Of a stretch of DNA of 64,000 bases, positions 1 through 64,000 are shown one piece after another. How positions within the stretch are numbered: the stretch's first letter is position 1; every line of letters starts with the position of its first letter. The translations under genes and the position numbers were made by a program. The stretch lies in NCBI GenBank assembly GCA_949373075.1, contig CASIBX010000017.1:628-64627 (forward strand), written 5' to 3'. The stretch comes from Candidatus Poseidoniaceae archaeon. GTDB taxonomy: Archaea > Thermoplasmatota > Poseidoniia > Poseidoniales > Poseidoniaceae. The notes under the pieces were generated by a model. That model was given only the letters and a program-made list of their open reading frames with translations. It searched no databases and was not told where the DNA came from.

Positions 1-2
1 AC

Positions 3-1595
3 CGAAGAAGACTCGCTCTTCAGTTCGCGTTTTGGTTCGTTCTCCTAATGCTCCTTTCTACAGTTGTATCAAAGGTCATCAATGTCGGTAAAGACGAGGG
101 GCAATCTGCATACGGTGATGATTGGAATGACATGTCTGCATTCCGCCTAGATATCAACGAGATGGGGATTGAGACCAAATCCCTGGTTTCATCTCCTTTA
201 CTTCTCGCCGATATTGAGGATCCTGCTAATACTACGTTCATCATAGCAGGGGTGGAAAGAGATACAATTTCACTTCCTCAGTTTTCTTCTGACGGCTTCC
301 TAACCTTCGCTTCTGAAGATGGTTATTCTCCTGCCGAGGTAAATGCAATCAAGGAATTTGTATTTGCTGGAGGAGATGTTTTGGTTATGGATGATTTCGG
401 ATATTCATCATCGATTGCAGAATCATTTGGTGTTCGATTCAAAGGCGTTCAATTGTATGATACCGTCTATGTTACGGAATTAGATTACAACTTCGTTTGG
501 ATGTGTGTTCAAGAATCACCTTGTGGCATGGATGGTACACAATTAGATCCTAACACAGTAGAAAACCATAGCCGCTGGGCAATCTCTGACGGAGGCGCAC
601 ACATCTGTAAAGTGTATGATGGCAGGGCTATTGCCAAATCAGATGCTGGTGTTTGCGAGCAACATTGGAAAGATGGAGCGATTCAATACAATGCCTCCTA
701 CCAAGTCTTACTCAACAACATAACTGGCATCGATATACTTCCTAACACTAAGACTGGCATGGGTGCTACCCAAATCCGTTCTGTAACTTCTGCAGAAGCT
801 ACAATCGATGTAAACGGAGATGGTGAGATTTGGGTTGGTTCTGAACAAAATGCAGAGACTCCTGACCTTTGGGGTCAATTCAATCTGTCGATTGAAGTTT
901 GTATCTCACAGGATTGTAACTTCCGTGATGGAGGTAGGATTACTTTCATTGCAGATGGTTCTGCTCTGATAAATGCCCTCTATGATTACGAAGGATACAA
1001 CGATGGCGATTATGGTAAAGCAGACAAACCAATTCCTGAAAACGACAATCGCAAATGGGCAATGGACTACATTGTAGATTCACTTGTCGACCCAGAAGCA
1101 ACAGGAGAGTCAGCAGATGTACCAGAAGTTGCACCTAATGCAATGGTAATATTTGATGAAAGCAGGCATATCCAGCCAAGTATTGCCTCAGAATCTTACA
1201 ATACAATTTACTTCCTTTTGGTTTACTTTACTGGTGAAGGATTAGCAATGCTTCTCTTATTCATTATCTTGTTCATAACATTTGAAGGTGTACTTCTCAA
1301 GAAGAAAGACCCAGAGCCTTGGCGTCACGTATTCAGCATAATTTACTATGGATTTGGTGATGCTAATCGATATACATATTATGCTAAATCGAATAAAATC
1401 AAACAAGTATTCCTTTCCAAGGTTAGAAACCAGAATGGATTGAGTAGAGAAGAGTTCGATTCACTTCCTGCAAGGGATTTGCAGGGAATGATTTCAGATC
1501 CTGTATTGGTTAAATTCGTATTTGAAAACCGTAATTATTCATTAGAACAGACCGTAGCAATTGTGAAACGAATTAAGGTCTGGGGACGAACCTGA
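3..1595 (+). CDS. DUF4350-like membrane-anchored protein, 5' end lies outside the window
   Basis: The frame is open from nt 3. RRRLALQFAFWFVLLMLLSTVV forms a TM helix upstream of the tracked ATG at 48, so the gene starts before the window. FVFAGGDVLVMDDFG and MVIFDESRH resemble DUF4350 proteins. A C-terminal TM helix is followed by a cytoplasmic tail. The gene sits 6 nt upstream of a DUF58 gene, as in MoxR-type operons. Confidence 0.5.
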   Translation, partial: RRRLALQFAFWFVLLMLLSTVVSKVINVGKDEGQSAYGDDWNDMSAFRLDINEMGIETKSLVSSPLLLADIEDPANTTFIIAGVERDTISLPQFSSDGFLTFASEDGYSPAEVNAIKEFVFAGGDVLVMDDFGYSSSIAESFGVRFKGVQLYDTVYVTELDYNFVWMCVQESPCGMDGTQLDPNTVENHSRWAISDGGAHICKVYDGRAIAKSDAGVCEQHWKDGAIQYNASYQVLLNNITGIDILPNTKTGMGATQIRSVTSAEATIDVNGDGEIWVGSEQNAETPDLWGQFNLSIEVCISQDCNFRDGGRITFIADGSALINALYDYEGYNDGDYGKADKPIPENDNRKWAMDYIVDSLVDPEATGESADVPEVAPNAMVIFDESRHIQPSIASESYNTIYFLLVYFTGEGLAMLLLFIILFITFEGVLLKKKDPEPWRHVFSIIYYGFGDANRYTYYAKSNKIKQVFLSKVRNQNGLSREEFDSLPARDLQGMISDPVLVKFVFENRNYSLEQTVAIVKRIKVWGRT

Positions 1596-1601
1596 GGTGA
1601 T

Positions 1602-2858
1602 ATGATGTGGACTCGTAAAGCAGCATTTACTTTCACCGGTGGAATCGCATTGATTCTAATCGGTATGATGATTTCGAATCACCAGATGATGATTCTCGGT
1701 CTTGCATTTATTGCATTCATCGTAGTTAATTCATGGGTTAGTGGCCATGGTGATGTTGAAGTTCAGCGTACATTATCGGCTGATAACTTGTACAAAGGCG
1801 ACGACCTGTATGTCGAATTATTGGTAACAAACCGTAGTCGTAGAAAGACTCAGCAATTAGAGGTCTATGATAACGTTCCCCACGAGATGAAATTACGTAG
1901 CGGATTAAATCAAATGCGCCTAAACCTCAAGCCAGGAGAGAGCGCTAGGATACGCTATGTTCTACGTTGCCCACTTCGTGGCCATTATTCGGTTGGACCA
2001 GTATCTCTAAGGTACAGAAATACATTCAATCTATCAGTGGATGAGATGTATGTTGACCATCACTCTGACATTATCATCTTCCCACAAATAAGAGATGTTG
2101 AGGAAGCATTCATCCGTTCTAGAACTGCAAAGATGTATACTGGTGCTACAACTTTACGAACACCAGGGCCGGGTACTGAATTCTATTCTCTAAGAGAATA
2201 TGTACCAGGAGACCCGTTCAAGAATATCAACTGGAAGGCGTTTGCACGAACAGGTGAACTGATGATTAACGAGAAATGTCGAGATGCAGTTACCGATTTG
2301 TACATCATCCTTGATAGCAGAGATATTGCAAGAATAGGCACCGTTTTGAAAAATCCATTAGAGATGGGCACGGTTGCGGCAGCAAGTTTAGCATCGTTCT
2401 TTATTCAGCGGCGTGATTCGGTATCCCTGACAATATATGATGAAAAATTGTCATTCTTACCCCCTGATACTGGAGATAAGCAGTATTTCAAGATATTATC
2501 CTCTCTTGCAGGTGTTGCTCCAAGAGGAACAATGCCATTACAGGCAGTAACAAACAGTCTTGCAGCTAGATTTAGTCGAGGCAGTCCGGTATTCATCATC
2601 TCATCTTGTGAGGGTGACGGAACGGTACCTTCTGCAGTTCGAGACCTAGTTGGTCGTGGCCATGAAGTAACAGTCCTCTCACCTTCATCAATAGATTTCG
2701 AGCGTTTGGTAAGTCGTATTCCTAGAATGTCTTACGAAGTTCTCAAAATCGAGAGGCAAAACAGACTAACATCCTTGGCCGGATTTGGCAGCCAAGTAAT
2801 AGATTGGATGCCAGACATGGATCTTTCCCAAGCATTGTTGCAAGTAAGAGGATACTGA
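1602..2858 (+). CDS. DUF58 domain protein (vWA-like, MoxR-associated family)
   Basis: Two N-terminal TM helices, then the DUF58 hallmark LREYVPGDPFKNINWKAFARTGELMINE. A GAGGTGA Shine-Dalgarno motif lies just upstream. Confidence 0.75.
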   Translation: MMWTRKAAFTFTGGIALILIGMMISNHQMMILGLAFIAFIVVNSWVSGHGDVEVQRTLSADNLYKGDDLYVELLVTNRSRRKTQQLEVYDNVPHEMKLRSGLNQMRLNLKPGESARIRYVLRCPLRGHYSVGPVSLRYRNTFNLSVDEMYVDHHSDIIIFPQIRDVEEAFIRSRTAKMYTGATTLRTPGPGTEFYSLREYVPGDPFKNINWKAFARTGELMINEKCRDAVTDLYIILDSRDIARIGTVLKNPLEMGTVAAASLASFFIQRRDSVSLTIYDEKLSFLPPDTGDKQYFKILSSLAGVAPRGTMPLQAVTNSLAARFSRGSPVFIISSCEGDGTVPSAVRDLVGRGHEVTVLSPSSIDFERLVSRIPRMSYEVLKIERQNRLTSLAGFGSQVIDWMPDMDLSQALLQVRGY

Positions 2859-2867
2859 GGCGATAAT

Positions 2868-4016
2868 ATGGCAGGAGAAGTAACCCCACAAGGAGAAGGA
2901 GCACGTTCCCTTCATCTGCGTAAGTTACGCGTCCAATGGCAAATCGTGACTCTTCAGGTTCTTGCGACCTTATCCTTAGTTTGGATGTATATGGAAGTCG
3001 TATCTACCTATGTTGTAGGTAGTATTGACCATACTCAACTGTTTGATACTCTTGAATCTGGTTTGGGCACAGAACTGCCACTAGGTGACTGGCTAACTGG
3101 AGGCGGAAACGAAGGTTTAGCCCGATTTTATGTTCCTATGGGATTAGGATTAGGTCTAGGAGGGGCGATGGCATTACTGGCTTTCCAAACTCCTAAGTTC
3201 CAACAACGTGTAAAATTGGGATTCATCATTGGTTTGATTGCAATATTAGCTGGGAGATTTGTATTAGGATACGCTTGGCAACTCGTTAGTGATGGTTGGA
3301 GTGCTCCAGGTAATAACGTACTTCAACTACTCGAATGGCCTTTGTTGATGATGTTGTCTTTCATCATCATGACATTCTATCTTTTACCAATAATAACTGG
3401 AACTAAGGGAATTTGGGGATTATCTCGCAGAGGTGTAGCCTGGTCGATAGGTTTCACTTTGCTATTCCTTGGAGTACACGCAATTCTTACTTTCCCACTT
3501 ATCCGTTCACAGTTAGGAAGTTACGGTTCACAACTCACTACTTTGGAGATTATCGTATCGGAGCCTACTGTATTCGGCCTCGTTACTGCTCAACAATTCT
3601 CATTGATACTAATCGCTTGTTTGATGATGGTTTTCCAAGAATCTGCATTTGGCGTAATCCGCCAATTAGAGTATGCTTACCGCCTTCCAGAGTCTTGTAA
3701 GAGAGACCCTGAATACGTGTCGCAAATGGACAATCTTCTGAACGGTCATCTTCGACATACCGCTATATTCCTTTCACTTACAGTTGTGGCGACTACTATC
3801 GCATTAGGTTTCCATGCAGTATTATTAGATTGGGTAAATGGAATTACAGGTTCACAATGGGCAGCGCAGGTTGGGGAATCGATTGAGTTGACTCTAACAT
3901 ACGGTCTTGTAATCTCTGCTTTGCTATTCTTAGGAATAATGGCCCTTCTGCGCTTTATTGTGCCGTGGCAAAGGTTCTGGGGATTAATCGAATCATCATT
4001 CACTACTCGTGAGTAA
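2868..4016 (+). CDS. polytopic membrane protein of unknown function (third gene of the DUF4350/DUF58 cluster)
   Basis: 382-aa ORF with many hydrophobic helices. A GAGG motif lies 8 nt upstream of the ATG, and the gap to the DUF58 gene is 9 nt. Confidence 0.6.
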   Translation: MAGEVTPQGEGARSLHLRKLRVQWQIVTLQVLATLSLVWMYMEVVSTYVVGSIDHTQLFDTLESGLGTELPLGDWLTGGGNEGLARFYVPMGLGLGLGGAMALLAFQTPKFQQRVKLGFIIGLIAILAGRFVLGYAWQLVSDGWSAPGNNVLQLLEWPLLMMLSFIIMTFYLLPIITGTKGIWGLSRRGVAWSIGFTLLFLGVHAILTFPLIRSQLGSYGSQLTTLEIIVSEPTVFGLVTAQQFSLILIACLMMVFQESAFGVIRQLEYAYRLPESCKRDPEYVSQMDNLLNGHLRHTAIFLSLTVVATTIALGFHAVLLDWVNGITGSQWAAQVGESIELTLTYGLVISALLFLGIMALLRFIVPWQRFWGLIESSFTTRE

Positions 4017-4220
4017 TTATCTCGAATAAATAGATTGGATTGTTCTTCCAATTCCCTCTGTTAATACTAATATCACTACAGGTAATACACAAATTCTAGT
4101 TAACCACAATGGTAAACCAGAAATGTAGTCTTGAAGCATAATTCCTCCATAGGCGGCAACAGCAATCAATCCAATGAATACTAATTTTTCAATCCACAAC
4201 GGGTATAGTGAATTCATCAA
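4017..4220 (-). CDS. small two-TM membrane protein, last gene of the Roadblock operon
   Basis: 67 aa with two hydrophobic helices. It starts 6 nt after the stop of the 1043-aa gene and is preceded by GAGGTGA (mRNA sense TGAGGTGAATTGATG). Confidence 0.5.
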   Translation of the reverse strand: MMNSLYPLWIEKLVFIGLIAVAAYGGIMLQDYISGLPLWLTRICVLPVVILVLTEGIGRTIQSIYSR

Positions 4221-4226
4221 TTCACC

Positions 4227-7200
4227 TCACAAGTCGATACCATCTAGTGAATCTTCGAGTTCATCTAGTGCTGAATCCGACGTTATCACTTCTTCAGGGT
4301 CACTACGCCTTTCCCATCTAGCATCTAGGCGAGCCAGTTCTTCTTCAAGAGTGGCCCTTTCATCATCCATAGAGACTACGCTCCCTTCTCCAGTTGCCGA
4401 TTTCTCATCTTCTTCTAGCGGCGTCGATAATTCTTCCCACTCCTCTGTAATTTCACTTACTTCAACAGCAACTGCGGATTCTTGGTCGATCAATTCCCCT
4501 CTCATTTGCTCGATGACTTTTTCATGGATAGGTTCCCTTTCACCAGCAGGTACAGAGTCTCTCTCGAATGGTAATAGCCCGTCACGCTTGAAGTCCCACA
4601 ATGCACCTCGTACTTCCCCATTGACGAAACCACTTGCGTCAAGTTGAGTTAGTAACTCTTCGAGTGCACTTGTAGTACCCTCTAGTTTAACTGCAGAACC
4701 AGCATCTCTCATATCTGATTCAAGGTGGATATCATCCAGTGCCTTCTGAATCAATGAACGAGTCTCTCGTGCTAATACTGGTAAAGATTCGGGGCGTCGT
4801 GTATTGTGAAGTAAAGCTTGCACTTGTTCGCTTGGTGCTCCTAATTTCTCCAATTGCTCGAGAACATTTCTAATTCTTCTAAGCATTGTAACCGAGCGGT
4901 CATAATCTTCTAACAGGTTTTCTAAATCTAGAACTAGGTTGGTTACTGTATCTCCGAGTTGATGTTCAAGCCTTTGCTGTACTGACCATCTAGCGAGTCC
5001 TCTCACCGCTCCCGCAGTCGCTGGTACTTGGCGTTCTAATAGAGACATTACTTCTGTTGAAAGAAGGTGTCTAGGTGTTGTTGCAACATGGTCGACACAT
5101 CCCTGTATGACTTGAAGTGCCCTTTCTACAGCTCTATCAAGTAAAGAAACAGAGTAACCCAGGTTACGTGCATGTTCCAATCTTTCAAGAACTGGTCCTA
5201 GTCCATCAAACTGTGCCCCATCCTCTAGCAAGGCCTGAGCAAGAGGTTCTTCAGACAATTTTGCTCGAAGTATCTCAGCTTCTTGGATGTCGCCAAGTGC
5301 TTCTTCATGGGCCACTGCGAGCGCTTCTGCTTGGTCCAATAGATTTGATAATTCGGCTTCTGCCTGTCCTCTTCTGGCACCTAGGTTTCCTAATTCTTTC
5401 AGTACCTGGCGTCTTTCATCCATCAGTTCACGCATTTCGGATTGAATCATTGCCGCACGGTTTTCTTGTTCGGTAAGTCTGACTCTATCTTCCTGAGTTC
5501 TTTCTCTTGATACTCTAGATTCAGCTTCGATTTGTCTAAGAGTCAATTGTGAATCATTTATTTTGGATTCTAGTTCGGAAAGTTCGCCTTGAGCTCTTCG
5601 GTGCTTATCGCGAGATGCCTCAACCTGCTCATCTATCATTCTCTGACGCCTTTGGTCATCATCAATTCTAGACCTAATACTGCTCAGTGTTGCAGAATAA
5701 GAATCAATATCGCTTGAGAGTGCAGCTTCTTTAGTAGCCATTTCCTCTATCTTGGCTGACAACTCTGAACTAGCCTTTGAGTCACCAAGAATCCTTGCAA
5801 GTTCTACTGCCCTTTCGCTCAGTTGGTGTTCTAATTCATTCACTCTCTTTGATAGGCGGTCACTTCTAGACTCAGAGTTCTCAGAGTTGGCCTGAGCCGC
5901 AGATAAATCTAGTTGCAATTGGTCAATAGTACGGTTGTAGCCTGTAATTTTGTCCTGAATATCTGATGTGTGACGATTTGCTTCTTTCGCATTGACCTTA
6001 GCGGCATTTTCAGATTGGTTCGCAGAATACAGAGCGACTTTCAATCCTGCAATCTCTTGTTTGGCCTCCGCTAATTGTAGATCAGATTTCTCTAATTTCC
6101 TTCGCAACCCATCATCGATTCCTGCAGTCTTCTCTATGCTTACTAGGCCTTCAGAGGGTGTTGCAATCGAGATGGCAAATTCTACTCGGGAGCGTTCTTT
6201 TCTTAGTTGGCTAAGTCCGATTTCGAATCCAAATAGCTGATTCATCGTCATTTTGAGTAAGTTTTGGCGGGATTCAGACCTAGTTCTTGTCGTGGCAAGT
6301 TCACTACAGAATGTTTCTAAGTTGAAATCTGGGACATTGCCTGACTCGGAACCAAGAATTGTTCCTACTGGAAGGCGATGTAATGACAGAACCCTTCGTG
6401 ATTCGCACAAAGCACTCATCGCATCTATCATTTTCATATTCCCTGGGGCTTGAATTGCAACAGGAACTCCCTTGACTAGAGCGATGCGTATTGCTTTGGA
6501 TGATTTGCCAGCAGATAATTGGCCAGTTAAGCTCTCTTCAACTGCGGTTGAAAGCATTGAGACAATCGCATCGGTTCCTCCTCTTCCTTCTCTAACAACA
6601 TGTCCGTCCGACAAAGCCTCTCCTTTGGAACCCATAGCGTCTATTTTACCATCCATCATGGCAGAGATTTGGTTGATTAGTCTTCCATGGTCAACATCTG
6701 CCTCTGTCCAAATAGCCAAAGCGACGTCACCTGCTTCTGCAAGAAGCAAAGCACCATCGCCGGTGTGTAATGTCCAATGGCCTTCGCCAGTTAATCCTAA
6801 ATCGCTTGCCATTGCTTTTCTGCCAGCTAGAGTTTCTCCGACCTGGGCTGCCAAAATATCAGGAGATGCTGGTAAATCTCCTGCATCATCAATCAGCATA
6901 CCGGAGTCTACTGCGATTCCACCTCTAACCTCAGGTCTTGAAACAAGATTAGAAATCACGGCAGACAGATCTCTGGAAAGTAAACGCTCAAGTGAGTCTT
7001 CAGCACCAATCAGTCCACGAATGTCTGCACTGTGCTCAAATGATTCAGGTAGTATTTCCGCAATCGCACCAAGAGCGGACTGTGACCACGATTTGGCAAC
7101 CAGTCGGTGCAATTCCACTTCTAATTCATCCAACCTGTCCTTGGCAGCAGCTCCACAGAGCAATACTTTGCCTTTGGCAGGTTCTGCAATCCATCCTACA

Positions 7201-7358
7201 ATGCGCCCAGCACGAACAATTCTGTGCCCGCTTGCAGTGGACCTTCGTCCAAGATATGTCGTAATAGCACCATTTTCAAATGGCATTATCGCTCCGTCAC
7301 TAACATCTATCTCGTCTTCAATTGGTATTCCGTATGGTAGATCGAACATATCCATCAC
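4227..7358 (-). CDS. large multidomain protein with Roadblock/LC7-like domain, PATAN (DUF4388)-like domain, long coiled coil and acidic C-terminal tail
   Basis: 1043-aa ORF. Residues ~121-236 (LSAVISNLVSRPEVRGGIAVDSGMLIDDAG...HWTLHTGDGALLLAEAGDVALAIWTEADVDHGRLINQI) match the Roadblock/LC7 pattern. Residues ~262-330 (LTGQLSAGKSSKAIRIALVKGVPVAIQAPGN...DAMSAL) resemble DUF4388/PATAN. Residues ~415-705 are heptad-like and E/R/Q/L-rich. The last ~80 aa are strongly acidic. No P-loop is present. The start overlaps the stop of the upstream Roadblock gene (TGATG). Confidence 0.7.
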   Translation of the reverse strand: MMDMFDLPYGIPIEDEIDVSDGAIMPFENGAITTYLGRRSTASGHRIVRAGRIVGWIAEPAKGKVLLCGAAAKDRLDELEVELHRLVAKSWSQSALGAIAEILPESFEHSADIRGLIGAEDSLERLLSRDLSAVISNLVSRPEVRGGIAVDSGMLIDDAGDLPASPDILAAQVGETLAGRKAMASDLGLTGEGHWTLHTGDGALLLAEAGDVALAIWTEADVDHGRLINQISAMMDGKIDAMGSKGEALSDGHVVREGRGGTDAIVSMLSTAVEESLTGQLSAGKSSKAIRIALVKGVPVAIQAPGNMKMIDAMSALCESRRVLSLHRLPVGTILGSESGNVPDFNLETFCSELATTRTRSESRQNLLKMTMNQLFGFEIGLSQLRKERSRVEFAISIATPSEGLVSIEKTAGIDDGLRRKLEKSDLQLAEAKQEIAGLKVALYSANQSENAAKVNAKEANRHTSDIQDKITGYNRTIDQLQLDLSAAQANSENSESRSDRLSKRVNELEHQLSERAVELARILGDSKASSELSAKIEEMATKEAALSSDIDSYSATLSSIRSRIDDDQRRQRMIDEQVEASRDKHRRAQGELSELESKINDSQLTLRQIEAESRVSRERTQEDRVRLTEQENRAAMIQSEMRELMDERRQVLKELGNLGARRGQAEAELSNLLDQAEALAVAHEEALGDIQEAEILRAKLSEEPLAQALLEDGAQFDGLGPVLERLEHARNLGYSVSLLDRAVERALQVIQGCVDHVATTPRHLLSTEVMSLLERQVPATAGAVRGLARWSVQQRLEHQLGDTVTNLVLDLENLLEDYDRSVTMLRRIRNVLEQLEKLGAPSEQVQALLHNTRRPESLPVLARETRSLIQKALDDIHLESDMRDAGSAVKLEGTTSALEELLTQLDASGFVNGEVRGALWDFKRDGLLPFERDSVPAGEREPIHEKVIEQMRGELIDQESAVAVEVSEITEEWEELSTPLEEDEKSATGEGSVVSMDDERATLEEELARLDARWERRSDPEEVITSDSALDELEDSLDGIDL

Positions 7359-7696
7359 CTCATCACTGAGTTTAGCATTTCAACGTCACATTCTATGGCG
7401 TGTCGCCATCGGGCTATTCTGCCACCCTTCTTTCCAGAGACAATCAGACTTGCATCTTCACTCAATCTAGTGAGTAATACAGTCTCATCTCCTTCAGACC
7501 ACAATTCCAAACCCCTGCCTACGCTCTGAACTTTAGCTAGCGTTTCTAGGGCTTGTACTATCTGGGTGGCATATTCAACCTTTGGCGTTCGTCCTCTTTT
7601 TCCTACTGCGGCAACCAAGCCATCTCGTCTTGAGATGATGTATGCTTGGTCTGCCCCTGGTAGGGTAGAGAATCCGGCCAGAATACGTTGCATCAT
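7355..7696 (-). CDS. Roadblock/LC7 (MglB-like) domain protein
   Basis: 113 aa. LPGADQAYIISRRDGLVAA...ETVLLTRLSEDASLIVSGKK has the typical Roadblock/LC7 length and pattern. It is translationally coupled to the 1043-aa gene. Confidence 0.7.
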   Translation of the reverse strand: MMQRILAGFSTLPGADQAYIISRRDGLVAAVGKRGRTPKVEYATQIVQALETLAKVQSVGRGLELWSEGDETVLLTRLSEDASLIVSGKKGGRIARWRHAIECDVEMLNSVMR

Positions 7697-7752
7697 GCGC
7701 GCTCAAGTGCCTTCAGGTTGAAACCGGCTTCAAGAAGTTTGGCTTTTTACAA

Positions 7753-7765
7753 CGCCCGTAGGGCG
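7753..7765. promoter_or_regulatory. GC-rich hairpin CGCCC-GTA-GGGCG (CCCGTAGGG core) in a divergent intergenic region
   Basis: A perfect 5-bp inverted repeat with a 3-nt loop, read directly from the sequence. It lies between the Roadblock operon (minus) and the tRNA thiolase gene (plus). Confidence 0.35.
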
Positions 7766-7904
7766 GTTTGTGCAGTGGATTGATTTTGCCAACTGGTTTT
7801 TGTATTGTCATATTCAAACATGTGATTCATTCTAATTGGAAATTTGATTTTTCAATTGCTTTATTCAACCGTTTACATCAAGCCAAGAACCTCGTCGAAC
7901 AATC

Positions 7905-8861
7905 ATGGCCGACCTGTTTGAAGTCCCGAGTTGCGACAAGTGTCGTAATCCGGCAATTCATCATCAGATTTATTCAGGCCGGGTCATGTGTGGATCTCAC
8001 CTTGCAGATAGCGTGAGAAAGAAAGTATCCAAAGCACTTCGTGAGCAATTAGTAATCCCTCGTGACAAGAAAACCACGATTTTAGTTGCTATCTCAGGGG
8101 GTAAGGACTCTGCAGTTCTTCTTGAAAGAATACATGAGAATTTAGGAAAACGTCGCGATGTCACTATTGTCGGAGGTTGTGTCGATGAAGGAATAGAGGG
8201 CTATCGCCCACCATCGCTAGAATGCGCTCGTGAATTATGTGAAAGTTTAGGAGTTAGATTTGAAACGGTTTCTTACCCAGAGTTAGGTTTCAAAGAAATG
8301 GATGATGTCGTGCAGAAGATTGCCGAAACGAATGATAGCAAAACACCTTGCTCCTATTGTGGAGTATTTCGCAGACAGGGAATCAACCATCTAGCTAGAA
8401 GAGTCGGAGCAGACGTTATTGCTTTAGGACATAATTTAGACGACATGGCTCAAACGATTATGATGAATATGCAAAATGGAGATTTGGAACGCACCTTGCG
8501 TTTAGCACCTCACACAAGTACGCCTCTCGAAGGGATGGCGCCAAGAATCGTTCCTTTACGCTGGGTTCCAGAGCAGGAAATCCACCTTTATGCGATCCAC
8601 AAGAATCTGCCAATTCATCACGAGGAATGCCCGCACGGAGAAGGAGCTCTAAGATTCCGTCATCGCGACACAGTCGCTATGATGGAGGCCGATGTTCCAG
8701 GAACCCGTCATGGGTTACTTCGAATGGCAGATGAAGTCAAAAAGTTGCACGCTAAAGCGGGCGGTGAAAGTAAGTCTACTCCAATTAATTGTCCTGAATG
8801 TGGGCAAATGTGTAGCGGAACGATTTGCAAGGCTTGCGAGATGAAGAGCATCATGGAGTAA
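7905..8861 (+). CDS. TtuA/Ncs6-family PP-loop ATPase (tRNA 2-thiolation enzyme)
   Basis: N-terminal CDKC...C..H zinc finger. PP-loop motif ISGGKDSAV. Putative Fe-S ligand motifs PCSYCG, GHNLDD and ECPH. C-terminal CPECG...C..C zinc finger. The architecture is the same as Pyrococcus TtuA. Confidence 0.8.
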   Translation: MADLFEVPSCDKCRNPAIHHQIYSGRVMCGSHLADSVRKKVSKALREQLVIPRDKKTTILVAISGGKDSAVLLERIHENLGKRRDVTIVGGCVDEGIEGYRPPSLECARELCESLGVRFETVSYPELGFKEMDDVVQKIAETNDSKTPCSYCGVFRRQGINHLARRVGADVIALGHNLDDMAQTIMMNMQNGDLERTLRLAPHTSTPLEGMAPRIVPLRWVPEQEIHLYAIHKNLPIHHEECPHGEGALRFRHRDTVAMMEADVPGTRHGLLRMADEVKKLHAKAGGESKSTPINCPECGQMCSGTICKACEMKSIME

Positions 8862-10631
8862 TCAAACTCTTCGTCTAAGCTTCTCCATGAAGCCATCTGC
8901 TAATCCGAGTGATTCTAACGCTTCATCTATTCTTCCGACTTTGTGAGCCTCTTGTGCTAGGCTAATCGCTTCTTCAGTAGAACGTCTTTCTTCATCGTCA
9001 ACCTTTATTCCACTAGCATTGCATTGATTTCGTAATGTCTTCCATTCGTCCAAAACGAATTCTAATAATTCACTGGCTTCATCACTGGATTTCCCTTCTG
9101 TATCTAGGTCTTTAGTGAGTCTTCCAAGTAGGGTAGCTGCATGTGTCCACTCAAGGGAATCTGCTGCGTTTTCAATCTCTATTAGGCGCCCATTCCAGTC
9201 GGATGCGTCTTCCCTTTCTAGCCATCGTGAAATCAGATGGACCTTTTGTCTAAGGGCTCGGCGTACAACATCCATCGCTTCTCTTTCAGCAATAATTTCT
9301 CTTACAATTCCATCTGCTAGGCCCTTGGCTTGGGCATGATCTCCTGAATCAAGTGCTGCTTCAGACCTCTCAAGTCGTTCTTCTAGAGAGCCTTTGTTGA
9401 TTCCATCTGCAGATTTCAATTGTCTCGCTGCTTTCTTTACTGAATCTTCTGCTATTTCCAACGCATCTCCCGATGCAGCCAATTGGTCAGGAATTACCAT
9501 TGCAAATTCATAGGCTTTCATCGGTTTCTCAGCATACAATTTCTTTCGAGCATCTGCTAGTAATTCTTCGAGGCTTTCGGGGGCATGCTCTGATTCAGCA
9601 AGTAATAGCGAACCCTCACTGATTGCGTTCTCAGCCTTCCCCCACCATTCGATAATTTCGTTAGCGCGCTTCTTGGCTTCTCGGAATAGAGATTCTCCTT
9701 CTCTTAGGCTTCCTAATTCGACTTCACGTTGCCCCATATCCCAAGCTTTACGTGGTCGCTTTACGACAGGAGCAATCTCTTCTGCTTGATTCACAGCATC
9801 TAATGAATCAGCCTTAATCGCTTCAACATCCCCTGCCAGAGAAAGTGAACGTTCAATGTCTTCTTCAGCCTCATCAAGTAACCTCATTCCCCAACTAGGG
9901 TCACGGTGACCTTCTTCCCTAGCAGTCATGACTAAACTGGCTGCTTGGTCCACAGCAGATCCTTGACTTTTGAGAAGTAGCATGTAATTTTCTAAAGCAT
10001 TTAATCTGATGTCGAACTCTTTGCGCATCGCTCTCTGATCGTCATTTCCAAACCAATCGGCTCCGGTAAGAACGATTCCAATGCTAAAGAATGCTATTTG
10101 GACGAAAGATGAATTGTCGTCAAAACTTGAAGTCGATAATAGGGATGCTGCTAATACACAACCCATCAGCCCCATCAATGCTCTAAATTTCATTACAGCG
10201 AGTCCACCTTGCAAGATTGTTCGACTCACGCGGAATAGTGCTAGGGATACTACCAGTAGCAAGCACATCCCAACCATTTGGGAAATATCTCCCTCTAATT
10301 GTGAGATTGCTATGACCGAAATCGGCAGCCAAGAAATTGTAGCTGCAGCGCCCACTCTGGAGCGCCCTTTCTTGTCCAGTACTCCAAGGTCTTGGACAAA
10401 AATCCCCCAAGCTAGTATGATTAACGGATATCCCAGACCCGTAATTAGGGGTCCGCCATCCATTGCAGATTGCAGTGCTGGCCAAGCAAGCCAAGTGGCT
10501 GCAATTAGTATGGTGAAGGCTGATGCACTTGCCAATCTTTCGATACTATCGAGTTGGCTTTTACTCTCAGCCTCGACAGCATCTTCCAGATTTACGAAGC
10601 CATCCATATTATATCCACCACGGTTAAGCAT
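8862..10631 (-). CDS. membrane protein with polytopic N-terminal half and long alpha-helical, acidic cytoplasmic C-terminal half
   Basis: 589-aa ORF with ~7 hydrophobic helices followed by ~380 aa of E/A/L/R-rich helical sequence. It starts 1 nt after the stop of the upstream 833-aa surface-protein gene. Confidence 0.6.
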   Translation of the reverse strand: MLNRGGYNMDGFVNLEDAVEAESKSQLDSIERLASASAFTILIAATWLAWPALQSAMDGGPLITGLGYPLIILAWGIFVQDLGVLDKKGRSRVGAAATISWLPISVIAISQLEGDISQMVGMCLLLVVSLALFRVSRTILQGGLAVMKFRALMGLMGCVLAASLLSTSSFDDNSSFVQIAFFSIGIVLTGADWFGNDDQRAMRKEFDIRLNALENYMLLLKSQGSAVDQAASLVMTAREEGHRDPSWGMRLLDEAEEDIERSLSLAGDVEAIKADSLDAVNQAEEIAPVVKRPRKAWDMGQREVELGSLREGESLFREAKKRANEIIEWWGKAENAISEGSLLLAESEHAPESLEELLADARKKLYAEKPMKAYEFAMVIPDQLAASGDALEIAEDSVKKAARQLKSADGINKGSLEERLERSEAALDSGDHAQAKGLADGIVREIIAEREAMDVVRRALRQKVHLISRWLEREDASDWNGRLIEIENAADSLEWTHAATLLGRLTKDLDTEGKSSDEASELLEFVLDEWKTLRNQCNASGIKVDDEERRSTEEAISLAQEAHKVGRIDEALESLGLADGFMEKLRRRV

Positions 10632-10632
10632 A

Positions 10633-13134
10633 TCAGAATCTCGGTCCCTTTCGAGATCTAACCCATCCTATTGCTAATGCTGCAACTAATACGATACCCA
10701 ATAATTCCATCGTACCAATGCCTGTGCCGGAATGGTATTCACTGGTAGAATGTTTTACAATCGTTTGATTCGTGTCATCCAAATAGGTTAAATCTACTGC
10801 AAATGTTTCAAACCAATCAAGGTCAATTTTAATCAAAACAATAGCGGTTGTATTTTGCGAATAACTGGATGGGCCAACTATGGATTCTACGCAGACATCA
10901 TCGCTGCAAACAATAAATTCGGTAGTGCTGGCTCCATTATTTTGAACAGTTACCCAAAACTGATTCATCCCGGGCTCTATTTCGGTTGAAGAACTTGTAA
11001 TGTCAATAATCTCAAGGTTTCTTGCGATTGGTGGCGAGATTGCAACACTTACCATACTACCTCCTATATTGCCACTTTCATCGTACCCATTTATCTTGAT
11101 TTGATGATAGCCAGTCCCCAGTTCTGGAAGTTCCCAAAATTGAACATCTAACCATGACAGTCCGGAATTTACTATTCCTTGATATTCAATTGAGAAATTG
11201 ATTTTGTCAATTGAAGAATGGTCATCAAAACTTTCGGTCAAGTTGAGTCTTATGTTGTCTCCTGGACTAAACATTGCGCCCGATGTTTCCCATTCCCCTC
11301 CTTCCTTTTGAAGTTCTAAAGATCCTAATATCACAGGTCCAGAATTATCGCTTAAACGGATTGTCCAATTCCCAGAAGTACTATGTCCTACATCATCGGT
11401 AACTTCTGCATTTAACCAGTATTCTATGGGGTTTCTTGCTTTGTGCCTTTCAGTAATATTGTCATTGATTGAATTAAGATTAGAGTCGACTACGAATGAA
11501 GTATGCAAAAAGTCGCCAGTATACCACCAGTCTTCTGATTTATTACTAGTCCAGTAAACGCGTAAATTCTCATCATGGTCATCGCCAACCATCAAATCCC
11601 AATCAAAAGCTCCCGGCTCAATTACTTGAACATCTGTACTTGCATTTATCCAAGGAGTGCCTGCATCAAGGACAAATGTCCCATTCCAAGAGTCTGAAAG
11701 ACCTCCCTCATCAGTACACGTAACCATCACAGAAATATTGGAATTCATCTCATAGGAAGAAAGGTTGACTCCATGGTTATCTACCAGCCCTGATATATTC
11801 CATGTGCAATCATGTATCGATAGTGGCTCGTCTTGGATTACAGCATCAAAGTCGTAAGATGTGTTTTCCCAAGGCAATGCATAACCTTCTGCCATAGACA
11901 CTTCTGGTGCATTATTTTGGCCCAATGTGATGGTATAGTATCCTGAAACTGAAGATTCATCTCGTAGAAGAGTGAAGTTAGAACTTGAACCATCTATCCA
12001 CTCTTCTAGTGGACTTGAAAGATATTGCCAATCCCCATCTGTGGTAATAGTGAGCGGCGTAGTTTGCCTCAGGTCATTCTGGAAAGGTATTTCCAATCTG
12101 AGCAAGTTAATATTTGAACGAGATGCTGTGATTGTCCCAGTTTCATCCCAACCCCAAGTTCCTGTTGATAGGTCTATCTCAGCATCGATACTAAAATCTG
12201 AGAACGTTACTGCATTGTCATCAATAATACAACACAAAGCTTCGCTTCCAGTAATGTAAATCATAGTTTCAAGAAGGTTTTCTAATTCATTTACATCTCC
12301 ATTGAGGAATCGATTGACTTGACTATCAATGCCAGCCTGCACTCCAGGGATAAACGGTAATCCAAATCCATCACTGAACACGTGACTAGCAGTCCACAGC
12401 CCAGTAATGTCTTCATTTGGAGTTAAATTAGATGTAAATTCGAGATTGGCATTACCAGTAATCATCGAACTGTTTAGCTGTTCTCCAATCCAATCTGTAG
12501 TTGGAGGCCAAGAGGAATTACCTATAGGCAGTCCATTGAGTATAACTCTGGCAGACCATCCTCCTCCAAATTCCCCAACCGTCAAATTCCCATCTACCCA
12601 ATTCACGATTTCTCCAGAGCCTGTATGCGATGCGATAACAGAAACATCATCTGAAAAATTACCGCTTAGATTGTAGGTAGTGGTGCCGTTTGGAATCGTG
12701 ATTTGGCTCTGGCCATACCTCATTTCGCTACCCCCATTTCCAATCACCAAGACTGGAACTCCATTGGGGGCATCGATTAAGCCGTCACTAACCGGTGAGG
12801 CCCAAGTACTACCCAATACCTGAATCGTGTGGGCTCCTTCTACGGTGAAGAGGCCCTCTATGATAGGATATGCTTCCAGAACAACCGTGGTTTGGGAAGT
12901 GGGAACTGGCGGATGCCACATTACTACGTATCCTTCACAAATGGCTCTCGGTTGATACATTGCTCCAACTGGCTCATCCAATATCCTTCCAGTCCAAGGC
13001 TCGCTTAAAGTGATGTCACAATCGTTGATAGGATTGCCAAAAGGGTCCTCGACTTCGATAGCCCAACCATTGTCCTCTTCAGCCAAAGTCGAAGGAATTA
13101 GTAGGAGCAAAACTAGTACTAGCACCCTTCGCAT
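10633..13134 (-). CDS. large secreted, C-terminally anchored surface (glyco)protein
   Basis: Signal peptide MRRVLVLVLLLLIPSTLAEE. More than 20 N-x-S/T sequons. C-terminal TM helix plus a basic tail (LLGIVLVAALAIGWVRSRKGPRF). No recognisable catalytic motif. Confidence 0.65.
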   Translation of the reverse strand: MRRVLVLVLLLLIPSTLAEEDNGWAIEVEDPFGNPINDCDITLSEPWTGRILDEPVGAMYQPRAICEGYVVMWHPPVPTSQTTVVLEAYPIIEGLFTVEGAHTIQVLGSTWASPVSDGLIDAPNGVPVLVIGNGGSEMRYGQSQITIPNGTTTYNLSGNFSDDVSVIASHTGSGEIVNWVDGNLTVGEFGGGWSARVILNGLPIGNSSWPPTTDWIGEQLNSSMITGNANLEFTSNLTPNEDITGLWTASHVFSDGFGLPFIPGVQAGIDSQVNRFLNGDVNELENLLETMIYITGSEALCCIIDDNAVTFSDFSIDAEIDLSTGTWGWDETGTITASRSNINLLRLEIPFQNDLRQTTPLTITTDGDWQYLSSPLEEWIDGSSSNFTLLRDESSVSGYYTITLGQNNAPEVSMAEGYALPWENTSYDFDAVIQDEPLSIHDCTWNISGLVDNHGVNLSSYEMNSNISVMVTCTDEGGLSDSWNGTFVLDAGTPWINASTDVQVIEPGAFDWDLMVGDDHDENLRVYWTSNKSEDWWYTGDFLHTSFVVDSNLNSINDNITERHKARNPIEYWLNAEVTDDVGHSTSGNWTIRLSDNSGPVILGSLELQKEGGEWETSGAMFSPGDNIRLNLTESFDDHSSIDKINFSIEYQGIVNSGLSWLDVQFWELPELGTGYHQIKINGYDESGNIGGSMVSVAISPPIARNLEIIDITSSSTEIEPGMNQFWVTVQNNGASTTEFIVCSDDVCVESIVGPSSYSQNTTAIVLIKIDLDWFETFAVDLTYLDDTNQTIVKHSTSEYHSGTGIGTMELLGIVLVAALAIGWVRSRKGPRF

Positions 13135-13234
13135 GTCTCCCTAGGGGACATCCATACCTCATCAAGCAAACGGCCTCTCGCGCCCATATGTTCATGGTCG
13201 GCATTGGCCCAACTCGCAGGGAAGGGGGAGCAAT

Positions 13235-14185
13235 ATGCCCGGAATCATCACCATGGACGACCTAACAAATGAGGAAATCATTTCTATTCTAGACGATGCA
13301 GAGCGGCTACTTCCTGTCGCTCGCGGAGAGATATATTTGCCACTGCTACAAGGGCGGATTCTTGGTAACTTATTCTTTGAGCCTTCTACTAGGACTAGAA
13401 TGTCATTCGAGACTGCAATGAAGCGTTTAGGTGGGGATGTTGTCAATCTTGGAGACGTAAAAACCTCCTCTGTAGTAAAGGGAGAAACTCTATTCGACAC
13501 CATTCAAATGGTCGATGGATATACCGATATTATTGCTATGAGACACCCTCGTCAAGGCGCGGCACAATACGCCTCAGATAGTGCTAGAGTTCCGATTATG
13601 AATGGCGGAGATGGTGCTGGCCACCACCCGACTCAAACAATGCTTGATCTTTTCACAATTAGAAAGTCTCACGGAACTCTTGAAGGATTAAACGTGGTCC
13701 TAGCTGGAGATTTGCGATATGGCAGAACCGTCCACTCCCTTTCACATGCTTTAGTCAGGTTTGGTTGCAACGTTACCTTTGCATCTCCGGATAGTCTTAG
13801 AATGCCAGAAGAGATTGTTAATGACCTTCGAGCACACGGTGGAGATGTTGTAGAAACAACTGAATTGCTTAATCAAATTGACACTGCTGACGTGATTTAT
13901 ATGACTCGAATTCAGAAAGAGAGATTCCCTGATGATGATGAATATACTAAGGTTGCTGGTGCTTACAAATTACATGCCAGGGACTTAGACGGAGCAAAAC
14001 CTGAGATGATAATTATGCATCCTTTGCCCCGTGTTGATGAAATCCATCCTTCGGTTGATGCTACAAGGCATGCAGCCTATTTCGAACAAGCGTTCAATGG
14101 TGTAGTAGCTAGAATGTCTTTGATGTGCTGGTTACTTGGAGTGACGGTACCTGAAGATATCAATTCAGCAGGAGGGGTTCTATGA
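13235..14185 (+). CDS. pyrB: aspartate carbamoyltransferase catalytic subunit
   Basis: Motifs FFEPSTRTRMSFETA, HPTQ and HPLPRVDEI. A GGGGGAG Shine-Dalgarno motif lies upstream. Confidence 0.95.
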   Translation: MPGIITMDDLTNEEIISILDDAERLLPVARGEIYLPLLQGRILGNLFFEPSTRTRMSFETAMKRLGGDVVNLGDVKTSSVVKGETLFDTIQMVDGYTDIIAMRHPRQGAAQYASDSARVPIMNGGDGAGHHPTQTMLDLFTIRKSHGTLEGLNVVLAGDLRYGRTVHSLSHALVRFGCNVTFASPDSLRMPEEIVNDLRAHGGDVVETTELLNQIDTADVIYMTRIQKERFPDDDEYTKVAGAYKLHARDLDGAKPEMIIMHPLPRVDEIHPSVDATRHAAYFEQAFNGVVARMSLMCWLLGVTVPEDINSAGGVL

Positions 14186-14658
14186 GTCAAGAAGCAAACA
14201 TGCGTCGAGTAACTGCGATTAAGAATGGTACTGTTATTGATCATGTACCCGCTGGAAAGGCTCTTTCAGTGCTCAAGATGTTAGGAATCGGAGGCAACAT
14301 GTCCAATCCTGTATCTCTTGTAATGAATGTACCATCAAAGAAGATGGGTGGTAAAGACATCATCAAAGTCGAGGATAGAGAATTGACTCAGAATGAACTC
14401 GACAGACTAGCGTTAGTCGCACCAGATGCATCGGTGGCTATTATTCGAGCCTACACTGTAGCAGAAAAATTAGAGATTAATCTAACTCAAGAGGTGAAAA
14501 ATGTTGCACGTTGCACATTCTCTAATTGTATTACAACTAATCATCGAGAACCACTACCTCATCGACTGGTAGTTACGAAGCGCGACCCTCTAGAATTGAG
14601 GTGCAGGTATTGTGGTAAGACACAAGATATCGAAGGCCTAGTGGACAACCTTCTGTGA
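14182..14658 (+). CDS. pyrI: aspartate carbamoyltransferase regulatory subunit
   Basis: ATGA overlap with pyrB. ~157 aa with the IKNGTVIDH motif and a C-terminal C..C...C..C zinc domain. Confidence 0.9.
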   Translation: MSQEANMRRVTAIKNGTVIDHVPAGKALSVLKMLGIGGNMSNPVSLVMNVPSKKMGGKDIIKVEDRELTQNELDRLALVAPDASVAIIRAYTVAEKLEINLTQEVKNVARCTFSNCITTNHREPLPHRLVVTKRDPLELRCRYCGKTQDIEGLVDNLL

Positions 14659-17193
14659 TTATAATTCCAGTAACTTGGCCTTTTCACATGCCTTGAGGTT
14701 TATCCATCCAGGGAATCCTAAGTCGATTGGTACACCACCAACAGTCGCAACTAGACCAGTCATTATCAGATGATTTGCGAGCGGAGAATTAGCCCACTCA
14801 AACTTCTTCCAATCATTTCTCCCATGGCTAACCTTAGCCAAATCCTTACGAACAACCCAAGAATTGGCATTCCAAGAATGCTTCTTCATTCCATTTGTAG
14901 TGATGCTAGGTGCTGCAACAACATTGTGAGATGTGGACCAATTAATCTCCCAATCTCCATCCATTGTATCTGCCCATATTAATCCAGTAACTTCCGGTAT
15001 AGGCATATCCATTTCACCTTGGAAAGCCAGGTGAATCGCTAATCTCCTCAGATGCGGATGCCTAGGGTGTAATTTCATAGTTTTCTTTACGATATTTACT
15101 GCACTAGCAACCATGCCTCGGTCAAGATACAGTAACGCTCGTGCGGTTTGTCCATGAGGCCAAGAAATCATGTCTAGATCATTATCTTCCGCCCAGGTTT
15201 CAAGTTTGTCGAGTGCGATATCTGATTGTGACCACAGCCTGTATCTTGCGATATCCCCCAAAACTTGTAACTTACCAGCAGGGTTCATTTTCCACGACAA
15301 GTTACTAGCAGGAACGCCCTCGGAGTATCTACGAATTAAATCGATATTTCGTTTGGTAACAGGGTCTAAGCGAAGCATTAGGCGTATCTCGTTTGGTATT
15401 TTCTTTGAAGGCTCGAATATTGCGGCAATCCATCGCATTCGGGCGGCTTCAATGTCCTCATCTGCGAGTAAATTGAGCCTTGGTGCCGCTTCAGAAATAT
15501 CTCTTTGTGCTAGAGAGGATGCTGCTAGAATCAGTCGAGCGATCTCAGCGGTACGCCCTGCTCTTAATGCAAGGAATGAAAGCGCAACTTGCTCAGTTTG
15601 GTCCCAACGACCCAACCCCATCAGTAATTCCATACTCGCTTCTGTTCTTCGGACTAGAGACAAACCTTCGATGCTCTCCTCGCCATGGTCTTCGTAAAGT
15701 ATTTCCATTTTAGCAATCGCTTTTGACCATTCATCTGCAGCAATCAAATCGGTAAAAGCCTCACCTTTGCGGTAAATCATTTCTTCAATAGCTTCCAATT
15801 GTATTCGCTTTTGGTTAGCGGTTGCATCGAAGGTGATATCATCCAGCCTTTGACCAGTTCTTCTTGACATTACCCAAATCCCAAGGAATACAACTTGACC
15901 TCCTGCTGCCAACATCCAAGTCAATTCTTCAAGGGCATTTTTACTAACAATTTGACAAATCGAATTCTCCCATGTGCCACACTCAGCACCTTGTGGGAGA
16001 TATTGAGAGTCCCAGAATGTCAACATCGCCAGAGCCAATAGCAGCATTGATTGGCCTGCAAATCCCGTAAAACAGAAATTAAGAACATTGGCTTGCTGTG
16101 TTCTTTCACTACGTAGCAATCTAGAATCTGCAAGTCTGATTCCACCTTTACCAGAGACATCAGCGATATCTAAAAACAATATTCTTGCAACTTCATATAC
16201 GAATAAAAAGCCAATCACTGCTACGTTCAATAGAAGGAATAGAAGAACCATTGTAACCAATGGTACTCTGATTCCTGATTCAGATATATGCGAAAATAAC
16301 TCGATTGCATAGAACCCTAGTACTCCACCTTCTTCCATGATTGTCGACTGAGGGCGGTATTCTGGGAGTTCAAGCACACGCTGGGTATGTTCAAACATGG
16401 AAGGGTCAATGGCTAGAAGAATTAGAGACACTAGAGTGTTGAATGCAATGAATGGCATTGCTGCGGAATTCAGCCAAACTAGAGTAGCGATAACTTGTTT
16501 TCTTGCTCTTGGTTTGTAAGGATAGAATGCTGAAGGTTTTCCTTTAGACAATTGTCTACTCGATTCTACTAATGCAGTCCAAGATGAACCCATAACGCGA
16601 CCATAAGCAATGAAGCCGGGAGCGAACGCTAACAGTCCGGTTAATGCTAATCTCCTGTCCAAACCTATTCCCGCTAGTCCCATAATATACCAAAGCATCA
16701 GTAGTGCGGTAAACCATAGAATCGTAATGTTGACTCCAGTTCCACTTCTAAAGGTGCTAGCACCTTGTAATGTGGCTCGATTACCACCAGTTTTAGTAAT
16801 CAATTGTGTACTCATCGATACACCAGTGGATATCATAGCAGGGAATACAATCAATACTAATGCAGCAGATATTGAGAACATATGTAATCCCTCAGACAAA
16901 CCTAATTGATAGAATAACCATTCTACTGCAAGCAATATTGCTCCAGTTAGTGCCATCACATAGACGGTAAGTCCATTTCGCATACCCGGAGCTTTCAACA
17001 ATTTCTTTGCTTCTTCCTTATCTGCAGTTACAGTATGGACTTCGTATCTTTTTGGTCCGGTAGGGAATGCTACTTGTAATCCTGAAAGTCCTCTGGGAAT
17101 AAGATATTCTTGGAATAGATAAGCGAGACTTACAGACAATCCGATAGCAAAAAATGCCATTATGTCAAAATCACTAACCAGTTCTATACCCAT
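14659..17193 (-). CDS. large polytopic membrane protein with helical-repeat (TPR-like) C-terminal domain, unknown function
   Basis: 844-aa ORF. It has more than 10 hydrophobic helices in the first ~440 aa, then ~400 aa of soluble alpha-helical repeat-like sequence. Confidence 0.6.
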   Translation of the reverse strand: MGIELVSDFDIMAFFAIGLSVSLAYLFQEYLIPRGLSGLQVAFPTGPKRYEVHTVTADKEEAKKLLKAPGMRNGLTVYVMALTGAILLAVEWLFYQLGLSEGLHMFSISAALVLIVFPAMISTGVSMSTQLITKTGGNRATLQGASTFRSGTGVNITILWFTALLMLWYIMGLAGIGLDRRLALTGLLAFAPGFIAYGRVMGSSWTALVESSRQLSKGKPSAFYPYKPRARKQVIATLVWLNSAAMPFIAFNTLVSLILLAIDPSMFEHTQRVLELPEYRPQSTIMEEGGVLGFYAIELFSHISESGIRVPLVTMVLLFLLLNVAVIGFLFVYEVARILFLDIADVSGKGGIRLADSRLLRSERTQQANVLNFCFTGFAGQSMLLLALAMLTFWDSQYLPQGAECGTWENSICQIVSKNALEELTWMLAAGGQVVFLGIWVMSRRTGQRLDDITFDATANQKRIQLEAIEEMIYRKGEAFTDLIAADEWSKAIAKMEILYEDHGEESIEGLSLVRRTEASMELLMGLGRWDQTEQVALSFLALRAGRTAEIARLILAASSLAQRDISEAAPRLNLLADEDIEAARMRWIAAIFEPSKKIPNEIRLMLRLDPVTKRNIDLIRRYSEGVPASNLSWKMNPAGKLQVLGDIARYRLWSQSDIALDKLETWAEDNDLDMISWPHGQTARALLYLDRGMVASAVNIVKKTMKLHPRHPHLRRLAIHLAFQGEMDMPIPEVTGLIWADTMDGDWEINWSTSHNVVAAPSITTNGMKKHSWNANSWVVRKDLAKVSHGRNDWKKFEWANSPLANHLIMTGLVATVGGVPIDLGFPGWINLKACEKAKLLEL

Positions 17194-17202
17194 GGATTAG
17201 CC

Positions 17203-19230
17203 TCATTCATTTTGTGGAGGAACAAGGGATGGAACCGCTACTTTCGTATCGATTTCATTCAATAACTCTGATAGGAACTCAGGGAATTGAACTCCTGCTC
17301 TCTGGTCTCCATTTCTTGCGCGTATCGAGACTGTATTGTTACTAACTTCATCATCACCAATGATTAGCATATATGCTGGTTGGAACTTTCTACGCATCCG
17401 GATTTTCTTTCCAATCGTATCATCACCATCATCCAATTCAGATCTGATTCCTGCATCCTTCAATTTTTCATGAATCGTTCTGCCGAAATCAACCTGCTTT
17501 TCAGAGATGGTTAGGATATGGATTTGAGTTGGGGCTAACCAGGTAGGGAACTTTCCAGCAAAGTGTTCGATTAAAACTCCACAGAATCTTTCCATCGACC
17601 CAAATGGCGCACGATGTATCATTACTGGGCGATGCATTTCTCCATCGCTTCCTTTGTACTCTAATTCAAATCTCTCAGGAAGATTGTAATCCACTTGAAC
17701 AGTTCCTAGTTGCCATTCACGGCCTATGACATCCTTGACGACGAAATCTATTTTCGGGCCATAGAATGCTGCTTCACCTTCTTCTTCAGACCAATTAACG
17801 CCTAAACTATCCGCCGCAGCACGACATGCTTCTTCCGCAAGGTCCCATTTTTCACTCGCTCCAACATATTTGCTGGAATCTGCATCGCGTAGTCCAACTC
17901 TGACTCGATAATCGTCCATTCCGAGAGCTTCAAAAATAACTTGAACCAATTCGATACAACCTAGCACTTCCTTCGCAATTTGGTCTTCTGTAACGAATAG
18001 ATGTGCATCATCTTGTGTGAAACCACGGACTCTGGTCATGCCAGATATCTCACCCGATTGTTCCCAGCGATATACAGTTCCAAATTCGGCTAACCTTAGT
18101 GGTAAGTCACGATAGGAGCGGGCTTGTGAGGAATAGATTTTGATATGGTGCGGGCAATTCATAGGTTTCAGCATATATCCTTCGATGTCACCTGCAATCA
18201 TCATATTCGATAATTCTCCACAAGTGCAACCCTCATTTGCCAATTTTGCCATCATATCCTTTTCAACTAGTGGAGGATACTGAGAGTCTTGGTAGTAGGG
18301 GAAATGACCACTTTTGCGATATAGGTCTAATTTCCCAATATGAGGAGTGTAGACTTGATGGTATCCTTGCCTTGTAAGATGCTCTGAAATGAAATTCTGT
18401 AAACATGTTCTAACAATTGCACCTCGGGGTGTCCATAGAATAAGTCCCTGTCCAACGTCTTCGTCAACATGGAACAACTGCAAATCCTTGCCTAATTTCC
18501 TATGGTCTCTTTTCTTTGCTTCCTCCATTGCAGACATTGTCGACTTTAGAGATTCCTTTGTCGGCTCTACGATTCCATAAATCCGAGTCAACTGTTCATT
18601 ACTCTGGTCGCCCCGCCAGAAAGCGGAAGAGACAGATGTTAGGCGAACATGCATTAGTTTAGCAGTCGAATGTACGTGGGGTCCAAGGCAGAGGTCGTAC
18701 CAATCACCTTGTTGATATATCGAAGTTCCAGCGCCCTCTTCCAATTTATCTTTTATTATTTCTAATTTATATGGGTTAGATGCAAATAAATCTTCTAATT
18801 CAGTATCACTGCATTCTATTCTTTCCACAGTTAAATTCTTTCGTGCAAGTTCATGCATTTTTTTCTGAACCGCTTTTAGGTCTGCTTCTCCAAAATCATT
18901 TAGATCTGCAAAATCATAGTAAAAACCACGGTCTACAGGGGGACCAATAGTTGGTTTAGCATCAGGATACAATGATGTAATGGCCTGTGCTAAAAGGTGT
19001 GCTGCGCTGTGGCGGAGTATGTAGATTCCATCGTCATCAAAACCGGAAATACCTGTGACAGAACAATCAGATTCGAGGATTGCGGAGAAATCTTTCTGCT
19101 CACCATTTACCATTGCTGCAACACAATCATGCTTTCTTCCTTCGATGTCAATTACAATTTCGCCTGCCGTAATTCCAGTGGCGTATTCATTGGTTGAACC
19201 ATCTGGCAGGGTAACAGAAATCATCGTCAT
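17203..19230 (-). CDS. thrS: threonyl-tRNA synthetase, bacterial-type (TGS + HxxxH editing domain)
   Basis: The TGS-like N-terminus ISVTLPDGS, the editing-domain motif HSAAHLLAQA and the class II core motifs are present. The start is set at ATG 19230 (MTMISV), which has GGAGG 7 nt upstream. The tracked start at 19272 would translate a GC hairpin. Confidence 0.9.
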   Translation of the reverse strand: MTMISVTLPDGSTNEYATGITAGEIVIDIEGRKHDCVAAMVNGEQKDFSAILESDCSVTGISGFDDDGIYILRHSAAHLLAQAITSLYPDAKPTIGPPVDRGFYYDFADLNDFGEADLKAVQKKMHELARKNLTVERIECSDTELEDLFASNPYKLEIIKDKLEEGAGTSIYQQGDWYDLCLGPHVHSTAKLMHVRLTSVSSAFWRGDQSNEQLTRIYGIVEPTKESLKSTMSAMEEAKKRDHRKLGKDLQLFHVDEDVGQGLILWTPRGAIVRTCLQNFISEHLTRQGYHQVYTPHIGKLDLYRKSGHFPYYQDSQYPPLVEKDMMAKLANEGCTCGELSNMMIAGDIEGYMLKPMNCPHHIKIYSSQARSYRDLPLRLAEFGTVYRWEQSGEISGMTRVRGFTQDDAHLFVTEDQIAKEVLGCIELVQVIFEALGMDDYRVRVGLRDADSSKYVGASEKWDLAEEACRAAADSLGVNWSEEEGEAAFYGPKIDFVVKDVIGREWQLGTVQVDYNLPERFELEYKGSDGEMHRPVMIHRAPFGSMERFCGVLIEHFAGKFPTWLAPTQIHILTISEKQVDFGRTIHEKLKDAGIRSELDDGDDTIGKKIRMRRKFQPAYMLIIGDDEVSNNTVSIRARNGDQRAGVQFPEFLSELLNEIDTKVAVPSLVPPQNE

Positions 19231-19241
19231 GAGTGTGCCTC

Positions 19242-19257
19242 CGCCCCCTACGGGGGC
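19242..19257 (-). promoter_or_regulatory. 6-bp GC hairpin (CGCCCC-loop-GGGGCG) immediately 5' of the thrS Shine-Dalgarno
   Basis: Plus strand CGCCCCTACGGGGGCG. On the thrS mRNA it reads CGCCCC-CGUA-GGGGCG followed directly by GAGGCACACUC-AUG. It contains the CCCGTAGGG core in the thrS sense. Confidence 0.4.
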
Positions 19258-19330
19258 GCTTCTACTCTTCACCTTGGCGCTTGAAATAAACCTGTAAACC
19301 CCGCCTGTTCAACAATCGTATTGAACCAGA

Positions 19331-19618
19331 TTACGATTCGGTGGTGCCATTTTCTTCGGGTTGTGGTGAGTTTGTACCTAACGCTTCAGTAACATTCGGG
19401 GGAGTTGTTTTTTTATTCGAACTCATCTTGAATTCGGTCCTCTTTTCAACAACATCTCTTTGCCCGCGAAACTCTGGACCTTCATGTTTTTTGACTTCAG
19501 GCTGTTCTTTTGAGACCGGCTTTTCCTTCTCTTCTTTGAATTGCTTATCCCAAGCACCTTCGAAACTAAATTCGTCCGCACGTCTCTCCATGCACATTCG
19601 TTGTAACCGCATATACAT
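19331..19618 (-). CDS. possible small highly charged protein (~95 aa)
   Basis: The internal Met (ATG at 19618) of the tracked 161-aa ORF avoids overlap with the NAD-kinase-like gene. The K/E-rich sequence has no recognisable homology or Shine-Dalgarno motif. Confidence 0.3.
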   Translation of the reverse strand: MYMRLQRMCMERRADEFSFEGAWDKQFKEEKEKPVSKEQPEVKKHEGPEFRGQRDVVEKRTEFKMSSNKKTTPPNVTEALGTNSPQPEENGTTES

Positions 19619-19655
19619 AATCGGTTTGATGTATCGTGAACCCTTGGAGTGAAAT

Positions 19656-20777
19656 ATGCGCCTAGCGGTTATAGTCAACCCCGATGCAGGTCTCGGAGGC
19701 CGATTGGGTTTCAAAGGAAGCGACGGAAGGGCTGCAGAGGCACGAGCGGCCGGTGCAGAAGATAGAGCTGGGCCAAGGATGAAACAATGTTTGGATAAAT
19801 TAAATGAAATTATCAATTCAATTAAATCCGCAAGAGAATCTATCGAAGTTTTAGCATGGGATGGAAGGATGGGGGGAGATTGGATTACTGGTGAATATAC
19901 TTCAACAGGTCAAACACCTATGGTCACCGATGCTAATTCTACCGCTGATTTCATCAAATCTCACCAACCTGATCTGTTCCTTTATGCCGGAGGTGACGGC
20001 ACTACTCGTGACATTGTCGAGGCATTAGGGAATAGAGATACACCAATAGTTGGAGTTCCAGGAGGCGTGAAAATGCATAGTGGCTGCTTTGCTACAACGC
20101 CAAATTCTGCTGCTGAAGTAGTATGGTCATACGTGACAGGTGACTTGATGTTGGCAAGGACTGAGGTTATGGACTTGGATGAGGATCTCTACCAAAAAGG
20201 GGAATGGAAAGTTAGAATGTATGGTGAAGTATTCACACCTGCAAGCCCCCGCTGGATGCAAGGCTCCAAAGAACAAGTCCAACGAGAATCAGAAAGTGAA
20301 ACTCTCGAAGCCATGGCATTACACATTGGCAATCTTGTAGAAGACAATACAGACCTGATGGTAGTCTGGGGAAGTGGGGGGACCCTTCGTCAAATGTGTC
20401 ATGAATTAGGGTACGAGTCTACTTTATTGGGGATAGATATTCAGCACAATGGGGTGATGCATAAGGACCTAAATGAACAGGATCTTCTTGGACATCTAAG
20501 CAAACACGAAGGAGAAAAACTTCTGCTTCTTTCTCCGATGGGAGGTCAAGGTTTCTTGATAGGAAGAGGCAATCTACAATTGTCTCCAGATGTCTTGCGT
20601 GAGATTGGAATTGAGAATCTTTTGGGAATTGCAACTCCCGCTAAGTTACTCGGTTTGAATGAAGTTAGAATCGATACAGGCGATGAAGAATTGGACCTTG
20701 AAATTCGTGCGAAAAAATATTTGAAAATGTTGCAAGGCTATCGTACAACTCGAATTATTCGTGTTGCAGAAGATTAG
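19656..20777 (+). CDS. ATP-NAD kinase-like protein (COG3199-type)
   Basis: The GGDGT motif (LFLYAGGDGTTRDIVEAL) and a GGAGTGA Shine-Dalgarno motif are present. Confidence 0.7.
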   Translation: MRLAVIVNPDAGLGGRLGFKGSDGRAAEARAAGAEDRAGPRMKQCLDKLNEIINSIKSARESIEVLAWDGRMGGDWITGEYTSTGQTPMVTDANSTADFIKSHQPDLFLYAGGDGTTRDIVEALGNRDTPIVGVPGGVKMHSGCFATTPNSAAEVVWSYVTGDLMLARTEVMDLDEDLYQKGEWKVRMYGEVFTPASPRWMQGSKEQVQRESESETLEAMALHIGNLVEDNTDLMVVWGSGGTLRQMCHELGYESTLLGIDIQHNGVMHKDLNEQDLLGHLSKHEGEKLLLLSPMGGQGFLIGRGNLQLSPDVLREIGIENLLGIATPAKLLGLNEVRIDTGDEELDLEIRAKKYLKMLQGYRTTRIIRVAED

Positions 20778-20805
20778 ATTCGGTGATTTCTTATCAATAC
20801 GAATA

Positions 20806-21375
20806 CTACAATCCTCCAAAAATCATCATTAAAAAGATATAAAGTAAAATTGCCATAACAACTAGTCCAATAATCGTAAGAACTAATGAAACTACGACTC
20901 CGACTCCTAGTACTTTCAGGACACCATCTACTGCAGTTTCATTCTTGTTAGATTGTAATTGTACAGTGATCTCTTCTCCTCCCATCAATAAAGTAGCAGT
21001 TTGATTGCCAGTCGCACTTTTGCCGCCGCCTGGCTCAGAAGTAATCTTGTAGGAATACACAAGTAAATAGGAGCCTAAGAAGAATGGCAAAATGAAAAAG
21101 ATCAGCATGTCTACGTCGTTACTGAATAATATAATAAAACAGATCATCATACAAATGGAGCCAATTGACACCGTCAGGCCCAAAGTAATATTTTCACCTA
21201 AAGTTCGTTTGGTTTGTTGAACCGGGTGTTTTGGTTTTGTATTTTTAGGGGTAGATTTTGAATTCGTAGTTCCAATTTTGAATTTCTTACTGCAATAAGG
21301 GCATTCATATATCCCAGGAGTTGGTGAGGTGAAATCAAGTTTCTGATTACAATGTGGACAAGTCCCTGCAACCAT
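20806..21375 (-). CDS. zinc-ribbon membrane protein (CPHC...CPYCS N-terminus plus TM helices)
   Basis: The N-terminus is MVAGTCPHCNQKLDF...YECPYCSKKFKI, followed by 3-4 hydrophobic helices. It has the same architecture as the 35050..35751 protein. Confidence 0.6.
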   Translation of the reverse strand: MVAGTCPHCNQKLDFTSPTPGIYECPYCSKKFKIGTTNSKSTPKNTKPKHPVQQTKRTLGENITLGLTVSIGSICMMICFIILFSNDVDMLIFFILPFFLGSYLLVYSYKITSEPGGGKSATGNQTATLLMGGEEITVQLQSNKNETAVDGVLKVLGVGVVVSLVLTIIGLVVMAILLYIFLMMIFGGL

Positions 21376-21448
21376 GATTGCATCAAATCGTATTAGGGCA
21401 TAAAGATTCTTCCGGCACTGAAGGAATCCGAAGAGAAAGAGATTAGCT

Positions 21449-23065
21449 TCAGATTGACTTACCGGTTGCTGCCATTAGAAGACCTAGGAATGGCGGACTT
21501 GGTTTCTCAGGTCTGCTCTTGAATTCAGGATGGTATTGAACTCCTACGTAGTACGGGTGTCCTTCTAATTCAAAGATTTCACATCTTTGTCCAGTCTCAT
21601 CTTTGCCGACATATACCAATCCTTCAGCTTCGATTTTTGCAATCAAATCAGGATTGACTTCGTAGCGATGGCGATGTCTTTCATCGACTTGTGAATGGCC
21701 ACCATAAAGGCGCTTGGTCATACAATCTTCAACTTGGAAGATTGTTGGTCTACTTCCTAAGCGCATAGTTCCTCCAAGGTGAGTCTTGGAAATCTCTGGC
21801 ATGAATACTACCGCAGGCTCAGGGGTATTTTCATCAAATTCAGTTGAATTAGCATCCTTCATTCCCAGAACATTCCTACAAAATTCAATTGTTGCAACCT
21901 GCAGACCTAAGCATATTCCGAGATATGGAGTATTACTTGTTCTTGCGTAATTTGCTGCCAATATTTTACCTTCAATTCCTCGATCTCCAAATCCACCAGG
22001 AACCAATATTCCATCTGCAGATTTTAGAGTATCCCAATCATTATGGGAATTATCTTCTAGATTGCTTGCTTCAATCCAGTCGATTACTAATGTTCTGTTA
22101 ACAGCATAAGATGCATGTTGCAGGCTCTTAATCACAGATAGATAAGAATCGGTTAAACCGGTATATTTTCCAACCATTGCGATATGAACATCCTCACCAA
22201 GATTGTCAACTCTATCGGCCATTGCTTCCCAGCGAGTCATCATGTCAGTTGCATTACAATCAATATCTAATGCTTCACAAATACCTTGGTCACGAAGTAG
22301 TAGTGGGACTCGATAGATATTGGAAACATCATGGGCACTCATTACTGCATTTGGAGAAACATGGCAGAAGGCAGCCAGTTTTTCTCTAGTCTCTTGTGCA
22401 AGTGGAGCCTCAGCTCTACAAACGAGAACATCCGGACTAATTCCTAATCCTCTTAATTCTTTGACAGTATGTTGAGTTGGTTTTGTTTTCTGCTCTCCAA
22501 CCGGCCCCATTACTGGAACCAAAGATACGTGTACAAAGCAAACATTTTCTCTTCCTACACGGAATTGGAATTGTCTTAATGCTTCGATAAATGGAGAACT
22601 CTCGATATCTCCAACGGTTCCTCCTAATTCGATAACACAGGCGTCAGGAGTCTCTCCTGTACCGTCAGCAGACACTGCAGCAATTCGTTCAATCCAGTCT
22701 TGGACTGCATCGGTGACATGTGGAATAACTTGGACGGTTTTACCTAAGTAATCTCCACGTCTTTCTGCCTCGATAACTTCAGAGTAAACCTTTCCAGTTG
22801 TGATATTATTGTCACGGTAAAGGTTGAGATCACAGAATCGTTCATAATTCCCGAGATCTAAATCTGCTTCTCCACCATCATCCAAGACGAAAACCTCTCC
22901 GTGTTCAAACGGAGACATGGTTCCAGCATCACTGTTGAGGTAAGGATCAATCTTGATTGCTGTGACTTTTAATCCAGCACTTTTCAGGAGAACGCCAATG
23001 CTAGAAGCAGTGACACCTTTTCCGAGTCCACTAAGAACTCCCCCTGAGACTACGACATATTTCAT
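21449..23065 (-). CDS. pyrG: CTP synthase
   Basis: Canonical N-terminus [17 protein letters not shown] and GATase motif YLGICLGLQ. The start is set at ATG 23065 rather than the tracked 23110. Confidence 0.95.
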
Positions 23066-23296
23066 GTCCTTCAACGGGCTTTGAGGCCGTCGCGCCTCCC
23101 CTTTCAACATTGGGTCGCGTCAGATTTTGAATAAAAATCAGTTAGGAGTGTTGAACTTTTTTGCGAAAAGCCTACTGCGAGTGAGTTACATGTGTTTTTA
23201 GAAACAAAACCAACTTGTTCGGTAAGTTATAATTTCGACCAAGTAGATTACGCCGAGTGGAAAAACTCATTTTTGAAATCCGGACTTTACGGGTTT

Positions 23297-24241
23297 CTAA
23301 CTTAGCGATTCAATCATTATTGCACACATTGAATCCAAATCAAACTCTAATTCGAATCCCCAATCATTCTGTGATAATGCGCCATCGGTTTCATCTGGCC
23401 ATGAGTCCGCATATTCTTGGCGGTGGTCTGGCTCAAATGTACATTCAAAGGCAGGCATTTTTTCTTTAATTTTGAAGTATAATTCTTCAGCGGTAAAATT
23501 GAGACTAGGTAAATTGTAACCTCCTCGTATGGTCAAACTTTCACTTGGAGCATCCATTAATTGTAGAGTTGCCCTTATCGCATCATCGATGTACATCATA
23601 GGAAGTCTTGTGTCTCTTTCAACAAAGCAGGAATATTTCTCTGAAGAAACAGCTTTGTGGAAAATTTCAACAGCATAATCAGTAGTTCCACCACCTGGCA
23701 TAACCTTCCATGAAATTAACCCCGGATATCGTAATCCCCTAATGTCAACGCCGTGAACTGAGTGATAATATTCAGCCATCAATTCGCCAGATACCTTTGT
23801 TATCCCATAAATCGTAGAAGGGTTCAATGGAGAATCTTGGCGTGCATTACCACTCACATCTGAACCAAATACTGCAATCGATGAAGGAGCAAAAATTCTG
23901 AATTTATGTTTACGGGATAATTCTAAGACGTTCATCAGTCCATCCATATTTATTTTCCAACATAACTCTGGGTTCTTCTCACCTGATGCTGACAAAATAG
24001 CAGCCAAATGATACACCTCATTGATATTATACTCAGTGATTACATTCTCCAATTTTTCAAAATCAAGTACATTTAACTTCAAAAAACGGATCCCCGTTTT
24101 TCCAAAATCATCTAATTCACGGATATCTGTTGCAACAATATTTTCTGCACCAAATTTATCTGATAAAGCATCTAATAACTCCATACCGATCTGACCGAGG
24201 GCCCCTGTAACCAAGATTCGTCTATCTTTAAGGCCCCCCAT
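23297..24241 (-). CDS. NAD-dependent epimerase/dehydratase family protein, L-threonine 3-dehydrogenase-like (SDR/GalE type)
   Basis: The Rossmann motif ILVTGALGQIG and the YxxxK motif (YGITK) are present. The start is moved to MGGLKDRRILVTG. Confidence 0.7.
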   Translation of the reverse strand: MGGLKDRRILVTGALGQIGMELLDALSDKFGAENIVATDIRELDDFGKTGIRFLKLNVLDFEKLENVITEYNINEVYHLAAILSASGEKNPELCWKINMDGLMNVLELSRKHKFRIFAPSSIAVFGSDVSGNARQDSPLNPSTIYGITKVSGELMAEYYHSVHGVDIRGLRYPGLISWKVMPGGGTTDYAVEIFHKAVSSEKYSCFVERDTRLPMMYIDDAIRATLQLMDAPSESLTIRGGYNLPSLNFTAEELYFKIKEKMPAFECTFEPDHRQEYADSWPDETDGALSQNDWGFELEFDLDSMCAIMIESLS

Positions 24242-24380
24242 AAACCTACGACAGTATAGTCGATACTTGAATCTAAAGGTATCAAACAAAATATTTCAGG
24301 ACATCTAATTTCAGATAATTAGGTATTTGAAATTCAGATTACAGGGCTGGTTTACTAGATTACTAGCTGCTTAATGCGCC

Positions 24381-25970
24381 TCACTCAGCGCCAAAACCTT
24401 GCATTTGTTGCTGAACACCTTCAGGTACTTGCGCTCCCATTTGGGCCCATAGTACATCATCAATTCTCAAAATACTAATCGCTGCTTCTGTTGCTCCTGA
24501 AATCGCTTGTTTTGTGATGTTTAGAGGTTCTAATATCCCTCTTTTAACCGCGTCTTCAGGTTCGCCATTTTGTAAGTCAAGACCCATAACGTCTCCTTTT
24601 GAATTCTGTGCTGCAGTCAATTTCAGTAACGAATCAATTCCGTCAAATCCTGCGTTGGCTGCTAGTGCTCTTGGAATTGACTCTAGAGCATCTGCCCACG
24701 CTTCAATAGCCATCTGTTCTCTGCCAGGCACCGATTCAGCATGTCTTCGTAACCTTCTGCCCAGCGCAACTTGAGTTGCTCCAGCTCCAGGGAGTAGCAC
24801 TGGGTTTTCCAATAATTGGCAAGCAACTCCCAAACCGTCTCCAAAGCACCGTACAACTTCATCCAGAACCCCTTCAGTACTTCCTCTTGCCATCAGTGTA
24901 GCTCCGCCTTCTGCTGCATCTAGAATCCAATTATTGACTCCACCTCGTAACTCTTCACGAGTATTAATGAATGAACCTAAGTCGCTTTTTGTTGCTCTTT
25001 CTGCATCTGGCACTAAATTCGCACCACATGCACGGGAGAGTAAATCCAAATCTTTCTTTTCCACCCTCCGATAAGTTAGAATTCCTCTGTTGCAAAGGGC
25101 CTGTCTTGCTTCCTCATCTACTCCTTCCTTGCATACCAGTAAATCACAACCGATTTTTACTAAGTTTTCGATTTGAGAAATCAAACCCTTAGTCTCTGCC
25201 TTTCGAAAAGCATCGACCATACCGGGTGTGGTAATATTGAGTTTAGTATCTAACTGGGTTTTTCTCTTTTCGAGTCCGCCATCCAACAAGAGAATAGAGC
25301 CTGCTCCACCTCTTTCATTCATTTCAGAATGGATTCTACTTTTTGCCAAAGCAAGCCCAGTGATGAGAGTGGTATCCTTCATTGTACCACCAGTTTGTTT
25401 GATTATGTTCACCCTAGTGGGGTCTGCTCTTCCCTCTTTGAGAATTATTTTAGCAGCACTGAATGCCAATTGTGAAAGATGTGATTCCATAGCCTGATCT
25501 AATTTGCCTGTAAGCGATGTTTCGATTGCAGATAGAATCTGGTCTTCTGTTGCTTCAATGGCAAGGTCTTCTAAATTACTTAGCGCGAAATCTTCAGCCA
25601 AGGCAAAACCCCTGGCAATAGTTGCCGGATGTACTCCTTGGCGAACTAGTTGCCAAGCATTCCGTAGCATTTCAGCGCATATTACAACAGTAGTAGTAGT
25701 CCCATCACGTGCAACTCTATCTTGTGTTGATGATGTGCTAATCACCATTTTCGCAACAGGATGTTCTACACGAGCAGTCTCTAATACCGTGACTCCATCA
25801 TTGGTGACCAAAGTCCTTCCTTCATCATCTACCAACAATTTGTCAAGTCCTTTTGGGCCTAGTGTTGACCTAACCGCTCCTGCGAGTGCAATAGCTGCTT
25901 GCACATTCTTGCGCAATGCTTCGCGGCCACTTGTTCTCTCCGTAGATTCGAGAATAGTATCCTCCGCCAT
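24381..25970 (-). CDS. ths: thermosome subunit (group II chaperonin)
   Basis: Motifs GPKGLDKLLVD, VTNDGVTVL and the GDGTTT-like RDGTTTTVV are present. The length of 529 aa fits. Confidence 0.95.
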   Translation of the reverse strand: MAEDTILESTERTSGREALRKNVQAAIALAGAVRSTLGPKGLDKLLVDDEGRTLVTNDGVTVLETARVEHPVAKMVISTSSTQDRVARDGTTTTVVICAEMLRNAWQLVRQGVHPATIARGFALAEDFALSNLEDLAIEATEDQILSAIETSLTGKLDQAMESHLSQLAFSAAKIILKEGRADPTRVNIIKQTGGTMKDTTLITGLALAKSRIHSEMNERGGAGSILLLDGGLEKRKTQLDTKLNITTPGMVDAFRKAETKGLISQIENLVKIGCDLLVCKEGVDEEARQALCNRGILTYRRVEKKDLDLLSRACGANLVPDAERATKSDLGSFINTREELRGGVNNWILDAAEGGATLMARGSTEGVLDEVVRCFGDGLGVACQLLENPVLLPGAGATQVALGRRLRRHAESVPGREQMAIEAWADALESIPRALAANAGFDGIDSLLKLTAAQNSKGDVMGLDLQNGEPEDAVKRGILEPLNITKQAISGATEAAISILRIDDVLWAQMGAQVPEGVQQQMQGFGAE

Positions 25971-26087
25971 CGACCTTGCGAATAGCCAGCCTACCTTGAA
26001 ACCTGTTGAGGTTGCAAAAGCGTTTAGTTCATATATGGGCTACTGCTACGACTATACAACCGATGGTTAAGTAGTGGGGTGGAATTG

Positions 26088-26786
26088 ATGGCAGAAGACT
26101 GGGAAGAAAAGATGCTCGAGAAGATGGCCGAAATGTTTCAAAACATGGGGATGACTGTTGACATCGCTCAACTGCGCACCCTAATGAATCAGTTCCGTTC
26201 ACAATTTGAGGCAATGGGAATCGACCCAGAAAACTTTGCAAAGGGGGATGTTAATTTCAATTTTGACATGTCCAATCTAATGAAACTCTTCCAATCTGGA
26301 ATGCCAATGGAAGATATGCTTTCCAATCTCGGCCTCGATGTAAAAGTCGATGCCGCTCCCGCTGAAGTTACCATCGAAGACGAACTTCCTGGTGCTGAAA
26401 TTCAGCGTTTACCTGCCGACGACATCTATCTATCTGGTTGGAACATGTCGGTAACGGTCGATCTCTCACGAACTCCAACAGATAAAATTGAGGTCGCTTT
26501 ATCCAGCGGCGGAGAATTAATTCATATCTTATCAGACCCGTCAGAACCACCTTTGATTCAGATAGAACTGCCTCATCAATGTGATGATGTTGTTACTTGG
26601 TCTCTCAATAACGGTATTCTTGATGTCACTCTAAAACTGACACCACAAGGCTCCGCAGCCGAAACCGAAAGCGAAGATATCGACAATGATATCGAAGACG
26701 ATTATGCTCCAACCTCTACGGATGTAAGTTTAGATCTTGCAGACGATGACGATGACGAGGAAGATGGAGGAATCCCGATATTTTGA
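26088..26786 (+). CDS. atypical small heat-shock-like protein (possible alpha-crystallin/Hsp20 fold) with acidic tail ending IPIF
   Basis: The N-terminus is Met-rich. A beta-rich segment (MSVTVDLSR...IEVALSSGGELIHIL...VTWSLNNGILDVTLKL) resembles an alpha-crystallin domain. A long D/E tail ends GGIPIF, which is like the sHSP I-x-I motif. The ATG at 26088 has GGGGTGGA 4 nt upstream. Confidence 0.4.
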   Translation: MAEDWEEKMLEKMAEMFQNMGMTVDIAQLRTLMNQFRSQFEAMGIDPENFAKGDVNFNFDMSNLMKLFQSGMPMEDMLSNLGLDVKVDAAPAEVTIEDELPGAEIQRLPADDIYLSGWNMSVTVDLSRTPTDKIEVALSSGGELIHILSDPSEPPLIQIELPHQCDDVVTWSLNNGILDVTLKLTPQGSAAETESEDIDNDIEDDYAPTSTDVSLDLADDDDDEEDGGIPIF

Positions 26787-26813
26787 ATCGGGTAATTTCT
26801 AGGAAGTGAAAAC

Positions 26814-28694
26814 ATGGCAAATGTAATTGGAATAGATCTTGGAACTACAAATTCTTGTGTAGCAACAATAGAGAATGGAGAAGCAGTAGTTATCGCTAAT
26901 GCTGAAGGTGCTAGAACAACCCCCTCTGTAGTGGCATTCTCTAAAGATGGCGGAGAACGCTTAGTCGGAGTAACCGCAAAGCGACAGGCAGTGACCAACC
27001 ACGAGAGAACCATACTTTCTGTAAAAAGGCATATGGGAACTGATTGGTCTACTAAAGTAGATGATTCGACATATACTCCTCAGGAAGTATCTGCATTCAT
27101 TCTTCAAAAACTCAAATCTGATGCGGAAGCATATCTTGGTACTACAGTTAAGCAAGCGGTAATTACGTGCCCTGCATACTTCACCGATGCTCAAAGAAAA
27201 GCAACCAAAGATGCAGGACGTATCGCTGGTCTTGAAGTTTTGAGAATAATTAACGAACCAACAGCAGCAGCTCTTGCTTATGGTGTCGATAAAGAGGAAG
27301 ACCAGACTATTCTAGTATACGATTTGGGAGGAGGGACATTCGATGTATCAGTTCTTGAAATCTATGAAGTTGATGGTCAACCCCAGATTGAAGTTAAGGC
27401 CACTGCTGGTAATAACAAACTCGGAGGAGATGATTTTGACGATGTACTAATCGACTATTTGGTTTCAGAGTACAAGAAATCATCTGGAATAGATTTAGCC
27501 AAGGATGTTCAAGCAATGAGCCGTTTAAAGGAGGCCTCAGAGAAGGCTAAGATTGAATTGTCAGGTACTGGCCAATCCCAAGTCAATCTACCATTTATCA
27601 CAATGAAAGACGGACAACCAGAACATCTAGACATAACAGTTTCAAGGTCGAAATTCGAGGAATTGATAGCATCTCTTATCGAGAAAACAATGAAACCTAC
27701 CCGCCAAGCAATGAAAGACGCAGGCCTAGCAAAAGGCCAGGTCGACAAGGTCATTCTAGTCGGTGGTTCAACTCGTGTACCTGCTGTTCAAAGTGCAATT
27801 GAGAAAGAGACAGGTAAGTCGCCTTTCAAGGGAATTAACCCTGATGAGGCAGTAGCAATGGGTGCGGCACTACAAGCTGGAATCATCGCAGGCGATGAAG
27901 GAGTCTCTGATATTCTTCTTCTCGATGTGACCCCTCTAACTTTAGGAATTGAAACACTTGGTGGCGTTACTACTACAATGATTGAACGCAATACTACAAT
28001 CCCTAGTCGCCGCTCTGAAGTATTCTCTACCGCAAGCGATAATCAGCCAGCTGTAGAAATCCATGTTCTTCAAGGCGAAAGAGAGTTTGCTAAGGACAAT
28101 GTGAGTTTAGGGCAGTTCCATTTGATGGGAATACCACCTGCACCTCGCGGAACTCCTCAAATCGAGGTAACTTTTGATATCGATGCAAACGGTATAGTCG
28201 ATGTATCAGCCAAGGACAAAGGAACCGGTAAGGAACAGTCGATTAAGATTGAATCCAGCACGTCTCTTTCAGAAGATGAAATCCAATCCAAGATTGCTGA
28301 AGCAGAAGAATTCGCAGAAGCAGACAAGCGTTTGAAAGCACAGGTTGAGATGAGGAATATGGCAGACCAGATTGTCTATCAAACCCGTCGTACAATCGAG
28401 GAAGCTGGTGAAAAACTCAGTGACGAGGATAAGGACCCAGTTCTATCAAAGGTCGATGAGTTAGAAAGTCTACTTCAAAACGAAGAAGGAGTTGCTAAGG
28501 AACTCGACGAAATTGATGAGGCTGCAGTACAGGCTAAAGTTAAGGAAATCGAGGAAGGCATGCACGCAATTTCAGCCAAACTCTACGAAGCAGCTGCTGC
28601 TGAAATGGCAGAACAAGAAGAGTCAGGTGAAGAGTCATCTGATGATGGTGTAGTAGACGCTGACTTCGAAGTAGTCGATGAAGACGAAGACTGA
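26814..28694 (+). CDS. dnaK: molecular chaperone DnaK (Hsp70)
   Basis: Motifs [13 protein letters not shown] and [10 protein letters not shown] are present, at full length (626 aa). Confidence 0.97.
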
Positions 28695-30446
28695 TTACCA
28701 AATGAATGGTATTGCGCTAAAGGTCAGCATGATCAATGGCATCACAATCGATTCAGTAGTTGAACGTAAGTTCGATAGGATTGAGATTTCAGTGCCTCTG
28801 TGAAGATGAACCTGCATACCGATGTCTTTGTTGCCTCTTACCACAAGGTGTGAGTTTGGTATCGCCACATCGAGTCCCTCTTCTTTGTCTGCATTGGTTC
28901 GACTCTCCACTCGACCTAAGCAATAAACAGGGTCACCAGCGGCTAGAACCCAAACAGTCCATCGCCAATTGCCACTTTGCCAATTGTATAATTGATCGCC
29001 CATGTTGACTTCGTCCCATGTATCAGGCTCGACTAATATTCCTCCTGTGCCATCGTGGAGCATGAATCTAGTAGAGTTACTATCGCTTCTTCTAGATTCC
29101 CAACTACATGATTCATTTCCATCATTATCTCTTGTGCAAACATATTCTTCTTCTTTCCATCGATAAGCGACGACCCCTTGAACCTGAAATTCAGGGTATC
29201 CTCCAACTTGAAGGTCAATAGTACCAGTTGGCGCAGGCCTCACCTGTCCTACTAATTCAGCAGCACCAGCAGCTACACTTCTCACTCGACTTGATGGTGT
29301 ATCGAGGATGTTATGCATTAGTTTCCATTTTTTCCACGCAAAGTATGTCCATGTTAATGTAAAAATGATGATGACAACTCGTAGTATCTGTCCTGCCCAT
29401 TGGTGGAAATCATCACCATGTCTTGCGAGAAGGTCACTGGCTAACCAAATGGATGTGAACACAAATACAATTCCATTAATCGAGAATAAAGTGAATGTTG
29501 CAGGGTGAGGTGTGCCAATGACATTAGGATGTTCCTCGATTAGGACGTTTTCCTCATTTGACTGATATGGATTATCAGGCCATGTTTCTAATCCAGGAGG
29601 AGGTAATACCCAGTCTGATTCATCTATACTTCTAATTGGTCCAATTGCAGATTGTAAATTACCAGGAGTTCCATGAACGAACGGGGAATTGCCCCACCGT
29701 TCTCGTAACTTTTTGATATCATTGGACATTGATGTTGGAGTATTATACATCATGATTAATGATGCAACTATAGTGATTGCTAAGCCTACTCTTTGCGCAT
29801 CTTCTCTATCTGTGCGTTCGCCAATTTTCAGCCCTTCTGCTCCCACAGAGAGCATCGAAAGTTCGCCATCCTCTTGAACCATGAACAATTTGACTACGTC
29901 TCCTTCGGCGATGTACCAGTCATCATAACCTGGGCAATTACGATTCACAGTATTTACTTCTGAGCCTAATTTGTCATGCCAGCCTAGCGTGAAAGAGTCC
30001 CCCCCTGAAATTGGTTTTACTGTTATCACAGCATTGTCATATTCATCAGTATGGTCAGTACAATTCTCTCCATCAGAATCTAATGTCCAATAGCCATGCA
30101 CGAGGACTCCTTGCTCAATTACAACATCCATTGTCACGAATGTACCAGTTCCCCCATCCCATCCTTGGCCTAAATCGACTTCATCATCTTCATCAATCTC
30201 ATCTAGATTATCTATGCTAATTGCTTCTGATACCGGAGGGACATCTGGAATATCAAGGCTAAACATCAAGAACAATCCTGCTGCTAAAAACATCATAAAT
30301 GCAATTACCCACGCTACAATTGCTTTCCAAGTATGAGGGAATGTGAATTGGAAAAATCCGTGTTGTAAGGAGGTATGGTCGATTTTCGACTTATTCCCCA
30401 TATATGCCGCTTGAGTAATTTGGTTATCATAAGACCGGCTAAACAA
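28695..30446 (-). CDS. multi-pass membrane protein with C-terminal GIDE-like domain
   Basis: 583-aa ORF. After a TM cluster comes SSRVRSVAAGAAELVGQVRPAP...FMLHDGTGGILVEPD...AAGDPVYCLGRV. This matches the pattern I associate with prokaryotic GIDE-domain proteins. The start could instead be Met16 (30401). Confidence 0.45.
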   Translation of the reverse strand: MFSRSYDNQITQAAYMGNKSKIDHTSLQHGFFQFTFPHTWKAIVAWVIAFMMFLAAGLFLMFSLDIPDVPPVSEAISIDNLDEIDEDDEVDLGQGWDGGTGTFVTMDVVIEQGVLVHGYWTLDSDGENCTDHTDEYDNAVITVKPISGGDSFTLGWHDKLGSEVNTVNRNCPGYDDWYIAEGDVVKLFMVQEDGELSMLSVGAEGLKIGERTDREDAQRVGLAITIVASLIMMYNTPTSMSNDIKKLRERWGNSPFVHGTPGNLQSAIGPIRSIDESDWVLPPPGLETWPDNPYQSNEENVLIEEHPNVIGTPHPATFTLFSINGIVFVFTSIWLASDLLARHGDDFHQWAGQILRVVIIIFTLTWTYFAWKKWKLMHNILDTPSSRVRSVAAGAAELVGQVRPAPTGTIDLQVGGYPEFQVQGVVAYRWKEEEYVCTRDNDGNESCSWESRRSDSNSTRFMLHDGTGGILVEPDTWDEVNMGDQLYNWQSGNWRWTVWVLAAGDPVYCLGRVESRTNADKEEGLDVAIPNSHLVVRGNKDIGMQVHLHRGTEISILSNLRSTTESIVMPLIMLTFSAIPFIW

Positions 30447-30527
30447 ATAAATCGCGGGCCTTTGCGAAGGTTAGAAATCCACTCTACAATCTCACATTTA
30501 AGTGTATTATTGAACAGTTACAGGACA

Positions 30528-32033
30528 ATGTTGAATATACGCCTCCTACGCCTTTTGAACATGGCAGACGTAATGGCAATGCTGAGTCAAATGCGAAACG
30601 CAAGTGGAGACATGGACACCATCGGGTTGCCAGACGATGTAATCCTAGAATTTGCTAGCCTAGATGACAAGTTAGCACAAGCAATTCAAGAAGCATCAAA
30701 AAAGCAATCCCAATACTCTTCTGAACATCTGATGATGAATGAGAAAGATCTGGTAACAATACTCCAAGAAGACTATGTCAATTTCTACGCGCCTGCTACA
30801 GTTAACCCGTATGTTGCACTTGCAGGTAGAGGCCCATGGGTTGTGACTTCACACGGTGCGGTTTTACACGATAATGGTGGATATGGAATGCTAGGTGGAG
30901 GGCATGGACCCTCAGAGATAATTTCAGTGATGAGTGAAAATCACGTTATGGCAAATGTCATGACGCCTTCATTCAGTCAAGCTCGTATGGCTGCTGCCCT
31001 GAAGAAGGAATTGGGCCACACAAGAGGTAGTTGTCCGTTTTCCAAATTTATCTGTATGAATTCTGGCTCAGAATCGATGACAGTTGCAATGCGCATTTGT
31101 GACGTTAACACTAAGAAAATGACTGATCAAGGTGGGCGTCATGAAGGCAAACCAGTGAAGCTTATGGCTATCGAAAGGGCATTCCATGGTCGCACCGACA
31201 GGCCTGCACAAATTTCTCATTCATGTAAAGCAAGTTATGACAAGAATTTGAAAACATTTGCTGAAAGAGATAATCTGATTTTAGTTCCTTCCAACAATGT
31301 TGGAGCACTTCAAGCAGCATTTGCACATGCTGATGAAAAGGGTTACTTCATTGAATCCATGTCGGTAGAGCCGGTCCAAGGCGAAGGAAACCCCGGTCAA
31401 TGTATTGAACGAGACTTTTATGATGAGGCTAGGCGGTTGACCAACGCACATGGCTCGATGTTGATTGTAGATTCAATCCAAGCAGGAATAAGAGGTCAAG
31501 GAACATTGTCTGTAGTTGACTATGAAGGATTTCAAGACGCAGAAGCACCCGACCTTGAAACATGGTCTAAGGCGTTGAATGCTGGCCAATATCCTCTTTC
31601 TGTACTCGGCTTGAACGAAAGAGCAGCAGAGTTGTATGTTGTTGGAATTTATGGAAACACGATGACTACTAACCCTCGTGCACTAGAAACAGCGGTTGCG
31701 GTTCTCGAAACAATAACTCCTGAATTACGAAAGAATATTCGTGACCGGGGTGTAGAATTTGTAGACAAGTTGAATGCTCTTGCAGAAGAACTACCAGGTA
31801 CCATAATCAAGGTACAAGGTACAGGTTTGCTAATCTCTGCAGAATTAGAACCAAGCATACTAACCGTAGTTGGTTTTGATGAAGTCGAAGTTTGGTGCAG
31901 GAAGCACGGTCTTGGAGTCATACACGGTGGAGTGAATGCATTGAGATACACTCCACATTTCAATATCACAAGTGAAGAGGTCGATCTGGTAATCGACATC
32001 ACTCGTCAATCAATCAAGCAATTTACTCAATAA
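30528..32033 (+). CDS. class-III PLP-dependent aminotransferase (acetylornithine/GABA aminotransferase family)
   Basis: Motifs GSESMTVAMRI, LIVDSIQAGIRGQG and the SKALNAG putative PLP lysine are present. The tracked start at 30375 overlaps the upstream convergent-strand gene, so ATG 30528 (or 30561) is more plausible. Confidence 0.8.
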   Translation: MLNIRLLRLLNMADVMAMLSQMRNASGDMDTIGLPDDVILEFASLDDKLAQAIQEASKKQSQYSSEHLMMNEKDLVTILQEDYVNFYAPATVNPYVALAGRGPWVVTSHGAVLHDNGGYGMLGGGHGPSEIISVMSENHVMANVMTPSFSQARMAAALKKELGHTRGSCPFSKFICMNSGSESMTVAMRICDVNTKKMTDQGGRHEGKPVKLMAIERAFHGRTDRPAQISHSCKASYDKNLKTFAERDNLILVPSNNVGALQAAFAHADEKGYFIESMSVEPVQGEGNPGQCIERDFYDEARRLTNAHGSMLIVDSIQAGIRGQGTLSVVDYEGFQDAEAPDLETWSKALNAGQYPLSVLGLNERAAELYVVGIYGNTMTTNPRALETAVAVLETITPELRKNIRDRGVEFVDKLNALAEELPGTIIKVQGTGLLISAELEPSILTVVGFDEVEVWCRKHGLGVIHGGVNALRYTPHFNITSEEVDLVIDITRQSIKQFTQ

Positions 32034-33530
32034 TTACTGTCCAGTAATTAGGTGATGTAGAGTCCTAACGTGGATTCCAGTTGCACCGGTCTTGACCATC
32101 TTGTTGGACTTAGCGCCCCATGCAGTACCTGCGATATCCATGTGTGCCCAAGGTATCTGATTTTCAGTTCCTTCCATGTTAGGAACGAACTGCTTTAGGA
32201 ATGCTGCAGCTGTATTTGAGCCACCATATCGGCCAGCACCAAGATTGCGAACATCTGCAATCTTTGAATCGGTCATCTCTTTCTCGAATGCCTTGAACAG
32301 TGGCATAGGCCAAGCTATTTCTCCACAGTGCTCTCCAGCAACCTTGATTTTGTTTAGGAGTTCATCATCATTGGACCAAAGACCAGTTGCCTCATGTCCA
32401 AGAGCAACTACACAAGCACCGGTTAGAGTTGCTAGGTCAATCATGTAAGAAGGATTTAGTTCAGTACCTGCATACCATAGTCCATCAGAAAGAACTAGCC
32501 TTCCTTCTGCATCAGTATTCAGTACTTCAACAGTTTTTCCGGAGTATGTGGTGATTACGTCCCCAGGGCGTTGAGCGTTAGAGGACGGCATATTTTCTGC
32601 CATGCAAGTCATACCAACTACACGATCTTTGTGACCACTAGCGGCAAGCGCTTTCATTACACCGAATGTTGTAGCGGAGCCATGCATGTCATACTTCATT
32701 TCATCCATTGAGGCCGGCGGTTTTAGTGAGATTCCACCAGTGTCGAAAGTAATTCCCTTACCTACGATAATCGGGCTTGGTCCGGGTTTGTCTCCATTAA
32801 GTTCGATAATTACCATGCATGGTTTTCGGTATGAACCCATACCTACTCCAACAAGTCCGCCCATTCCCAATTGCTTGGCTTCTTCATAATTGATTACCTT
32901 GACTTCTACATTTTCGTATTCTTTACCAAATTCAATGGCCTGTCGTGCGAACTCCATAGGATAGAGGTCGTTAGGCGGAGCGTTTCCAAGGTCCCTTGCA
33001 AGGTAAACTCCTGTTGCAACTGCGCCAGATAGATCTGCGGACTTTTGCAAATCATCAGTTTTGTCATCTTCACAAGTGATGTGAACTGTAATCTCGCCTT
33101 CATCAGAATCATCATCGTCATCTTTTGACTTGTACTTGTCATAGGAATAGTCACGTAGAATCATTCCTTCAACAAATGCTCCCATGTGCGCACCATCGAC
33201 ACCATGGAATTTGACGGTTAGTGTTCGTCCGTGAATATTTCTACGGCTTGCAGTAACTTTCGCACCAGATTCTCTCATACCTTGTAGAGTAGCATCTTCC
33301 TGCTTGCCTAAGCCAATCAATAGTGCCTTTCCTCCTTCAGTACCCGCTAAAGTCATAGCAGTTCCAGCCTTAGCTTTGAAATCCCCATTTGATAGGATAT
33401 TTTCAATTTGATTCTTCAAACTTCTATGGACTCCTGCTTCGCTACCATCGCTCACATTTTTGCTATCTTGCCATAATGGGAGAACTAGAGTTCCGTTGAT
33501 ATTTTCGTTGGTGTTTACTATTACCTGCAT
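32034..33530 (-). CDS. pepA: leucyl aminopeptidase (M17)
   Basis: The NTDAEGRLVL signature is present. The start is set at MQVIVNTNE (ATG 33530). The alternative TTG at 33590 would overlap the stop of the upstream M14 gene. Confidence 0.9.
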   Translation of the reverse strand: MQVIVNTNENINGTLVLPLWQDSKNVSDGSEAGVHRSLKNQIENILSNGDFKAKAGTAMTLAGTEGGKALLIGLGKQEDATLQGMRESGAKVTASRRNIHGRTLTVKFHGVDGAHMGAFVEGMILRDYSYDKYKSKDDDDDSDEGEITVHITCEDDKTDDLQKSADLSGAVATGVYLARDLGNAPPNDLYPMEFARQAIEFGKEYENVEVKVINYEEAKQLGMGGLVGVGMGSYRKPCMVIIELNGDKPGPSPIIVGKGITFDTGGISLKPPASMDEMKYDMHGSATTFGVMKALAASGHKDRVVGMTCMAENMPSSNAQRPGDVITTYSGKTVEVLNTDAEGRLVLSDGLWYAGTELNPSYMIDLATLTGACVVALGHEATGLWSNDDELLNKIKVAGEHCGEIAWPMPLFKAFEKEMTDSKIADVRNLGAGRYGGSNTAAAFLKQFVPNMEGTENQIPWAHMDIAGTAWGAKSNKMVKTGATGIHVRTLHHLITGQ

Positions 33531-33586
33531 TGGCTCACTTGATTGGGGCAGCAGCACTTGGCTCTTGAAGATGCGCCCACTAAGTC

Positions 33587-34969
33587 TCAATCAACTAATT
33601 CAGCATCCAATGGACCCGTTTCGCCTAGTTGGAATGGTTTTTCTTCTCTACTCCACCAAAATGCGAAGCAAATAACGAATAGTGGCAATGCTCCTATTTG
33701 TAATGCCCAAATTAGAGTTATATTGGAATTGGATAAAGAATACACATCTAACGATGAGAGCTCAACAGTTTCGTTAACCCATTGCGCAGAGTCTACTACA
33801 CGTTTCTGGTATGAGAGCCTCCACTCTCCCCCCTCAGCCGAAGAGAAACCACTGGTGGTCGCAGTGAACGAGTCAGTTGCATTAGCTGTAAAATTGTTTG
33901 ATTCCCATAGTATATTGTCGCCATCTATGTACTGAAGGGTTGCGTTTCTGGTACTTGCATGGCCAAGGTTACTGATAGTGTAAGTGACGTCTTCATCATC
34001 TACTATTAGTTCATCAAGCACTAGACGCGCTCGCCAAAACCAAACATTGTCAATTAGGTACCTCATAACTTCCATCTCCTCACCTAATCTGTCGTGTAAT
34101 GATTCGAATGTCCCCGGTACAAATTGTTCATCATCTGTTTCAAATGTGAATGTCGGGAATCCCATTACGCCATACCCGTAGTCTCGGCTAGTCCCACAAT
34201 TCGGATACAAACCTTGGTTTGCATTTTGGATTGGAATGTCTGAGATACTTTCATGCACATCATCTCTGATGAAGTGGAATAATTCCCAATCTGAAGGCTG
34301 TTCAGGCCACTTACCCCATGGATAGAGCATTATCCACACACCGGTATGCATCGTAACATAGAGGTCTGCATCAGGTACTACAGTGTTCATGTAATTCGAA
34401 TTTCCAGCGGTTTCAGATTCACTGAATGCACTACTCCCTGGCTGGGTCGTCGGGCAGGTGTTCCAATAATGGTCATAGTTTCGATTCAAATCGACTTGAT
34501 TGATATTCCAACGTGTATCAATATCGTTACCATCCGGGTTTAACATAATCAGAATATGGATCTCTGAATTTTGTAAGACTTGGACTGCTTCTTCATTACC
34601 ATCATTCCAACCATTGATGTACCATTTTGCTGATAACCACGCTAAAGCGGTGCCCAGGTATTCGTTACCATGGTGCCCTCCATCGATGTAGATAATTTCC
34701 TTCGCACTGCCATTGGCCTTTGTTTCCATCGACCAGTCAGAGAGTCTAACCACCCACAGAGTCTTTCCAAGTTCCGATTGACCTGTACTTGTTAAATCGA
34801 CAATATCTGGATTGTCATCAGCCCATTCATTGACTTCAAGAGTAAGAGTGGCCCATGTGAGGTGCACGTGATTGTCTATTGGCTCTCCTGGCCATTCTTG
34901 TTCTGCACTAACTAAACCTGAAAAACTTGCACAAAGCAAGACGCCAAGCATGAAGAAGGCACTGCGCAT
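33587..34969 (-). CDS. secreted, membrane-anchored M14 zinc carboxypeptidase
   Basis: A signal peptide, the HGNEYLG (HxxE) zinc motif, an extra C-terminal beta-rich domain and a C-terminal TM helix are present. Confidence 0.8.
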   Translation of the reverse strand: MRSAFFMLGVLLCASFSGLVSAEQEWPGEPIDNHVHLTWATLTLEVNEWADDNPDIVDLTSTGQSELGKTLWVVRLSDWSMETKANGSAKEIIYIDGGHHGNEYLGTALAWLSAKWYINGWNDGNEEAVQVLQNSEIHILIMLNPDGNDIDTRWNINQVDLNRNYDHYWNTCPTTQPGSSAFSESETAGNSNYMNTVVPDADLYVTMHTGVWIMLYPWGKWPEQPSDWELFHFIRDDVHESISDIPIQNANQGLYPNCGTSRDYGYGVMGFPTFTFETDDEQFVPGTFESLHDRLGEEMEVMRYLIDNVWFWRARLVLDELIVDDEDVTYTISNLGHASTRNATLQYIDGDNILWESNNFTANATDSFTATTSGFSSAEGGEWRLSYQKRVVDSAQWVNETVELSSLDVYSLSNSNITLIWALQIGALPLFVICFAFWWSREEKPFQLGETGPLDAELVD

Positions 34970-35049
34970 ATATTATTCCAAGAGACACTAAGCCATCAAC
35001 CTGACTATTGATTACAAATGTCGGGAAAGAGATTATATCTCAAAAGACA

Positions 35050-35751
35050 ATGTTCGATTTTATGGTAACAATCGAATGTCCTCATTGCGATGAGGAACTT
35101 GAAATGGAAGATGATGCGGTTGGTTTATTCGATTGCCCATATTGTAGTGAAGAATTTGAATGGGGAGAAGAAGACGATGAAGACTTCTTTGAAGGAATTG
35201 ATGAAGTTAGCCCCGTTAAGAATCGAGGTAAAAATACTCCGAAATCAATTTTAGTAGAGTATCCAGAAAACCCCTCACTTAGAATTACAGCTGGTGTAAT
35301 ATTTTCGATTATAATGGGAATAAATGCCATTAGTTCCCTTATGTTGATCTTTGCTGGGTTGATGGTATCCCAAGTTGAGGAAGGGATTAGCGATGCTACA
35401 GCTGGAGCGGCCGAGTCAAGTATTGGAGCAATTATTATTTTAATTGGAGTTGTAATGCTAGCACTATATTCAACTGGTGTATACTTTGGAGTACAGATGT
35501 CCAAAGGAAAATTCTCTGCATTGATTGTTTGTTCCGTAATTACTGTAGTTTCTTTAATCATGACGATTATATCATGGGCCAATGAAAATACTGATGAATG
35601 CTTGAAAACAGAGATGGGCCCATTTGGGCCTGAATGCGTTGAATATGGAAGCCCTGCTTTCCCTGTGCTTAGTGTCATTATCTGGGCTGTAATTATCGCT
35701 ATGTTTGCGTCATTGATATACGTGCCTAAATTCAGAAGTCAGTTTCACTGA
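35050..35751 (+). CDS. zinc-ribbon membrane protein (paralogous architecture to 20806..21375)
   Basis: The N-terminus is MFDFMVTIECPHCDEELEM...FDCPYCSEEFEW, followed by an acidic linker and 4-5 TM helices. The tracked start at 35008 is a TTG, so ATG 35050 is preferred. Confidence 0.6.
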   Translation: MFDFMVTIECPHCDEELEMEDDAVGLFDCPYCSEEFEWGEEDDEDFFEGIDEVSPVKNRGKNTPKSILVEYPENPSLRITAGVIFSIIMGINAISSLMLIFAGLMVSQVEEGISDATAGAAESSIGAIIILIGVVMLALYSTGVYFGVQMSKGKFSALIVCSVITVVSLIMTIISWANENTDECLKTEMGPFGPECVEYGSPAFPVLSVIIWAVIIAMFASLIYVPKFRSQFH

Positions 35752-35788
35752 TTGTTGAAATTAACCCAATACTTAGGTTCGATGACAA

Positions 35789-37087
35789 TCATCGATTTAG
35801 AATGTAAGAGAAGAGAATTGGTGCTACAATTGTAGCATCTGATTCAATCATGTGCATAGGGGTGCCTGGTGCTAATTTACCCCAAGTTATTTTCTCACTT
35901 GGAGGGGCTCCAGAATATCCACCGTATGATGCAGTCGACTCCGAAATCTGAGCAAACCATCCCCACAGCGGTGCTTTTTCTTTCATGTCTTGTCTTAGCA
36001 TTGGTACAACACAAATCGGGAAATCACCCGCAATTCCTCCACCAATCTGTAAGAAACCAATTGGGTGTTCAGCATTCATGTACCAATCAGCCAAGTGCAT
36101 CATGTAGTCAATCCCGCTTTTGACAGCGCTCTGTTCAACATCACCTTTGATACAATGTGCTGCGAATATATTGCCCAAAGTAGAGTCTTCCCAGCCGGGA
36201 ACATAGACTGGAATACCTGCGTCTCTTGCAGCGATTAGCCAAGAATCAGTTCTAGGAATGTCCGCTTCAAGTTGATCTAAAATCGCCATCAGGTGTTCGT
36301 GAGGGAGGGCAGGACCACTCTGCCACTGCTTGAGAATTTTATCTTCAATATGTCTGATAGCCTCTTCTTCCGGAATACAAGTATCCGTCACACGGTTGAA
36401 GCCAGTTGCGTGTAATTCAGCATCTTGCTCTTCGGTCAAATTACGCCAATTTGGAATTCTTTCATAATGAGAATTAGCTACTAAATTGAAAACATCCTCT
36501 TCTAGATTCGCTCCAGTACATGTGATCGCATGAATCTTGCCCGACCTAATCATTGGTGCTAGTGAACGTCCGATTTCAGCGGTGCTCATCGCTCCTGCAA
36601 GGGTGACCATGAGCCGGCCACCTTCGTTTAGAAATTGGTCTAATGAAACTGCACAATCACGAAGTGCGCCCGCATTGAAGTGGTTGAAATGTCTGTCAAC
36701 AAAACCTCTGACGCCACCATTTACTGGACCATTAAGGAATCTCTCAACTCGCTTTCTACGGTTGATAATCATCTCTGGATAGTTAGTTTGTAGCTCCTTT
36801 TCGATAATCTCGATAATTCGCGCAGGGTCGGTTCCTCCACAGGTAAAGGCATCAATAGCAAGCCAACCACTTTCAGAATAGCAATGAGCACTAACGTGAC
36901 TCTCATCCAGTAAAACAACTGCTGCGAAACCTAGTGGTGATACACTACCGTCAAACTCCTCATTGTGAGAATGTACTCTTCGTGCTCCTGATGCATCAAC
37001 TGCTTTTTCCATTAGCGCTAGCATCCATGAGCCTTCGACGCCAATAGCGCCTTTGCAGTCGAGCATAATATGAGCGCCATGTGCCAT
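35789..37087 (-). CDS. fusion protein: SpeD-type pyruvoyl-dependent decarboxylase (AdoMetDC-like) N-domain plus deoxyhypusine synthase-like C-domain
   Basis: Residues 1-~110 (GAHIMLDCKG...GFAAVVLLDESHVSAHCYSESGWLAIDAFTCGGTDP) match the prokaryotic AdoMetDC fold, including the E-S self-processing site. Residues ~125-432 (VTLAGAMSTAEIG...ITCTGANLEEDVF...QIGGGIAGDFPI...EKITWGKL) match the DHS family. An AGGAG motif lies 9 nt upstream, inside the agmatinase 3' end. Confidence 0.75.
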   Translation of the reverse strand: MAHGAHIMLDCKGAIGVEGSWMLALMEKAVDASGARRVHSHNEEFDGSVSPLGFAAVVLLDESHVSAHCYSESGWLAIDAFTCGGTDPARIIEIIEKELQTNYPEMIINRRKRVERFLNGPVNGGVRGFVDRHFNHFNAGALRDCAVSLDQFLNEGGRLMVTLAGAMSTAEIGRSLAPMIRSGKIHAITCTGANLEEDVFNLVANSHYERIPNWRNLTEEQDAELHATGFNRVTDTCIPEEEAIRHIEDKILKQWQSGPALPHEHLMAILDQLEADIPRTDSWLIAARDAGIPVYVPGWEDSTLGNIFAAHCIKGDVEQSAVKSGIDYMMHLADWYMNAEHPIGFLQIGGGIAGDFPICVVPMLRQDMKEKAPLWGWFAQISESTASYGGYSGAPPSEKITWGKLAPGTPMHMIESDATIVAPILFSYILNR

Positions 37088-37091
37088 TTAA

Positions 37092-37982
37092 TCAACTCCT
37101 ATTTGCAATAAATGCTGCAGTAATCTTAGTTGCTATCATAGCAGCTGTAAATTGAGTGAGAGGTGTATCCTTTTGCGGAACAATCTCATTCACATCGGCA
37201 CTTATGACTTCACAATTTGCGAACGCAGTCTCTATCGTTTGAACTACATGCCAGAAAGATAGCCCGCCTGGAACTGGAGTTCCTGTAGCCGGAACTAATG
37301 AACCATCAAGCCCATCAATATCAACCGTCAAATGAACAGGCCCTTCGATTTTGGAAATGGCTTCAATCCATTCATTCCAAGACTTTGAACCAGTAATTGG
37401 ACTCATGACGTCTTTAGCAAACCAAGTATTTACTCGCTCATCATTTTCAATATAGTCTCGCTCTTGACTACAATATGCCCTAATGCCAACTTGGTGAACT
37501 CCTATTGCGCCTTCATCAAGAGAACGTGCAATCGCACAAGCATGAGAATATGGCTCGCCATCTAATTCATCTCTCAAATCTGCATGTGCATCGATTTGAA
37601 TCAGGGTTACCTTCTGTGGACATCCCCGTAAGATACCGGGGAGCATTCCGTGCTCCCCTCCTAAAAATATTGGAAATGCTCCACTTGAATACTGTTCTTC
37701 AGCATATTTGCCGATACCATCTAATTGCTCTTGTAGCGAACTACCTTCCCCATCCCAGGGCTCAACAGTACGTATTACTGCTCCTGCCGGCAATTCTTCT
37801 CCTAGTAAATCGTCAAACAATTCAACTTGTCCTGAAGCAATGATACAAGCAGCAGGTCCTTCTGAAGTTCCTTGGCCATATGAGGTCGTTAATTCGTATG
37901 GGATGGACGCGATATTGACATCAGAATCGCCTCCAGAATCGGCTAAACCGAGGAAATTACCCTCAACAAACCCGTCATCCAT
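37092..37982 (-). CDS. speB: agmatinase / ureohydrolase family protein
   Basis: The Mn-ligand motifs GGEHGM, IQIDAHADLRD and LTVDIDGLD are present. The gene lies 4 nt upstream of the fusion gene. Confidence 0.85.
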   Translation of the reverse strand: MDDGFVEGNFLGLADSGGDSDVNIASIPYELTTSYGQGTSEGPAACIIASGQVELFDDLLGEELPAGAVIRTVEPWDGEGSSLQEQLDGIGKYAEEQYSSGAFPIFLGGEHGMLPGILRGCPQKVTLIQIDAHADLRDELDGEPYSHACAIARSLDEGAIGVHQVGIRAYCSQERDYIENDERVNTWFAKDVMSPITGSKSWNEWIEAISKIEGPVHLTVDIDGLDGSLVPATGTPVPGGLSFWHVVQTIETAFANCEVISADVNEIVPQKDTPLTQFTAAMIATKITAAFIANRS

Positions 37983-38125
37983 GACCCTTGCGGTGACTAT
38001 TTCCCCTTTGAAGTCCTCGATTGGGCCAAAATCATCGATGTGTTAATTAGGGACTTCGACCTATACATATTACTGCGCAGAGGGGAAATGTTACCCGACA
38101 TATATCCCAGCGCGGCGGTGATTTC

Positions 38126-38548
38126 ATGGGAATGACAATGGCAGAACTAACTGAAGCAATTCGTCAACACATCGACATGGAGATGGATCCAGAAGTCGCT
38201 TGTGGTATGGCTGAGCACGCATTGGGATTCTTTGGATTTTACGATAGAATCATCGATAATGCCCTAGAACCAACAGACCGCAACCTGTTTTACATGTTTC
38301 AAGATTATGACCTTCTAACAACCGAATCTGAAGAAACTACTCTTTGGGATGGTCGAGAGTGGAGGATACACTACTGGCGCTTCAAGCCAGAACTGCGCGA
38401 GCGTGTTGAAGCATACATGAATCGCGAAGTGGAAGTTGTAGAAGTCGACCCATTCGGCGACGTATACGGCGATGCTGGCAGTATCTGGATGAGAGAAGGC
38501 GACAAGCCTCGTAACCCGAACGCCTTCACATCGGACCATTGGGGTTGA
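38126..38548 (+). CDS. hypothetical cytoplasmic protein (140 aa)
   Basis: Clean ORF with GGTGAT 3 nt upstream of the ATG. No motif was recognised. Confidence 0.5.
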   Translation: MGMTMAELTEAIRQHIDMEMDPEVACGMAEHALGFFGFYDRIIDNALEPTDRNLFYMFQDYDLLTTESEETTLWDGREWRIHYWRFKPELRERVEAYMNREVEVVEVDPFGDVYGDAGSIWMREGDKPRNPNAFTSDHWG

Positions 38549-38594
38549 ACACGGCCCCACAAGTCTTGAAGACTAGCAGGCCCACCAGTTGGCT

Positions 38595-41534
38595 ATGAAG
38601 GCAAGGGCAGGTCTGCTAATTCTTCTTTTTTTGACATCACTCATTCCAATTGTGAATGCTGATGAATCTAACTCAGTGGCCATAAATGTCGATTGGACAG
38701 GCGGCCACGCATACATTATCACAGGTGATGTGAATCTTTCAGAGATAAGTGTAAACCATTTGCACGACGGTTTGGAACTTGATACCGGAGTTATCTATGA
38801 CACAACAGGAGATAACCTTCGAATTATTCTCAATACCACTTTATCTCATGGTGATACAATCACTGTAAATGCAGGAGAGGTTTCACGAGCGGTTACTGTG
38901 GGTATTTGGGGTCAGCCATTAGCTGACCACGAAGTGACCCTTGATTCTAATTGGGAGATGGATCAGCAGTGGGAAAATGAAAACGGCTCACAAAAATACA
39001 TCTTAGTATTCAATGGCCAAGGTTGGCAACAAAGAATTGGCGACACACTTGACTCTTGGGAGATGGGGAACGGCACTCTGACCGTTCTTTCCAACACTGC
39101 CGAAAATGGTCTATCTCTGATGTTAGATTTAGATTCGGTTTGGAAAAATGAAACAACAGTCAATGGAATTATGACTGGCCAAGTATTCGATGCTAGAGGA
39201 AGTGGAGTTATCGGACTTAATGATGAGACTGAAGGCGCAGTTGATATTCAGGGTGTGGTCAGTGACGCATGGATAAACCGGTCCATGGTGAATGGTATTG
39301 TAGATGAGAGATTTAGATTAGAAGCCAATGGGTCAATCTCAATTCTTTCCGATGATGATGATGAGAGGATGGACCTCTCAGGAGAATTAGCAGTACTGCT
39401 AATCGAAACATGGGATTCAAACGGTACTAGGCGACTTTCACATACTCAGTTTGAAGCTACAGCAGACTTAATTTTGGATACAAACGATAGCAGAATGGAT
39501 ATTTCCTTAGACACTTTTGAATCCATAGAAAGATGGGAAGATGGAGAGAGAGTTGACCAGATGAGTAAGATGGTAGGACATGGTACGTTTGGTTTCTCAG
39601 GAGAGGATGAAAATGCCAGTGTTCAGATAAATGGTACAATCTATGATTTCCACCAAGAGCAAGAAGATGGTTTGGTAACGGTCGACAACTTACATGTTGA
39701 TGGATTGATTACAGGAGATGCTCAAGGTAACTTTGGTGTAGTAAGGACCATTGAAGACTCCACAATGCAGGCTAACGATACTGGAGTAATGTATGATGTC
39801 ATTATCGTTCACCAAGAAGATTGGTTCAATCTTACTGGAATTTCCGCACTTCCTAATTCAGACTTAGGCGCAGGGGCCCACCACAATGAATCTTGGTCAT
39901 ATGATTCTAAAGAAGCGCATTGGGATAACCGTACAATTCGGACAGTTTGGAGCCAAACAGGGCCTGACCCAAGTAGCGGTGATGAGATTCATACTAATTC
40001 CCCATTACAAAACCAGTTAGAGGCTCCAACGGTTGAAGAAGGCCTTGGTGATGTAACTATTAGTCGAGAATCAGGATTTGCTCCAACAGATGCTGCAACT
40101 GGTGATGTTTTTACTCTTGACCATCAAGAAGGTATGGCACTAACTGTTACAGCAGGAGAGGCACAGATTGTTGCAATGGATGGTCACATGGTCGATACTG
40201 TTGTTTGGTCTGGAGTTTATTCAACCGATGTAAGTGGAATTGCTTCTGGTAATTTGATTATTGATGGTCCTCTATCCGGTTTGAATGTTCAAATCAATAG
40301 AGCATTCCAAGTCGAATTCGGAGAAGATGGACAAATGGTTAATCTGACAGAGAATCAATCTGTCAACAGAGTTTTGTCACCTTCGATTATTTCAGTTCAC
40401 GATAATAACGCTCCAAGTATAGATTTGATCACTCTAGCACAGGGCGTGGTTACTGGAGAAAACGGAGCACCTGGATTCATAGAAGTAACGGTTTCAGATA
40501 TCGATTTCAATATAGACTCAGTAATCGCAGATACTTCTGCAATAGGTGGTACTTTCATTATTCTAAATGACAAGGGGCTTTCAGGGGACAGGGTTATCGG
40601 CGATGATATCTGGACTGCCGAAATAGCTGTGCCGGGGCTTGAGTTTGGAGACCTTCCCATCAATGTAACAGTGACTGATGTGTTCGAGGCATCAGATACA
40701 AATTCGACAAATATAACCGTTCTTAATCAACCACCAAGGTTGACATCGATTGAAATTGTACCTTCGATAATTTCTCGTGGTGAAATTATGATAATCAATG
40801 CAGAAGTTTACGATGGTCATGGCGTATCGTCGGTTTCAGTTGATATGCGAGATTACGGGGGAGAACTTTCGCAATTGAATAAAATTGGAGATATTTGGGC
40901 AGGGCAAGTTCTAGTTCCAGATGGAATGAGTCCCGGTGAACGAAATCTAGCGATCAGAATGGTTGATGCTTTTGAATCAACAATAACGGTTGATAGAACA
41001 ATAACTTCCGGTCTTTACCACATACAGTCAGAGAATGATGAAGATATTACTGTCACAGTTCTTAATGAGCCTCCGCAAATCGATATTGGAGACTTACGCA
41101 AGATTGAGTTAGGCGATGAAGATGTTGAATATAACTTAACAATAACAGTGGCAGACCATGATGGTCTTAATTGGGTTAAAGTGAGGTTAGGAAACCTTGC
41201 GCCTCCTGGCCAATCTACAACATGGTATACAATGTCTGCCAATGGGGATGGAACTTACTCTAAGCAAATCACAATAAAGAAATACATAGCACTTGGCACT
41301 CATGAACTACTTGTGAAAGCTATGGATTCCTATGGTTCTCAAACCGCTGAAGAATCAATCCCTATCATATTGGAGGGACCAGATAACCCGGTTTCCTCTG
41401 ACGGGCCTTCTAGCAGTACGCTCACTTATGTTGCATTAGGCGGCTTAGGAATACTCGTGATTGCAGGTGCTGCAGTTTATATCATGCGTGGGTCTGATGA
41501 AGAAGGTGGCCTAGGTGGCTTTGGGGACGCTTGA
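38595..41534 (+). CDS. large secreted, C-terminally anchored surface protein with tandem Ig-like repeats
   Basis: A signal peptide (MKARAGLLILLFLTSLIPIVNA) and many N-x-S/T sequons are present. Three ~100-aa repeats lie near the C-terminus. A C-terminal TM helix is followed by a short tail. Confidence 0.7.
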   Translation: MKARAGLLILLFLTSLIPIVNADESNSVAINVDWTGGHAYIITGDVNLSEISVNHLHDGLELDTGVIYDTTGDNLRIILNTTLSHGDTITVNAGEVSRAVTVGIWGQPLADHEVTLDSNWEMDQQWENENGSQKYILVFNGQGWQQRIGDTLDSWEMGNGTLTVLSNTAENGLSLMLDLDSVWKNETTVNGIMTGQVFDARGSGVIGLNDETEGAVDIQGVVSDAWINRSMVNGIVDERFRLEANGSISILSDDDDERMDLSGELAVLLIETWDSNGTRRLSHTQFEATADLILDTNDSRMDISLDTFESIERWEDGERVDQMSKMVGHGTFGFSGEDENASVQINGTIYDFHQEQEDGLVTVDNLHVDGLITGDAQGNFGVVRTIEDSTMQANDTGVMYDVIIVHQEDWFNLTGISALPNSDLGAGAHHNESWSYDSKEAHWDNRTIRTVWSQTGPDPSSGDEIHTNSPLQNQLEAPTVEEGLGDVTISRESGFAPTDAATGDVFTLDHQEGMALTVTAGEAQIVAMDGHMVDTVVWSGVYSTDVSGIASGNLIIDGPLSGLNVQINRAFQVEFGEDGQMVNLTENQSVNRVLSPSIISVHDNNAPSIDLITLAQGVVTGENGAPGFIEVTVSDIDFNIDSVIADTSAIGGTFIILNDKGLSGDRVIGDDIWTAEIAVPGLEFGDLPINVTVTDVFEASDTNSTNITVLNQPPRLTSIEIVPSIISRGEIMIINAEVYDGHGVSSVSVDMRDYGGELSQLNKIGDIWAGQVLVPDGMSPGERNLAIRMVDAFESTITVDRTITSGLYHIQSENDEDITVTVLNEPPQIDIGDLRKIELGDEDVEYNLTITVADHDGLNWVKVRLGNLAPPGQSTTWYTMSANGDGTYSKQITIKKYIALGTHELLVKAMDSYGSQTAEESIPIILEGPDNPVSSDGPSSSTLTYVALGGLGILVIAGAAVYIMRGSDEEGGLGGFGDA
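40473..41380 (+). repeat. three tandem ~100-aa Ig-like modules inside the surface protein
   Basis: Module boundaries are marked by ITVLNQPP (about nt 40720) and ITVTVLNEPP (about nt 41050). Each module has a V.D..G...V.V....G....L...GD.W pattern. The coordinates are approximate. Confidence 0.35.
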
Positions 41535-41562
41535 GAGTCTTATTTTCTGTAATCGATAACGG

Positions 41563-41568
41563 TTTATA
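41563..41568 (+). promoter_or_regulatory. TATA-box-like element (TTTATA) upstream of tRNA-Gly
   Basis: TTTATA is centred about 30 nt upstream of the first tRNA nucleotide. This spacing is compatible with an archaeal TATA box at about -26 and a short leader. Confidence 0.4.
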
Positions 41569-41595
41569 CCTCCGTCCAATCCGATGGTTACACTT

Positions 41596-41670
41596 GCGAG
41601 AGTAGTGTAGTGGTTATCACCGAGCGTTGCCAACGCTTGAACCCGGGTTCGAGTCCCGGCTCTCGCACCA
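41596..41670 (+). tRNA. tRNA-Gly (anticodon GCC), genomically encoded CCA
   Basis: The cloverleaf was folded by hand. Acceptor stem GCGAGAG/CTCTCGC. Anticodon stem GAGCG/CGCTT with loop TT-GCC-AA. T arm CCGGG-TTCGAGT-CCCGG. Discriminator A followed by CCA. No intron. Confidence 0.9.
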
Positions 41671-41684
41671 CCTAATTACCAATA

Positions 41685-42119
41685 TCAAGTAGTATTGAGT
41701 ATGGTTGGTCCGACAATTTTAGCATCTTCGGGTCCCGACACACTGAATGCCAGAATGCAGTGCTGCGAGCAAATACCGACACCGTTTTCATAAATAACAA
41801 GTATTTCCCCAATCTCCCACAGGGAATCATCAGAGCCTGATGCCTGAACTACTGTACAGTTCCCTGTCGTACCGGTTGTAGCACATTTATGTGAGCCAGA
41901 ATCTCTCTCAATTATTACTACCAGATCTGAAAAATCCATGTCGATTCCGCCTTGGTCATCAAGAGTGATTGTAAACAGTGCATCCGAGGTGCCATCAGAG
42001 TTAGAACCATCTTGGGGGTCACTAACTGAGTAGTAGTATTCCTCGCTCTCACTAAAGCAACCTGGGCTAGAAATAGAAAAAATCAGAACCATACCTAGCA
42101 CAAACCAATCCCTGCCCAT
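41685..42119 (-). CDS. small secreted/lipoprotein-like Cys-containing protein
   Basis: The N-terminal hydrophobic segment ends SSPGC. The C-terminal motif HKC-x8-C...LWEIGEILVIYENGVGICSQHC is shared with the partial ORF at 63789..64000. Confidence 0.55.
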   Translation of the reverse strand: MGRDWFVLGMVLIFSISSPGCFSESEEYYYSVSDPQDGSNSDGTSDALFTITLDDQGGIDMDFSDLVVIIERDSGSHKCATTGTTGNCTVVQASGSDDSLWEIGEILVIYENGVGICSQHCILAFSVSGPEDAKIVGPTILNTT

Positions 42120-42255
42120 GTATTTGCGTCATAGTTAACTCATTTTAACTAATTTGAATATAGTTGACCCTGAGAGTTAATCCATCCCGCCTAAACAAGT
42201 GCCACATTTTCTTTGTAGGCGGCAAATTCTTAGCCTAGAATTAGCGGAAAAAATT

Positions 42256-42681
42256 ATGGAAGAAAGTGATGAAGGTCCTGTTATTGGCTTATCTGGAATA
42301 ATGAAATTAACTGGTCTATTACCAATAATGCTTGGAGCAGCATTTCTTTTATCACCAAAAACAGCAATAGCAGTTGGTCCCCAACTCACTGAGTATGGGA
42401 TATTTGTGAGTATGTATGTGGGTGTTTTTGCAATTTTCCTCGGGTCTGCACAATGGCTCGTCTCGATTTATGTCAAGGAAAACCTACACGTTTTCGGACG
42501 CTTCTTTGCATTCGGTCTCGTATCGACCGTATTATTGGAGATTTATGGTTGGACATCTGGGCTTATTGAATTTGAATTTAAGTTCTTATTCGCCACCATG
42601 ATCCCCGTTTCCGCAAGTTTTGTTTTATTGATGTATTCATTTAATCCTGAACAATCGAAACCGTTGGATGCCGAGAATTAA
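42256..42681 (+). CDS. small multi-TM membrane protein
   Basis: About 4 hydrophobic helices. The in-frame ATG at 42256 is preferred over the tracked GTG at 42199. Confidence 0.45.
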   Translation: MEESDEGPVIGLSGIMKLTGLLPIMLGAAFLLSPKTAIAVGPQLTEYGIFVSMYVGVFAIFLGSAQWLVSIYVKENLHVFGRFFAFGLVSTVLLEIYGWTSGLIEFEFKFLFATMIPVSASFVLLMYSFNPEQSKPLDAEN

Positions 42682-42714
42682 TCTCTAAATCACCAGTGGT
42701 TTAGAGAAACGGTC

Positions 42715-43077
42715 CTATGAACCGAGATTTTTGATATGGTTTTCAATTGTCTCAGCACAAGCTTCGAAGACTTCGAGTGATTGACCTACAGGGTCTTCTA
42801 GATTCCAATCCTGATCTATTCTAATCAGGGGGCAACTAACTCCACATCCCATCGATATTACCATGTCATAAGATTGCCAATCTATATCATCGACTAGTTT
42901 AGGGTGAAGTCCCTGTGTACTAATTCCCTTGGATTCTAAGACCTTCAACGCGTTGACGCTAACACTGCTTGCAGGATGAGTTCCCGCACTTGCAGCATCA
43001 TGGCCCAGGCTTCTAGCAATACCCTCTGCCATTTGTGACCGACAGGAGTTTCCAACACATACGAAGAGTAGGCGCAT
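42715..43077 (-). CDS. arsC: LMW phosphotyrosine phosphatase family protein, arsenate reductase (ArsC)-like
   Basis: The CX5R P-loop (LLFVCVGNSCRSQMAEG) and a downstream GCGVSCP cysteine pair typical of thioredoxin-coupled ArsC are present. The start is set at MRLLFVC. Confidence 0.65.
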   Translation of the reverse strand: MRLLFVCVGNSCRSQMAEGIARSLGHDAASAGTHPASSVSVNALKVLESKGISTQGLHPKLVDDIDWQSYDMVISMGCGVSCPLIRIDQDWNLEDPVGQSLEVFEACAETIENHIKNLGS

Positions 43078-43130
43078 GACAGGCTGTGAGCAGAAGAGAC
43101 ATATGAACCAATGGCATGTAGCCTCAATAG

Positions 43131-43469
43131 ATGTGGAGGCCAATATTGATTTATTCCGCGGTATTCACCGTTCTATTTGTTAGTCACATCATAGCAGCAG
43201 CAAAAGATTTACAACTAATTTTCCAAGTGATTGCAGCCTTGATAACAATTCAAACATTATTTGCAGGTTTAATTCTTCATTTACTCAGGGGAAATATTCT
43301 GCACGTTAGAGGTCCAGTCGTTGTTTTAAGCGCTGGTTTGGGATGGGCATATGCTGGTATGGAGGCTAGTTGGAATATACTACTGTGGGTGGTCTCGGCT
43401 ATCATGATACACATTCTAACTGAAAGAGGTTTGAAGTATGTCACACCCGTCGATGCAACTGATGGCTGA
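43131..43469 (+). CDS. possible small membrane protein (3 TM)
   Basis: The ORF is hydrophobic. It overlaps the Mrp gene start by 32 nt. No homology was recognised. Confidence 0.35.
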   Translation: MWRPILIYSAVFTVLFVSHIIAAAKDLQLIFQVIAALITIQTLFAGLILHLLRGNILHVRGPVVVLSAGLGWAYAGMEASWNILLWVVSAIMIHILTERGLKYVTPVDATDG

Positions 43470-44463
43470 CTCTCCTGTGAAGGTTAACAACCCCGGCGCT
43501 CCCGAACCTGCATCTCCTGAAGATCAGAAAAAGATGGAAGCAGCGTACACTCAGATGAAACGCAAGATGGCAATATCTGAGATGGGTAAGACGATTAAAC
43601 ACAAAATTATGGTGCTATCTGGCAAAGGTGGAGTCGGTAAATCGACTGTCGCCACTGGACTCGCACTTTCACTGGCCCAAAAAGGTCTCAAAGTTGGATT
43701 ACTCGATATCGACATAACCGGTCCGAATGTACCTAAGATGATGGGATTGGACGGCAGGCGTTTGAATGTAGAGGGTGGAAGAATCCATCCTGCCGAAGGA
43801 CACCTTGGAGTAAAAGTCATCTCGATGGCTTTTTTGTTGGAAGATGAAGATTCACCCGTTGTTTGGAGAGGTCCAATTAAACTGGGGGCAATTCAACAAT
43901 TCATTGGTGATGTTGAATGGGGAGCATTAGACTACCTAATTATCGACTTCCCGCCTGGAACTTCTGATGAGCCCCTAACAGTTGCTCAAAACTTACCAGA
44001 TATTGACGGGATGGTAATTGTGACAACTCCACAAGACGTCGCTTTATTAGATTCGAGGAAATCGATTACCTTCGCTAATTCGCTAAAGGTCGCCGTCATA
44101 GGCGTAGTCGAGAATATGAGCGGTTATACCATACGAGGTAAAGCGCCTGCTGGAACAGCAATCGAGCTTGCAGCACCAGGTGGTAAAACACTCAAACTTA
44201 CTACAGATGAAAATGGAGAATGGGCAGGAACTCTAGATATCTTCAAAGCAGGCGGCGGCGAAAGAACCGCTAATGATTTTGGTGTACCATTTTTGGGTAA
44301 ATTACCATTTGACCCAGGGTTTGTACGCGGTGGCGATGATGGTGTTCATCGCATTGTGTCTGAACCAGAGGGAGAATCGTCTCTGGCATTCGCCAAAGTA
44401 GTTACAGAAATTCAAGACATTGTCGAATCGGCTTCAAACAGTTCAGGCTTGGAAATAATCTGA
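43438..44463 (+). CDS. Mrp/NBP35/ApbC-family P-loop ATPase lacking the canonical CxxC, with a ~35-aa insertion
   Basis: The deviant Walker A motif VLSGKGGVGKST is present. VENMSGYTIRGKAPAGTAIELAAPGGKTLKLTTDENGEWAGTLDIFKAGGGE replaces the usual ENMS..C..C....FG.GGG segment. An AGAGGT Shine-Dalgarno motif lies upstream. Confidence 0.85.
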   Translation: MSHPSMQLMADSPVKVNNPGAPEPASPEDQKKMEAAYTQMKRKMAISEMGKTIKHKIMVLSGKGGVGKSTVATGLALSLAQKGLKVGLLDIDITGPNVPKMMGLDGRRLNVEGGRIHPAEGHLGVKVISMAFLLEDEDSPVVWRGPIKLGAIQQFIGDVEWGALDYLIIDFPPGTSDEPLTVAQNLPDIDGMVIVTTPQDVALLDSRKSITFANSLKVAVIGVVENMSGYTIRGKAPAGTAIELAAPGGKTLKLTTDENGEWAGTLDIFKAGGGERTANDFGVPFLGKLPFDPGFVRGGDDGVHRIVSEPEGESSLAFAKVVTEIQDIVESASNSSGLEII

Positions 44464-44473
44464 GGTTTTTACT

Positions 44474-44821
44474 ATGGATATTCCTGAACTAAATCGCTTA
44501 GAGCGCAGAGAATTCGATATGCATCTAACATGGTCGGATGGGACGGAACACGAGGTCACCTATGATGACTTGCGGCATGCTTGTCCTTGTGCAAAATGTG
44601 CCCCTCAACGTAATGATGATGAATCTTCTAAGATTCTTCGCCGTAATGTTGAGAAATTACCCCGTGAGAAACCAACTGTTCGCCCAGTAGGACATTATGC
44701 ATTATCTTTTGACTGGAATGCGGGGTGTTCTTCTGGAATCCATCGTTTCGAGAGAATATGGCGCCTTGGAGAGAAACTTGACCCTGATAATGGCAAAGGC
44801 TACGTCCACGGGGCATGGTGA
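44474..44821 (+). CDS. DUF971 domain protein
   Basis: LRHACPCAKC and the ...SFDWNAGCSSGIHRFERIW pattern are present in a ~115-aa protein. The gene lies 10 nt downstream of the Mrp gene and has a GAGGT Shine-Dalgarno motif. Confidence 0.7.
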   Translation: MDIPELNRLERREFDMHLTWSDGTEHEVTYDDLRHACPCAKCAPQRNDDESSKILRRNVEKLPREKPTVRPVGHYALSFDWNAGCSSGIHRFERIWRLGEKLDPDNGKGYVHGAW

Positions 44822-44899
44822 AACGACCTGTAAGGTCGTATTTGTCGTAGTAACGCACTTGTATGCCATTCACTCACGACATCAATTGGAGGTCTTGCT

Positions 44900-46984
44900 G
44901 TGGACGGAGTATATCTGACTTGGTTGATATCAGCATTGGCTATTGGTGTGCTGTTAATGCCAATTGTAAAGCCACCTTGGGCAAAGGTAACTTCGCACGG
45001 TTTTATTGACTTTTTACGAAGATATTGGTTACATATCGGAATTGTATTATTAATTTACAATGCTAAGGACTTCCTTGATGAAGTCGATAGGATACTAATG
45101 GCCAATACAGATGGAATGTTGAACATGACTCCGTGGATTTATGCTATTGAAGGCGACATGGCATTGTGGGTCCAAGAAACGTTCATGTCAGATTGGCTAA
45201 CTGCTTTCATGACCCACTTTTACGTGGTAGGATTCATGGTCATCTGCTATGTTTCAATCTTTTACTTCGCTTACTTCGATGACCGATATATGGCAGATAG
45301 AATTAGTTTGACTATCTTCTGGGTTTACATCCTAGCAATCCCGTTTTATTTATTCTTCAATGTTCACGTTACTGGCAATTATATTCCCGGAATGCAAACT
45401 CTCGCATATGACCACACTCCCGAAATCAATGATTGGTTCCATAGAATCGATCCTTTGACAAATGGAATGCCAAGTTTGCATATTGGTTTCCCATTCGCAG
45501 TTTGGCTATGTCTACTTCGCTTTGATTCTGATGGACGATGGACCATCTACCGTAGAATTGTATTTGTGTATGTATTACTCACAGCATTTTGCATACTATA
45601 CCTTGGTATTCATTGGTTCATGGATATCATCGGCGGCATGATTGTTGCAGCAATAGCAGTTCACTTAGCTAACAAAGTTGCAGATCCGATGTGGCGTATT
45701 TTGGACGAGAGGACGATAAACGCTCGGTTAGCAACATTACTGACTAATCCAAAACGTGCATTTGGGGTAATAAAGAGCAATATTACAGAAGTTTTCTCAA
45801 GATATATCCGGCCTACTAGCAAGGAGACTAGTGTCATGTTGACTGTTGTCATGATAGCAGTTGCTGGAGTCATAACCTGGGATTTAACTCACCAATCATT
45901 CCCTGCTGGAGGCGTTGATGCTCCGGTAGGCGTAGCTGCGGCAGATGGTTGGCTAGTTACTTTGGATGACAGAGGTGAAGCAGCATTAGTTGTGGTTCAC
46001 GATTTGTCAGACTTGGATTATGAGATAGACGTAGTTCAACCAGTTTTAGATTCTAATTCAACCTATGATATTAGAGATGGTATGCTCCTAATGGCAAACT
46101 CTACTCAGATTATGCTTGTAGATCTTAATTCTCCCGGGGAAATAAAAACTACATTTTCAGTAGACAATCCCAGTAAGGTTAGCTTTGTTTCTGATGATAG
46201 ATTTGCGATTGTAGAAAATGGACAGGTAAAGTACTGGTCATTCGAAGGCTTAGAGTTAGATGGTCCAACAGCAACAGAAAACGATTCAGTTTGGTTATTC
46301 GAATCAAGCGATGACCTGATTGCGCTCGTCTTTACTAGTGACCAGGACACAGTTCACTTAGGGTTGGTCGATGGAGAAGGATTGATTGCGATTAACATCA
46401 ACGCTACTGCTAATCCAATTGAAGATGAGATACTGGAAGATTCAGGGTTTAATGTAGACTTAGAGAATGCTACAATTACCGATATTGCAATTTTTGAAAA
46501 CAAATTAGCGGCTACCATAGATGTCAACGCAACTTCGAGATTAATTCTATTAGACACTACAACTGGAGACAGTCAAATCATTTCAGACCCTAAATATGCA
46601 GCGTACGACCCAAATATGGGTCACGGGATATTGATGTTCTCAGCATATCAAAACATTGACCCAAGTAATGCTTCAGGCAAAGAAACAGATAGGGAGATAA
46701 TGATTCATAATCTGAAATCTAATCTTACAACGCAGTTGACGGCAGACGAGTTAGATCAATGGGGTCCAATGGTTTTGAAGGACCACTTTGTATATCAGCA
46801 ACTTAGTGCCAATGGAGATATTAGTGTTGAAGTACAAGAGAAAGAACCTAAGTTGCAACCATATACTTCGAATATCCTAAAGTTCGGGGTGATTTTAGTG
46901 GTCGCTCTAATATTTATCAACCTCATGCAGAGGCAGTATGAAGCTAACGCGGTTAGCCTCCATGATAGCGAACACGCTTCATGA
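44900..46984 (+). CDS. PAP2-superfamily (IPC/sphingomyelin-synthase-like) membrane domain fused to an extracytoplasmic beta-propeller-like domain
   Basis: The GTG start has GGAGGT 6 nt upstream. Motifs MPSLHIGFP and LGIHWFMDIIGG (H...D) sit in a 6-8 TM domain. About 330 aa of beta-rich repeat-like sequence follow, then a C-terminal TM helix. Confidence 0.6.
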   Translation: MDGVYLTWLISALAIGVLLMPIVKPPWAKVTSHGFIDFLRRYWLHIGIVLLIYNAKDFLDEVDRILMANTDGMLNMTPWIYAIEGDMALWVQETFMSDWLTAFMTHFYVVGFMVICYVSIFYFAYFDDRYMADRISLTIFWVYILAIPFYLFFNVHVTGNYIPGMQTLAYDHTPEINDWFHRIDPLTNGMPSLHIGFPFAVWLCLLRFDSDGRWTIYRRIVFVYVLLTAFCILYLGIHWFMDIIGGMIVAAIAVHLANKVADPMWRILDERTINARLATLLTNPKRAFGVIKSNITEVFSRYIRPTSKETSVMLTVVMIAVAGVITWDLTHQSFPAGGVDAPVGVAAADGWLVTLDDRGEAALVVVHDLSDLDYEIDVVQPVLDSNSTYDIRDGMLLMANSTQIMLVDLNSPGEIKTTFSVDNPSKVSFVSDDRFAIVENGQVKYWSFEGLELDGPTATENDSVWLFESSDDLIALVFTSDQDTVHLGLVDGEGLIAININATANPIEDEILEDSGFNVDLENATITDIAIFENKLAATIDVNATSRLILLDTTTGDSQIISDPKYAAYDPNMGHGILMFSAYQNIDPSNASGKETDREIMIHNLKSNLTTQLTADELDQWGPMVLKDHFVYQQLSANGDISVEVQEKEPKLQPYTSNILKFGVILVVALIFINLMQRQYEANAVSLHDSEHAS

Positions 46985-47630
46985 TTTGCTCTAATCTCTT
47001 GATAATATCAACTGCATCAGGGGGCTGTCCTCCCGGTGCAGGTTGTGGCTTTCCTAGTTCTTCATCGAGTGCAAGATATCCTTCGAGGACCAAGTCCATG
47101 GCATTTTCAACATCAGGATGGCTTGCTCTGAAAATTTCATACAATACGTGGAGGTCGATTCCAAAACCTTCCAATTCATATTCTCTTGATGCTAAACCTA
47201 AGTCGATAAGAACAGCGTCTCCCTCTTCTGTGACCAAGATATTATTTGTTGACAAATCTCCATGATTAACAGCATAGCGATGAAATTCTCTAATCGATTT
47301 ACCAACTTTGAACAGCAGTTTCTCATCATATTCTCCTGCTCTGAGGACTTCAATTAATGGCCGACCTTCGATTTTTTCCATGATAATAACCGACTCATCC
47401 ATGTCAACATCCCATATTGCTGGCACCGGAGCTCCCATTCCTGCTAACCAGATGGTAAGTTTCACTTCATTTGTCATTCTTTTTCGAGTTAAAGTACTAT
47501 CCAGTTCAGGATGCCTCCATGCTCTTAGTCTACGCTTTTTCAGTATAGCGGGGCGCCCGAACCAGGTTCCGGAAATCACTTCCGCTTCAGCCCCTAAATG
47601 GAGCCTTTCCTCACCATTCCACGCTTCCAT
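46953..47630 (-). CDS. bud32: Bud32/PRPK-type kinase (KEOPS subunit)
   Basis: HGDLSTNNILV and LIDLGLA are present in a ~225-aa protein. Its 3' end overlaps the convergent PAP2 gene by 32 nt. Confidence 0.85.
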   Translation of the reverse strand: MEAWNGEERLHLGAEAEVISGTWFGRPAILKKRRLRAWRHPELDSTLTRKRMTNEVKLTIWLAGMGAPVPAIWDVDMDESVIIMEKIEGRPLIEVLRAGEYDEKLLFKVGKSIREFHRYAVNHGDLSTNNILVTEEGDAVLIDLGLASREYELEGFGIDLHVLYEIFRASHPDVENAMDLVLEGYLALDEELGKPQPAPGGQPPDAVDIIKRLEQIMKRVRYHGG

Positions 47631-47694
47631 TGTATTAGCGGGTATAGTGTATGGTTGAAAAAGGAGTGCCTACACCGAATGTCGAGGCACACCT

Positions 47695-48825
47695 ATGACA
47701 ATGTCATTGCCGATGTGCGCCATTGACTTCTCCAATGACGCAATGGGTCCTGAAGAGACCGCAATCGCAGAGCGTATTGCAGAATTGAAAGAGCAGATGG
47801 GTGAAGACTTACTGATTCTTGGTCATCACTATCAAAGAGACCAGATTGTAATGCACGCAGACCTACTGGGCGACTCGTTTTTGCTTGCTGAATTAGCGGC
47901 TAAGTCCAAAGCAAAGAACATCATATTCTGTGGAGTACATTTCATGGCAGAATCTGCTGATATACTTACATCAGATGAACAAAATGTGATACTTCCAAAC
48001 ATGCGAGCAGGTTGCTCGATGGCTGATATGGCTGCTTTACCTGACGTCGAGGTTGCATGGAAAGATATCTTGGAACGCTCGGGATTAAGTGATCCTGCTA
48101 CTGCAAAAGAAGGCGATTCATGTTTGATTCCTGTTACTTACATGAATAGCGCAGCAGAATTGAAAGATTTCTGTGGTAGGCACGGTGGAATTGTTTGCAC
48201 TTCATCAAATGCAGAAGGAATCTTACAATGGGCATATGACAGAGCGGGTCCCAAGGGTGCAGTACTATTCTTCCCGGACCAACATCTAGGTCGGAATACT
48301 GGATTATCTATGGGCATCTCTCTCGACAAGATGGCAGTATGGACCCCTGGTCAAGATAATCAACTTCCTGAAGATGTAAAAATCGTATTGTGGCATGGTT
48401 TCTGCTCAGTACACAAAAGATTCACAGTTGGTCAGATTGACGCTTTTAGAGAACAACACCCTGAGGGATTAGTAGTAGTTCACCCCGAATGCCCGATGGA
48501 AGTGGTACAAGCTGCTGATGCTAATGGTAGTACGGAATATATTCGTAGATTTGTTGCAGACCAAAAGCCAGGAACGCATATTGCAGTCGGCACAGAAATC
48601 AATATGGTTGCTCGTTTGGATTCACAGCATGAAGACCTTCACATTCAGTGTCTAGAACCTACAGTTTGCCCATGTTCAACCATGTATATGATTCATCCAG
48701 TCTATTTGATGGATATTTTAGAACGGCTTGTAGATGGTGAAGTTCCTAATCAAGTGATAGTTGAGATGTCAGTTCAAAAAGGAGCAAAAATCGCTCTTGA
48801 AAGAATGCTTTCAATCAAGCAGTAA
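47695..48825 (+). CDS. nadA: quinolinate synthase
   Basis: Motifs GVHFMAESADIL, VVVHPECP and HGFCSVH are present. Confidence 0.9.
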   Translation: MTMSLPMCAIDFSNDAMGPEETAIAERIAELKEQMGEDLLILGHHYQRDQIVMHADLLGDSFLLAELAAKSKAKNIIFCGVHFMAESADILTSDEQNVILPNMRAGCSMADMAALPDVEVAWKDILERSGLSDPATAKEGDSCLIPVTYMNSAAELKDFCGRHGGIVCTSSNAEGILQWAYDRAGPKGAVLFFPDQHLGRNTGLSMGISLDKMAVWTPGQDNQLPEDVKIVLWHGFCSVHKRFTVGQIDAFREQHPEGLVVVHPECPMEVVQAADANGSTEYIRRFVADQKPGTHIAVGTEINMVARLDSQHEDLHIQCLEPTVCPCSTMYMIHPVYLMDILERLVDGEVPNQVIVEMSVQKGAKIALERMLSIKQ

Positions 48826-49198
48826 TCTCGACAACTTTCCAACCAGCATATGCTAGAAGGGGGCATAGAACCATAGTTGCTAATACGTATCCTATGGCCT
48901 TCACTTGGTCATCACTCCACAATTCAATAGTCTCTACCGAGAATGCAGACATAGTAGTGAACGCCCCTAAAATACCAGTTCCGAGTAACAGAGTCATCTC
49001 CTTAGATATCATTTCACTTGCAAGTGCGGCCATACAAATTCCAAGTAGTAGCGAGCCTAATGCATTCACCAATAATGTACCTTGAGGATTTCCAATCCAT
49101 TCTGATACTATGAAACGAAGTATAGCGCCTATTGCTCCACCCAAACCCACCGCCAGATATGAATTCACAAACCCCTCTCTGAGAGGGGGCTCTATCAA
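48815..49198 (-). CDS. crcB: fluoride ion channel CrcB/FluC
   Basis: 127 aa with 4 TM helices and motifs GGAIGAILRF and LGAFTTMSAFS. Its 3' end overlaps nadA by 11 nt. Confidence 0.9.
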   Translation of the reverse strand: MIEPPLREGFVNSYLAVGLGGAIGAILRFIVSEWIGNPQGTLLVNALGSLLLGICMAALASEMISKEMTLLLGTGILGAFTTMSAFSVETIELWSDDQVKAIGYVLATMVLCPLLAYAGWKVVEITA

Positions 49199-49233
49199 TC
49201 ATCCTCAAGTGCCTTCCATTACAGCATCAAATT

Positions 49234-49878
49234 ATGACCTTATGGTTTATGACCAGTAATCGAGGTAAAGTTGACGAAGCCCGAGAGCACTTTTCCCACT
49301 ATGGGATTGCGGTTAGACAATTTGAATTCGAAGCAAATGAGCCTCAGGCTGATGACTTAGAAGTCGTTGCATTATCAAAAATAGAGCAGGCGATTCCTCA
49401 CCTACCTGACCCTGATGATATGTTACTAGTCGAGGATGCTGGTTTATTCATAGACGCATTGAATGGGTTTCCTGGAGTGTATTCTTCTTATGTGCTCGAA
49501 ACATTAGATGTTCATGGTATACTGAAATTAATGGATCATCTTCAAAGTGATGACCCAATACAAGATGGGAACTTACGAAGTGCTGAATTCAGGGCTGTTG
49601 CAGTTCTCTATCACAAAGGGCAAACTACAGTGGCAGAGGGAGTCTGCCCCGGTAGAATTTCTCATCAACCTGTCGAAGGAGAAGGTTTCGGGTTCGACCC
49701 AATTTTCATTCCTGCAGATTTAGATGATGATGGCAATTCCTTAGAGGTAGGACAAATTGGAACTACAAGTACTCACGGTACGCCATTTGGCGGTATTTCA
49801 TTAGATGAAAAACAACTCTTTTCTCACCGCCGCAGGGCCCTTTCAAGCCTACTTTCAACCCTCGACAGGCTGGGGTGA
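49234..49878 (+). CDS. rdgB: non-canonical purine NTP pyrophosphatase (RdgB/HAM1 family)
   Basis: Motifs TSNRGKVDEA, FGFDPIF and FSHRRRAL are present. Confidence 0.85.
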   Translation: MTLWFMTSNRGKVDEAREHFSHYGIAVRQFEFEANEPQADDLEVVALSKIEQAIPHLPDPDDMLLVEDAGLFIDALNGFPGVYSSYVLETLDVHGILKLMDHLQSDDPIQDGNLRSAEFRAVAVLYHKGQTTVAEGVCPGRISHQPVEGEGFGFDPIFIPADLDDDGNSLEVGQIGTTSTHGTPFGGISLDEKQLFSHRRRALSSLLSTLDRLG

Positions 49879-49917
49879 GATTCTTGAGTGCGGGCGTATT
49901 GGGTTGAGTTGAGCAGC

Positions 49918-50793
49918 ATGAAATTATCCAGACTTGTCGTATTATTTCTGTTGATTGTAGACATCATTGTCTTCTTCACAATGCAGAACGATTTTGACGA
50001 AAATGGACGCTGGGCATTAGTTGGTTTCGCATTACTTTTGGCCATTACTTGGGTGTACTTGGGAGACACCGCAAAAGTGGCTAAACCAGTTCAAAAGAAG
50101 CGCAATGTCCAGCAAGTTGCGAAAGAAACAACCGAGTCTGAAGTAGATATCCCGGATGTAGTTACTGAAGATTCCATGGATGGAGCTTCATTACGCGAAA
50201 GGAAAATGGCTAAGGTTTCTGCGTCCCAGTCTGACAATGATGAGAATATGATCTCAGTAGAACCTGATGATGAACTGGAAGAGGTCTCAGTTTCTATTGA
50301 AGAGGTCCACGTTGCTGACGAATTCGTCGTTGAGGTTTCACCACAATCCATTGAAGATGCAAATATTGCTGCACATATCGACCAAAAGCGAGACCGCCAC
50401 GATAGAATTAGAGTCAAGATAGAAGAGCGCCGTCGCTCTCAAATGGCTGAAATCAGGGCCTCTACCGCAAAGATGTGGGAAGAGCATTCTTCTGGTGAAG
50501 ATTTAGTTAGTGTAATTCAGAGTGAAAATCACGGCCATAATGTTTTGATTGAACCAGCAACTGCAGAAGCAGGGCACGTATATGGAGCAACACTCGTTCG
50601 AATCGATACCTCTACAATTCTCAAACTCAGGATTCCACTAGATTCAGGATATGTTACAGTTGATGGCGGTCCTGTGCAACCAATCTTACCGGAAGGAATT
50701 CCTACCCCTGAAGAATTAGGACTTCCTCCATTGCCAGCCCCTGGCCCATCCGGGGCTTTAGCGGCGCTGAGAGATGAGATGGCATCCGATTGA
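49918..50793 (+). CDS. membrane-anchored acidic protein of unknown function
   Basis: Two N-terminal TM helices are followed by a D/E-rich region and a Pro-rich C-terminus. ATG 49918 is preferred over the tracked GTG at 49888. Confidence 0.5.
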   Translation: MKLSRLVVLFLLIVDIIVFFTMQNDFDENGRWALVGFALLLAITWVYLGDTAKVAKPVQKKRNVQQVAKETTESEVDIPDVVTEDSMDGASLRERKMAKVSASQSDNDENMISVEPDDELEEVSVSIEEVHVADEFVVEVSPQSIEDANIAAHIDQKRDRHDRIRVKIEERRRSQMAEIRASTAKMWEEHSSGEDLVSVIQSENHGHNVLIEPATAEAGHVYGATLVRIDTSTILKLRIPLDSGYVTVDGGPVQPILPEGIPTPEELGLPPLPAPGPSGALAALRDEMASD

Positions 50794-51618
50794 TTATCGG
50801 TGCTTCCACTCAGGGCTTGTTCTATCGACGAAGGCTTGAACTCCGATTTTTTGATCTTCTGAATTGAACAGTTCTGCAAAAACTTCGGCTTCAATCTCTA
50901 CACCTTTAGTAATGCCATTGTCTAATGCTGCACGAATAGTACTCTTCGCAATTCGTAATGTGTGCATAGACTTTGAAGAGATGTTCTGAGCCATTTCCAT
51001 AGTCTTACTTTCCAAATCCTCTGGAGAATATAACTGATTTACAATACCTAATCTGTATGCTTCCTCAGCATCGTAGTTATTTCCAGTCATCATCATCTCC
51101 ATGGCCTTGCCATATCCAACGAGGTGGACTAATCTTTGAGTGCCGCCATATCCTGGAATCAACCCTAATTTGATTTCTGGAGTTCCGAATATTGCCCGAG
51201 TACTAGCGATGCGAATATCACAAGCACATGCAACTTCACATCCTCCACCTAATGCAAAACCATCTACCATTGCGATAGTTGGTTTAGATAAATCCCAGAT
51301 GGCCTCAATTGCATTACCTGTGAATATCTCCTTAATCTCTTTGGAACCCTTTCCAATAAATTCGGTAATATCGGCGCCGGCAACAAATGCGTTCGGCTTA
51401 GCTCTCTTTCCTTCTTGAGGAGGATTGGGGCCAGCTCCTGTGATCACTACACATCTTACGGAATCATTTGAATCAGCCCAAGCGCACATTGCTTTGAGTT
51501 CGGAGATGACTTCTTGATTCAATGAATTCAATTTGTCTGGGCGATTTATGGTTACCTTTGCAATTACACCGTCTCCGCTTTCGCAAGGTATTTCTTCAAT
51601 AATTACAACTTCGCTCAT
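50794..51618 (-). CDS. enoyl-CoA hydratase/crotonase family protein
   Basis: FVAGADITEF and GGGCEVACACDIRIA are present. The start is set at MSEVVIIEE. Confidence 0.85.
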   Translation of the reverse strand: MSEVVIIEEIPCESGDGVIAKVTINRPDKLNSLNQEVISELKAMCAWADSNDSVRCVVITGAGPNPPQEGKRAKPNAFVAGADITEFIGKGSKEIKEIFTGNAIEAIWDLSKPTIAMVDGFALGGGCEVACACDIRIASTRAIFGTPEIKLGLIPGYGGTQRLVHLVGYGKAMEMMMTGNNYDAEEAYRLGIVNQLYSPEDLESKTMEMAQNISSKSMHTLRIAKSTIRAALDNGITKGVEIEAEVFAELFNSEDQKIGVQAFVDRTSPEWKHR

Positions 51619-51691
51619 GCCACCTCCGAGGGAGTCATAGCAAATCAACTTGTAAGCACACATTGAAGTTTGAGAGGCCCACCCTTGGGTT

Positions 51692-52471
51692 ATGTCCGGC
51701 GCCGAAGACTCATTGGTGGTAGCAAAGGATTTAGGAAAAAGATACGGCGATTTTATTGCGCTTCATCCTCTTGATGTCAAAGTAAGTTCAGGAGAGTTTT
51801 TCGGAGTATTTGGTCCAAACGGAGCAGGTAAATCCACTTTCATCAAATTGTTGACTGGGCAATTACGACCTAGTATCGGGGCGGTAGAAGTCTTAGGAAT
51901 TAACGCTGCTAAAGATCCTCAAAAACTCAAAGCAAATATTGGAATTGTTCCTGAATCAGAATCTCCTCCTTCATATCTAACCCCAAGCGAATTTCTGCAT
52001 TTCGTTGGTAAACTTCGAGGAGTCGAGGATTTAGACAACAAGGTTGAACACTGGATGGACTGGTTTGGTCTCGATGAGAAGAGAGATACTATGTGTAAAG
52101 ATTTGTCAAAAGGACAACGCCAGAAAGTGATGCTCGCATCGGCATTTATTCACGAACCGAGATTACTATTTTTAGATGAACCATTCGCAAACTTGGACCC
52201 GATTTATCAGAGGAAATGCCGCCAATGGTTACTGGATATGGTGGCAAATGGTGGGACGATTTTCCTTTGTTCACACGTCCTTGAAATGGCGGAAAGAATG
52301 TGCAATAGGATGGCAATAATCAACAACGGTAAAGTCCTTGCAGCAGGAACTGTGAAAGGATTGAAGGAAAAAGAAAGCGAGACTCTGGAAGATGTTTTCA
52401 TTCGCTTAGTTGGCCATTCGATTGCAGAAGCTGAAAGATTGGGCGATGAAGGTGCAGACGAGGAGGAATAG
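51692..52471 (+). CDS. ABC transporter ATP-binding protein
   Basis: Walker A GPNGAGKST, signature LSKGQRQKV and Walker B LLFLDEP are present. Confidence 0.9.
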   Translation: MSGAEDSLVVAKDLGKRYGDFIALHPLDVKVSSGEFFGVFGPNGAGKSTFIKLLTGQLRPSIGAVEVLGINAAKDPQKLKANIGIVPESESPPSYLTPSEFLHFVGKLRGVEDLDNKVEHWMDWFGLDEKRDTMCKDLSKGQRQKVMLASAFIHEPRLLFLDEPFANLDPIYQRKCRQWLLDMVANGGTIFLCSHVLEMAERMCNRMAIINNGKVLAAGTVKGLKEKESETLEDVFIRLVGHSIAEAERLGDEGADEEE

Positions 52472-52614
52472 TTCTGCCAGCAGTAATCGCCAGTCAAGAT
52501 TGGTCTGAGGTTTCTGATTCAAAGGATTCAGAATCCCTCGGCTCCTCCGGTGGTGGTGAACATTTACACACTCCTCTAGCAGGGTTTGGTGCATTTTCTG
52601 CAACTTTCAAAGTT

Positions 52615-54171
52615 ATGTTCGTTGAAGAGTTTCGTGAAAATTTAGATTTTGCTAAGAAAAGAAGAATTTTGCTATTTCCACTATTAGTTGCTTTAGTCAC
52701 GATGGTTGCTACTATTGGTTTACAATTCCTTGTAGGAGAAGGAGCCGCTCAAGGGGCTGATTCAATCTCAAATTCTCAAGATTTTAGTTGGGAGGAGATG
52801 AGGTTAGGTCTTCATTTACCCCTTTTGATGTTTAGTTTAGGGATGGGCTCATTCGCTTTTCTAGGTAGGGAGAAGGTATTGTCAAGAACAGGGACAAAGA
52901 ATTACATTTTGGCTTCACCTGCACTCCAGCCTCTCACCAACTCGACCGCACATTTCGCATATTACATGAAAGATTTATCGTATTATGTGATGCTAATCTT
53001 GACTCCAGTTATCTCAGGAATGGCTATCGGGATTACATTACAATACTTCACAGATGTAAGCACTCCACTAGAATTTAGCAGCCTGCCTCGAACCTGGATT
53101 GCAATGGTTGTGACTTTGGCACAAGGCCTTGCATTTTCATTCATAGCCTCTTCACTCTGGCTACTAGGTGGATGGTTTAGCAGGCTAACACCGTTAGTTG
53201 TCATCGCGTTAGGAACTGCTCTTGGCCTTGGGTTTGTTCCTAGAGAATACATTCTTTGGGGGCTTTCAACTCAGCAGCCCGATGGAATATTCCTTGCAGT
53301 CCCTGCATTAGCGGCCTCAATTTCCTTAGCATGGGCTGCTTCGAAATTAGTTCGTGATGACTTTGAAGTAAAAGTAGTTTCAAAGAAAGAGATTTTCCTT
53401 CCTGCATGGAATCGTCTAGGTTTCCTCGGTAATGGCACATTACGTCTACTAGTGGCTAAAGAAGCAGTTGATCTAATTCGCTCCGGTTCTCTAAAGAAAA
53501 TGACAGTATCGTATTCAGTTCCTCTAATCGTCTTACTGTTAATGGCTTGGCTTGTCGACTTTGCTGAAGCCCCAATTCCGATAAATTTGCTATCGTATGC
53601 TCCATTCTTAGGTTTCTTTGGTTTCAATTTCTATTCTTGGTTAACAGCCTTAGATTCTCCAGAACATATGAACGGGTTACCGCTAAGCGTCCCCCAATTG
53701 ATACGTGCTAAAGTCACAGTTTATTTCTTGGCGACAACTTGGATTTCAGTAATTTTCCTATGTTTGATGGCTTGGAAATTAGATGAGTGGGCTGTGCTCC
53801 CAGTAGGCCTTGTTGTAATGATTGCAAACAGCATCTATATCGTTTGCCTCACTGCTTTCTTGATGGGACTCTCTCCAAATAAAGCAATATTTGATGCGAA
53901 AATAATGACTTGGTTTTGGATTGGTACAGTCATTCCATTGCTTTCATTATTCCTTCTTTCCTTCACCCAGGGCGATGTTTCATTTTACGAAAACTGGGCA
54001 GACCAAGTTGGAGACAAAGGCTTGGATGCTGAAGCAGCAGTATATGATGAAGAGAAAGTCGTTGCAGGCTTCAAGGGAATCCTTGGGGTAAGTGTTGGGC
54101 TAGTGGCTGCCGCAATGGTGTTGCTGAAACTACTTGATCGTAAGTGGGGAAGGGCAGAGTTCAACAATTGA
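52615..54171 (+). CDS. large polytopic membrane protein, probable permease partner of the ABC ATPase
   Basis: 518 aa with more than 10 hydrophobic helices, directly downstream of the ATPase. The frame is open from 52450, but no ATG/GTG/TTG lies upstream of 52615. Confidence 0.6.
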   Translation: MFVEEFRENLDFAKKRRILLFPLLVALVTMVATIGLQFLVGEGAAQGADSISNSQDFSWEEMRLGLHLPLLMFSLGMGSFAFLGREKVLSRTGTKNYILASPALQPLTNSTAHFAYYMKDLSYYVMLILTPVISGMAIGITLQYFTDVSTPLEFSSLPRTWIAMVVTLAQGLAFSFIASSLWLLGGWFSRLTPLVVIALGTALGLGFVPREYILWGLSTQQPDGIFLAVPALAASISLAWAASKLVRDDFEVKVVSKKEIFLPAWNRLGFLGNGTLRLLVAKEAVDLIRSGSLKKMTVSYSVPLIVLLLMAWLVDFAEAPIPINLLSYAPFLGFFGFNFYSWLTALDSPEHMNGLPLSVPQLIRAKVTVYFLATTWISVIFLCLMAWKLDEWAVLPVGLVVMIANSIYIVCLTAFLMGLSPNKAIFDAKIMTWFWIGTVIPLLSLFLLSFTQGDVSFYENWADQVGDKGLDAEAAVYDEEKVVAGFKGILGVSVGLVAAAMVLLKLLDRKWGRAEFNN

Positions 54172-54189
54172 AACCGTTCCGTGCCAAAC

Positions 54190-54735
54190 ATGGGGCTAGT
54201 AATTGCAGTCAGTGGATTGCCTGCTGCGGGCAAGGGGGAGTTTGCTGCAATACTAGCATCTCACGGAATTCCCGTACGTTCAATGGGCGACATGGTTAGA
54301 GCCGAAGTAAAGGCTCTAGGCGTGGAAGAGTTGCCACATGTATTTGGAGAAGTGGCAGCAAAAATGCGTGAGGAACATGGGGAAGATGTTCTAGCTCAGC
54401 GTTTAACTTCGGCAATCGATGAATTGTTGTTACAAAATCCAATTGTTCTGATAGAAGGCCTTCGTGGTACAGCGGAGAGAGAAGTTTTTTCAAATCACTG
54501 GTCTAATGATTTCTTAGTAGTTGCTGTTTCAGCATCGAAGAATTTGAGGTTTCAAAGAGTAGTTTCTAGAGCCCGTTCAGAAGATGGTAGCCTTTCTGAT
54601 TTAGAACAGCGTGATGCTCGAGAAACAGGGTGGGGCCTCGATGTAATAATTGCTGAGGCAGACCAAATATTCCCTAATGAGTTGGGTCTTGAGGAATTAG
54701 AAACATCCGTTACCGCTTGGCTCAAGAGTCTGTGA
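54190..54735 (+). CDS. UPF0200-family nucleotide kinase (dephospho-CoA-kinase-like P-loop protein)
   Basis: The protein reads GLVIAVSGLPAAGKGEFAAILASHGIPVRSMGDMVRAE...LIEGLRG...RFQRVVSRARSEDG. Its layout matches archaeal UPF0200 proteins. Confidence 0.7.
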   Translation: MGLVIAVSGLPAAGKGEFAAILASHGIPVRSMGDMVRAEVKALGVEELPHVFGEVAAKMREEHGEDVLAQRLTSAIDELLLQNPIVLIEGLRGTAEREVFSNHWSNDFLVVAVSASKNLRFQRVVSRARSEDGSLSDLEQRDARETGWGLDVIIAEADQIFPNELGLEELETSVTAWLKSL

Positions 54736-54758
54736 GAGGGCCCGTAGGGCCCCTCACA
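54731..54758 (+). promoter_or_regulatory. strong 13-bp (one bulge) GC-rich hairpin TGTGAGAGGGCCC-GTA-GGGCCCCTCACA overlapping the kinase stop codon, upstream of the pilus operon
   Basis: The inverted repeat was read directly from the sequence. It contains the CCCGTAGGG core. No T-tract follows it. Confidence 0.45.
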
Positions 54759-54817
54759 ATGGCGAAAGGTCATAACCGAGCGGAACCGTGTCTTGTCTGT
54801 TAGGGGAGGTTCTACGT

Positions 54818-56341
54818 ATGGCGAAAAAGAGTGGTGGTGGCCAAAAGAGGCAACGTAACCAGCAACGTGCAATGTACGATGAACTTGACAAATACCCGGT
54901 TATGCCACCTCATGCCTTTGCACGAATTGTTCGTGATAAAAGGACACTGAACATCATTTACCAAATAATTGAACCTCCATTAAACAAGAAAGAGCAAGAG
55001 TGGCGAGATGAACTTCTTGATATTTTTATCCGCTCATTAACTGTCAATATCGATGAAATCGATGCTGACCCAACCGCTTACTTGCGTACTGCAATGGATA
55101 AAGTCATCAAAGCGTATGGGATGAAAGTCAATAAGAAATCTAAATCCAAACTATTCTACTATCTAAGAAGAGATTTAGTCGGATATGGAAAGATGGATGT
55201 TCTGATGAACGATGCTAACGTGGAAGACGTATCCCTCGACGGTACAAATGTCCCAATTTTCGCATACCACCGTAAATTCGAATCGGTAGAGACAACTTGT
55301 CTATGGGAGACCGACCATGAACTGGAATCTTATGTAATCAAATTAGCTCAGCGTTGTGGTAAGCACATCTCTGTTGCAGATCCTCTACTTGATGCTACGT
55401 TGATGGATGGTTCCAGAATCGTTATGAAATTGGGCCGTGAAGTGTCTACTCGTGGTTCTGCATTTTGTATTCGAAGGTTCAAGGACGACCCGTTCTCTCC
55501 ATGTGACATTATTGCATTCAGAACTCTGTCATCATTGATGGGAGCTTATCTTTGGGTTGCATTCCAGAATGAAGTTCCACTGTTATTCGTGGGTGGTACA
55601 GCGTCTGGTAAAACAACTACACTCAATGCCATGTGTATATTTATCCCATGGCAGATGAAGATTGTCAGTATTGAATCTACGCGTGAAGTAAACATTCCTC
55701 AGCCTAACTGGGTCCCTGGATTAACTCGACAAGGATTTGGTGGCGAATCTAATGAAGGTGAAATTGGAGAATTCGAGTTACTAAAGGCAGCTCTCCGAGA
55801 ACGACCTGAATACATTATCGTGGGTGAAATTCGTGGTGCAGAGGCATATGTTCTATTCCAGGCAATGGCTACTGGTCACTGTGCTTATTCAACAGTGCAC
55901 GCAGATTCAGTAGCATCTCTAGTTCACAGGCTAGAGAATAAACCGATTGATATCCCTCGTGTATTATTGCCTGCTTTGGAAGGCTGTGTTATTCAGATTC
56001 AGACTCGTATTAACGGACGACGTGTTAGAAGAACTAAGCAAATTGTAGAAATTGTGGGTATTGATCCAAACTCGATGGAAATTATCACTAACGAAGTTTT
56101 CCGATGGAATGTAACGAATGATGATTTCATATTCTCAGGCAAGTCATATGTTCTTGAGAAAATCATGGTTAAAATCAATTACAGCCAAGATGAGATGAGA
56201 AGAGAACTTCGTACAAGAAAGCGAATTTTAGAATGGATGGTACTCAATGACATTCGTAAGGCAGACCAAGTCAGTCAAATAATTACTGAATATTACGTAA
56301 GGCCACATGAAATTTTAGCACGTGTAGACGGTCTTCGTTGA
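54818..56341 (+). CDS. archaeal type IV pilus/archaellum-type secretion ATPase (FlaI/PilB/TadA, T2SSE family)
   Basis: Walker A VGGTASGKTTTLNA, the EYIIVGEIRGAEA motif and ATGHCAYSTVHA are present. A GGGGAGGT Shine-Dalgarno motif lies 7 nt upstream of ATG 54818. Confidence 0.9.
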   Translation: MAKKSGGGQKRQRNQQRAMYDELDKYPVMPPHAFARIVRDKRTLNIIYQIIEPPLNKKEQEWRDELLDIFIRSLTVNIDEIDADPTAYLRTAMDKVIKAYGMKVNKKSKSKLFYYLRRDLVGYGKMDVLMNDANVEDVSLDGTNVPIFAYHRKFESVETTCLWETDHELESYVIKLAQRCGKHISVADPLLDATLMDGSRIVMKLGREVSTRGSAFCIRRFKDDPFSPCDIIAFRTLSSLMGAYLWVAFQNEVPLLFVGGTASGKTTTLNAMCIFIPWQMKIVSIESTREVNIPQPNWVPGLTRQGFGGESNEGEIGEFELLKAALRERPEYIIVGEIRGAEAYVLFQAMATGHCAYSTVHADSVASLVHRLENKPIDIPRVLLPALEGCVIQIQTRINGRRVRRTKQIVEIVGIDPNSMEIITNEVFRWNVTNDDFIFSGKSYVLEKIMVKINYSQDEMRRELRTRKRILEWMVLNDIRKADQVSQIITEYYVRPHEILARVDGLR

Positions 56342-56373
56342 AATCGCATAAATTAATGAAAGGGGGGAGATGA

Positions 56374-57393
56374 ATGGAATTAACGGCTTGGCAAAAAATA
56401 TGTCACCGTATTCTAGGCAGGGCTTTCAAGAAAAAGGCCCGTAAAGATAAGGTTCTCTCAGCCAATTTGGTTAAAGGAAATATCCCTGTAATGCCCGAGG
56501 TATATCTGGCACAAGTATTCGTTACTACTGTAGCGGTTTCTATGATTTGTGGTATGCTAATTGCTGCGGTGTTCCTTCCTGAAATCGGTTTGATCGATTG
56601 GTATGAATCACGTGCAGATGAATCCACAGCAATGGCATGTTATGAGTGGGAATATTGGAATTCAGACCTTGTTGATGAGACATTAGAGAGCCGCGGCTGT
56701 CCATATTTCAAGTACATGGAATTTCCATTCTTTGCCCAAATATTGATTCCAGTTTTCCTTGGCTTCTTGGTTCCATTTGGCACCTTCCGATATCTGAAAG
56801 GCGCTGCAGGCAGAGCTGCACATCAACGCGGGGTTGCTCTTGAGAAGTTCTTGCCATATGCTGCATCCTATACTGCTGCAATGGCGGCTGCAAATGCGAC
56901 ACCTCACAAAATTTTCAGGTCCTTAGCACTCAATGAAGACATCTATGGAGAAATTGCATATGACTCTGCGATGATTTATCGAGATGTATCTTTACTTGGA
57001 TATGATTTACTAACCGCTATGAAAATGGCAGTAGACAGAGCCGCATCACCATGGATGACCGAGTTCTTCCAAGGGATGGTCGGTACATTGACTGCAGGAG
57101 GTTCTCTCAAACTGTACTTCCTAAACCGTGCCGAGCATTACATGCGTGAAAACCGTACGCGATTACATGATTTCCTAGAATCTCTTGCTATGCTTGCGGA
57201 ATCATATATCGTAGTCGCAGTAGCAATGCCACTGTTCTTGATTGTAATGCTTGTAATTATGTTCTGGGTAAGTGGTGCTGGTGCACAGTTAGAAGAGAGT
57301 ACATTGTATTTGGTCGTACTATTGTTCCTTCCAATGATTCATGCAATGTTCGCATTCATTGTTTGGTCTTCTAGTGAAGAACAAAAGATGTGA
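56374..57393 (+). CDS. T2SSF-domain platform protein, TadB-like (single domain)
   Basis: One T2SSF-like cytoplasmic domain (LPYAASYTAAMAAANATPHKIF...) is flanked by TM helices. A GGGGGGAG Shine-Dalgarno motif is present. Confidence 0.7.
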   Translation: MELTAWQKICHRILGRAFKKKARKDKVLSANLVKGNIPVMPEVYLAQVFVTTVAVSMICGMLIAAVFLPEIGLIDWYESRADESTAMACYEWEYWNSDLVDETLESRGCPYFKYMEFPFFAQILIPVFLGFLVPFGTFRYLKGAAGRAAHQRGVALEKFLPYAASYTAAMAAANATPHKIFRSLALNEDIYGEIAYDSAMIYRDVSLLGYDLLTAMKMAVDRAASPWMTEFFQGMVGTLTAGGSLKLYFLNRAEHYMRENRTRLHDFLESLAMLAESYIVVAVAMPLFLIVMLVIMFWVSGAGAQLEESTLYLVVLLFLPMIHAMFAFIVWSSSEEQKM

Positions 57394-57408
57394 TTAGGAG
57401 GTGAGAAT

Positions 57409-58920
57409 ATGGCACGTAAGAAAGAAAAAATTACCGTGAAACTCGATCTTCCTAAAGACGACTCAACTTTGACTAAGTTGTATGCAATACTTGGAGTGAG
57501 TATCTTCTTCGGTCTGATATGTTTTACATTCTGGATTACCAATTCCCATTTCACCACATCTCCTAATGGTCAACCATTATTCGTTAACACTGTGTGTAAA
57601 TATGACATGAATTATATTCCTACTTTCGCCGACAATGAGTCTTGTTCCATTCTCAAAGACGAACCTGATGTTTTAGTGATGGTGCCAGAGGATAGTTGGG
57701 TTGACTTCAAATCTCTTGGTCAGATGTTCGATGTACCTGGCATGGACGAAAATATTTCTGACGTTAGGCCGCCCCAGCCGTTGGTAGGAACTTGTTCTGT
57801 AACTACATCAGCACCTTCTGCTTATTCTTTCATCCTCAACGACCCTCAAGGTGTTGAAATTGCCAGATACGAGGGAATCTCACTTAGTAAAGATGACAAT
57901 TGTAAATTAAAAGTTGAAAATATGGAGCAGGGTAGCCTTTACCAAGTCATAATTACTTCAGAAGAGCCAGTTCAAGATGCGACGTATCGGCTTGAAATGG
58001 AATATTTTGATGGTGTCCCTGAGAATATGAATAACGAGTCTCAATGGATAGGGCCTGAAGTTAACCTAGGTGGATTATCTCTCAGACCAACAATATTCCT
58101 CAATTTCTTTGGCTTAGGTTTCTTTATCACTTTCTGGCCTGCATCCTATTATTGGGATAGTGTAAAAGTTAGAATCAATCGAATGGAAGAGAAATTCCCT
58201 GATTTCTTAAGAGATTTAGCTGAATACTGGAAAGGAGGTCTGTCCATGACAGTGGCAGTTCAAACGCTGGCGACCAGTGAATACGGTGCCCTGAATGACG
58301 AAGTCAAAAAAATGAGTGACCAACTATCATGGGGTGTTTCATTCGGAGACGTTATCGAAATGTTCGCAGTAAGAGTCGGAACTCCACTTGTCATGCGAGC
58401 TATATCATTGATTTCTGAAGCAAATCGAGCAGGCGGTAAGATTTCTGATATTCTTGTTACAGCAGCAAATGACAGCCGTGAAATCAAGTTCCTTGAAGGT
58501 GAACGAAAACGAACAATCGCTTCATACATCTCGGTTATTTGGACTTCTTACGGTGTATTCCTAGGTGTTATTGTTGTTCTAGCTAAGGTTTTCATTCCAG
58601 CGATTGCAGGTTCAAACTCAGAACCTAGCTCCGACGATGCAGCAGGTGGCGGACAACAATTAGGAAACATGGTTATCCGTAATATCGAACCACTCTTTTT
58701 CCTGACAATTTTCTATTATGGAGTTACGATGCAAGCGTTAGGAAACGGTTCAATGGCTGGTTTGATGGCTACTGGAAGATTTAGTAGTGGAATGAAGCAT
58801 TCTGGAATGATGATTCTCATGGCTATGCTGTGTTTCAATCTAATTGTATTCACTCCTGATCTGATTGGTGTTACTACCTTACCTGCTCTAAAGCCTTCAG
58901 CAGGGACCTTCTCACCATGA
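57409..58920 (+). CDS. T2SSF-domain platform protein, TadC-like, with ~180-aa Cys-containing extracytoplasmic insertion
   Basis: The order is TM1, a ~180-aa loop with 4 Cys, TM2, then the T2SSF domain (FPDFLRDLAEYWKGGLSMTVAVQTL...ISEANRAGGKISDIL) and C-terminal TM helices. An AGGAGGTGA Shine-Dalgarno motif is present. Confidence 0.7.
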   Translation: MARKKEKITVKLDLPKDDSTLTKLYAILGVSIFFGLICFTFWITNSHFTTSPNGQPLFVNTVCKYDMNYIPTFADNESCSILKDEPDVLVMVPEDSWVDFKSLGQMFDVPGMDENISDVRPPQPLVGTCSVTTSAPSAYSFILNDPQGVEIARYEGISLSKDDNCKLKVENMEQGSLYQVIITSEEPVQDATYRLEMEYFDGVPENMNNESQWIGPEVNLGGLSLRPTIFLNFFGLGFFITFWPASYYWDSVKVRINRMEEKFPDFLRDLAEYWKGGLSMTVAVQTLATSEYGALNDEVKKMSDQLSWGVSFGDVIEMFAVRVGTPLVMRAISLISEANRAGGKISDILVTAANDSREIKFLEGERKRTIASYISVIWTSYGVFLGVIVVLAKVFIPAIAGSNSEPSSDDAAGGGQQLGNMVIRNIEPLFFLTIFYYGVTMQALGNGSMAGLMATGRFSSGMKHSGMMILMAMLCFNLIVFTPDLIGVTTLPALKPSAGTFSP

Positions 58921-58929
58921 GGTGGTAAA

Positions 58930-59367
58930 ATGCGCGATGATGAAAATGCACAGATTCACATCCTAGAGATGTTGACTTTGTTTTGGCTTTTTTTCATGAC
59001 TGCAGCATTTCTAATTACAGTACATGTTCCAGATGAACCGAGTATTTCTATGGATGCAGAGATGCAATTTGCAGGTGAAGATGCGATTAATCTCGGCTTG
59101 GCTACAAGTTCTGAAGATGGAAATTACGACTCTAGGTTAGCAGAATTTCTTGCTGCAGGAGATAAAGATGAAGCATGTGAGTTAGTTCAGGATTATCTTG
59201 CAAGTGGAGTTGAAGCAAATTGCTGGTTAGCAAAAGACTCTGCAACTTCTCAACCATATGGCGAGACCGCTAACCCTGGATCTAATACTGTGACTGCGCA
59301 CGGTTTGGTAGCAGTAGATGGTCATATTTGGACATTAAGCCTTGACTTATGGGAGCGTGGTGCTTGA
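58930..59367 (+). CDS. pilin-like protein candidate (N-terminal hydrophobic helix)
   Basis: MRDDENAQIHILEMLTLFWLFFMTAAFLITV has a charged head followed by a hydrophobic helix, like a class III signal. A GAGGTGGT Shine-Dalgarno motif is present. Confidence 0.45.
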   Translation: MRDDENAQIHILEMLTLFWLFFMTAAFLITVHVPDEPSISMDAEMQFAGEDAINLGLATSSEDGNYDSRLAEFLAAGDKDEACELVQDYLASGVEANCWLAKDSATSQPYGETANPGSNTVTAHGLVAVDGHIWTLSLDLWERGA

Positions 59368-59801
59368 TGCGTAACAGTAGCAAGAATGACCGTGGACAAA
59401 TGTTGTTGGCGACAGGAATAGTCTTGATGATGTCATTGTTGTCTATGGCTATTTTTGGAGTAAAGATGGCTGGTATTTCCATGCCGCACGATACGGCAGG
59501 AGATGATACAATCCAAGCTTCGGGTGATATTGCCGACAACCTACCAGACCTGACCGAATCACGTGCTCAGATTTGGTATGATGCCGGGTTATCTGAAATT
59601 GAAAGTGTTGAAAAATCAATCAACTCTCTTCATGATGATGTTTTGCACCATGGTGAAATACGTGGAGTTGAATTAAAATTACTCAATATAACAGTAAGTG
59701 AATCAGATGGTATTGTATCAGTTAGTACCGAATTAGGAGCAGCAGACCGTAAATCAATGTTGACTAGAACCATTTCTTTTGAAATTGACTTAGATGATTG
59801 A
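59367..59801 (+). CDS. type IV pilin-like protein with class III signal peptide
   Basis: MRNSSKNDRGQMLLATGIVLMMSLLSMAIFGV contains an RG/Q prepilin-peptidase-type site followed by a hydrophobic helix. The start overlaps the previous stop (TGATG). Confidence 0.55.
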   Translation: MRNSSKNDRGQMLLATGIVLMMSLLSMAIFGVKMAGISMPHDTAGDDTIQASGDIADNLPDLTESRAQIWYDAGLSEIESVEKSINSLHDDVLHHGEIRGVELKLLNITVSESDGIVSVSTELGAADRKSMLTRTISFEIDLDD

Positions 59802-60494
59802 TCAGTGAGATTTTCTCCACTCGTTCCAAGCCAAGTCAAACCAATGGTCCACTCGCTCCATTGTGTCCTTCACCCTTGTCGGGTCTAAAGTTTTCCAGTC
59901 AGCGAGTCTAGCCTTTTCTTTCAAAGAATCTTGAATCGTTCTGATACGGGGTAGTGAAGAAATGTATCTATCTGCATTTCTAAAAGAGTGACTTTCTCTT
60001 TGTTTGAGGAAACTTGTATGCTGAGAAATATCTTCGACATGCATTACAATTCCTATGGCAATTCCACCTGCCTCCTGCCAAGAGCGTAGGAGTCTTGTGC
60101 TTGGCTCGATGTGTACACCTTCTAAGATTAGGTCTATACCTTCTCTGCGTGCTCTTTCAATGGTTGCCAAAACTCCTGCCTCTACCGCTTTACAGGTATC
60201 CTGCCAATCAAGAACCGCATCTCCAGATTCACCACGTGAAAAAGAAGAGCGATGTAATGCAGGTGACTGTGAAGTATCTACTACTCGCATGATTTCTCTA
60301 ATTGCATCAGTTGATAGTAGCCTAGCGAATGAATGCTCATTTGCAATTTTGACAGCAGTAGTTGACTTGCCTACACCTGTGGCTCCTGCGATTAAGACCA
60401 GAATAGGAGGCCGTCCTGTGACTTTAGTTGTAGTCGCTTCAGCGATACCTATCCTCTTCGCCATCAGACCTTGCTGTTCCTGCTGGCTAATCAA
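59802..60494 (-). CDS. 2-phosphoglycerate kinase family protein
   Basis: The P-loop LIAGATGVGKSTTA and LLSTDAIREIMR...SPALHRSSF are characteristic of the archaeal 2PGK (COG2074) family. Confidence 0.75.
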   Translation of the reverse strand: MISQQEQQGLMAKRIGIAEATTTKVTGRPPILVLIAGATGVGKSTTAVKIANEHSFARLLSTDAIREIMRVVDTSQSPALHRSSFSRGESGDAVLDWQDTCKAVEAGVLATIERARREGIDLILEGVHIEPSTRLLRSWQEAGGIAIGIVMHVEDISQHTSFLKQRESHSFRNADRYISSLPRIRTIQDSLKEKARLADWKTLDPTRVKDTMERVDHWFDLAWNEWRKSH

Positions 60495-60544
60495 GACAAC
60501 CCTAGATGGGAGAGGCTTTGAGGCAGTTCCTTCTCGCCCTCACT

Positions 60545-61981
60545 ATGACGAGCGAACAGATGTTGATTGCTGGCGAATGGTGTGATGCAGAAGATGGCGC
60601 TACTGCTGATATTTTGAATCCGGCTACTGGTGAAGTAATCGCTAAAACTCCTAAAGCTACAATTGGCGATGTTGAGAAATGTGTTTTGGCTTCAAGAGCA
60701 GCATTACAATCGAAAGACTGGGCCGCAATGGATCCTGCACAACGCGGTAGAATCTTACAGAAAATGGCTGCAGCAACATATGCGAATGCTAAGAGTTTAG
60801 CAGCATTGGAATCTTCCAATAATGGCAAAACATTCCGTGAGGCGCTAAGTGAAATCCGTTATGGTGCTTGGACTTTAGAGTACTTTGCAGGGTTATCTGA
60901 TAAGATAGAAGGAAGTACAATTCCAGTTCCTGGAAACCGTCTGAATTACACTTTGAGGCAACCTCTTGGAGTTACAGCACATATCGTTCCGTGGAATTTT
61001 CCCCTACAACTTGCAATTCGTTCCATCGCACCTGCTCTTGCAGCAGGTTGCACTGTAATTGCTAAGCCAGCATCATGGACGCCACTTTCCCTTATCGCTT
61101 GGGCTAAAGCCATGCAAGATTCAGAAGTGGGCTTACCTGCTGATGTACTACAGGTAATCACAGGCTCAGGTGGTCTAATCGGTGATGCTCTTGCAGGACA
61201 TGCTGGAGTAGATGGAGTAGTTTTGACTGGTGGAGTTCCAACCGGTCAGGCTGTTATGGCTAAGGCTAGTGAGAACCTCACCCCTGTAACACTTGAACTC
61301 GGTGGAAAGGGTGCAAATATTGTATTCTCAGATGCCAATTTACGTCACTGTGCAAAGGCGATCTGCTTTGGTATATTCATGAATGCAGGGCAGATGTGTT
61401 GGGCAGGTTCTCGTCTCATTGTTCACGAAGATGTTCATGATGAATTAGTAGATGCAGTAGTTGCTGAGGTTTCCAAGTGGCCAGTTGGCCCAGGAATGGA
61501 AGAAGGAGTTCGTATGGGAAGTATGGTTCATACATCTCATCGTGATGATGTGCTCAACATGTTGTCTAAGGGATTAGAGCAAGGTGGAGAAGTCGTATGC
61601 GGTGGAAACGCATTAGACCGTGAAGGTGCATTCATGGAAGCAACAGTCGTCACTGGAGTGTCTAGTGATAATCTACTATTCCAAGAAGAATTATTCGGAC
61701 CAGTTCTTGCTGTAACCAAGTTCAGTGAAGATGCCGAAGCTCTTGCACTGGCTAATGATACACCATTTGGATTATTGAATGGAATCTGGACAAACAACCT
61801 TTCTCGCGCTCATCGCTTTGCAAGGGATGTTGAGTCAGGTATGGTCAGTATCAATGAATACCCGATTACATTCCCTCAAACCGCCTTCACGGGTTGGAAG
61901 AAATCTGGAATTGGAATCGAGCAATCTAAGGATGCCCTCAATTTCTATACCAAGGTAAAGAACGTCAATGTAAAGTTGTGA
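60545..61981 (+). CDS. NAD(P)-dependent aldehyde dehydrogenase
   Basis: ELGGKGANIVF and the catalytic-Cys motif NAGQMCWAGSR are present. The start is set at MTSEQMLIAGEW. Confidence 0.9.
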   Translation: MTSEQMLIAGEWCDAEDGATADILNPATGEVIAKTPKATIGDVEKCVLASRAALQSKDWAAMDPAQRGRILQKMAAATYANAKSLAALESSNNGKTFREALSEIRYGAWTLEYFAGLSDKIEGSTIPVPGNRLNYTLRQPLGVTAHIVPWNFPLQLAIRSIAPALAAGCTVIAKPASWTPLSLIAWAKAMQDSEVGLPADVLQVITGSGGLIGDALAGHAGVDGVVLTGGVPTGQAVMAKASENLTPVTLELGGKGANIVFSDANLRHCAKAICFGIFMNAGQMCWAGSRLIVHEDVHDELVDAVVAEVSKWPVGPGMEEGVRMGSMVHTSHRDDVLNMLSKGLEQGGEVVCGGNALDREGAFMEATVVTGVSSDNLLFQEELFGPVLAVTKFSEDAEALALANDTPFGLLNGIWTNNLSRAHRFARDVESGMVSINEYPITFPQTAFTGWKKSGIGIEQSKDALNFYTKVKNVNVKL

Positions 61982-61985
61982 TTCC

Positions 61986-62759
61986 ATGAATGTAAGCCAA
62001 AAAGACGGCGTTACGGTAATCCAGTTGACTGGAGGCTCAGCCACTCAATCCTTCAGTAGAGAATTTATTCCTAAAATTAGGGATGTAATTTTGGAACACA
62101 TAGGTTGCAAAGCAATTGTCATTACAGGAGAAGGGCGATTCTTTTCTGCAGGTGCAGACCTTGTAGCATTCCAAAAATCAATAGATGAAGGCAACAGTGT
62201 GGAACTGATCAGATATCTCACAGGCATACTACACCCGCTTCTTTTGAAGATGCGATCTTCAGAGACAATTTTCGTAGCCGCTCTAAATGGTGCTTCAGCA
62301 GGAGGGGGACTTGGACTGGCACTTGCATGTGATGCAAGAATAGCAAGCCCAGGTGGTAAAATGGCCGCTTCATATTCCGGTATTGGACTTTCTCCAGATG
62401 GTGGAACCACCTGGCTATTACCAAGACTTGTTGGCGAGCAAGTAGCGAGGAAGTTTTTCTTTGAAAATGAAGTTTGGAGTGCAGAAGATGCATTTGTTAA
62501 AGGTGCAATCGATGAAGTAGTTTCAGAAGATTCTCTAATTGAAAGAGCGGTCGAAGTAGCCAATACTTGGTCGCAATGGGGTAGTCATACCAAAGAAGCA
62601 ACCAAGCATCTCTTACTCACTCAAAATGTCAATGACCTTGAAACTCATCTAAAGCATGAGAGAACATTGATTGAAGCAGCAGGTACCACGTCTGCATTCG
62701 CAGAAGGAATAGATGCTTTTCTGAACAAACGTAAACCCGATTTCTCAGACAAAGAGTGA
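61986..62759 (+). CDS. enoyl-CoA hydratase/isomerase family protein
   Basis: GRFFSAGADL and GGGLGLALACDARIA are present. The gene lies 4 nt after the ALDH stop. Confidence 0.85.
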   Translation: MNVSQKDGVTVIQLTGGSATQSFSREFIPKIRDVILEHIGCKAIVITGEGRFFSAGADLVAFQKSIDEGNSVELIRYLTGILHPLLLKMRSSETIFVAALNGASAGGGLGLALACDARIASPGGKMAASYSGIGLSPDGGTTWLLPRLVGEQVARKFFFENEVWSAEDAFVKGAIDEVVSEDSLIERAVEVANTWSQWGSHTKEATKHLLLTQNVNDLETHLKHERTLIEAAGTTSAFAEGIDAFLNKRKPDFSDKE

Positions 62760-62765
62760 TCCTGA

Positions 62766-62939
62766 TGCGAGGAATGCGGTATTTGCAGACAGGAAGGACA
62801 TGACCGAAGGTCTTGTCCTAAACCTGAAAAGGCCTCAGACAACGGCCCTTTGGTTGTCGAATTTATGCAAAATTCAGACCTAATTGGAGAGAAACCGACC
62901 CAACAGGAGATGATTTGTCTGAAGCTTTTGAGAAAATAG
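62766..62939 (+). pseudogene. ORF fragment encoding a CCHC zinc knuckle (CX2CX4HX4C) without an in-frame start
   Basis: The translation is CEECGICRQEGHDRRSCPKPEKASDNGPLVVEFMQNSDLIGEKPTQQEMICLKLLRK. The frame is the same as the upstream crotonase gene, but it is separated from it by TGA-TCC-TGA. The only nearby ATG (62765) is one nucleotide out of frame. Confidence 0.25.
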
Positions 62940-63184
62940 GCGACCAAATATCTATTCCAAGTCCTAAGCAACTCGTGGCCCAAACAATTTACAATCTCAA
63001 AACCGAGGAACGTATTCAGCAAGGTATTGAAGAGGTCAAGGAATTGGATGAAGAAATGACTGAGCATGAATGGTATCGTAAGAACCGCGATGCTATACTG
63101 TTCGTTTTAGGAGCAGGAGCATTGATGCTATTACTATCATTGTCGATAATTCTCATACTCATCTTAGAGTATTTGTCTTTATGA
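62915..63184 (+). CDS. possible small tail-anchored protein (TTG start), perhaps the 3' part of a frameshifted gene
   Basis: 89 aa, acidic and helical, with a C-terminal TM helix (AILFVLGAGALMLLLSLSIILILIL). The frame is open upstream to 62828 with no ATG. Confidence 0.3.
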   Translation: MSEAFEKIGDQISIPSPKQLVAQTIYNLKTEERIQQGIEEVKELDEEMTEHEWYRKNRDAILFVLGAGALMLLLSLSIILILILEYLSL

Positions 63185-63736
63185 TTACCAAGGGAACTTA
63201 GCAGACCAAATAATCAGGTCATTAAGTATGACTTGGATTCCAAGGAATACCGAACCAAGTAGCATTATTTTTGACCCATCTACTCCGTCTTGCATAGCTC
63301 CATACGCAAGGAGTCCTAACATTATATTTCCAACAGACGCCAATGCTAGGATTCCAATAACCAAAATTGGTGTCCAAGAGTATGAATTATTCATGTGGAA
63401 AATCGTACTGTCAATCCAGAGCATTGATGGAATCAAGAATAGAGCATATGCGAGTAACAACCTCATGCCACCATTGCCATCCGATTCACTCCATGGCCAT
63501 CTAAGAGATTCGAGTAGCGCAACATCGAGTTTGAATAATGCAACCCACCAGTACATCATGTATCCAATTGCAGCAAGGAACATGAATGGCACGATGTATG
63601 TAATCCAAGTTTCAGGAACACCTCCCCATAATGAATCCCAATCATCCAAGCGAGAAAGAGCGAATGCGTAACTGATCAAAACTAGGGGTCCAGCGATGAA
63701 TGTGGATTTACGAATGAATTCCCTAGAGACTTCCAT
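63185..63736 (-). CDS. polytopic membrane protein of unknown function
   Basis: 183 aa with 5-6 hydrophobic helices. Confidence 0.5.
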   Translation of the reverse strand: MEVSREFIRKSTFIAGPLVLISYAFALSRLDDWDSLWGGVPETWITYIVPFMFLAAIGYMMYWWVALFKLDVALLESLRWPWSESDGNGGMRLLLAYALFLIPSMLWIDSTIFHMNNSYSWTPILVIGILALASVGNIMLGLLAYGAMQDGVDGSKIMLLGSVFLGIQVILNDLIIWSAKFPW

Positions 63737-63788
63737 ACTCGGTTCTATGGCGTTAGCACTTAATGGGTTGTAATTTTCTTTGGAAATT

Positions 63789-64000
63789 TTATTGAATTGT
63801 TATTGTTTCAGTTCCCGCCAAGGTATCTTCTTCTCTGACTCCGAAACGAGTAATCTCAATATCGCACGTCACCGAACATATGTCAACGCCATTTTCGCTC
63901 AATGTTGCAATTTCTCCATCTTCCCAAACAGCATAGTACTCATCAACGCCCGAAAACGAAATCATACAATCTGAACTAGAATAAGTATCACACTGGTGTG
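63789..64000 (-). CDS. 3' part of a small Cys-containing secreted protein (paralog of 41685..42119); 5' end outside window
   Basis: It is not in the ORF track because no start lies in the window. Hand translation of the minus strand gives HQCDTYSSSDCMISFSGVDEYYAVWEDGEIATLSENGVDICSVTCDIEITRFGVREEDTLAGTETITIQ, with the stop at 63789-63791. It aligns with HKC..C...WEIGEI...ENGVGICSQHC of the 144-aa protein. Confidence 0.55.
   Translation of the reverse strand, partial: HQCDTYSSSDCMISFSGVDEYYAVWEDGEIATLSENGVDICSVTCDIEITRFGVREEDTLAGTETITIQ

Follow-up and report, generated by a model that had tools for sequence, protein, structure and literature searches.

Three co-oriented minus-strand genes of Ca. 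Poseidoniaceae (Marine Group II) encode a small stand-alone Roadblock-fold protein, a giant multidomain protein, and a tiny protein with two hydrophobic segments. We infer that this cassette specifies a membrane-associated complex peculiar to the Poseidoniales lineage that serves as a scaffold or adaptor, with the giant protein as its core, a reading to which we assign a probability of about 45%. The parts are of known kinds, and no description of their combination was found in the searchable literature. A preceding reading of the DNA made from the sequence alone (the sequence-only reading) is supported in not recognizing the combination as a characterized system and in placing it in an archaeon.

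Gene layout, conservation, and upstream region

In the window (the whole 64-kb stretch of DNA that was analyzed), the ORF scan returned the three minus-strand ORFs with the coordinates and lengths originally claimed: 7355–7696 (113 aa), 4227–7358 (1043 aa, GTG start), and 4017–4220 (67 aa, TTG start). Since every divergent homolog of the giant protein begins at residue 4 of the 1043-aa ORF (MFDL...), the likely start of its gene is ATG 7349, giving 1040 aa. The tiny-gene homologs also begin at an ATG, and ATG 4217 is the likely start here, giving 66 aa and a gap of 9 nt. The genes had been described as tightly coupled by a TGATG overlap and a 6-nt gap with GAGGTGA; both strings are present (TGATG at 7353–7357, GAGGTGA at 4222–4228), but the likely starts differ from those assumed. 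In most loci the spacing is 4–9 nt. An SD-like motif occurs at the gene 2/gene 3 junction in 69 of 81 loci and at the gene 1/gene 2 junction (GGTG, AGGT, or GAGG) in 39 of 80; in the listed relatives without the latter, the upstream stop codon still lies a few nucleotides before the ATG. The coordinates of all features are given in Table 1.

Table 1. Features of the cassette and its upstream region in window coordinates.
Feature	Position	Strand	Basis
Gene 1, stand-alone Roadblock/LC7-fold protein, 113 aa	7355..7696	-	AF2 model and Foldseek
Gene 2, giant multidomain protein, 1040 aa	4227..7349	-	homologs support ATG 7349; ORF open from GTG 7358
Gene 3, two hydrophobic segments, 66 aa	4017..4217	-	hydropathy; TTG 4220 would give 67 aa
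SD-like GAGGTGA including gene 1 stop codon, 5 nt before ATG 7349	7355..7361	-	sequence
SD-like GAGGTGA overlapping gene 2 stop codon, 4 nt before ATG 4217	4222..4228	-	sequence
Giant domain 1, residues 26–99, small b-b-b-a-b-a, unclassified	7053..7274	-	AF2 model
Giant domain 2, residues 125–233, internal Roadblock/LC7	6651..6977	-	AF2 topology a-bb-a-bbb-a; Foldseek
Giant domain 3, residues 250–325, PATAN/DUF4388-like, b-a-bbb-a-b	6375..6602	-	hhalign at 262–314
Helical linker and coiled-coil stalk, residues ~359–690	5280..6275	-	composition, heptad score, AF2 helix 359–386
C-terminal conserved domain, residues ~691–930	4560..5279	-	conservation profile
Variable acidic tail, residues 931–1040	4230..4559	-	composition of 88 sequences
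C-terminal peptide A-L-x-x-L-E-x-x-L-x-x-[LI]-[DE]-[LMFI], near-invariant, amphipathic	4230–4271	-	88 sequences
Conserved non-coding region 5' of cassette, spacing to ATG fixed	7697..7796	-	75-locus alignment
Invariant AGTTGG inside dyad TCCAGTTGGA	7789–7794	-	75-locus alignment
Invariant GC hairpin/palindrome	7753–7765	-	75-locus alignment
Invariant block AAACTTCTTGAAG	7728–7740	-	75-locus alignment
Invariant block TTGAG	7702–7706	-	75-locus alignment

The cassette is not a chance set of ORFs, since 415 close proteins were found and a relative of the giant protein is encoded in at least 291 species-level genomes; all of the 80 giant-carrying genomes inspected belong to Poseidoniales. The gene order is conserved in relatives, the small Roadblock gene lying directly 5' of the giant gene in 79/81 loci and an ORF with two TM segments following 3' of it in at least 73/80, which bears out the two-TM partner, but not every lineage has the intact trio. 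The small Roadblock gene has shrunk to a 38-codon ORF in one deep lineage, and a second lacks the tiny gene and has a small Roadblock gene that looks degenerate. In a third, the giant and tiny genes are separated by an inserted gene for an FG-GAP repeat surface protein with hydrophobic segments at its N- and C-terminus, an arrangement that would fit an envelope-related role. Given these truncations and losses of accessory genes in deep lineages, we regard the giant protein as the core, and neither accessory protein is essential to it everywhere. Synteny extends over much of the neighborhood throughout the order, so that conserved adjacency is weaker evidence than it appears; part of it reflects inheritance, not selection.

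The non-coding region upstream of the cassette aligned without indels over 75 distinct loci. The exact block AAACTTCTTGAAG is present as a single copy in each of 57 loci, ~44 nt 5' of the small gene where checked. A 32-codon ORF in the region is not preserved among relatives; no Rfam family or tRNA was found in 7697..7796 and no consensus RNA fold in the aligned region, and the motifs do not recur elsewhere in the 64-kb window beyond chance. We regard the region as a putative dedicated cis-regulatory region.

Domains of the three proteins

The AF2 model of the 113-aa protein (pLDDT 89.2) has the topology a-bb-a-bbb-a and matched MglB in the PDB (Foldseek, 6izw_C, TM-score 0.84, E 1.6e-7), further matches being Asgard Roadblocks, LAMTOR2, and MglC (7ct3). 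The model thus confirms the Roadblock/LC7 fold that had been proposed for this protein. At the sequence level, its profile reached the Robl_LC7 structure 7f8m with E 0.2, and Pfam Robl_LC7 was sub-threshold in 3 of 27 relatives. The protein carries a family-specific basic motif, SGKKGGRIARWRH, at residues 87–99. Scanned directly against Pfam and NCBIfam, the cassette proteins gave no domain matches, whereas the structural and profile–profile comparisons were supportive of the Robl_LC7 and DUF4388 assignments.

The N-terminal part of the giant protein was modeled with pLDDT 83. For domain 2, claimed earlier as a Roadblock at residues ~121–236, the best 50 PDB matches were all of the Roadblock/MglB/LAMTOR type, with target-normalized TM-scores of 0.68–0.80 for 9jue, 7f8m, 6hjm, and 7yh1. 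Its sequence profile matched CvnB5 (3leq, E 8e-5, positions 135–236), Rv3364c, and LAMTOR4 in the PDB, and Pfam Robl_LC7 was found in 4 of 17 relatives (best E 6e-4). Residues 125–233 are thereby confirmed, in the predicted structure, as a second Roadblock/LC7 fold; no sequence similarity to the 113-aa Roadblock was detectable.

The claim of a PATAN/DUF4388 domain at ~262–330 fared less uniformly. When a verified DUF4388 profile of 29 sequences was aligned with hhalign to residues 262–314, the score was 26.6 (P 2.5e-4, probability 43%), which none of 300 column shuffles reached, and the alignment, covering about half of the domain, was in register over helix 1, three strands, and helix 2. Pfam DUF4388 did not match the window's giant protein, nor domains 1 and 3 scanned alone (E<=10), and was absent among the 25 most frequent of the 63 families listed for 17 relatives. 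The profile–profile comparison hence supports a PATAN/DUF4388-like assignment of residues ~262–314 at a level below the Pfam thresholds. Domain 1 showed a marginal PATAN-like similarity (score 17.2, reached by 2/200 shuffles and no better than a Roadblock control); no similarity was found between domains 1 and 3.

The statement that none of the three proteins contains a Walker A motif was literally wrong, as GQLSAGKS at residues 279–286 of the 1043-aa ORF (nt 6501–6524) fits GxxxxGK[ST]. The string has no functional meaning, because it is degenerate in divergent relatives, occurring in only 7 of 17 family members, and spans a strand-turn-strand (beta-hairpin) in the AF2 model rather than strand-loop-helix. 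We found neither a conserved P-loop nor a conserved Walker B or ABC signature motif, and we think that the cassette proteins themselves do not hydrolyze nucleotides.

The remainder of the giant protein agreed approximately, by heptad score and composition, with the coiled coil, helical region, and acidic tail first described. The Pro/Gly-poor, highly charged stalk contains ~280 residues of coiled coil (~40 nm if continuous), with the strongest heptad signal at residues 442–564 and a heptad score above the 99th percentile of shuffles. The probably alpha-helical C-terminal domain is the most conserved part (0.57–0.80 vs ~0.5 in the N-terminal part), with invariant LLDRAVER and VRGLxxWSVQ; searches of the PDB and Pfam gave nothing significant (best FliS, E 0.018). 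The last 110 residues average 31 acidic and 7 basic residues. In the terminal peptide, the leucine positions are kept in 85–87 of 88 sequences and an ELARLD-like motif in 73 of 88. The sequence-only reading had missed both the high conservation of this unclassified domain and the docking-type peptide.

The tiny protein has hydropathy peaks at residues 10–28 and 33–53 and conserved motifs at its N-terminus (YPLWIEK) and C-terminus (TEGIGRxIQ), which were present in 74–75 of 80 loci; the most divergent relative, L084, keeps the gene with the same motifs (14578–14859). By the positive-inside rule, both ends are predicted to be cytoplasmic.

A proposed scaffold complex and its alternatives

In the proposed scaffold, the stalk would dimerize the giant protein and pair its two internal Roadblock domains, since Roadblock domains are, to our knowledge, dimers in all solved examples. 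The small Roadblock protein could join this platform as a heterodimer partner, as in LAMTOR2/3, or as a second stacked dimer, as in MglB/MglC. The Roadblock and PATAN-like head would recruit or regulate a partner encoded elsewhere, possibly a small GTPase or a type IV pilus/archaellum-type motor ATPase, the kinds of protein that such domains partner in bacteria. The C-terminal domain and terminal peptide may dock the rod to the two-TM protein or another envelope component, which would place the complex at the membrane. The sequence-only reading proposed that it could be membrane-tethered and could act in polarity or as a cytoskeleton-like scaffold.

With regard to partners, the window encodes a T2SSE ATPase and two T2SSF genes, this pilus-type locus being 47 kb from the cassette. 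An interaction of PATAN regulators with the motor of type IV pili is reported in a preprint (bioRxiv 10.1101/2021.06.11.447907), and PATAN genes adjoin MglA/MglB genes in bacteria (PMC4316618). The points against the scaffold are the reduction or absence of accessory genes in some lineages, the dissimilar sequences of the two Roadblocks, the sub-threshold PATAN match (HH probability 43%), the synteny of the neighborhood, a membrane topology predicted from hydropathy and charge, and the distance of 47 kb to the pilus-type locus, whose linkage is hypothetical.

Among known systems, the Ragulator is a eukaryotic complex in which Roadblock heterodimers are held on the membrane by a small lipidated anchor subunit and bind Rag GTPases through the latter's own Roadblock domains. 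The cassette likewise encodes distinct Roadblock modules with a small membrane-associated subunit, and LAMTOR2/3/4 chains are among its fold and profile matches, but the anchor is a two-TM protein and the heterodimer putative. The Asgard Roadblocks (7f8m, 7yh1, and 9jue) are archaeal, share the fold, and lead the Foldseek matches of both modules, 7f8m and 7yh1 also appearing in the profile searches; their PDB chains are, however, short (80–121 residues), whereas the family described here, restricted to Poseidoniales, carries PATAN-like and coiled-coil modules and a novel C-terminal one by fusion. Unlike PatA and PixG (PF14332), with whose domain residues 262–314 align in register, the giant protein has no receiver domain.

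It is also possible, though rather unlikely, that the Roadblock platform serves an unlinked Ras-like GTPase of the MglA, Arf, or Rup type as GAP or GEF and that the giant protein localizes this activity, for instance to a cell pole. In Myxococcus xanthus and Thermus thermophilus, the polarity GTPase MglA has as its GAP the Roadblock-fold protein MglB. Structurally, the modules come closest to MglB and to Roadblocks associated with GTPases; both superpose on MglB, C-terminal helix included, with 0.73–0.77 (target-normalized) for the internal domain, and JGI labels some members COG2018 ‘regulator of Ras-like GTPase activity’. In the Myxococcus polarity module, described in part in PMC9481161, MglB and MglC are likewise two different Roadblock proteins in one system; that system is bacterial and GTPase-centered, and the likeness is one of fold. 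The known PATAN–MglA/MglB gene linkage also favors a GTPase partner, and an unlinked partner gene has precedent, 328 of the 749 MglB homologs known from prokaryotes being ‘orphans’ that lack a linked MglA (PMC4316618). Identity to MglB is ~15–20%, one Roadblock copy lies inside a 1040-aa coiled-coil protein, and GAP activity is putative. Against a GTPase partner, no small-GTPase-like ORF (G1+G3+G4 motifs) and no MglA-like gene was found in the 64-kb window, and in 82 related loci none lay closer than 10 kb to the giant gene, in agreement with the original observation. Roadblock folds also have GTPase-independent roles, as in dynein LC7 (3l7h, axonemal chains) and the protease inhibitor Rv3364c.

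We consider it improbable that the coiled coil polymerizes into a self-assembling, crescentin- or intermediate-filament-like structure whose head and tail only modulate assembly. A heptad-rich rod between non-helical head and tail and high conservation inside one order would fit such a filament, but conservation is comparatively low in the rod (0.36–0.59, residues 391–630) and highest in the globular C-terminal domain, which points to specific partner binding.

In the actinobacterial conservon, a CvnB-like Roadblock acts with a sensor kinase, a DUF742 protein, and a GTPase. CvnB5 is the best sequence-profile match of the internal Roadblock, but the fold matches MglB and Asgard Roadblocks equally well and no histidine kinase, DUF742, or GTPase genes were present in any inspected neighborhood, making such a signaling module very improbable.

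An SMC/Rad50-like chromosome protein with cryptic ATPase heads was rejected. NCBIfam SMC and Rad50 models matched residues 384–693 of the 1043-aa ORF (best E 1.7e-11), but at 42.6 and 34.6 bits against cut-offs of 567 and 729 and over the heptad-rich coiled-coil arms only. The literal GxxxxGKS string forms part of a beta-hairpin in the PATAN-like domain. Of 17 members, one showed a Walker B pattern and none the ABC signature or CxxC hook. There is no hinge, and instead of an ABC head the N-terminus comprises a Roadblock and small beta domains.

Poseidoniales, the order that carries this cassette, with a giant protein that would be the core of a scaffold or adaptor complex, are abundant marine archaea.

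Organisation, conservation and upstream region of the cassette

The sequence-only reading had placed three co-oriented open reading frames on the minus strand, and these were borne out (see table), as were the two junction strings that it quoted, TGATG and GAGGTGA. Homologs of the giant gene start at the ATG that is residue 4 of the long ORF (MFDL...) in 10/10 divergent full-length relatives and in 77/80 related loci, so that the start is probably ATG 7349, giving a protein of 1040 aa; homologs of the tiny gene begin at ATG 4217 (66 aa). With these homolog-based starts the two internal junctions are alike, GAGGTGA lying 5 nt (7349) and 4 nt (4217) before the next ATG. The spacing from the small gene to the inferred giant ATG is 4–11 nt in most loci, with the same arrangement in divergent relatives, and the exact SD-like motif was kept in 39 of 80 loci at junction 1 (the closer half only) and in 69 of 81 at junction 2. 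Read from the sequence, the tight junctions and the common SD arrangement are a better argument for presumed co-expression than adjacency is. Adjacency alone is weak evidence of functional linkage, and much of the wider region is also syntenic across relatives, including the TtuA-like PP-loop gene, pyrBI, the DUF4350-DUF58-membrane genes, the PRC-barrel gene and CDC48.

Features of the cassette, of related loci and of the pilus-type locus
Feature	Sequence	Coordinates	Strand	Remarks
Small Roadblock gene	window	7355-7696	-	113 aa
Giant gene, long ORF	window	4227-7358	-	1043 aa from GTG
Tiny 2-TM gene, long ORF	window	4017-4220	-	67 aa from TTG
GAGGTGA, junction 1	window	7355-7361	-	includes upstream stop codon
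GAGGTGA, junction 2	window	4222-4228	-	overlaps upstream stop codon
T2SSE ATPase with PilB3_C domain	window	54788-56341	+	assigned by Pfam
Two T2SSF platform proteins	window	56374-57393, 57409-58920	+	
Two small ORFs	window	58930-59367, 59349-59801	+	no Pfam match; might be pilins
FG-GAP/VCBS-repeat protein	L083/L084 (most divergent relative)	13182-14567		~450 aa; inserted between giant gene and tiny gene; N- and C-terminal hydrophobic segments
Tiny 2-TM gene	most divergent relative	14578-14859		beyond the FG-GAP insertion
Small gene	L127 (related locus)	5877-5993		38-codon ORF beginning MMQRMVASF, just upstream of giant gene; tiny gene kept
Small gene	L126 (related locus)	5772-5984		only a 70-aa MRRILL... 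remnant, just upstream of giant gene; tiny gene absent

The closest proteins came from metagenome-assembled genomes (MAGs) and single-cell assemblies of Candidatus Poseidoniaceae or Poseidoniales. An exhaustive phmmer search with the N-terminal 400 residues against 1.84 billion cluster representatives returned only 63 representatives, and the full-length phmmer relatives measured 1020–1089 aa at identities down to 25%. When one genome for each GTDB species was searched by a pattern scan, 291 proved to encode a giant relative. The best 80 of these 291 cover at least query residues 1–1032, except for one truncated contig, and are labelled Poseidoniales, Poseidonia or unclassified euryarchaeote, with one exception from an evidently mis-binned contig. 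The giant family is order-restricted, widespread and of a single architecture. Contigs labelled 'Phycisphaerae bacterium' (L006, NZFX01000057.1) and 'Flavobacteriales bacterium' (the source of protein P0111) also carry the cassette at 82–85% identity to the window protein, and most likely represent binning contamination in public MAGs.

A lack of conservation in relatives had been named beforehand as an argument against the operon. The arrangement was in fact conserved: the giant gene is immediately preceded by the small Roadblock gene in 79/81 loci, the contig starting at or inside the giant gene in the other two, and at least 73 of 80 have a short 2-TM ORF next after it. Variation was seen in deep lineages. 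Both accessory genes persist in the most divergent relative (L084, 25% identity in the head), where the upstream small protein shows no more than weak co-linear similarity to the Roadblock family (P 0.027) and the inserted FG-GAP protein hints at a link of the cassette with a cell-surface component. Both are also kept in L125, a further deep-branching locus. The reduced small genes of L126, which is a Logan assembly, and L127 may have decayed and been retained as a coupling uORF, or they may reflect an assembly frameshift. Since the accessory genes vary in deep lineages, the giant protein is the constant element.

Several observations concern the neighbouring genes. An operon of DUF4350, DUF58 and a 382-aa polytopic membrane protein (48-4016, plus strand) converges on the cassette; the synteny of this trio with the PRC-barrel protein and CDC48 extends to relatives of as little as 25% identity, and no MoxR ATPase was seen adjoining the DUF58 gene. 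The membrane-protein gene (2868-4016) and the tiny gene end on adjacent bases, with no intergenic room for terminators. Neither of two large genes at 8862-13134 (minus strand) has a Pfam match. One product, of 589 aa, has TM segments near its N-terminus and a helical, repeat-like C-terminus; the other, of 833 aa, is a secreted protein anchored at its C-terminus. Both genes are syntenic in L083, with products of 581 and 1001 aa.

The intergenic stretch between the 113-aa gene and the divergent TtuA-like gene (7905-8861) holds a region of ~100 nt (7697-7796, minus strand) that is free of indels over 75 distinct Poseidoniales loci. It contains four invariant blocks, among them AGTTGG, AAACTTCTTGAAG and TTGAG, and these blocks include two dyads and a GC hairpin. 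The dyads are TCCAGTTGGA and CTTC-TT-GAAG, and CTTCTTGAAG was also named, with TCCAGTTGGA, as a dyad of this region. The GC palindrome varies in sequence and stays palindromic (CGCCC-TAC-GGGCG, CCCCC-TTTA-GGGGG, CCCCCC-GTA-GGGGGG). In 57 related loci the exact 13-mer AAACTTCTTGAAG is present a single time each; where its position was checked, it stands ~44 nt ahead of the small gene. A coding function or micro-ORF was rejected for the block, searches against Rfam and for tRNA identified no known RNA or tRNA, and the aligned loci gave no consensus RNA fold. A general promoter motif was rejected because the motifs are unique in the window, and a multi-ORB replication origin because they are not repeated beyond chance there. 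The simplest account of this sequence pattern is a dedicated cis-regulatory region, which the divergent TtuA-like gene may share and in which the dyads are probably transcription-factor dyads.

Domains of the three proteins

Pfam and NCBIfam searches of the three window proteins found no domain, only sub-threshold coiled-coil matches; a PF24161 match on another protein, P0120, is to CCDC39, a coiled-coil family, and was discounted. The AlphaFold2 model of the 113-aa protein (27 homologs, pLDDT 89) has the topology a-bb-a-bbb-a. When it was compared with the PDB by Foldseek, it matched MglB (6izw_C, TM-score 0.84, E 1.6e-7), the Asgard Roadblocks 7f8m, 9jue and 7yh1, LAMTOR2 and MglC. The family profile matched 7f8m weakly across the full length (E 0.2), and Pfam Robl_LC7 was weakly matched in 3 of 27 relatives (best E 5e-3). 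A near-invariant basic motif, SGKKGGRIARWRH, occupies residues 87–99 (window 7398-7436), between the last strand and the C-terminal helix. This motif accounts for spurious WD40-like matches in the PDB profile search (Ika8, RACK1), which were rejected as one short motif (SGxxGGRIxxW) recurring along propeller blades. A pairing of this basic patch with the giant protein's acidic tail is conceivable but speculative.

The model of giant residues 1–400 (AlphaFold2, 14 sequences, pLDDT 83) shows three domains. Residues 125–233 have Roadblock topology, and 50/50 best PDB matches are Roadblock-type (target-normalised TM-score 0.62–0.80). The giant-family sequence profile matched CvnB5 (3leq) with an E of 8e-5 at positions 135–236, followed by Rv3364c, 7yh1 and LAMTOR4, and Robl_LC7 was weakly matched in 4/17 giant relatives (best E 6e-4). 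The two Roadblock domains that the sequence-only reading had proposed were therefore upheld at the level of fold, both models superposing on solved Roadblocks, but not by the curated Pfam model PF03259: a Pfam scan at E<=1 gave no Roadblock match for either window protein, and the gathering score was not reached. As modelled, both modules are assigned to the Roadblock/LC7 superfamily by fold, below the curated Pfam threshold. Sequence kinship between the small Roadblock family and the giant N-terminus was rejected, hhalign having found no similarity.

The claim of a PATAN-like domain fared similarly, in that a profile-profile match was found at the proposed position (residues 262–314) but no Pfam match to DUF4388. 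With a match above 25 bits as the criterion, PF14332 (DUF4388) was not matched by the whole window protein (E<=1) or by domain 1 or domain 3 alone (E<=10). In 17 relatives 63 families were matched at E<=10, and the 25 commonest of them do not include DUF4388. We therefore wrote a bait modelled on the DUF4388 consensus (99.6 bits on PF14332), which served only to fish real sequences. A protein homolog search with it was empty, as was tblastn against plasmids; a metagenome scan returned 40 loci, and 10/10 fished sequences checked with Pfam were bona fide DUF4388 (36.6–88.5 bits). A 29-sequence DUF4388 profile aligned by hhalign with residues 262–314 of the giant family over 49 columns (score 26.6, P 2.5e-4, probability 43%, which is below the usual confidence for homology), in register with helix 1, three strands and helix 2 of the model. 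None of 300 column shuffles reached 26.6 (mean 10.8 ± 2.2, maximum 19.9), and the Roadblock domain as a negative control scored 18.5. There was no PATAN entry among the PDB matches listed for the N-terminal model, a list filled by Roadblock matches. These profile comparisons support, without proving, a PATAN-like domain 3. Domain 1 (residues 26–99) was rejected as a second PATAN, as its marginal score of 17.2 was reached by 2/200 shuffles and was no better than the Roadblock control; a profile comparison of domains 1 and 3 showed no similarity. One genuine fished DUF4388 sequence (protein 4 of locus L097) also weakly matches Pfam DUF2226 (E 0.01), which Pfam describes as 'uncharacterized protein conserved in archaea', and this match suggests that some archaeal family may include a PATAN-related region.

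The long coiled coil predicted to follow the head was approximately confirmed by composition and heptad score for residues ~400–690, which are nearly devoid of Pro and Gly and highly charged; the heptad score is raised, and three stretches exceed the 99th percentile of shuffles. If the rod is a continuous coiled coil, it is ~40 nm long. Residues ~630–930 are the most conserved part of the family (majority fraction 0.57–0.80 vs about 0.5 for the head), and residues 686–940 have no significant relative among PDB sequences or in Pfam; a FliS match of this C-terminal domain (E 0.018) was treated as helical-bundle noise. The acidic tail was likewise as described earlier, the last 110 residues averaging 31 acidic vs 7 basic. 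Its C-terminus reads A-L-x-x-L-E-x-x-L-x-x-[LI]-[DE]-[LMFI], and 85–87 of 88 sequences retain the leucines. The tiny protein has two hydrophobic segments and carries a YPLWIEK-type motif (75/80) and an E-x-x-G-R motif (74/80). A search of a viral structure library gave nothing useful.

The statement that no Walker A motif is present proved literally wrong, since GQLSAGKS in the giant protein fits GxxxxGK[ST]. The string is kept in 120/120 close homologs. It was nevertheless rejected as a P-loop, because it degenerates in divergent relatives (GHVQSGSS, GHLSVGAG, GYINSTKK) and has the wrong secondary structure, the model showing strand, turn, strand and not strand-loop-helix.

Search for a GTPase partner and possible nature of the cassette

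Among the window's ORFs of 80 aa or more, six contain GxxxxGK[ST], including the giant protein and the ORFs at 43438-44463 and 51692-52471, and none of the six has the [NT]KxD motif. The Pfam scan covered the other three and identified an M14 peptidase, a T2SSE secretion ATPase and an AAA_33/Zeta-toxin-like protein. The earlier statement that the cassette has no local GTPase partner held: no ORF combining G1, G3 and G4 was found in the window, nor in 82 loci searched to a distance of 10 kb from the giant gene, and precomputed Pfam gene lists of the neighbourhoods contained no GTPase family. A type IV pilus/Tad-like locus lies in the same window (54788-59801, plus strand), 47 kb from the cassette, and is a candidate target for a PATAN-containing regulator.

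In the giant protein a Roadblock and PATAN-like head is joined to a rod, a conserved globular C-terminal domain and an acidic tail whose final peptide is of a docking type, and the other two genes of the cassette encode a second Roadblock protein and a 2-TM micro-protein. Roadblock domains are dimeric platforms, pairing as homo- or heterodimers by way of helix 2 and the edge of the beta-sheet. PATAN domains accompany MglA/MglB (PMC4316618) and, according to a preprint, type IV pilus motors (bioRxiv 10.1101/2021.06.11.447907). On account of these properties of the two domain types, we infer that the cassette may encode a membrane-associated scaffold or adaptor, a reading to which we give a probability of about 0.45. 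The internal Roadblock domains would then be able to dimerise on their own and the small protein would be an accessory, which is favoured because the small gene is lost in one lineage.

The possibility that the cassette is instead an MglB-type regulator of an unlinked GTPase is the strongest rival, although we consider it unlikely. Uncoupled MglB homologs are common (328/749), and by 2014 not one of these 'orphans' had been characterised (PMC4316618). In a coupled MglA/MglB module the GTPase adjoins, and the cassette differs from such a module, as a cognate Ras-like GTPase within a few genes was not found in the window or in the 82 loci. That the giant protein forms filaments is more doubtful still. 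A conservon-like module is very improbable: in the actinobacterial conservon (CvnA-D) the Roadblock gene is flanked by genes for a sensor kinase, DUF742 and a GTPase, none of which appeared in the neighbourhoods examined; the genes next to the cassette encode a TtuA-like PP-loop protein, DUF4350, DUF58, membrane proteins, a PRC-barrel protein and CDC48. The last rival, an SMC/Rad50-like giant with cryptic ATPase heads, which the sequence-only reading had named as a case that would overturn it, retains hardly any probability and is refuted by missing motifs: such proteins have Walker A/B and an ABC signature in terminal heads and a mid-coil hinge or CxxC zinc hook, whereas 17 members of the giant family showed a Walker-A-like string in 7, Walker B in 1 and the ABC signature and CxxC in none, the heads fold as Roadblock plus small beta domains, and the rod residues match only the arms of SMC/Rad50 models.

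A further reading, which we regard as rather improbable, would make the cassette a GTPase-independent positioning system peculiar to Marine Group II archaea. The ~40-nm rod would be anchored at the membrane through the C-terminal domain or the terminal peptide and the 2-TM micro-protein, and the Roadblock and PATAN head would directly recruit or gate a type IV pilus or archaellum-type motor or another envelope machine. If true, Roadblock and PATAN domains would here operate with no Ras-like switch, in an archaeal module for polarity or organelle placement that had gone unrecognised.

We found no description of the giant family in the literature searched, in agreement with the earlier view that the combination is not a characterised system; existing labels are 'hypothetical protein', with a COG2018 name in a few JGI records, and standard Pfam and NCBIfam annotation is blind to the cassette. 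What is new is the lineage-specific architecture and the unknown conserved domain, the domain types themselves being known. Poseidoniales are among the most abundant archaea of the surface ocean, and almost nothing is known of their cell biology; in the data used here they are represented only by MAGs and single-cell assemblies. Bacteria use Roadblock and PATAN with small GTPases for cell polarity and the control of type IV pili. Here, a near order-wide protein of a single architecture unites both with a long rod and an unknown conserved domain, and no GTPase is encoded close by. Should a partner GTPase exist elsewhere, MglA/MglB-like polarity control would extend to planktonic Thermoplasmatota; if none exists, Roadblock/PATAN modules would act without a switch.

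Follow-up and report, generated by a model that had tools for sequence, protein, structure and literature searches.

Which polyamine reactions does an archaeal locus encode when a SpeD-type pyruvoyl decarboxylase and a homologue of deoxyhypusine synthase (DHS) are read from a single open reading frame, directly behind a gene of the arginase family? The locus lies within a 64-kb stretch of DNA, hereafter the window, for which an earlier note had described two coupled minus-strand genes, the second a single 432-aa ORF. Both descriptions are borne out by the ORF listing and by the sequence itself: the ureohydrolase stop codon TGA (37094-37092) precedes a 4-nt gap and the fusion start codon ATG (37087-37085), and an AGGAG motif sits inside the upstream 3' end. 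The gene pair is a translationally coupled operon of a Poseidoniaceae (Marine Group II) archaeon, flanked by DUF6015 upstream and by M14 and M17 peptidases downstream, with the following features (all on the minus strand).

37092..37982, minus: ureohydrolase gene (arginase family; agmatinase homologue), 296 aa, from the ORF listing and Pfam Arginase; putative bis(guanidino)homospermidine ureohydrolase, "DUH"
37096..37100, minus: AGGAG, Shine-Dalgarno-like, within the ureohydrolase 3' end and 8 nt 5' of the fusion ATG; read from the sequence
37088-37091, minus: 4-nt intergenic gap, TTAA; read from the sequence
35789..37087, minus: fusion gene, one ORF, 432 aa, SpeDA-type pyruvoyl decarboxylase plus SpeY/DHS-like; ORF listing and Pfam
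36737..37087, minus: N-terminal SpeD-like domain, putative SpeDA arginine decarboxylase, aa 1-117
36899-36901, minus: Ser63 codon, predicted cleavage/pyruvoyl site
36884-36886, minus: His68 codon
36875-36877, minus: Ser71 codon, Ser in place of the AdoMetDC-diagnostic Pro
36839-36841, minus: Cys83 codon
35792..36736, minus: C-terminal DHS-like domain, putative agmatine-coupling SpeY type, "GGGIAGDF" subfamily, aa 118-432
36023..36028, minus: Gly354-Asp355 codons, equivalent to human Lys287-His288 and to Lys-Asn in characterised-type SpeY; alignments
35876-35878, minus: Lys404 codon, equivalent to human DHS Lys329 and T. thermophilus CdmS "Lys299"; MAFFT and clade-profile alignments

Pfam, NCBIfam, PDB and Foldseek comparisons concur on the domain identities. 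Pfam profiles place Arginase on the 296-aa protein (1.1e-48) and both AdoMet_dc (PF02675; aa 20-108, 5e-16) and DS (PF01916; aa 137-428, 5e-40) on the fusion, and the domain boundaries drawn in the earlier note prove correct. The assignment of the remainder of the ORF to the DHS family is confirmed by Pfam DS and by Foldseek, where the top matches are all DHS (TM 0.70-0.77, normalised to the target). AlphaFold2 models the 432-aa fusion with a mean pLDDT of 89.4 and a pTM of 0.74; only the linker (about 111-140) and loop 386-389 are modelled less confidently. All of the motifs quoted earlier are found in the protein, with ESHVSAH located at residue 62, FTCG at 81, TGANL at 191, GGGIAGDF at 349 and WGKL at 402.

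The N-terminal domain features the class 1b AdoMet_dc fold with Ser63, His68 and Cys83, numbered as in T. maritima AdoMetDC, and ESHVSAH contains the Glu-Ser site read earlier as one of autoprocessing. A role as a bona fide AdoMetDC is unlikely. The fusions, like the standalone MGII homologues, all have HCYSE in place of HTWPE, such that the Pro described as invariant and diagnostic in bona fide AdoMetDC (PMC10407285) is absent; the score against the AdoMetDC equivalog TIGR03330 is sub-threshold (65.4 against a cut-off of 75.65); and the 64-kb window contains no speE. Nor does the window contain another arginine or ornithine decarboxylase (ADC, ODC) or a second DHS. The N-terminal domain shares 55-61% identity with standalone SpeD homologues of Poseidoniaceae. 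Where MGII/Poseidoniales SpeD homologues sit in a cluster with speB and speY, they decarboxylate arginine but neither ornithine nor lysine, and they fail to rescue an E. coli strain deleted for speD (PMC10407285); both arginine decarboxylase activity and self-cleavage are reported for DAC51064 and AIF02979. Cluster look-ups from ten standalone Poseidoniaceae SpeD homologues did not reach these two entries and returned only other accessions (e.g., DAC45585, from the same TPA series). Judged by its residues and relatives, the N-terminal domain probably represents a SpeD that was neofunctionalised into a pyruvoyl arginine decarboxylase. It would cleave itself at Glu62/Ser63 to yield a beta chain of ~62 aa and a pyruvoyl-headed alpha chain (63-432) that runs into the second domain, in keeping with the earlier suggestion that autoprocessing leaves the alpha chain attached to the transferase.

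The C-terminal domain was the subject of a more striking claim, namely that its catalytic lysine had been lost at Gly354 and that no enzyme-imine intermediate could form. Counted from both ends of human DHS (369 aa), residue 329 is the lysine of SWGKI, and GGGVVKHH contains Lys287 and His288; Lys329 is the residue named as catalytic (PMC7226451), a role also given in PDB entry titles such as 8a0f. By MAFFT, by phmmer and by a clade profile aligned with all solved DHS structures, Lys404 (EKITWGKL) pairs with Lys329, whereas Gly354/Asp355 pair with Lys287/His288. Of the 377 clade members with a complete C-terminus, 368 carry the ExxxWxK motif, and the nine exceptions look frameshifted. The earlier alignment of GGGVVKHH with GGGIAGDF, the only support for a missing lysine, was itself correct, but it concerns Lys287; the claim went wrong because that lysine had been numbered as Lys329. 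An alignment with characterised DHS, the comparison by which the earlier note proposed to judge the matter, returns a conserved catalytic lysine. We see virtually no chance that the lysine was lost, and the fusion locus does not demonstrate a lysine-independent DHS mechanism.

Beyond Lys404, the domain keeps Glu398 (CdmS Glu293; human Glu323), Trp402 (the human Trp327 equivalent) and the NAD-site residues Glu197, Asp301 and Asp417, with Tyr388 occupying the position of NAD-site Asp313. Both spermidine-binding aspartates are gone (Asp243 to Asn306, Asp316 to Tyr391), and His288, the invariant proton acceptor/donor of DHS (PMC7226451), corresponds to Asp355. The TGANL motif and an insertion after the GGG motif are SpeY-type features. 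Using reference SpeY sequences from Supplementary Figure 1 of PMC10981699, phmmer scores the domain at 87.5 bits for CsSpeY and 76.3 for CdmS versus 36.9 for AtDHS and 25.3 for HsDHS, i.e., two to three times higher for SpeY than for DHS. Curated models are not reached in either family: TIGR00321 (88-90 vs 304 bits), NF002630 (103-105 vs 364) and NF002006 (97-98 vs 434) for DHS, and two NCBIfam SpeY-type models (84-85 vs 500; 119-121 vs 450), below which the bacterial clade members also fall. A tblastn search of plasmids for a named SpeY returned only haloarchaeal and cyanobacterial "deoxyhypusine synthase" matches at 22-24% identity.

These comparisons bear on a possible role in aIF5A modification, in which the domain would place an agmatine-derived guanidinobutyl group on the hypusine-site lysine and the agmatinase-like enzyme would trim it to deoxyhypusine, after the Haloferax volcanii model. 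The conserved catalytic lysine would suit this chemistry, many Euryarchaeota carry aIF5A, dhs and an agmatinase-like gene in a common cluster and the Haloferax model is agmatine-based (PMC5178350), and a canonical dhs is not seen in the 64-kb window. Yet the "invariant" His288 is absent, archaeal DHS equivalog cut-offs lie far above the score of the domain, neither the cluster nor the 64-kb window holds an aIF5A gene, and homologues that are 52-60% identical and share the signature of the active site are found widely among bacteria, organisms without aIF5A. We regard aIF5A modification as highly improbable; if complete Poseidoniaceae genomes hold no other DHS homologue, the enzyme might also supply this function.

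The fusion itself is a stable feature of the lineage. The database survey called for earlier finds the same single ORF in at least 14 Poseidoniales genomes (independent MAGs and single-cell genomes) and in 92 of the 120 best 90%-identity protein clusters, which rules out an assembly error as its origin. In unfused relatives (L081-L083), Arginase is followed by AdoMet_dc (127 aa) and DS (315 aa), the last two genes overlapping by 8 nt with overlapping stop and start, and the flanks are those of the window (DUF6015; M14 and M17 peptidases). An in-frame merger of such adjacent, overlapping speDA and speY genes would have produced the fusion and joined consecutive steps. In the window locus we recognise a fused version of the speB–speDA–speY cluster published for Marine Group II archaea (PMC10407285), an unfused cluster with a SpeD homologue proven to be an arginine decarboxylase that the earlier note had overlooked. 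No mention of a speDA-speY fusion was found in the accessible text of that paper. The new part is modest: a SpeDA–SpeY fusion conserved in Poseidoniales and a GGGIAGDF subfamily that falls below every curated DHS/SpeY model.

Bacterial SpeY couples two agmatines to N1,N9-bis(guanidino)homospermidine (G44G; caldomycin, diagmatine), which a SpeB-like ureohydrolase then converts to homospermidine; G44G is formed from agmatine by T. thermophilus CdmS/SpeY and by all six further SpeYs assayed from diverse bacteria (PMC10981699, PMC13625781). These six come from Ca. Fonsibacter, Caldilinea, Capsulimonas, Ca. Sericytochromatia, Rhizorhabdus and Winogradskyella. With substrates and step order inferred from published homologues, we propose that the locus probably encodes a compact unit from arginine through agmatine and G44G to homospermidine, three activities on two genes. 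The N-terminal domain would decarboxylate L-arginine to agmatine (SpeDA activity). The NAD-dependent DHS-like domain would oxidise one agmatine, tether the 4-guanidinobutylidene group to Lys404 through an imine, and move it to a second agmatine with reduction to G44G. Finally, the upstream arginase-family enzyme would take off both urea groups to leave sym-homospermidine. The earlier view that the pair encodes a compact arginine-to-polyamine route is supported by domains, residues and synteny with the unfused cluster, but its order (agmatine to putrescine, then aminobutyl transfer) is probably wrong: SpeY couples agmatine itself, and the agmatinase homologue would act last, on bis(guanidino)homospermidine (PMC10981699, PMC13625781). 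Against our model stand Gly-Asp in place of SpeY Lys-Asn, Tyr388 at the Asp313 position, an identity of 25-28% to SpeY and the sub-cut-off SpeY model scores.

In 14/14 Poseidoniales loci the fusion is directly preceded by the ureohydrolase gene. Pfam and an alignment with the closest solved structure, the Thermoplasma volcanium agmatine ureohydrolase 3pzl (1.9e-28), identify an arginase fold with binuclear-Mn ligand motifs: GGEH, DAHxD (DAHADL) and DxDxxD (DIDGLD). This kinship with a bona fide agmatine ureohydrolase, and a TIGR01230 agmatinase score that nearly reaches its cut-off (160.7 vs 174.3 bits), would fit a route in which a canonical agmatinase makes putrescine and the DHS-like domain condenses putrescine with putrescine or agmatine into homospermidine or mono-guanidino-homospermidine; Gly-Asp, Asn306 and Tyr391, as departures from tested SpeYs, would likewise allow another donor or acceptor. 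The agmatinase likeness is not discriminating, however, because every SpeB homologue assayed also hydrolyses G44G (PMC13625781). The SpeY-linked SpeB homologues are active on G44G but inactive on agmatine (PMC10981699, PMC13625781). All seven assayed SpeYs use agmatine, G44G is made by neither eukaryotic DHS nor bacterial HSS, and SpeY would have to compete for agmatine with a canonical agmatinase (PMC13625781). A putrescine route would also have the fusion link steps 1 and 3 rather than consecutive ones. We consider it unlikely and retain G44G as the proposed intermediate.

The GGGIAGDF motif is conserved throughout a subfamily common to the Poseidoniales fusions and many bacteria, with a consistent, strongly conserved signature (G354, D355, N306, Y388, Y391). 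Carriers are abundant in Planctomycetota, Bacteroidota, Gemmatimonadota, Bdellovibrionota, Deinococcota and Marine Group II archaea, and PGAP labels clade members only as "deoxyhypusine synthase family protein". Cluster look-ups and homologue searches matched no GGGIAGDF member to any biochemically tested SpeY. In Gimesia maris, a characterised SpeDA adjoins speY and homospermidine is the sole major polyamine; a homologue search for its speY, started from a member in Planctomycetaceae, yielded MAG-derived names only. The neighbourhoods of 66 bacterial clade members yielded no SpeD-like gene, even by profile search, and an arginase-family gene in 5 loci only; Pfam scans of neighbours at the Flavisolibacter, Meiothermus, Thermonema and Bacteriovorax loci revealed unrelated genes. 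Most bacterial members are not beside polyamine genes, and the archaeal lineage therefore supplies most of the context evidence.

A very abundant, uncharacterised clade that sits outside all curated equivalogs and carries so conserved a signature could have a chemistry of its own, unlike that of DHS and unlike that of the characterised SpeYs, with Asp355 as an acid-base residue at the His/Asn position and another guanidino- or amino-polyamine as product. We find this quite unlikely. The nearest characterised relatives are SpeYs, and the archaeal operon content (ADC, SpeY and SpeB) is exactly that of known homospermidine clusters; moreover, sym-homospermidine is the major polyamine in planctomycete lineages related to clade carriers, although this is a correlation only (PMC4334474; searching the literature for polyamine profiles in carrier genera brought up nothing beyond its planctomycete table). 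Tentatively, and with rather low expectation, the GGGIAGDF type might be viewed as an uncharacterised third DHS/SpeY branch whose chemistry or product may differ from that of SpeY, the fusion perhaps passing agmatine directly from the pyruvoyl site to the NAD site.

Agmatine-coupling homospermidine synthesis was worked out in 2024-2026 in bacteria only, and the authors left open the matter of archaeal agmatine-dependent DHS homologues (PMC13625781). A natural fusion of a probable ADC and a DHS homologue, in a group that ranks among the most abundant archaea of the surface ocean, is Rosetta-stone evidence for agmatine as the substrate there, and it provides a single construct for probing the whole route. 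The analysis also flags a large, abundant DHS-like subfamily that goes under the labels "deoxyhypusine synthase" or "family protein" and lies outside all curated models.

Among known systems, the window locus shares its lineage and all three protein families with the speB-speDA-speY cluster of Marine Group II/III (fosmid KM3_15_H06; Ca. Poseidoniales isolate 70165; Li et al. JBC 2023, PMC10407285). The SpeD homologue of that cluster bears the same SpeDA signature, but speDA and speY are two overlapping genes rather than one 432-aa ORF. The SpeD1-SpeD2 (AdoMetDC-ornithine decarboxylase) fusions of Li et al. 2023 likewise join a pyruvoyl SpeD domain to an enzyme of another step in the same pathway and leave a chimeric chain after self-cleavage, as predicted here; they differ in that the partner is a second SpeD rather than an NAD-dependent DHS-fold enzyme, giving two pyruvoyl sites instead of one.

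SpeY/CdmS (N1,N9-bis(guanidino)homospermidine, "diagmatine" or caldomycin synthase; PMC10981699, PMC13625781) has in common with the C-terminal domain the DHS fold, the catalytic Lys and Glu, the TGAN motif, the post-GGG insertion and the loss of both spermidine-binding aspartates (F/M and L in SpeY/CdmS; Asn306 and Tyr391 here). Both have genomic links to an arginine decarboxylase and to a guanidino-hydrolase of the SpeB/AIH type, in the window as the fused SpeDA and the upstream Arginase-family gene. The two differ in overall identity (only 25-28% to CdmS and CsSpeY), in the residues after GGGxx (Gly-Asp versus Lys-Asn, GGGxPKN, in CdmS and Cylindrospermum SpeY), in the replacements of the two aspartates, and in Tyr388, where SpeY has Asp/Thr. 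Canonical DHS (EC 2.5.1.46; human 6XXJ, archaeal 8PUT and 7CMC) shares the fold, NAD-site residues and the equivalents of Lys329, Glu323 and Trp327. It is delineated from the C-terminal domain by 17-22% identity and four replacements (His288 to Asp, Lys287 to Gly, Asp243 to Asn, Asp316 to Tyr); unlike canonical DHS, the domain is fused to a decarboxylase and has close relatives in bacteria without aIF5A.

The earlier note had described a gene, read as agmatinase, coupled to a gene in which a SpeD-type decarboxylase is fused to a deoxyhypusine synthase (DHS)-like domain, and this descriptive part was correct, since the open reading frames, Pfam, AlphaFold2 and Foldseek bear out the gene pair, its coupling region and its domains:

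37982..37092, minus strand: 296-aa ureohydrolase (Arginase, Pfam 1.1e-48)
37100-37096, minus strand: AGGAG motif
37094-37092, minus strand: TGA stop of the upstream gene, then TTAA, then the fusion ATG at 37087
37087..35789, minus strand: 432-aa fusion (AdoMet_dc + DS)
Fusion aa 20-108: AdoMet_dc domain (Pfam 5.4e-16)
Fusion aa 137-428: DS domain (Pfam 5.4e-40)

An AlphaFold2 model of the fusion, built on a 38-sequence alignment (mean pLDDT 89.4), shows both domains well folded and the linker (~111-140) with lower confidence, and Foldseek matched the large domain to deoxyhypusine synthases only (target-normalised TM 0.70-0.77). The pLDDT drops below 50 only at aa 386-389 (window about 35921-35932), the SYGGYSG loop with Tyr388, at the position of the human DHS NAD-site Asp313.

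The window locus corresponds to an archaeal polyamine cluster that has been published, here in fused form. Li et al. 2023 (PMC10407285) describe a speB-speDA-speY cluster in a Marine Group II (MGII)/III fosmid and a Poseidoniales MAG; they report that the SpeD homologues AIF02979 and DAC51064 decarboxylate arginine but neither ornithine nor lysine, that an E. coli speD deletion strain supplied with them does not regain spermidine synthesis, and that one Pro, absent from SpeDA proteins, is always present in true AdoMetDCs. Ser71 occupies this position in the window (HCYSE vs HTWPE), as does Ser in all retrieved fusions and standalone MGII homologues with the processing motif; Ser63, His68 and Cys83 are all present. 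The searchable text of Li et al. 2023 and Li et al. 2026 makes no mention of a SpeDA-SpeY fusion.

An unfused relative (P0102; contigs L081-L083) encodes a DS-only protein 64% identical to the window DS domain, in the order DUF6015 (divergent), Arginase (313 aa), AdoMet_dc (127 aa), DS (315 aa), Peptidase_M14 and Peptidase_M17. The window neighbours match:

38126-38548, plus strand: DUF6015 gene (Pfam 2.9e-100)
34969-33587: M14 peptidase gene
33590-32034: M17 peptidase gene

The L081 SpeD homologue ends in ...DRFGEAMTDG*, its stop overlapping the DS start by 8 nt, and at that position the window continues in frame (...VERFLNGPVNGGVRGFVDRHFNHFNAG); two overlapping genes have therefore merged in frame to give the fusion. 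The divergent orientation of DUF6015 relative to the polyamine operon is shared by the fused (window 38126-38548) and unfused (L081 3135-3533) arrangements, and synteny is conserved beyond it in a ~1000-aa protein without a Pfam match (window 38589-41534; L081 1-3073). Between the fusion and the M14 gene lies a 247-aa ORF without a Pfam match (35008-35751, plus strand). It encodes a zinc-ribbon-like CxxC...CxxC motif at its N-terminus, plus an acidic linker and several predicted membrane helices, and L081-L083 carry no gene at its position.

The fusion is a fixed trait of a lineage. Among genomes, its closest match (98% identity) comes from a single-cell genome of Candidatus Poseidoniales, and the same fused ORF occurs in 14 species-level genomes (Poseidoniaceae, other Poseidoniales and one Thalassarchaeaceae), with an arginase-family gene directly upstream in 14/14. 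Of the best 120 clusters in a 5.8-billion-protein collection, 92 are fusions, 404-487 aa long and with 53-99% identity. Together, these genomes and clusters rule out an assembly error as its source. A bacterial SpeD-DS fusion, P0126 (453 aa; MEC8460675.1, from a 'Pseudomonadota bacterium' MAG, 78-kb contig), has a DS part of 49% identity and the motifs ESHASAHYYQE, GGGVSGDF and WGKI; the fusion may therefore have arisen more than once or been transferred. A three-domain relative, P0122 (756 aa), comes from a 2.5-kb JGI metagenome contig:

P0122 aa 78-157: AdoMet_dc, ESHISAHCYSD
P0122 aa 175-402: NNMT/PNMT/TEMT-like methyltransferase-fold domain
P0122 DS domain: GGGIAGDY-type, with WGKL

Its N-terminus resembles a eukaryotic transit peptide (MLSKLLRAAAVRRLPALVRAF...), and P0122 could be the algal form of the fusion; stramenopile SpeDA genes fall in the MGII SpeDA clade according to Li et al. 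2023 (PMC10407285).

The 64-kb window contains no speE, other arginine or ornithine decarboxylase, aIF5A, second DHS homologue or polyamine transporter, and its remainder is ordinary archaeal housekeeping genes. Three genes from the operon is a class-III aminotransferase (30375-32033, plus strand; Aminotran_3 at aa 146-544), a family that includes putrescine, ornithine and GABA aminotransferases, with a matchless N-terminal extension of ~145 aa. Five large minus-strand ORFs (583-1043 aa; 4227-7358, 8862-10631, 10633-13134, 14659-17193 and 28695-30446), typical of poorly annotated MGII archaeal proteins, have no Pfam match at 1e-5 (28695-30446: at 1e-3).

For the window locus, the analysis establishes the operon structure and synteny, the identity of the domains and their catalytic residues; the substrates and the sequence of steps are our inference from homologues in the literature and from the tendency of gene fusions to link consecutive pathway steps. 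Arginine would be converted to agmatine at the pyruvoyl N-domain, agmatine to N1,N9-bis(guanidino)homospermidine (G44G) by the NAD-dependent C-domain via a Lys404 imine, and G44G to homospermidine by the ureohydrolase. Kobayashi et al. (2024; PMC10981699) and Li et al. (2026; PMC13625781) showed that SpeY/CdmS joins two agmatines into G44G and that SpeY-linked SpeB homologues hydrolyse G44G, not agmatine. A route with putrescine first is unlikely.

The observation in the earlier note was real, but its most striking element, loss of the catalytic lysine, was a numbering error in which the GGGVVKHH lysine was taken for human Lys329. Full human, Arabidopsis, T. thermophilus CdmS/SpeY and Cylindrospermum SpeY sequences came from Supplementary Figure 1 of PMC10981699. 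In human DHS (369 residues), the lysine of SWGK-IRVDA is residue 329, which leaves 40 residues to the C-terminus; K287 and H288 sit in GGGVVKHH, and the published active-site numbers E137, D238, D243, D313, D316, E323, W327 and D342 match the expected residues. Lys329 is catalytic and His288 is the invariant proton acceptor/donor in DHS (PMC7226451). A MAFFT alignment, a pairwise phmmer alignment to 8put and a clade profile against all solved structures agree on the mapping (window, human DHS):

Lys404: Lys329
Glu398: Glu323
Trp402: Trp327
Gly354-Asp355: Lys287-His288
Asn306: Asp243
Tyr388: Asp313
Tyr391: Asp316

The catalytic lysine is present in the window domain, which lacks the His288 general base and both aspartates holding spermidine's aminopropyl end. 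That its Gly-Asp active site gives another product is quite unlikely. Mapping CdmS residues from PMC10981699 needs a 5-residue offset: main-text Lys299, Glu293, Phe204 and Leu286 are K294, E288, F199 and L281 in the supplement.

The window domain is, by sequence, placed in a large uncharacterised subfamily outside every curated model. The motif [IV]GGGIAGDF occurs in 80/80 genome loci, 66 of them bacterial DS-only genes at 52-61% identity (Meiothermus, Thermonema, Chitinophagaceae, Rhodothermales, Gemmatimonadota, Bdellovibrionota, Planctomycetota, Verrucomicrobiota and others), and among intact full-length 50%-identity representatives, reaching as low as about 37-40% identity, most carry a GGG[IA][AS][GA]D-type motif. 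Scores against every curated NCBIfam DHS/SpeY equivalog (cut-offs 300-500) are only 83-121 bits, both for the window domain and for three bacterial members, and PGAP names such proteins 'deoxyhypusine synthase family protein'. That the domain modifies aIF5A from agmatine, a scheme proposed for Haloferax (PMC5178350), is very improbable here, since close homologues in aIF5A-free bacteria carry the same active-site signature. As for the proposed homospermidine route, most bacterial members have no adjoining polyamine genes, and an arginase-family gene adjoins some planctomycete and gemmatimonadete loci; sym-homospermidine is the major polyamine of Isosphaera and Gimesia (PMC4334474), a correlation only, compatible with the proposed function.

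The SpeDA-SpeY fusion architecture and the recognition of its DHS-like domain as part of this subfamily are new; Li et al. 2026 (PMC13625781) raise the question of agmatine-dependent DHS homologues in archaea. Of the characterised proteins, SpeYs come nearest (87.5 and 76.3 bits), ahead of eukaryotic DHS (25-37 bits) and archaeal DHS (27-39 bits); no assayed SpeY could be assigned to the GGGIAGDF subfamily. The window domain shares with SpeY the TGANL motif and an insertion after the GGG motif, and characterised-type SpeYs likewise lack the histidine and both aspartates, with Lys-Asn at 287/288, Phe/Met at 243 and Leu at 316.
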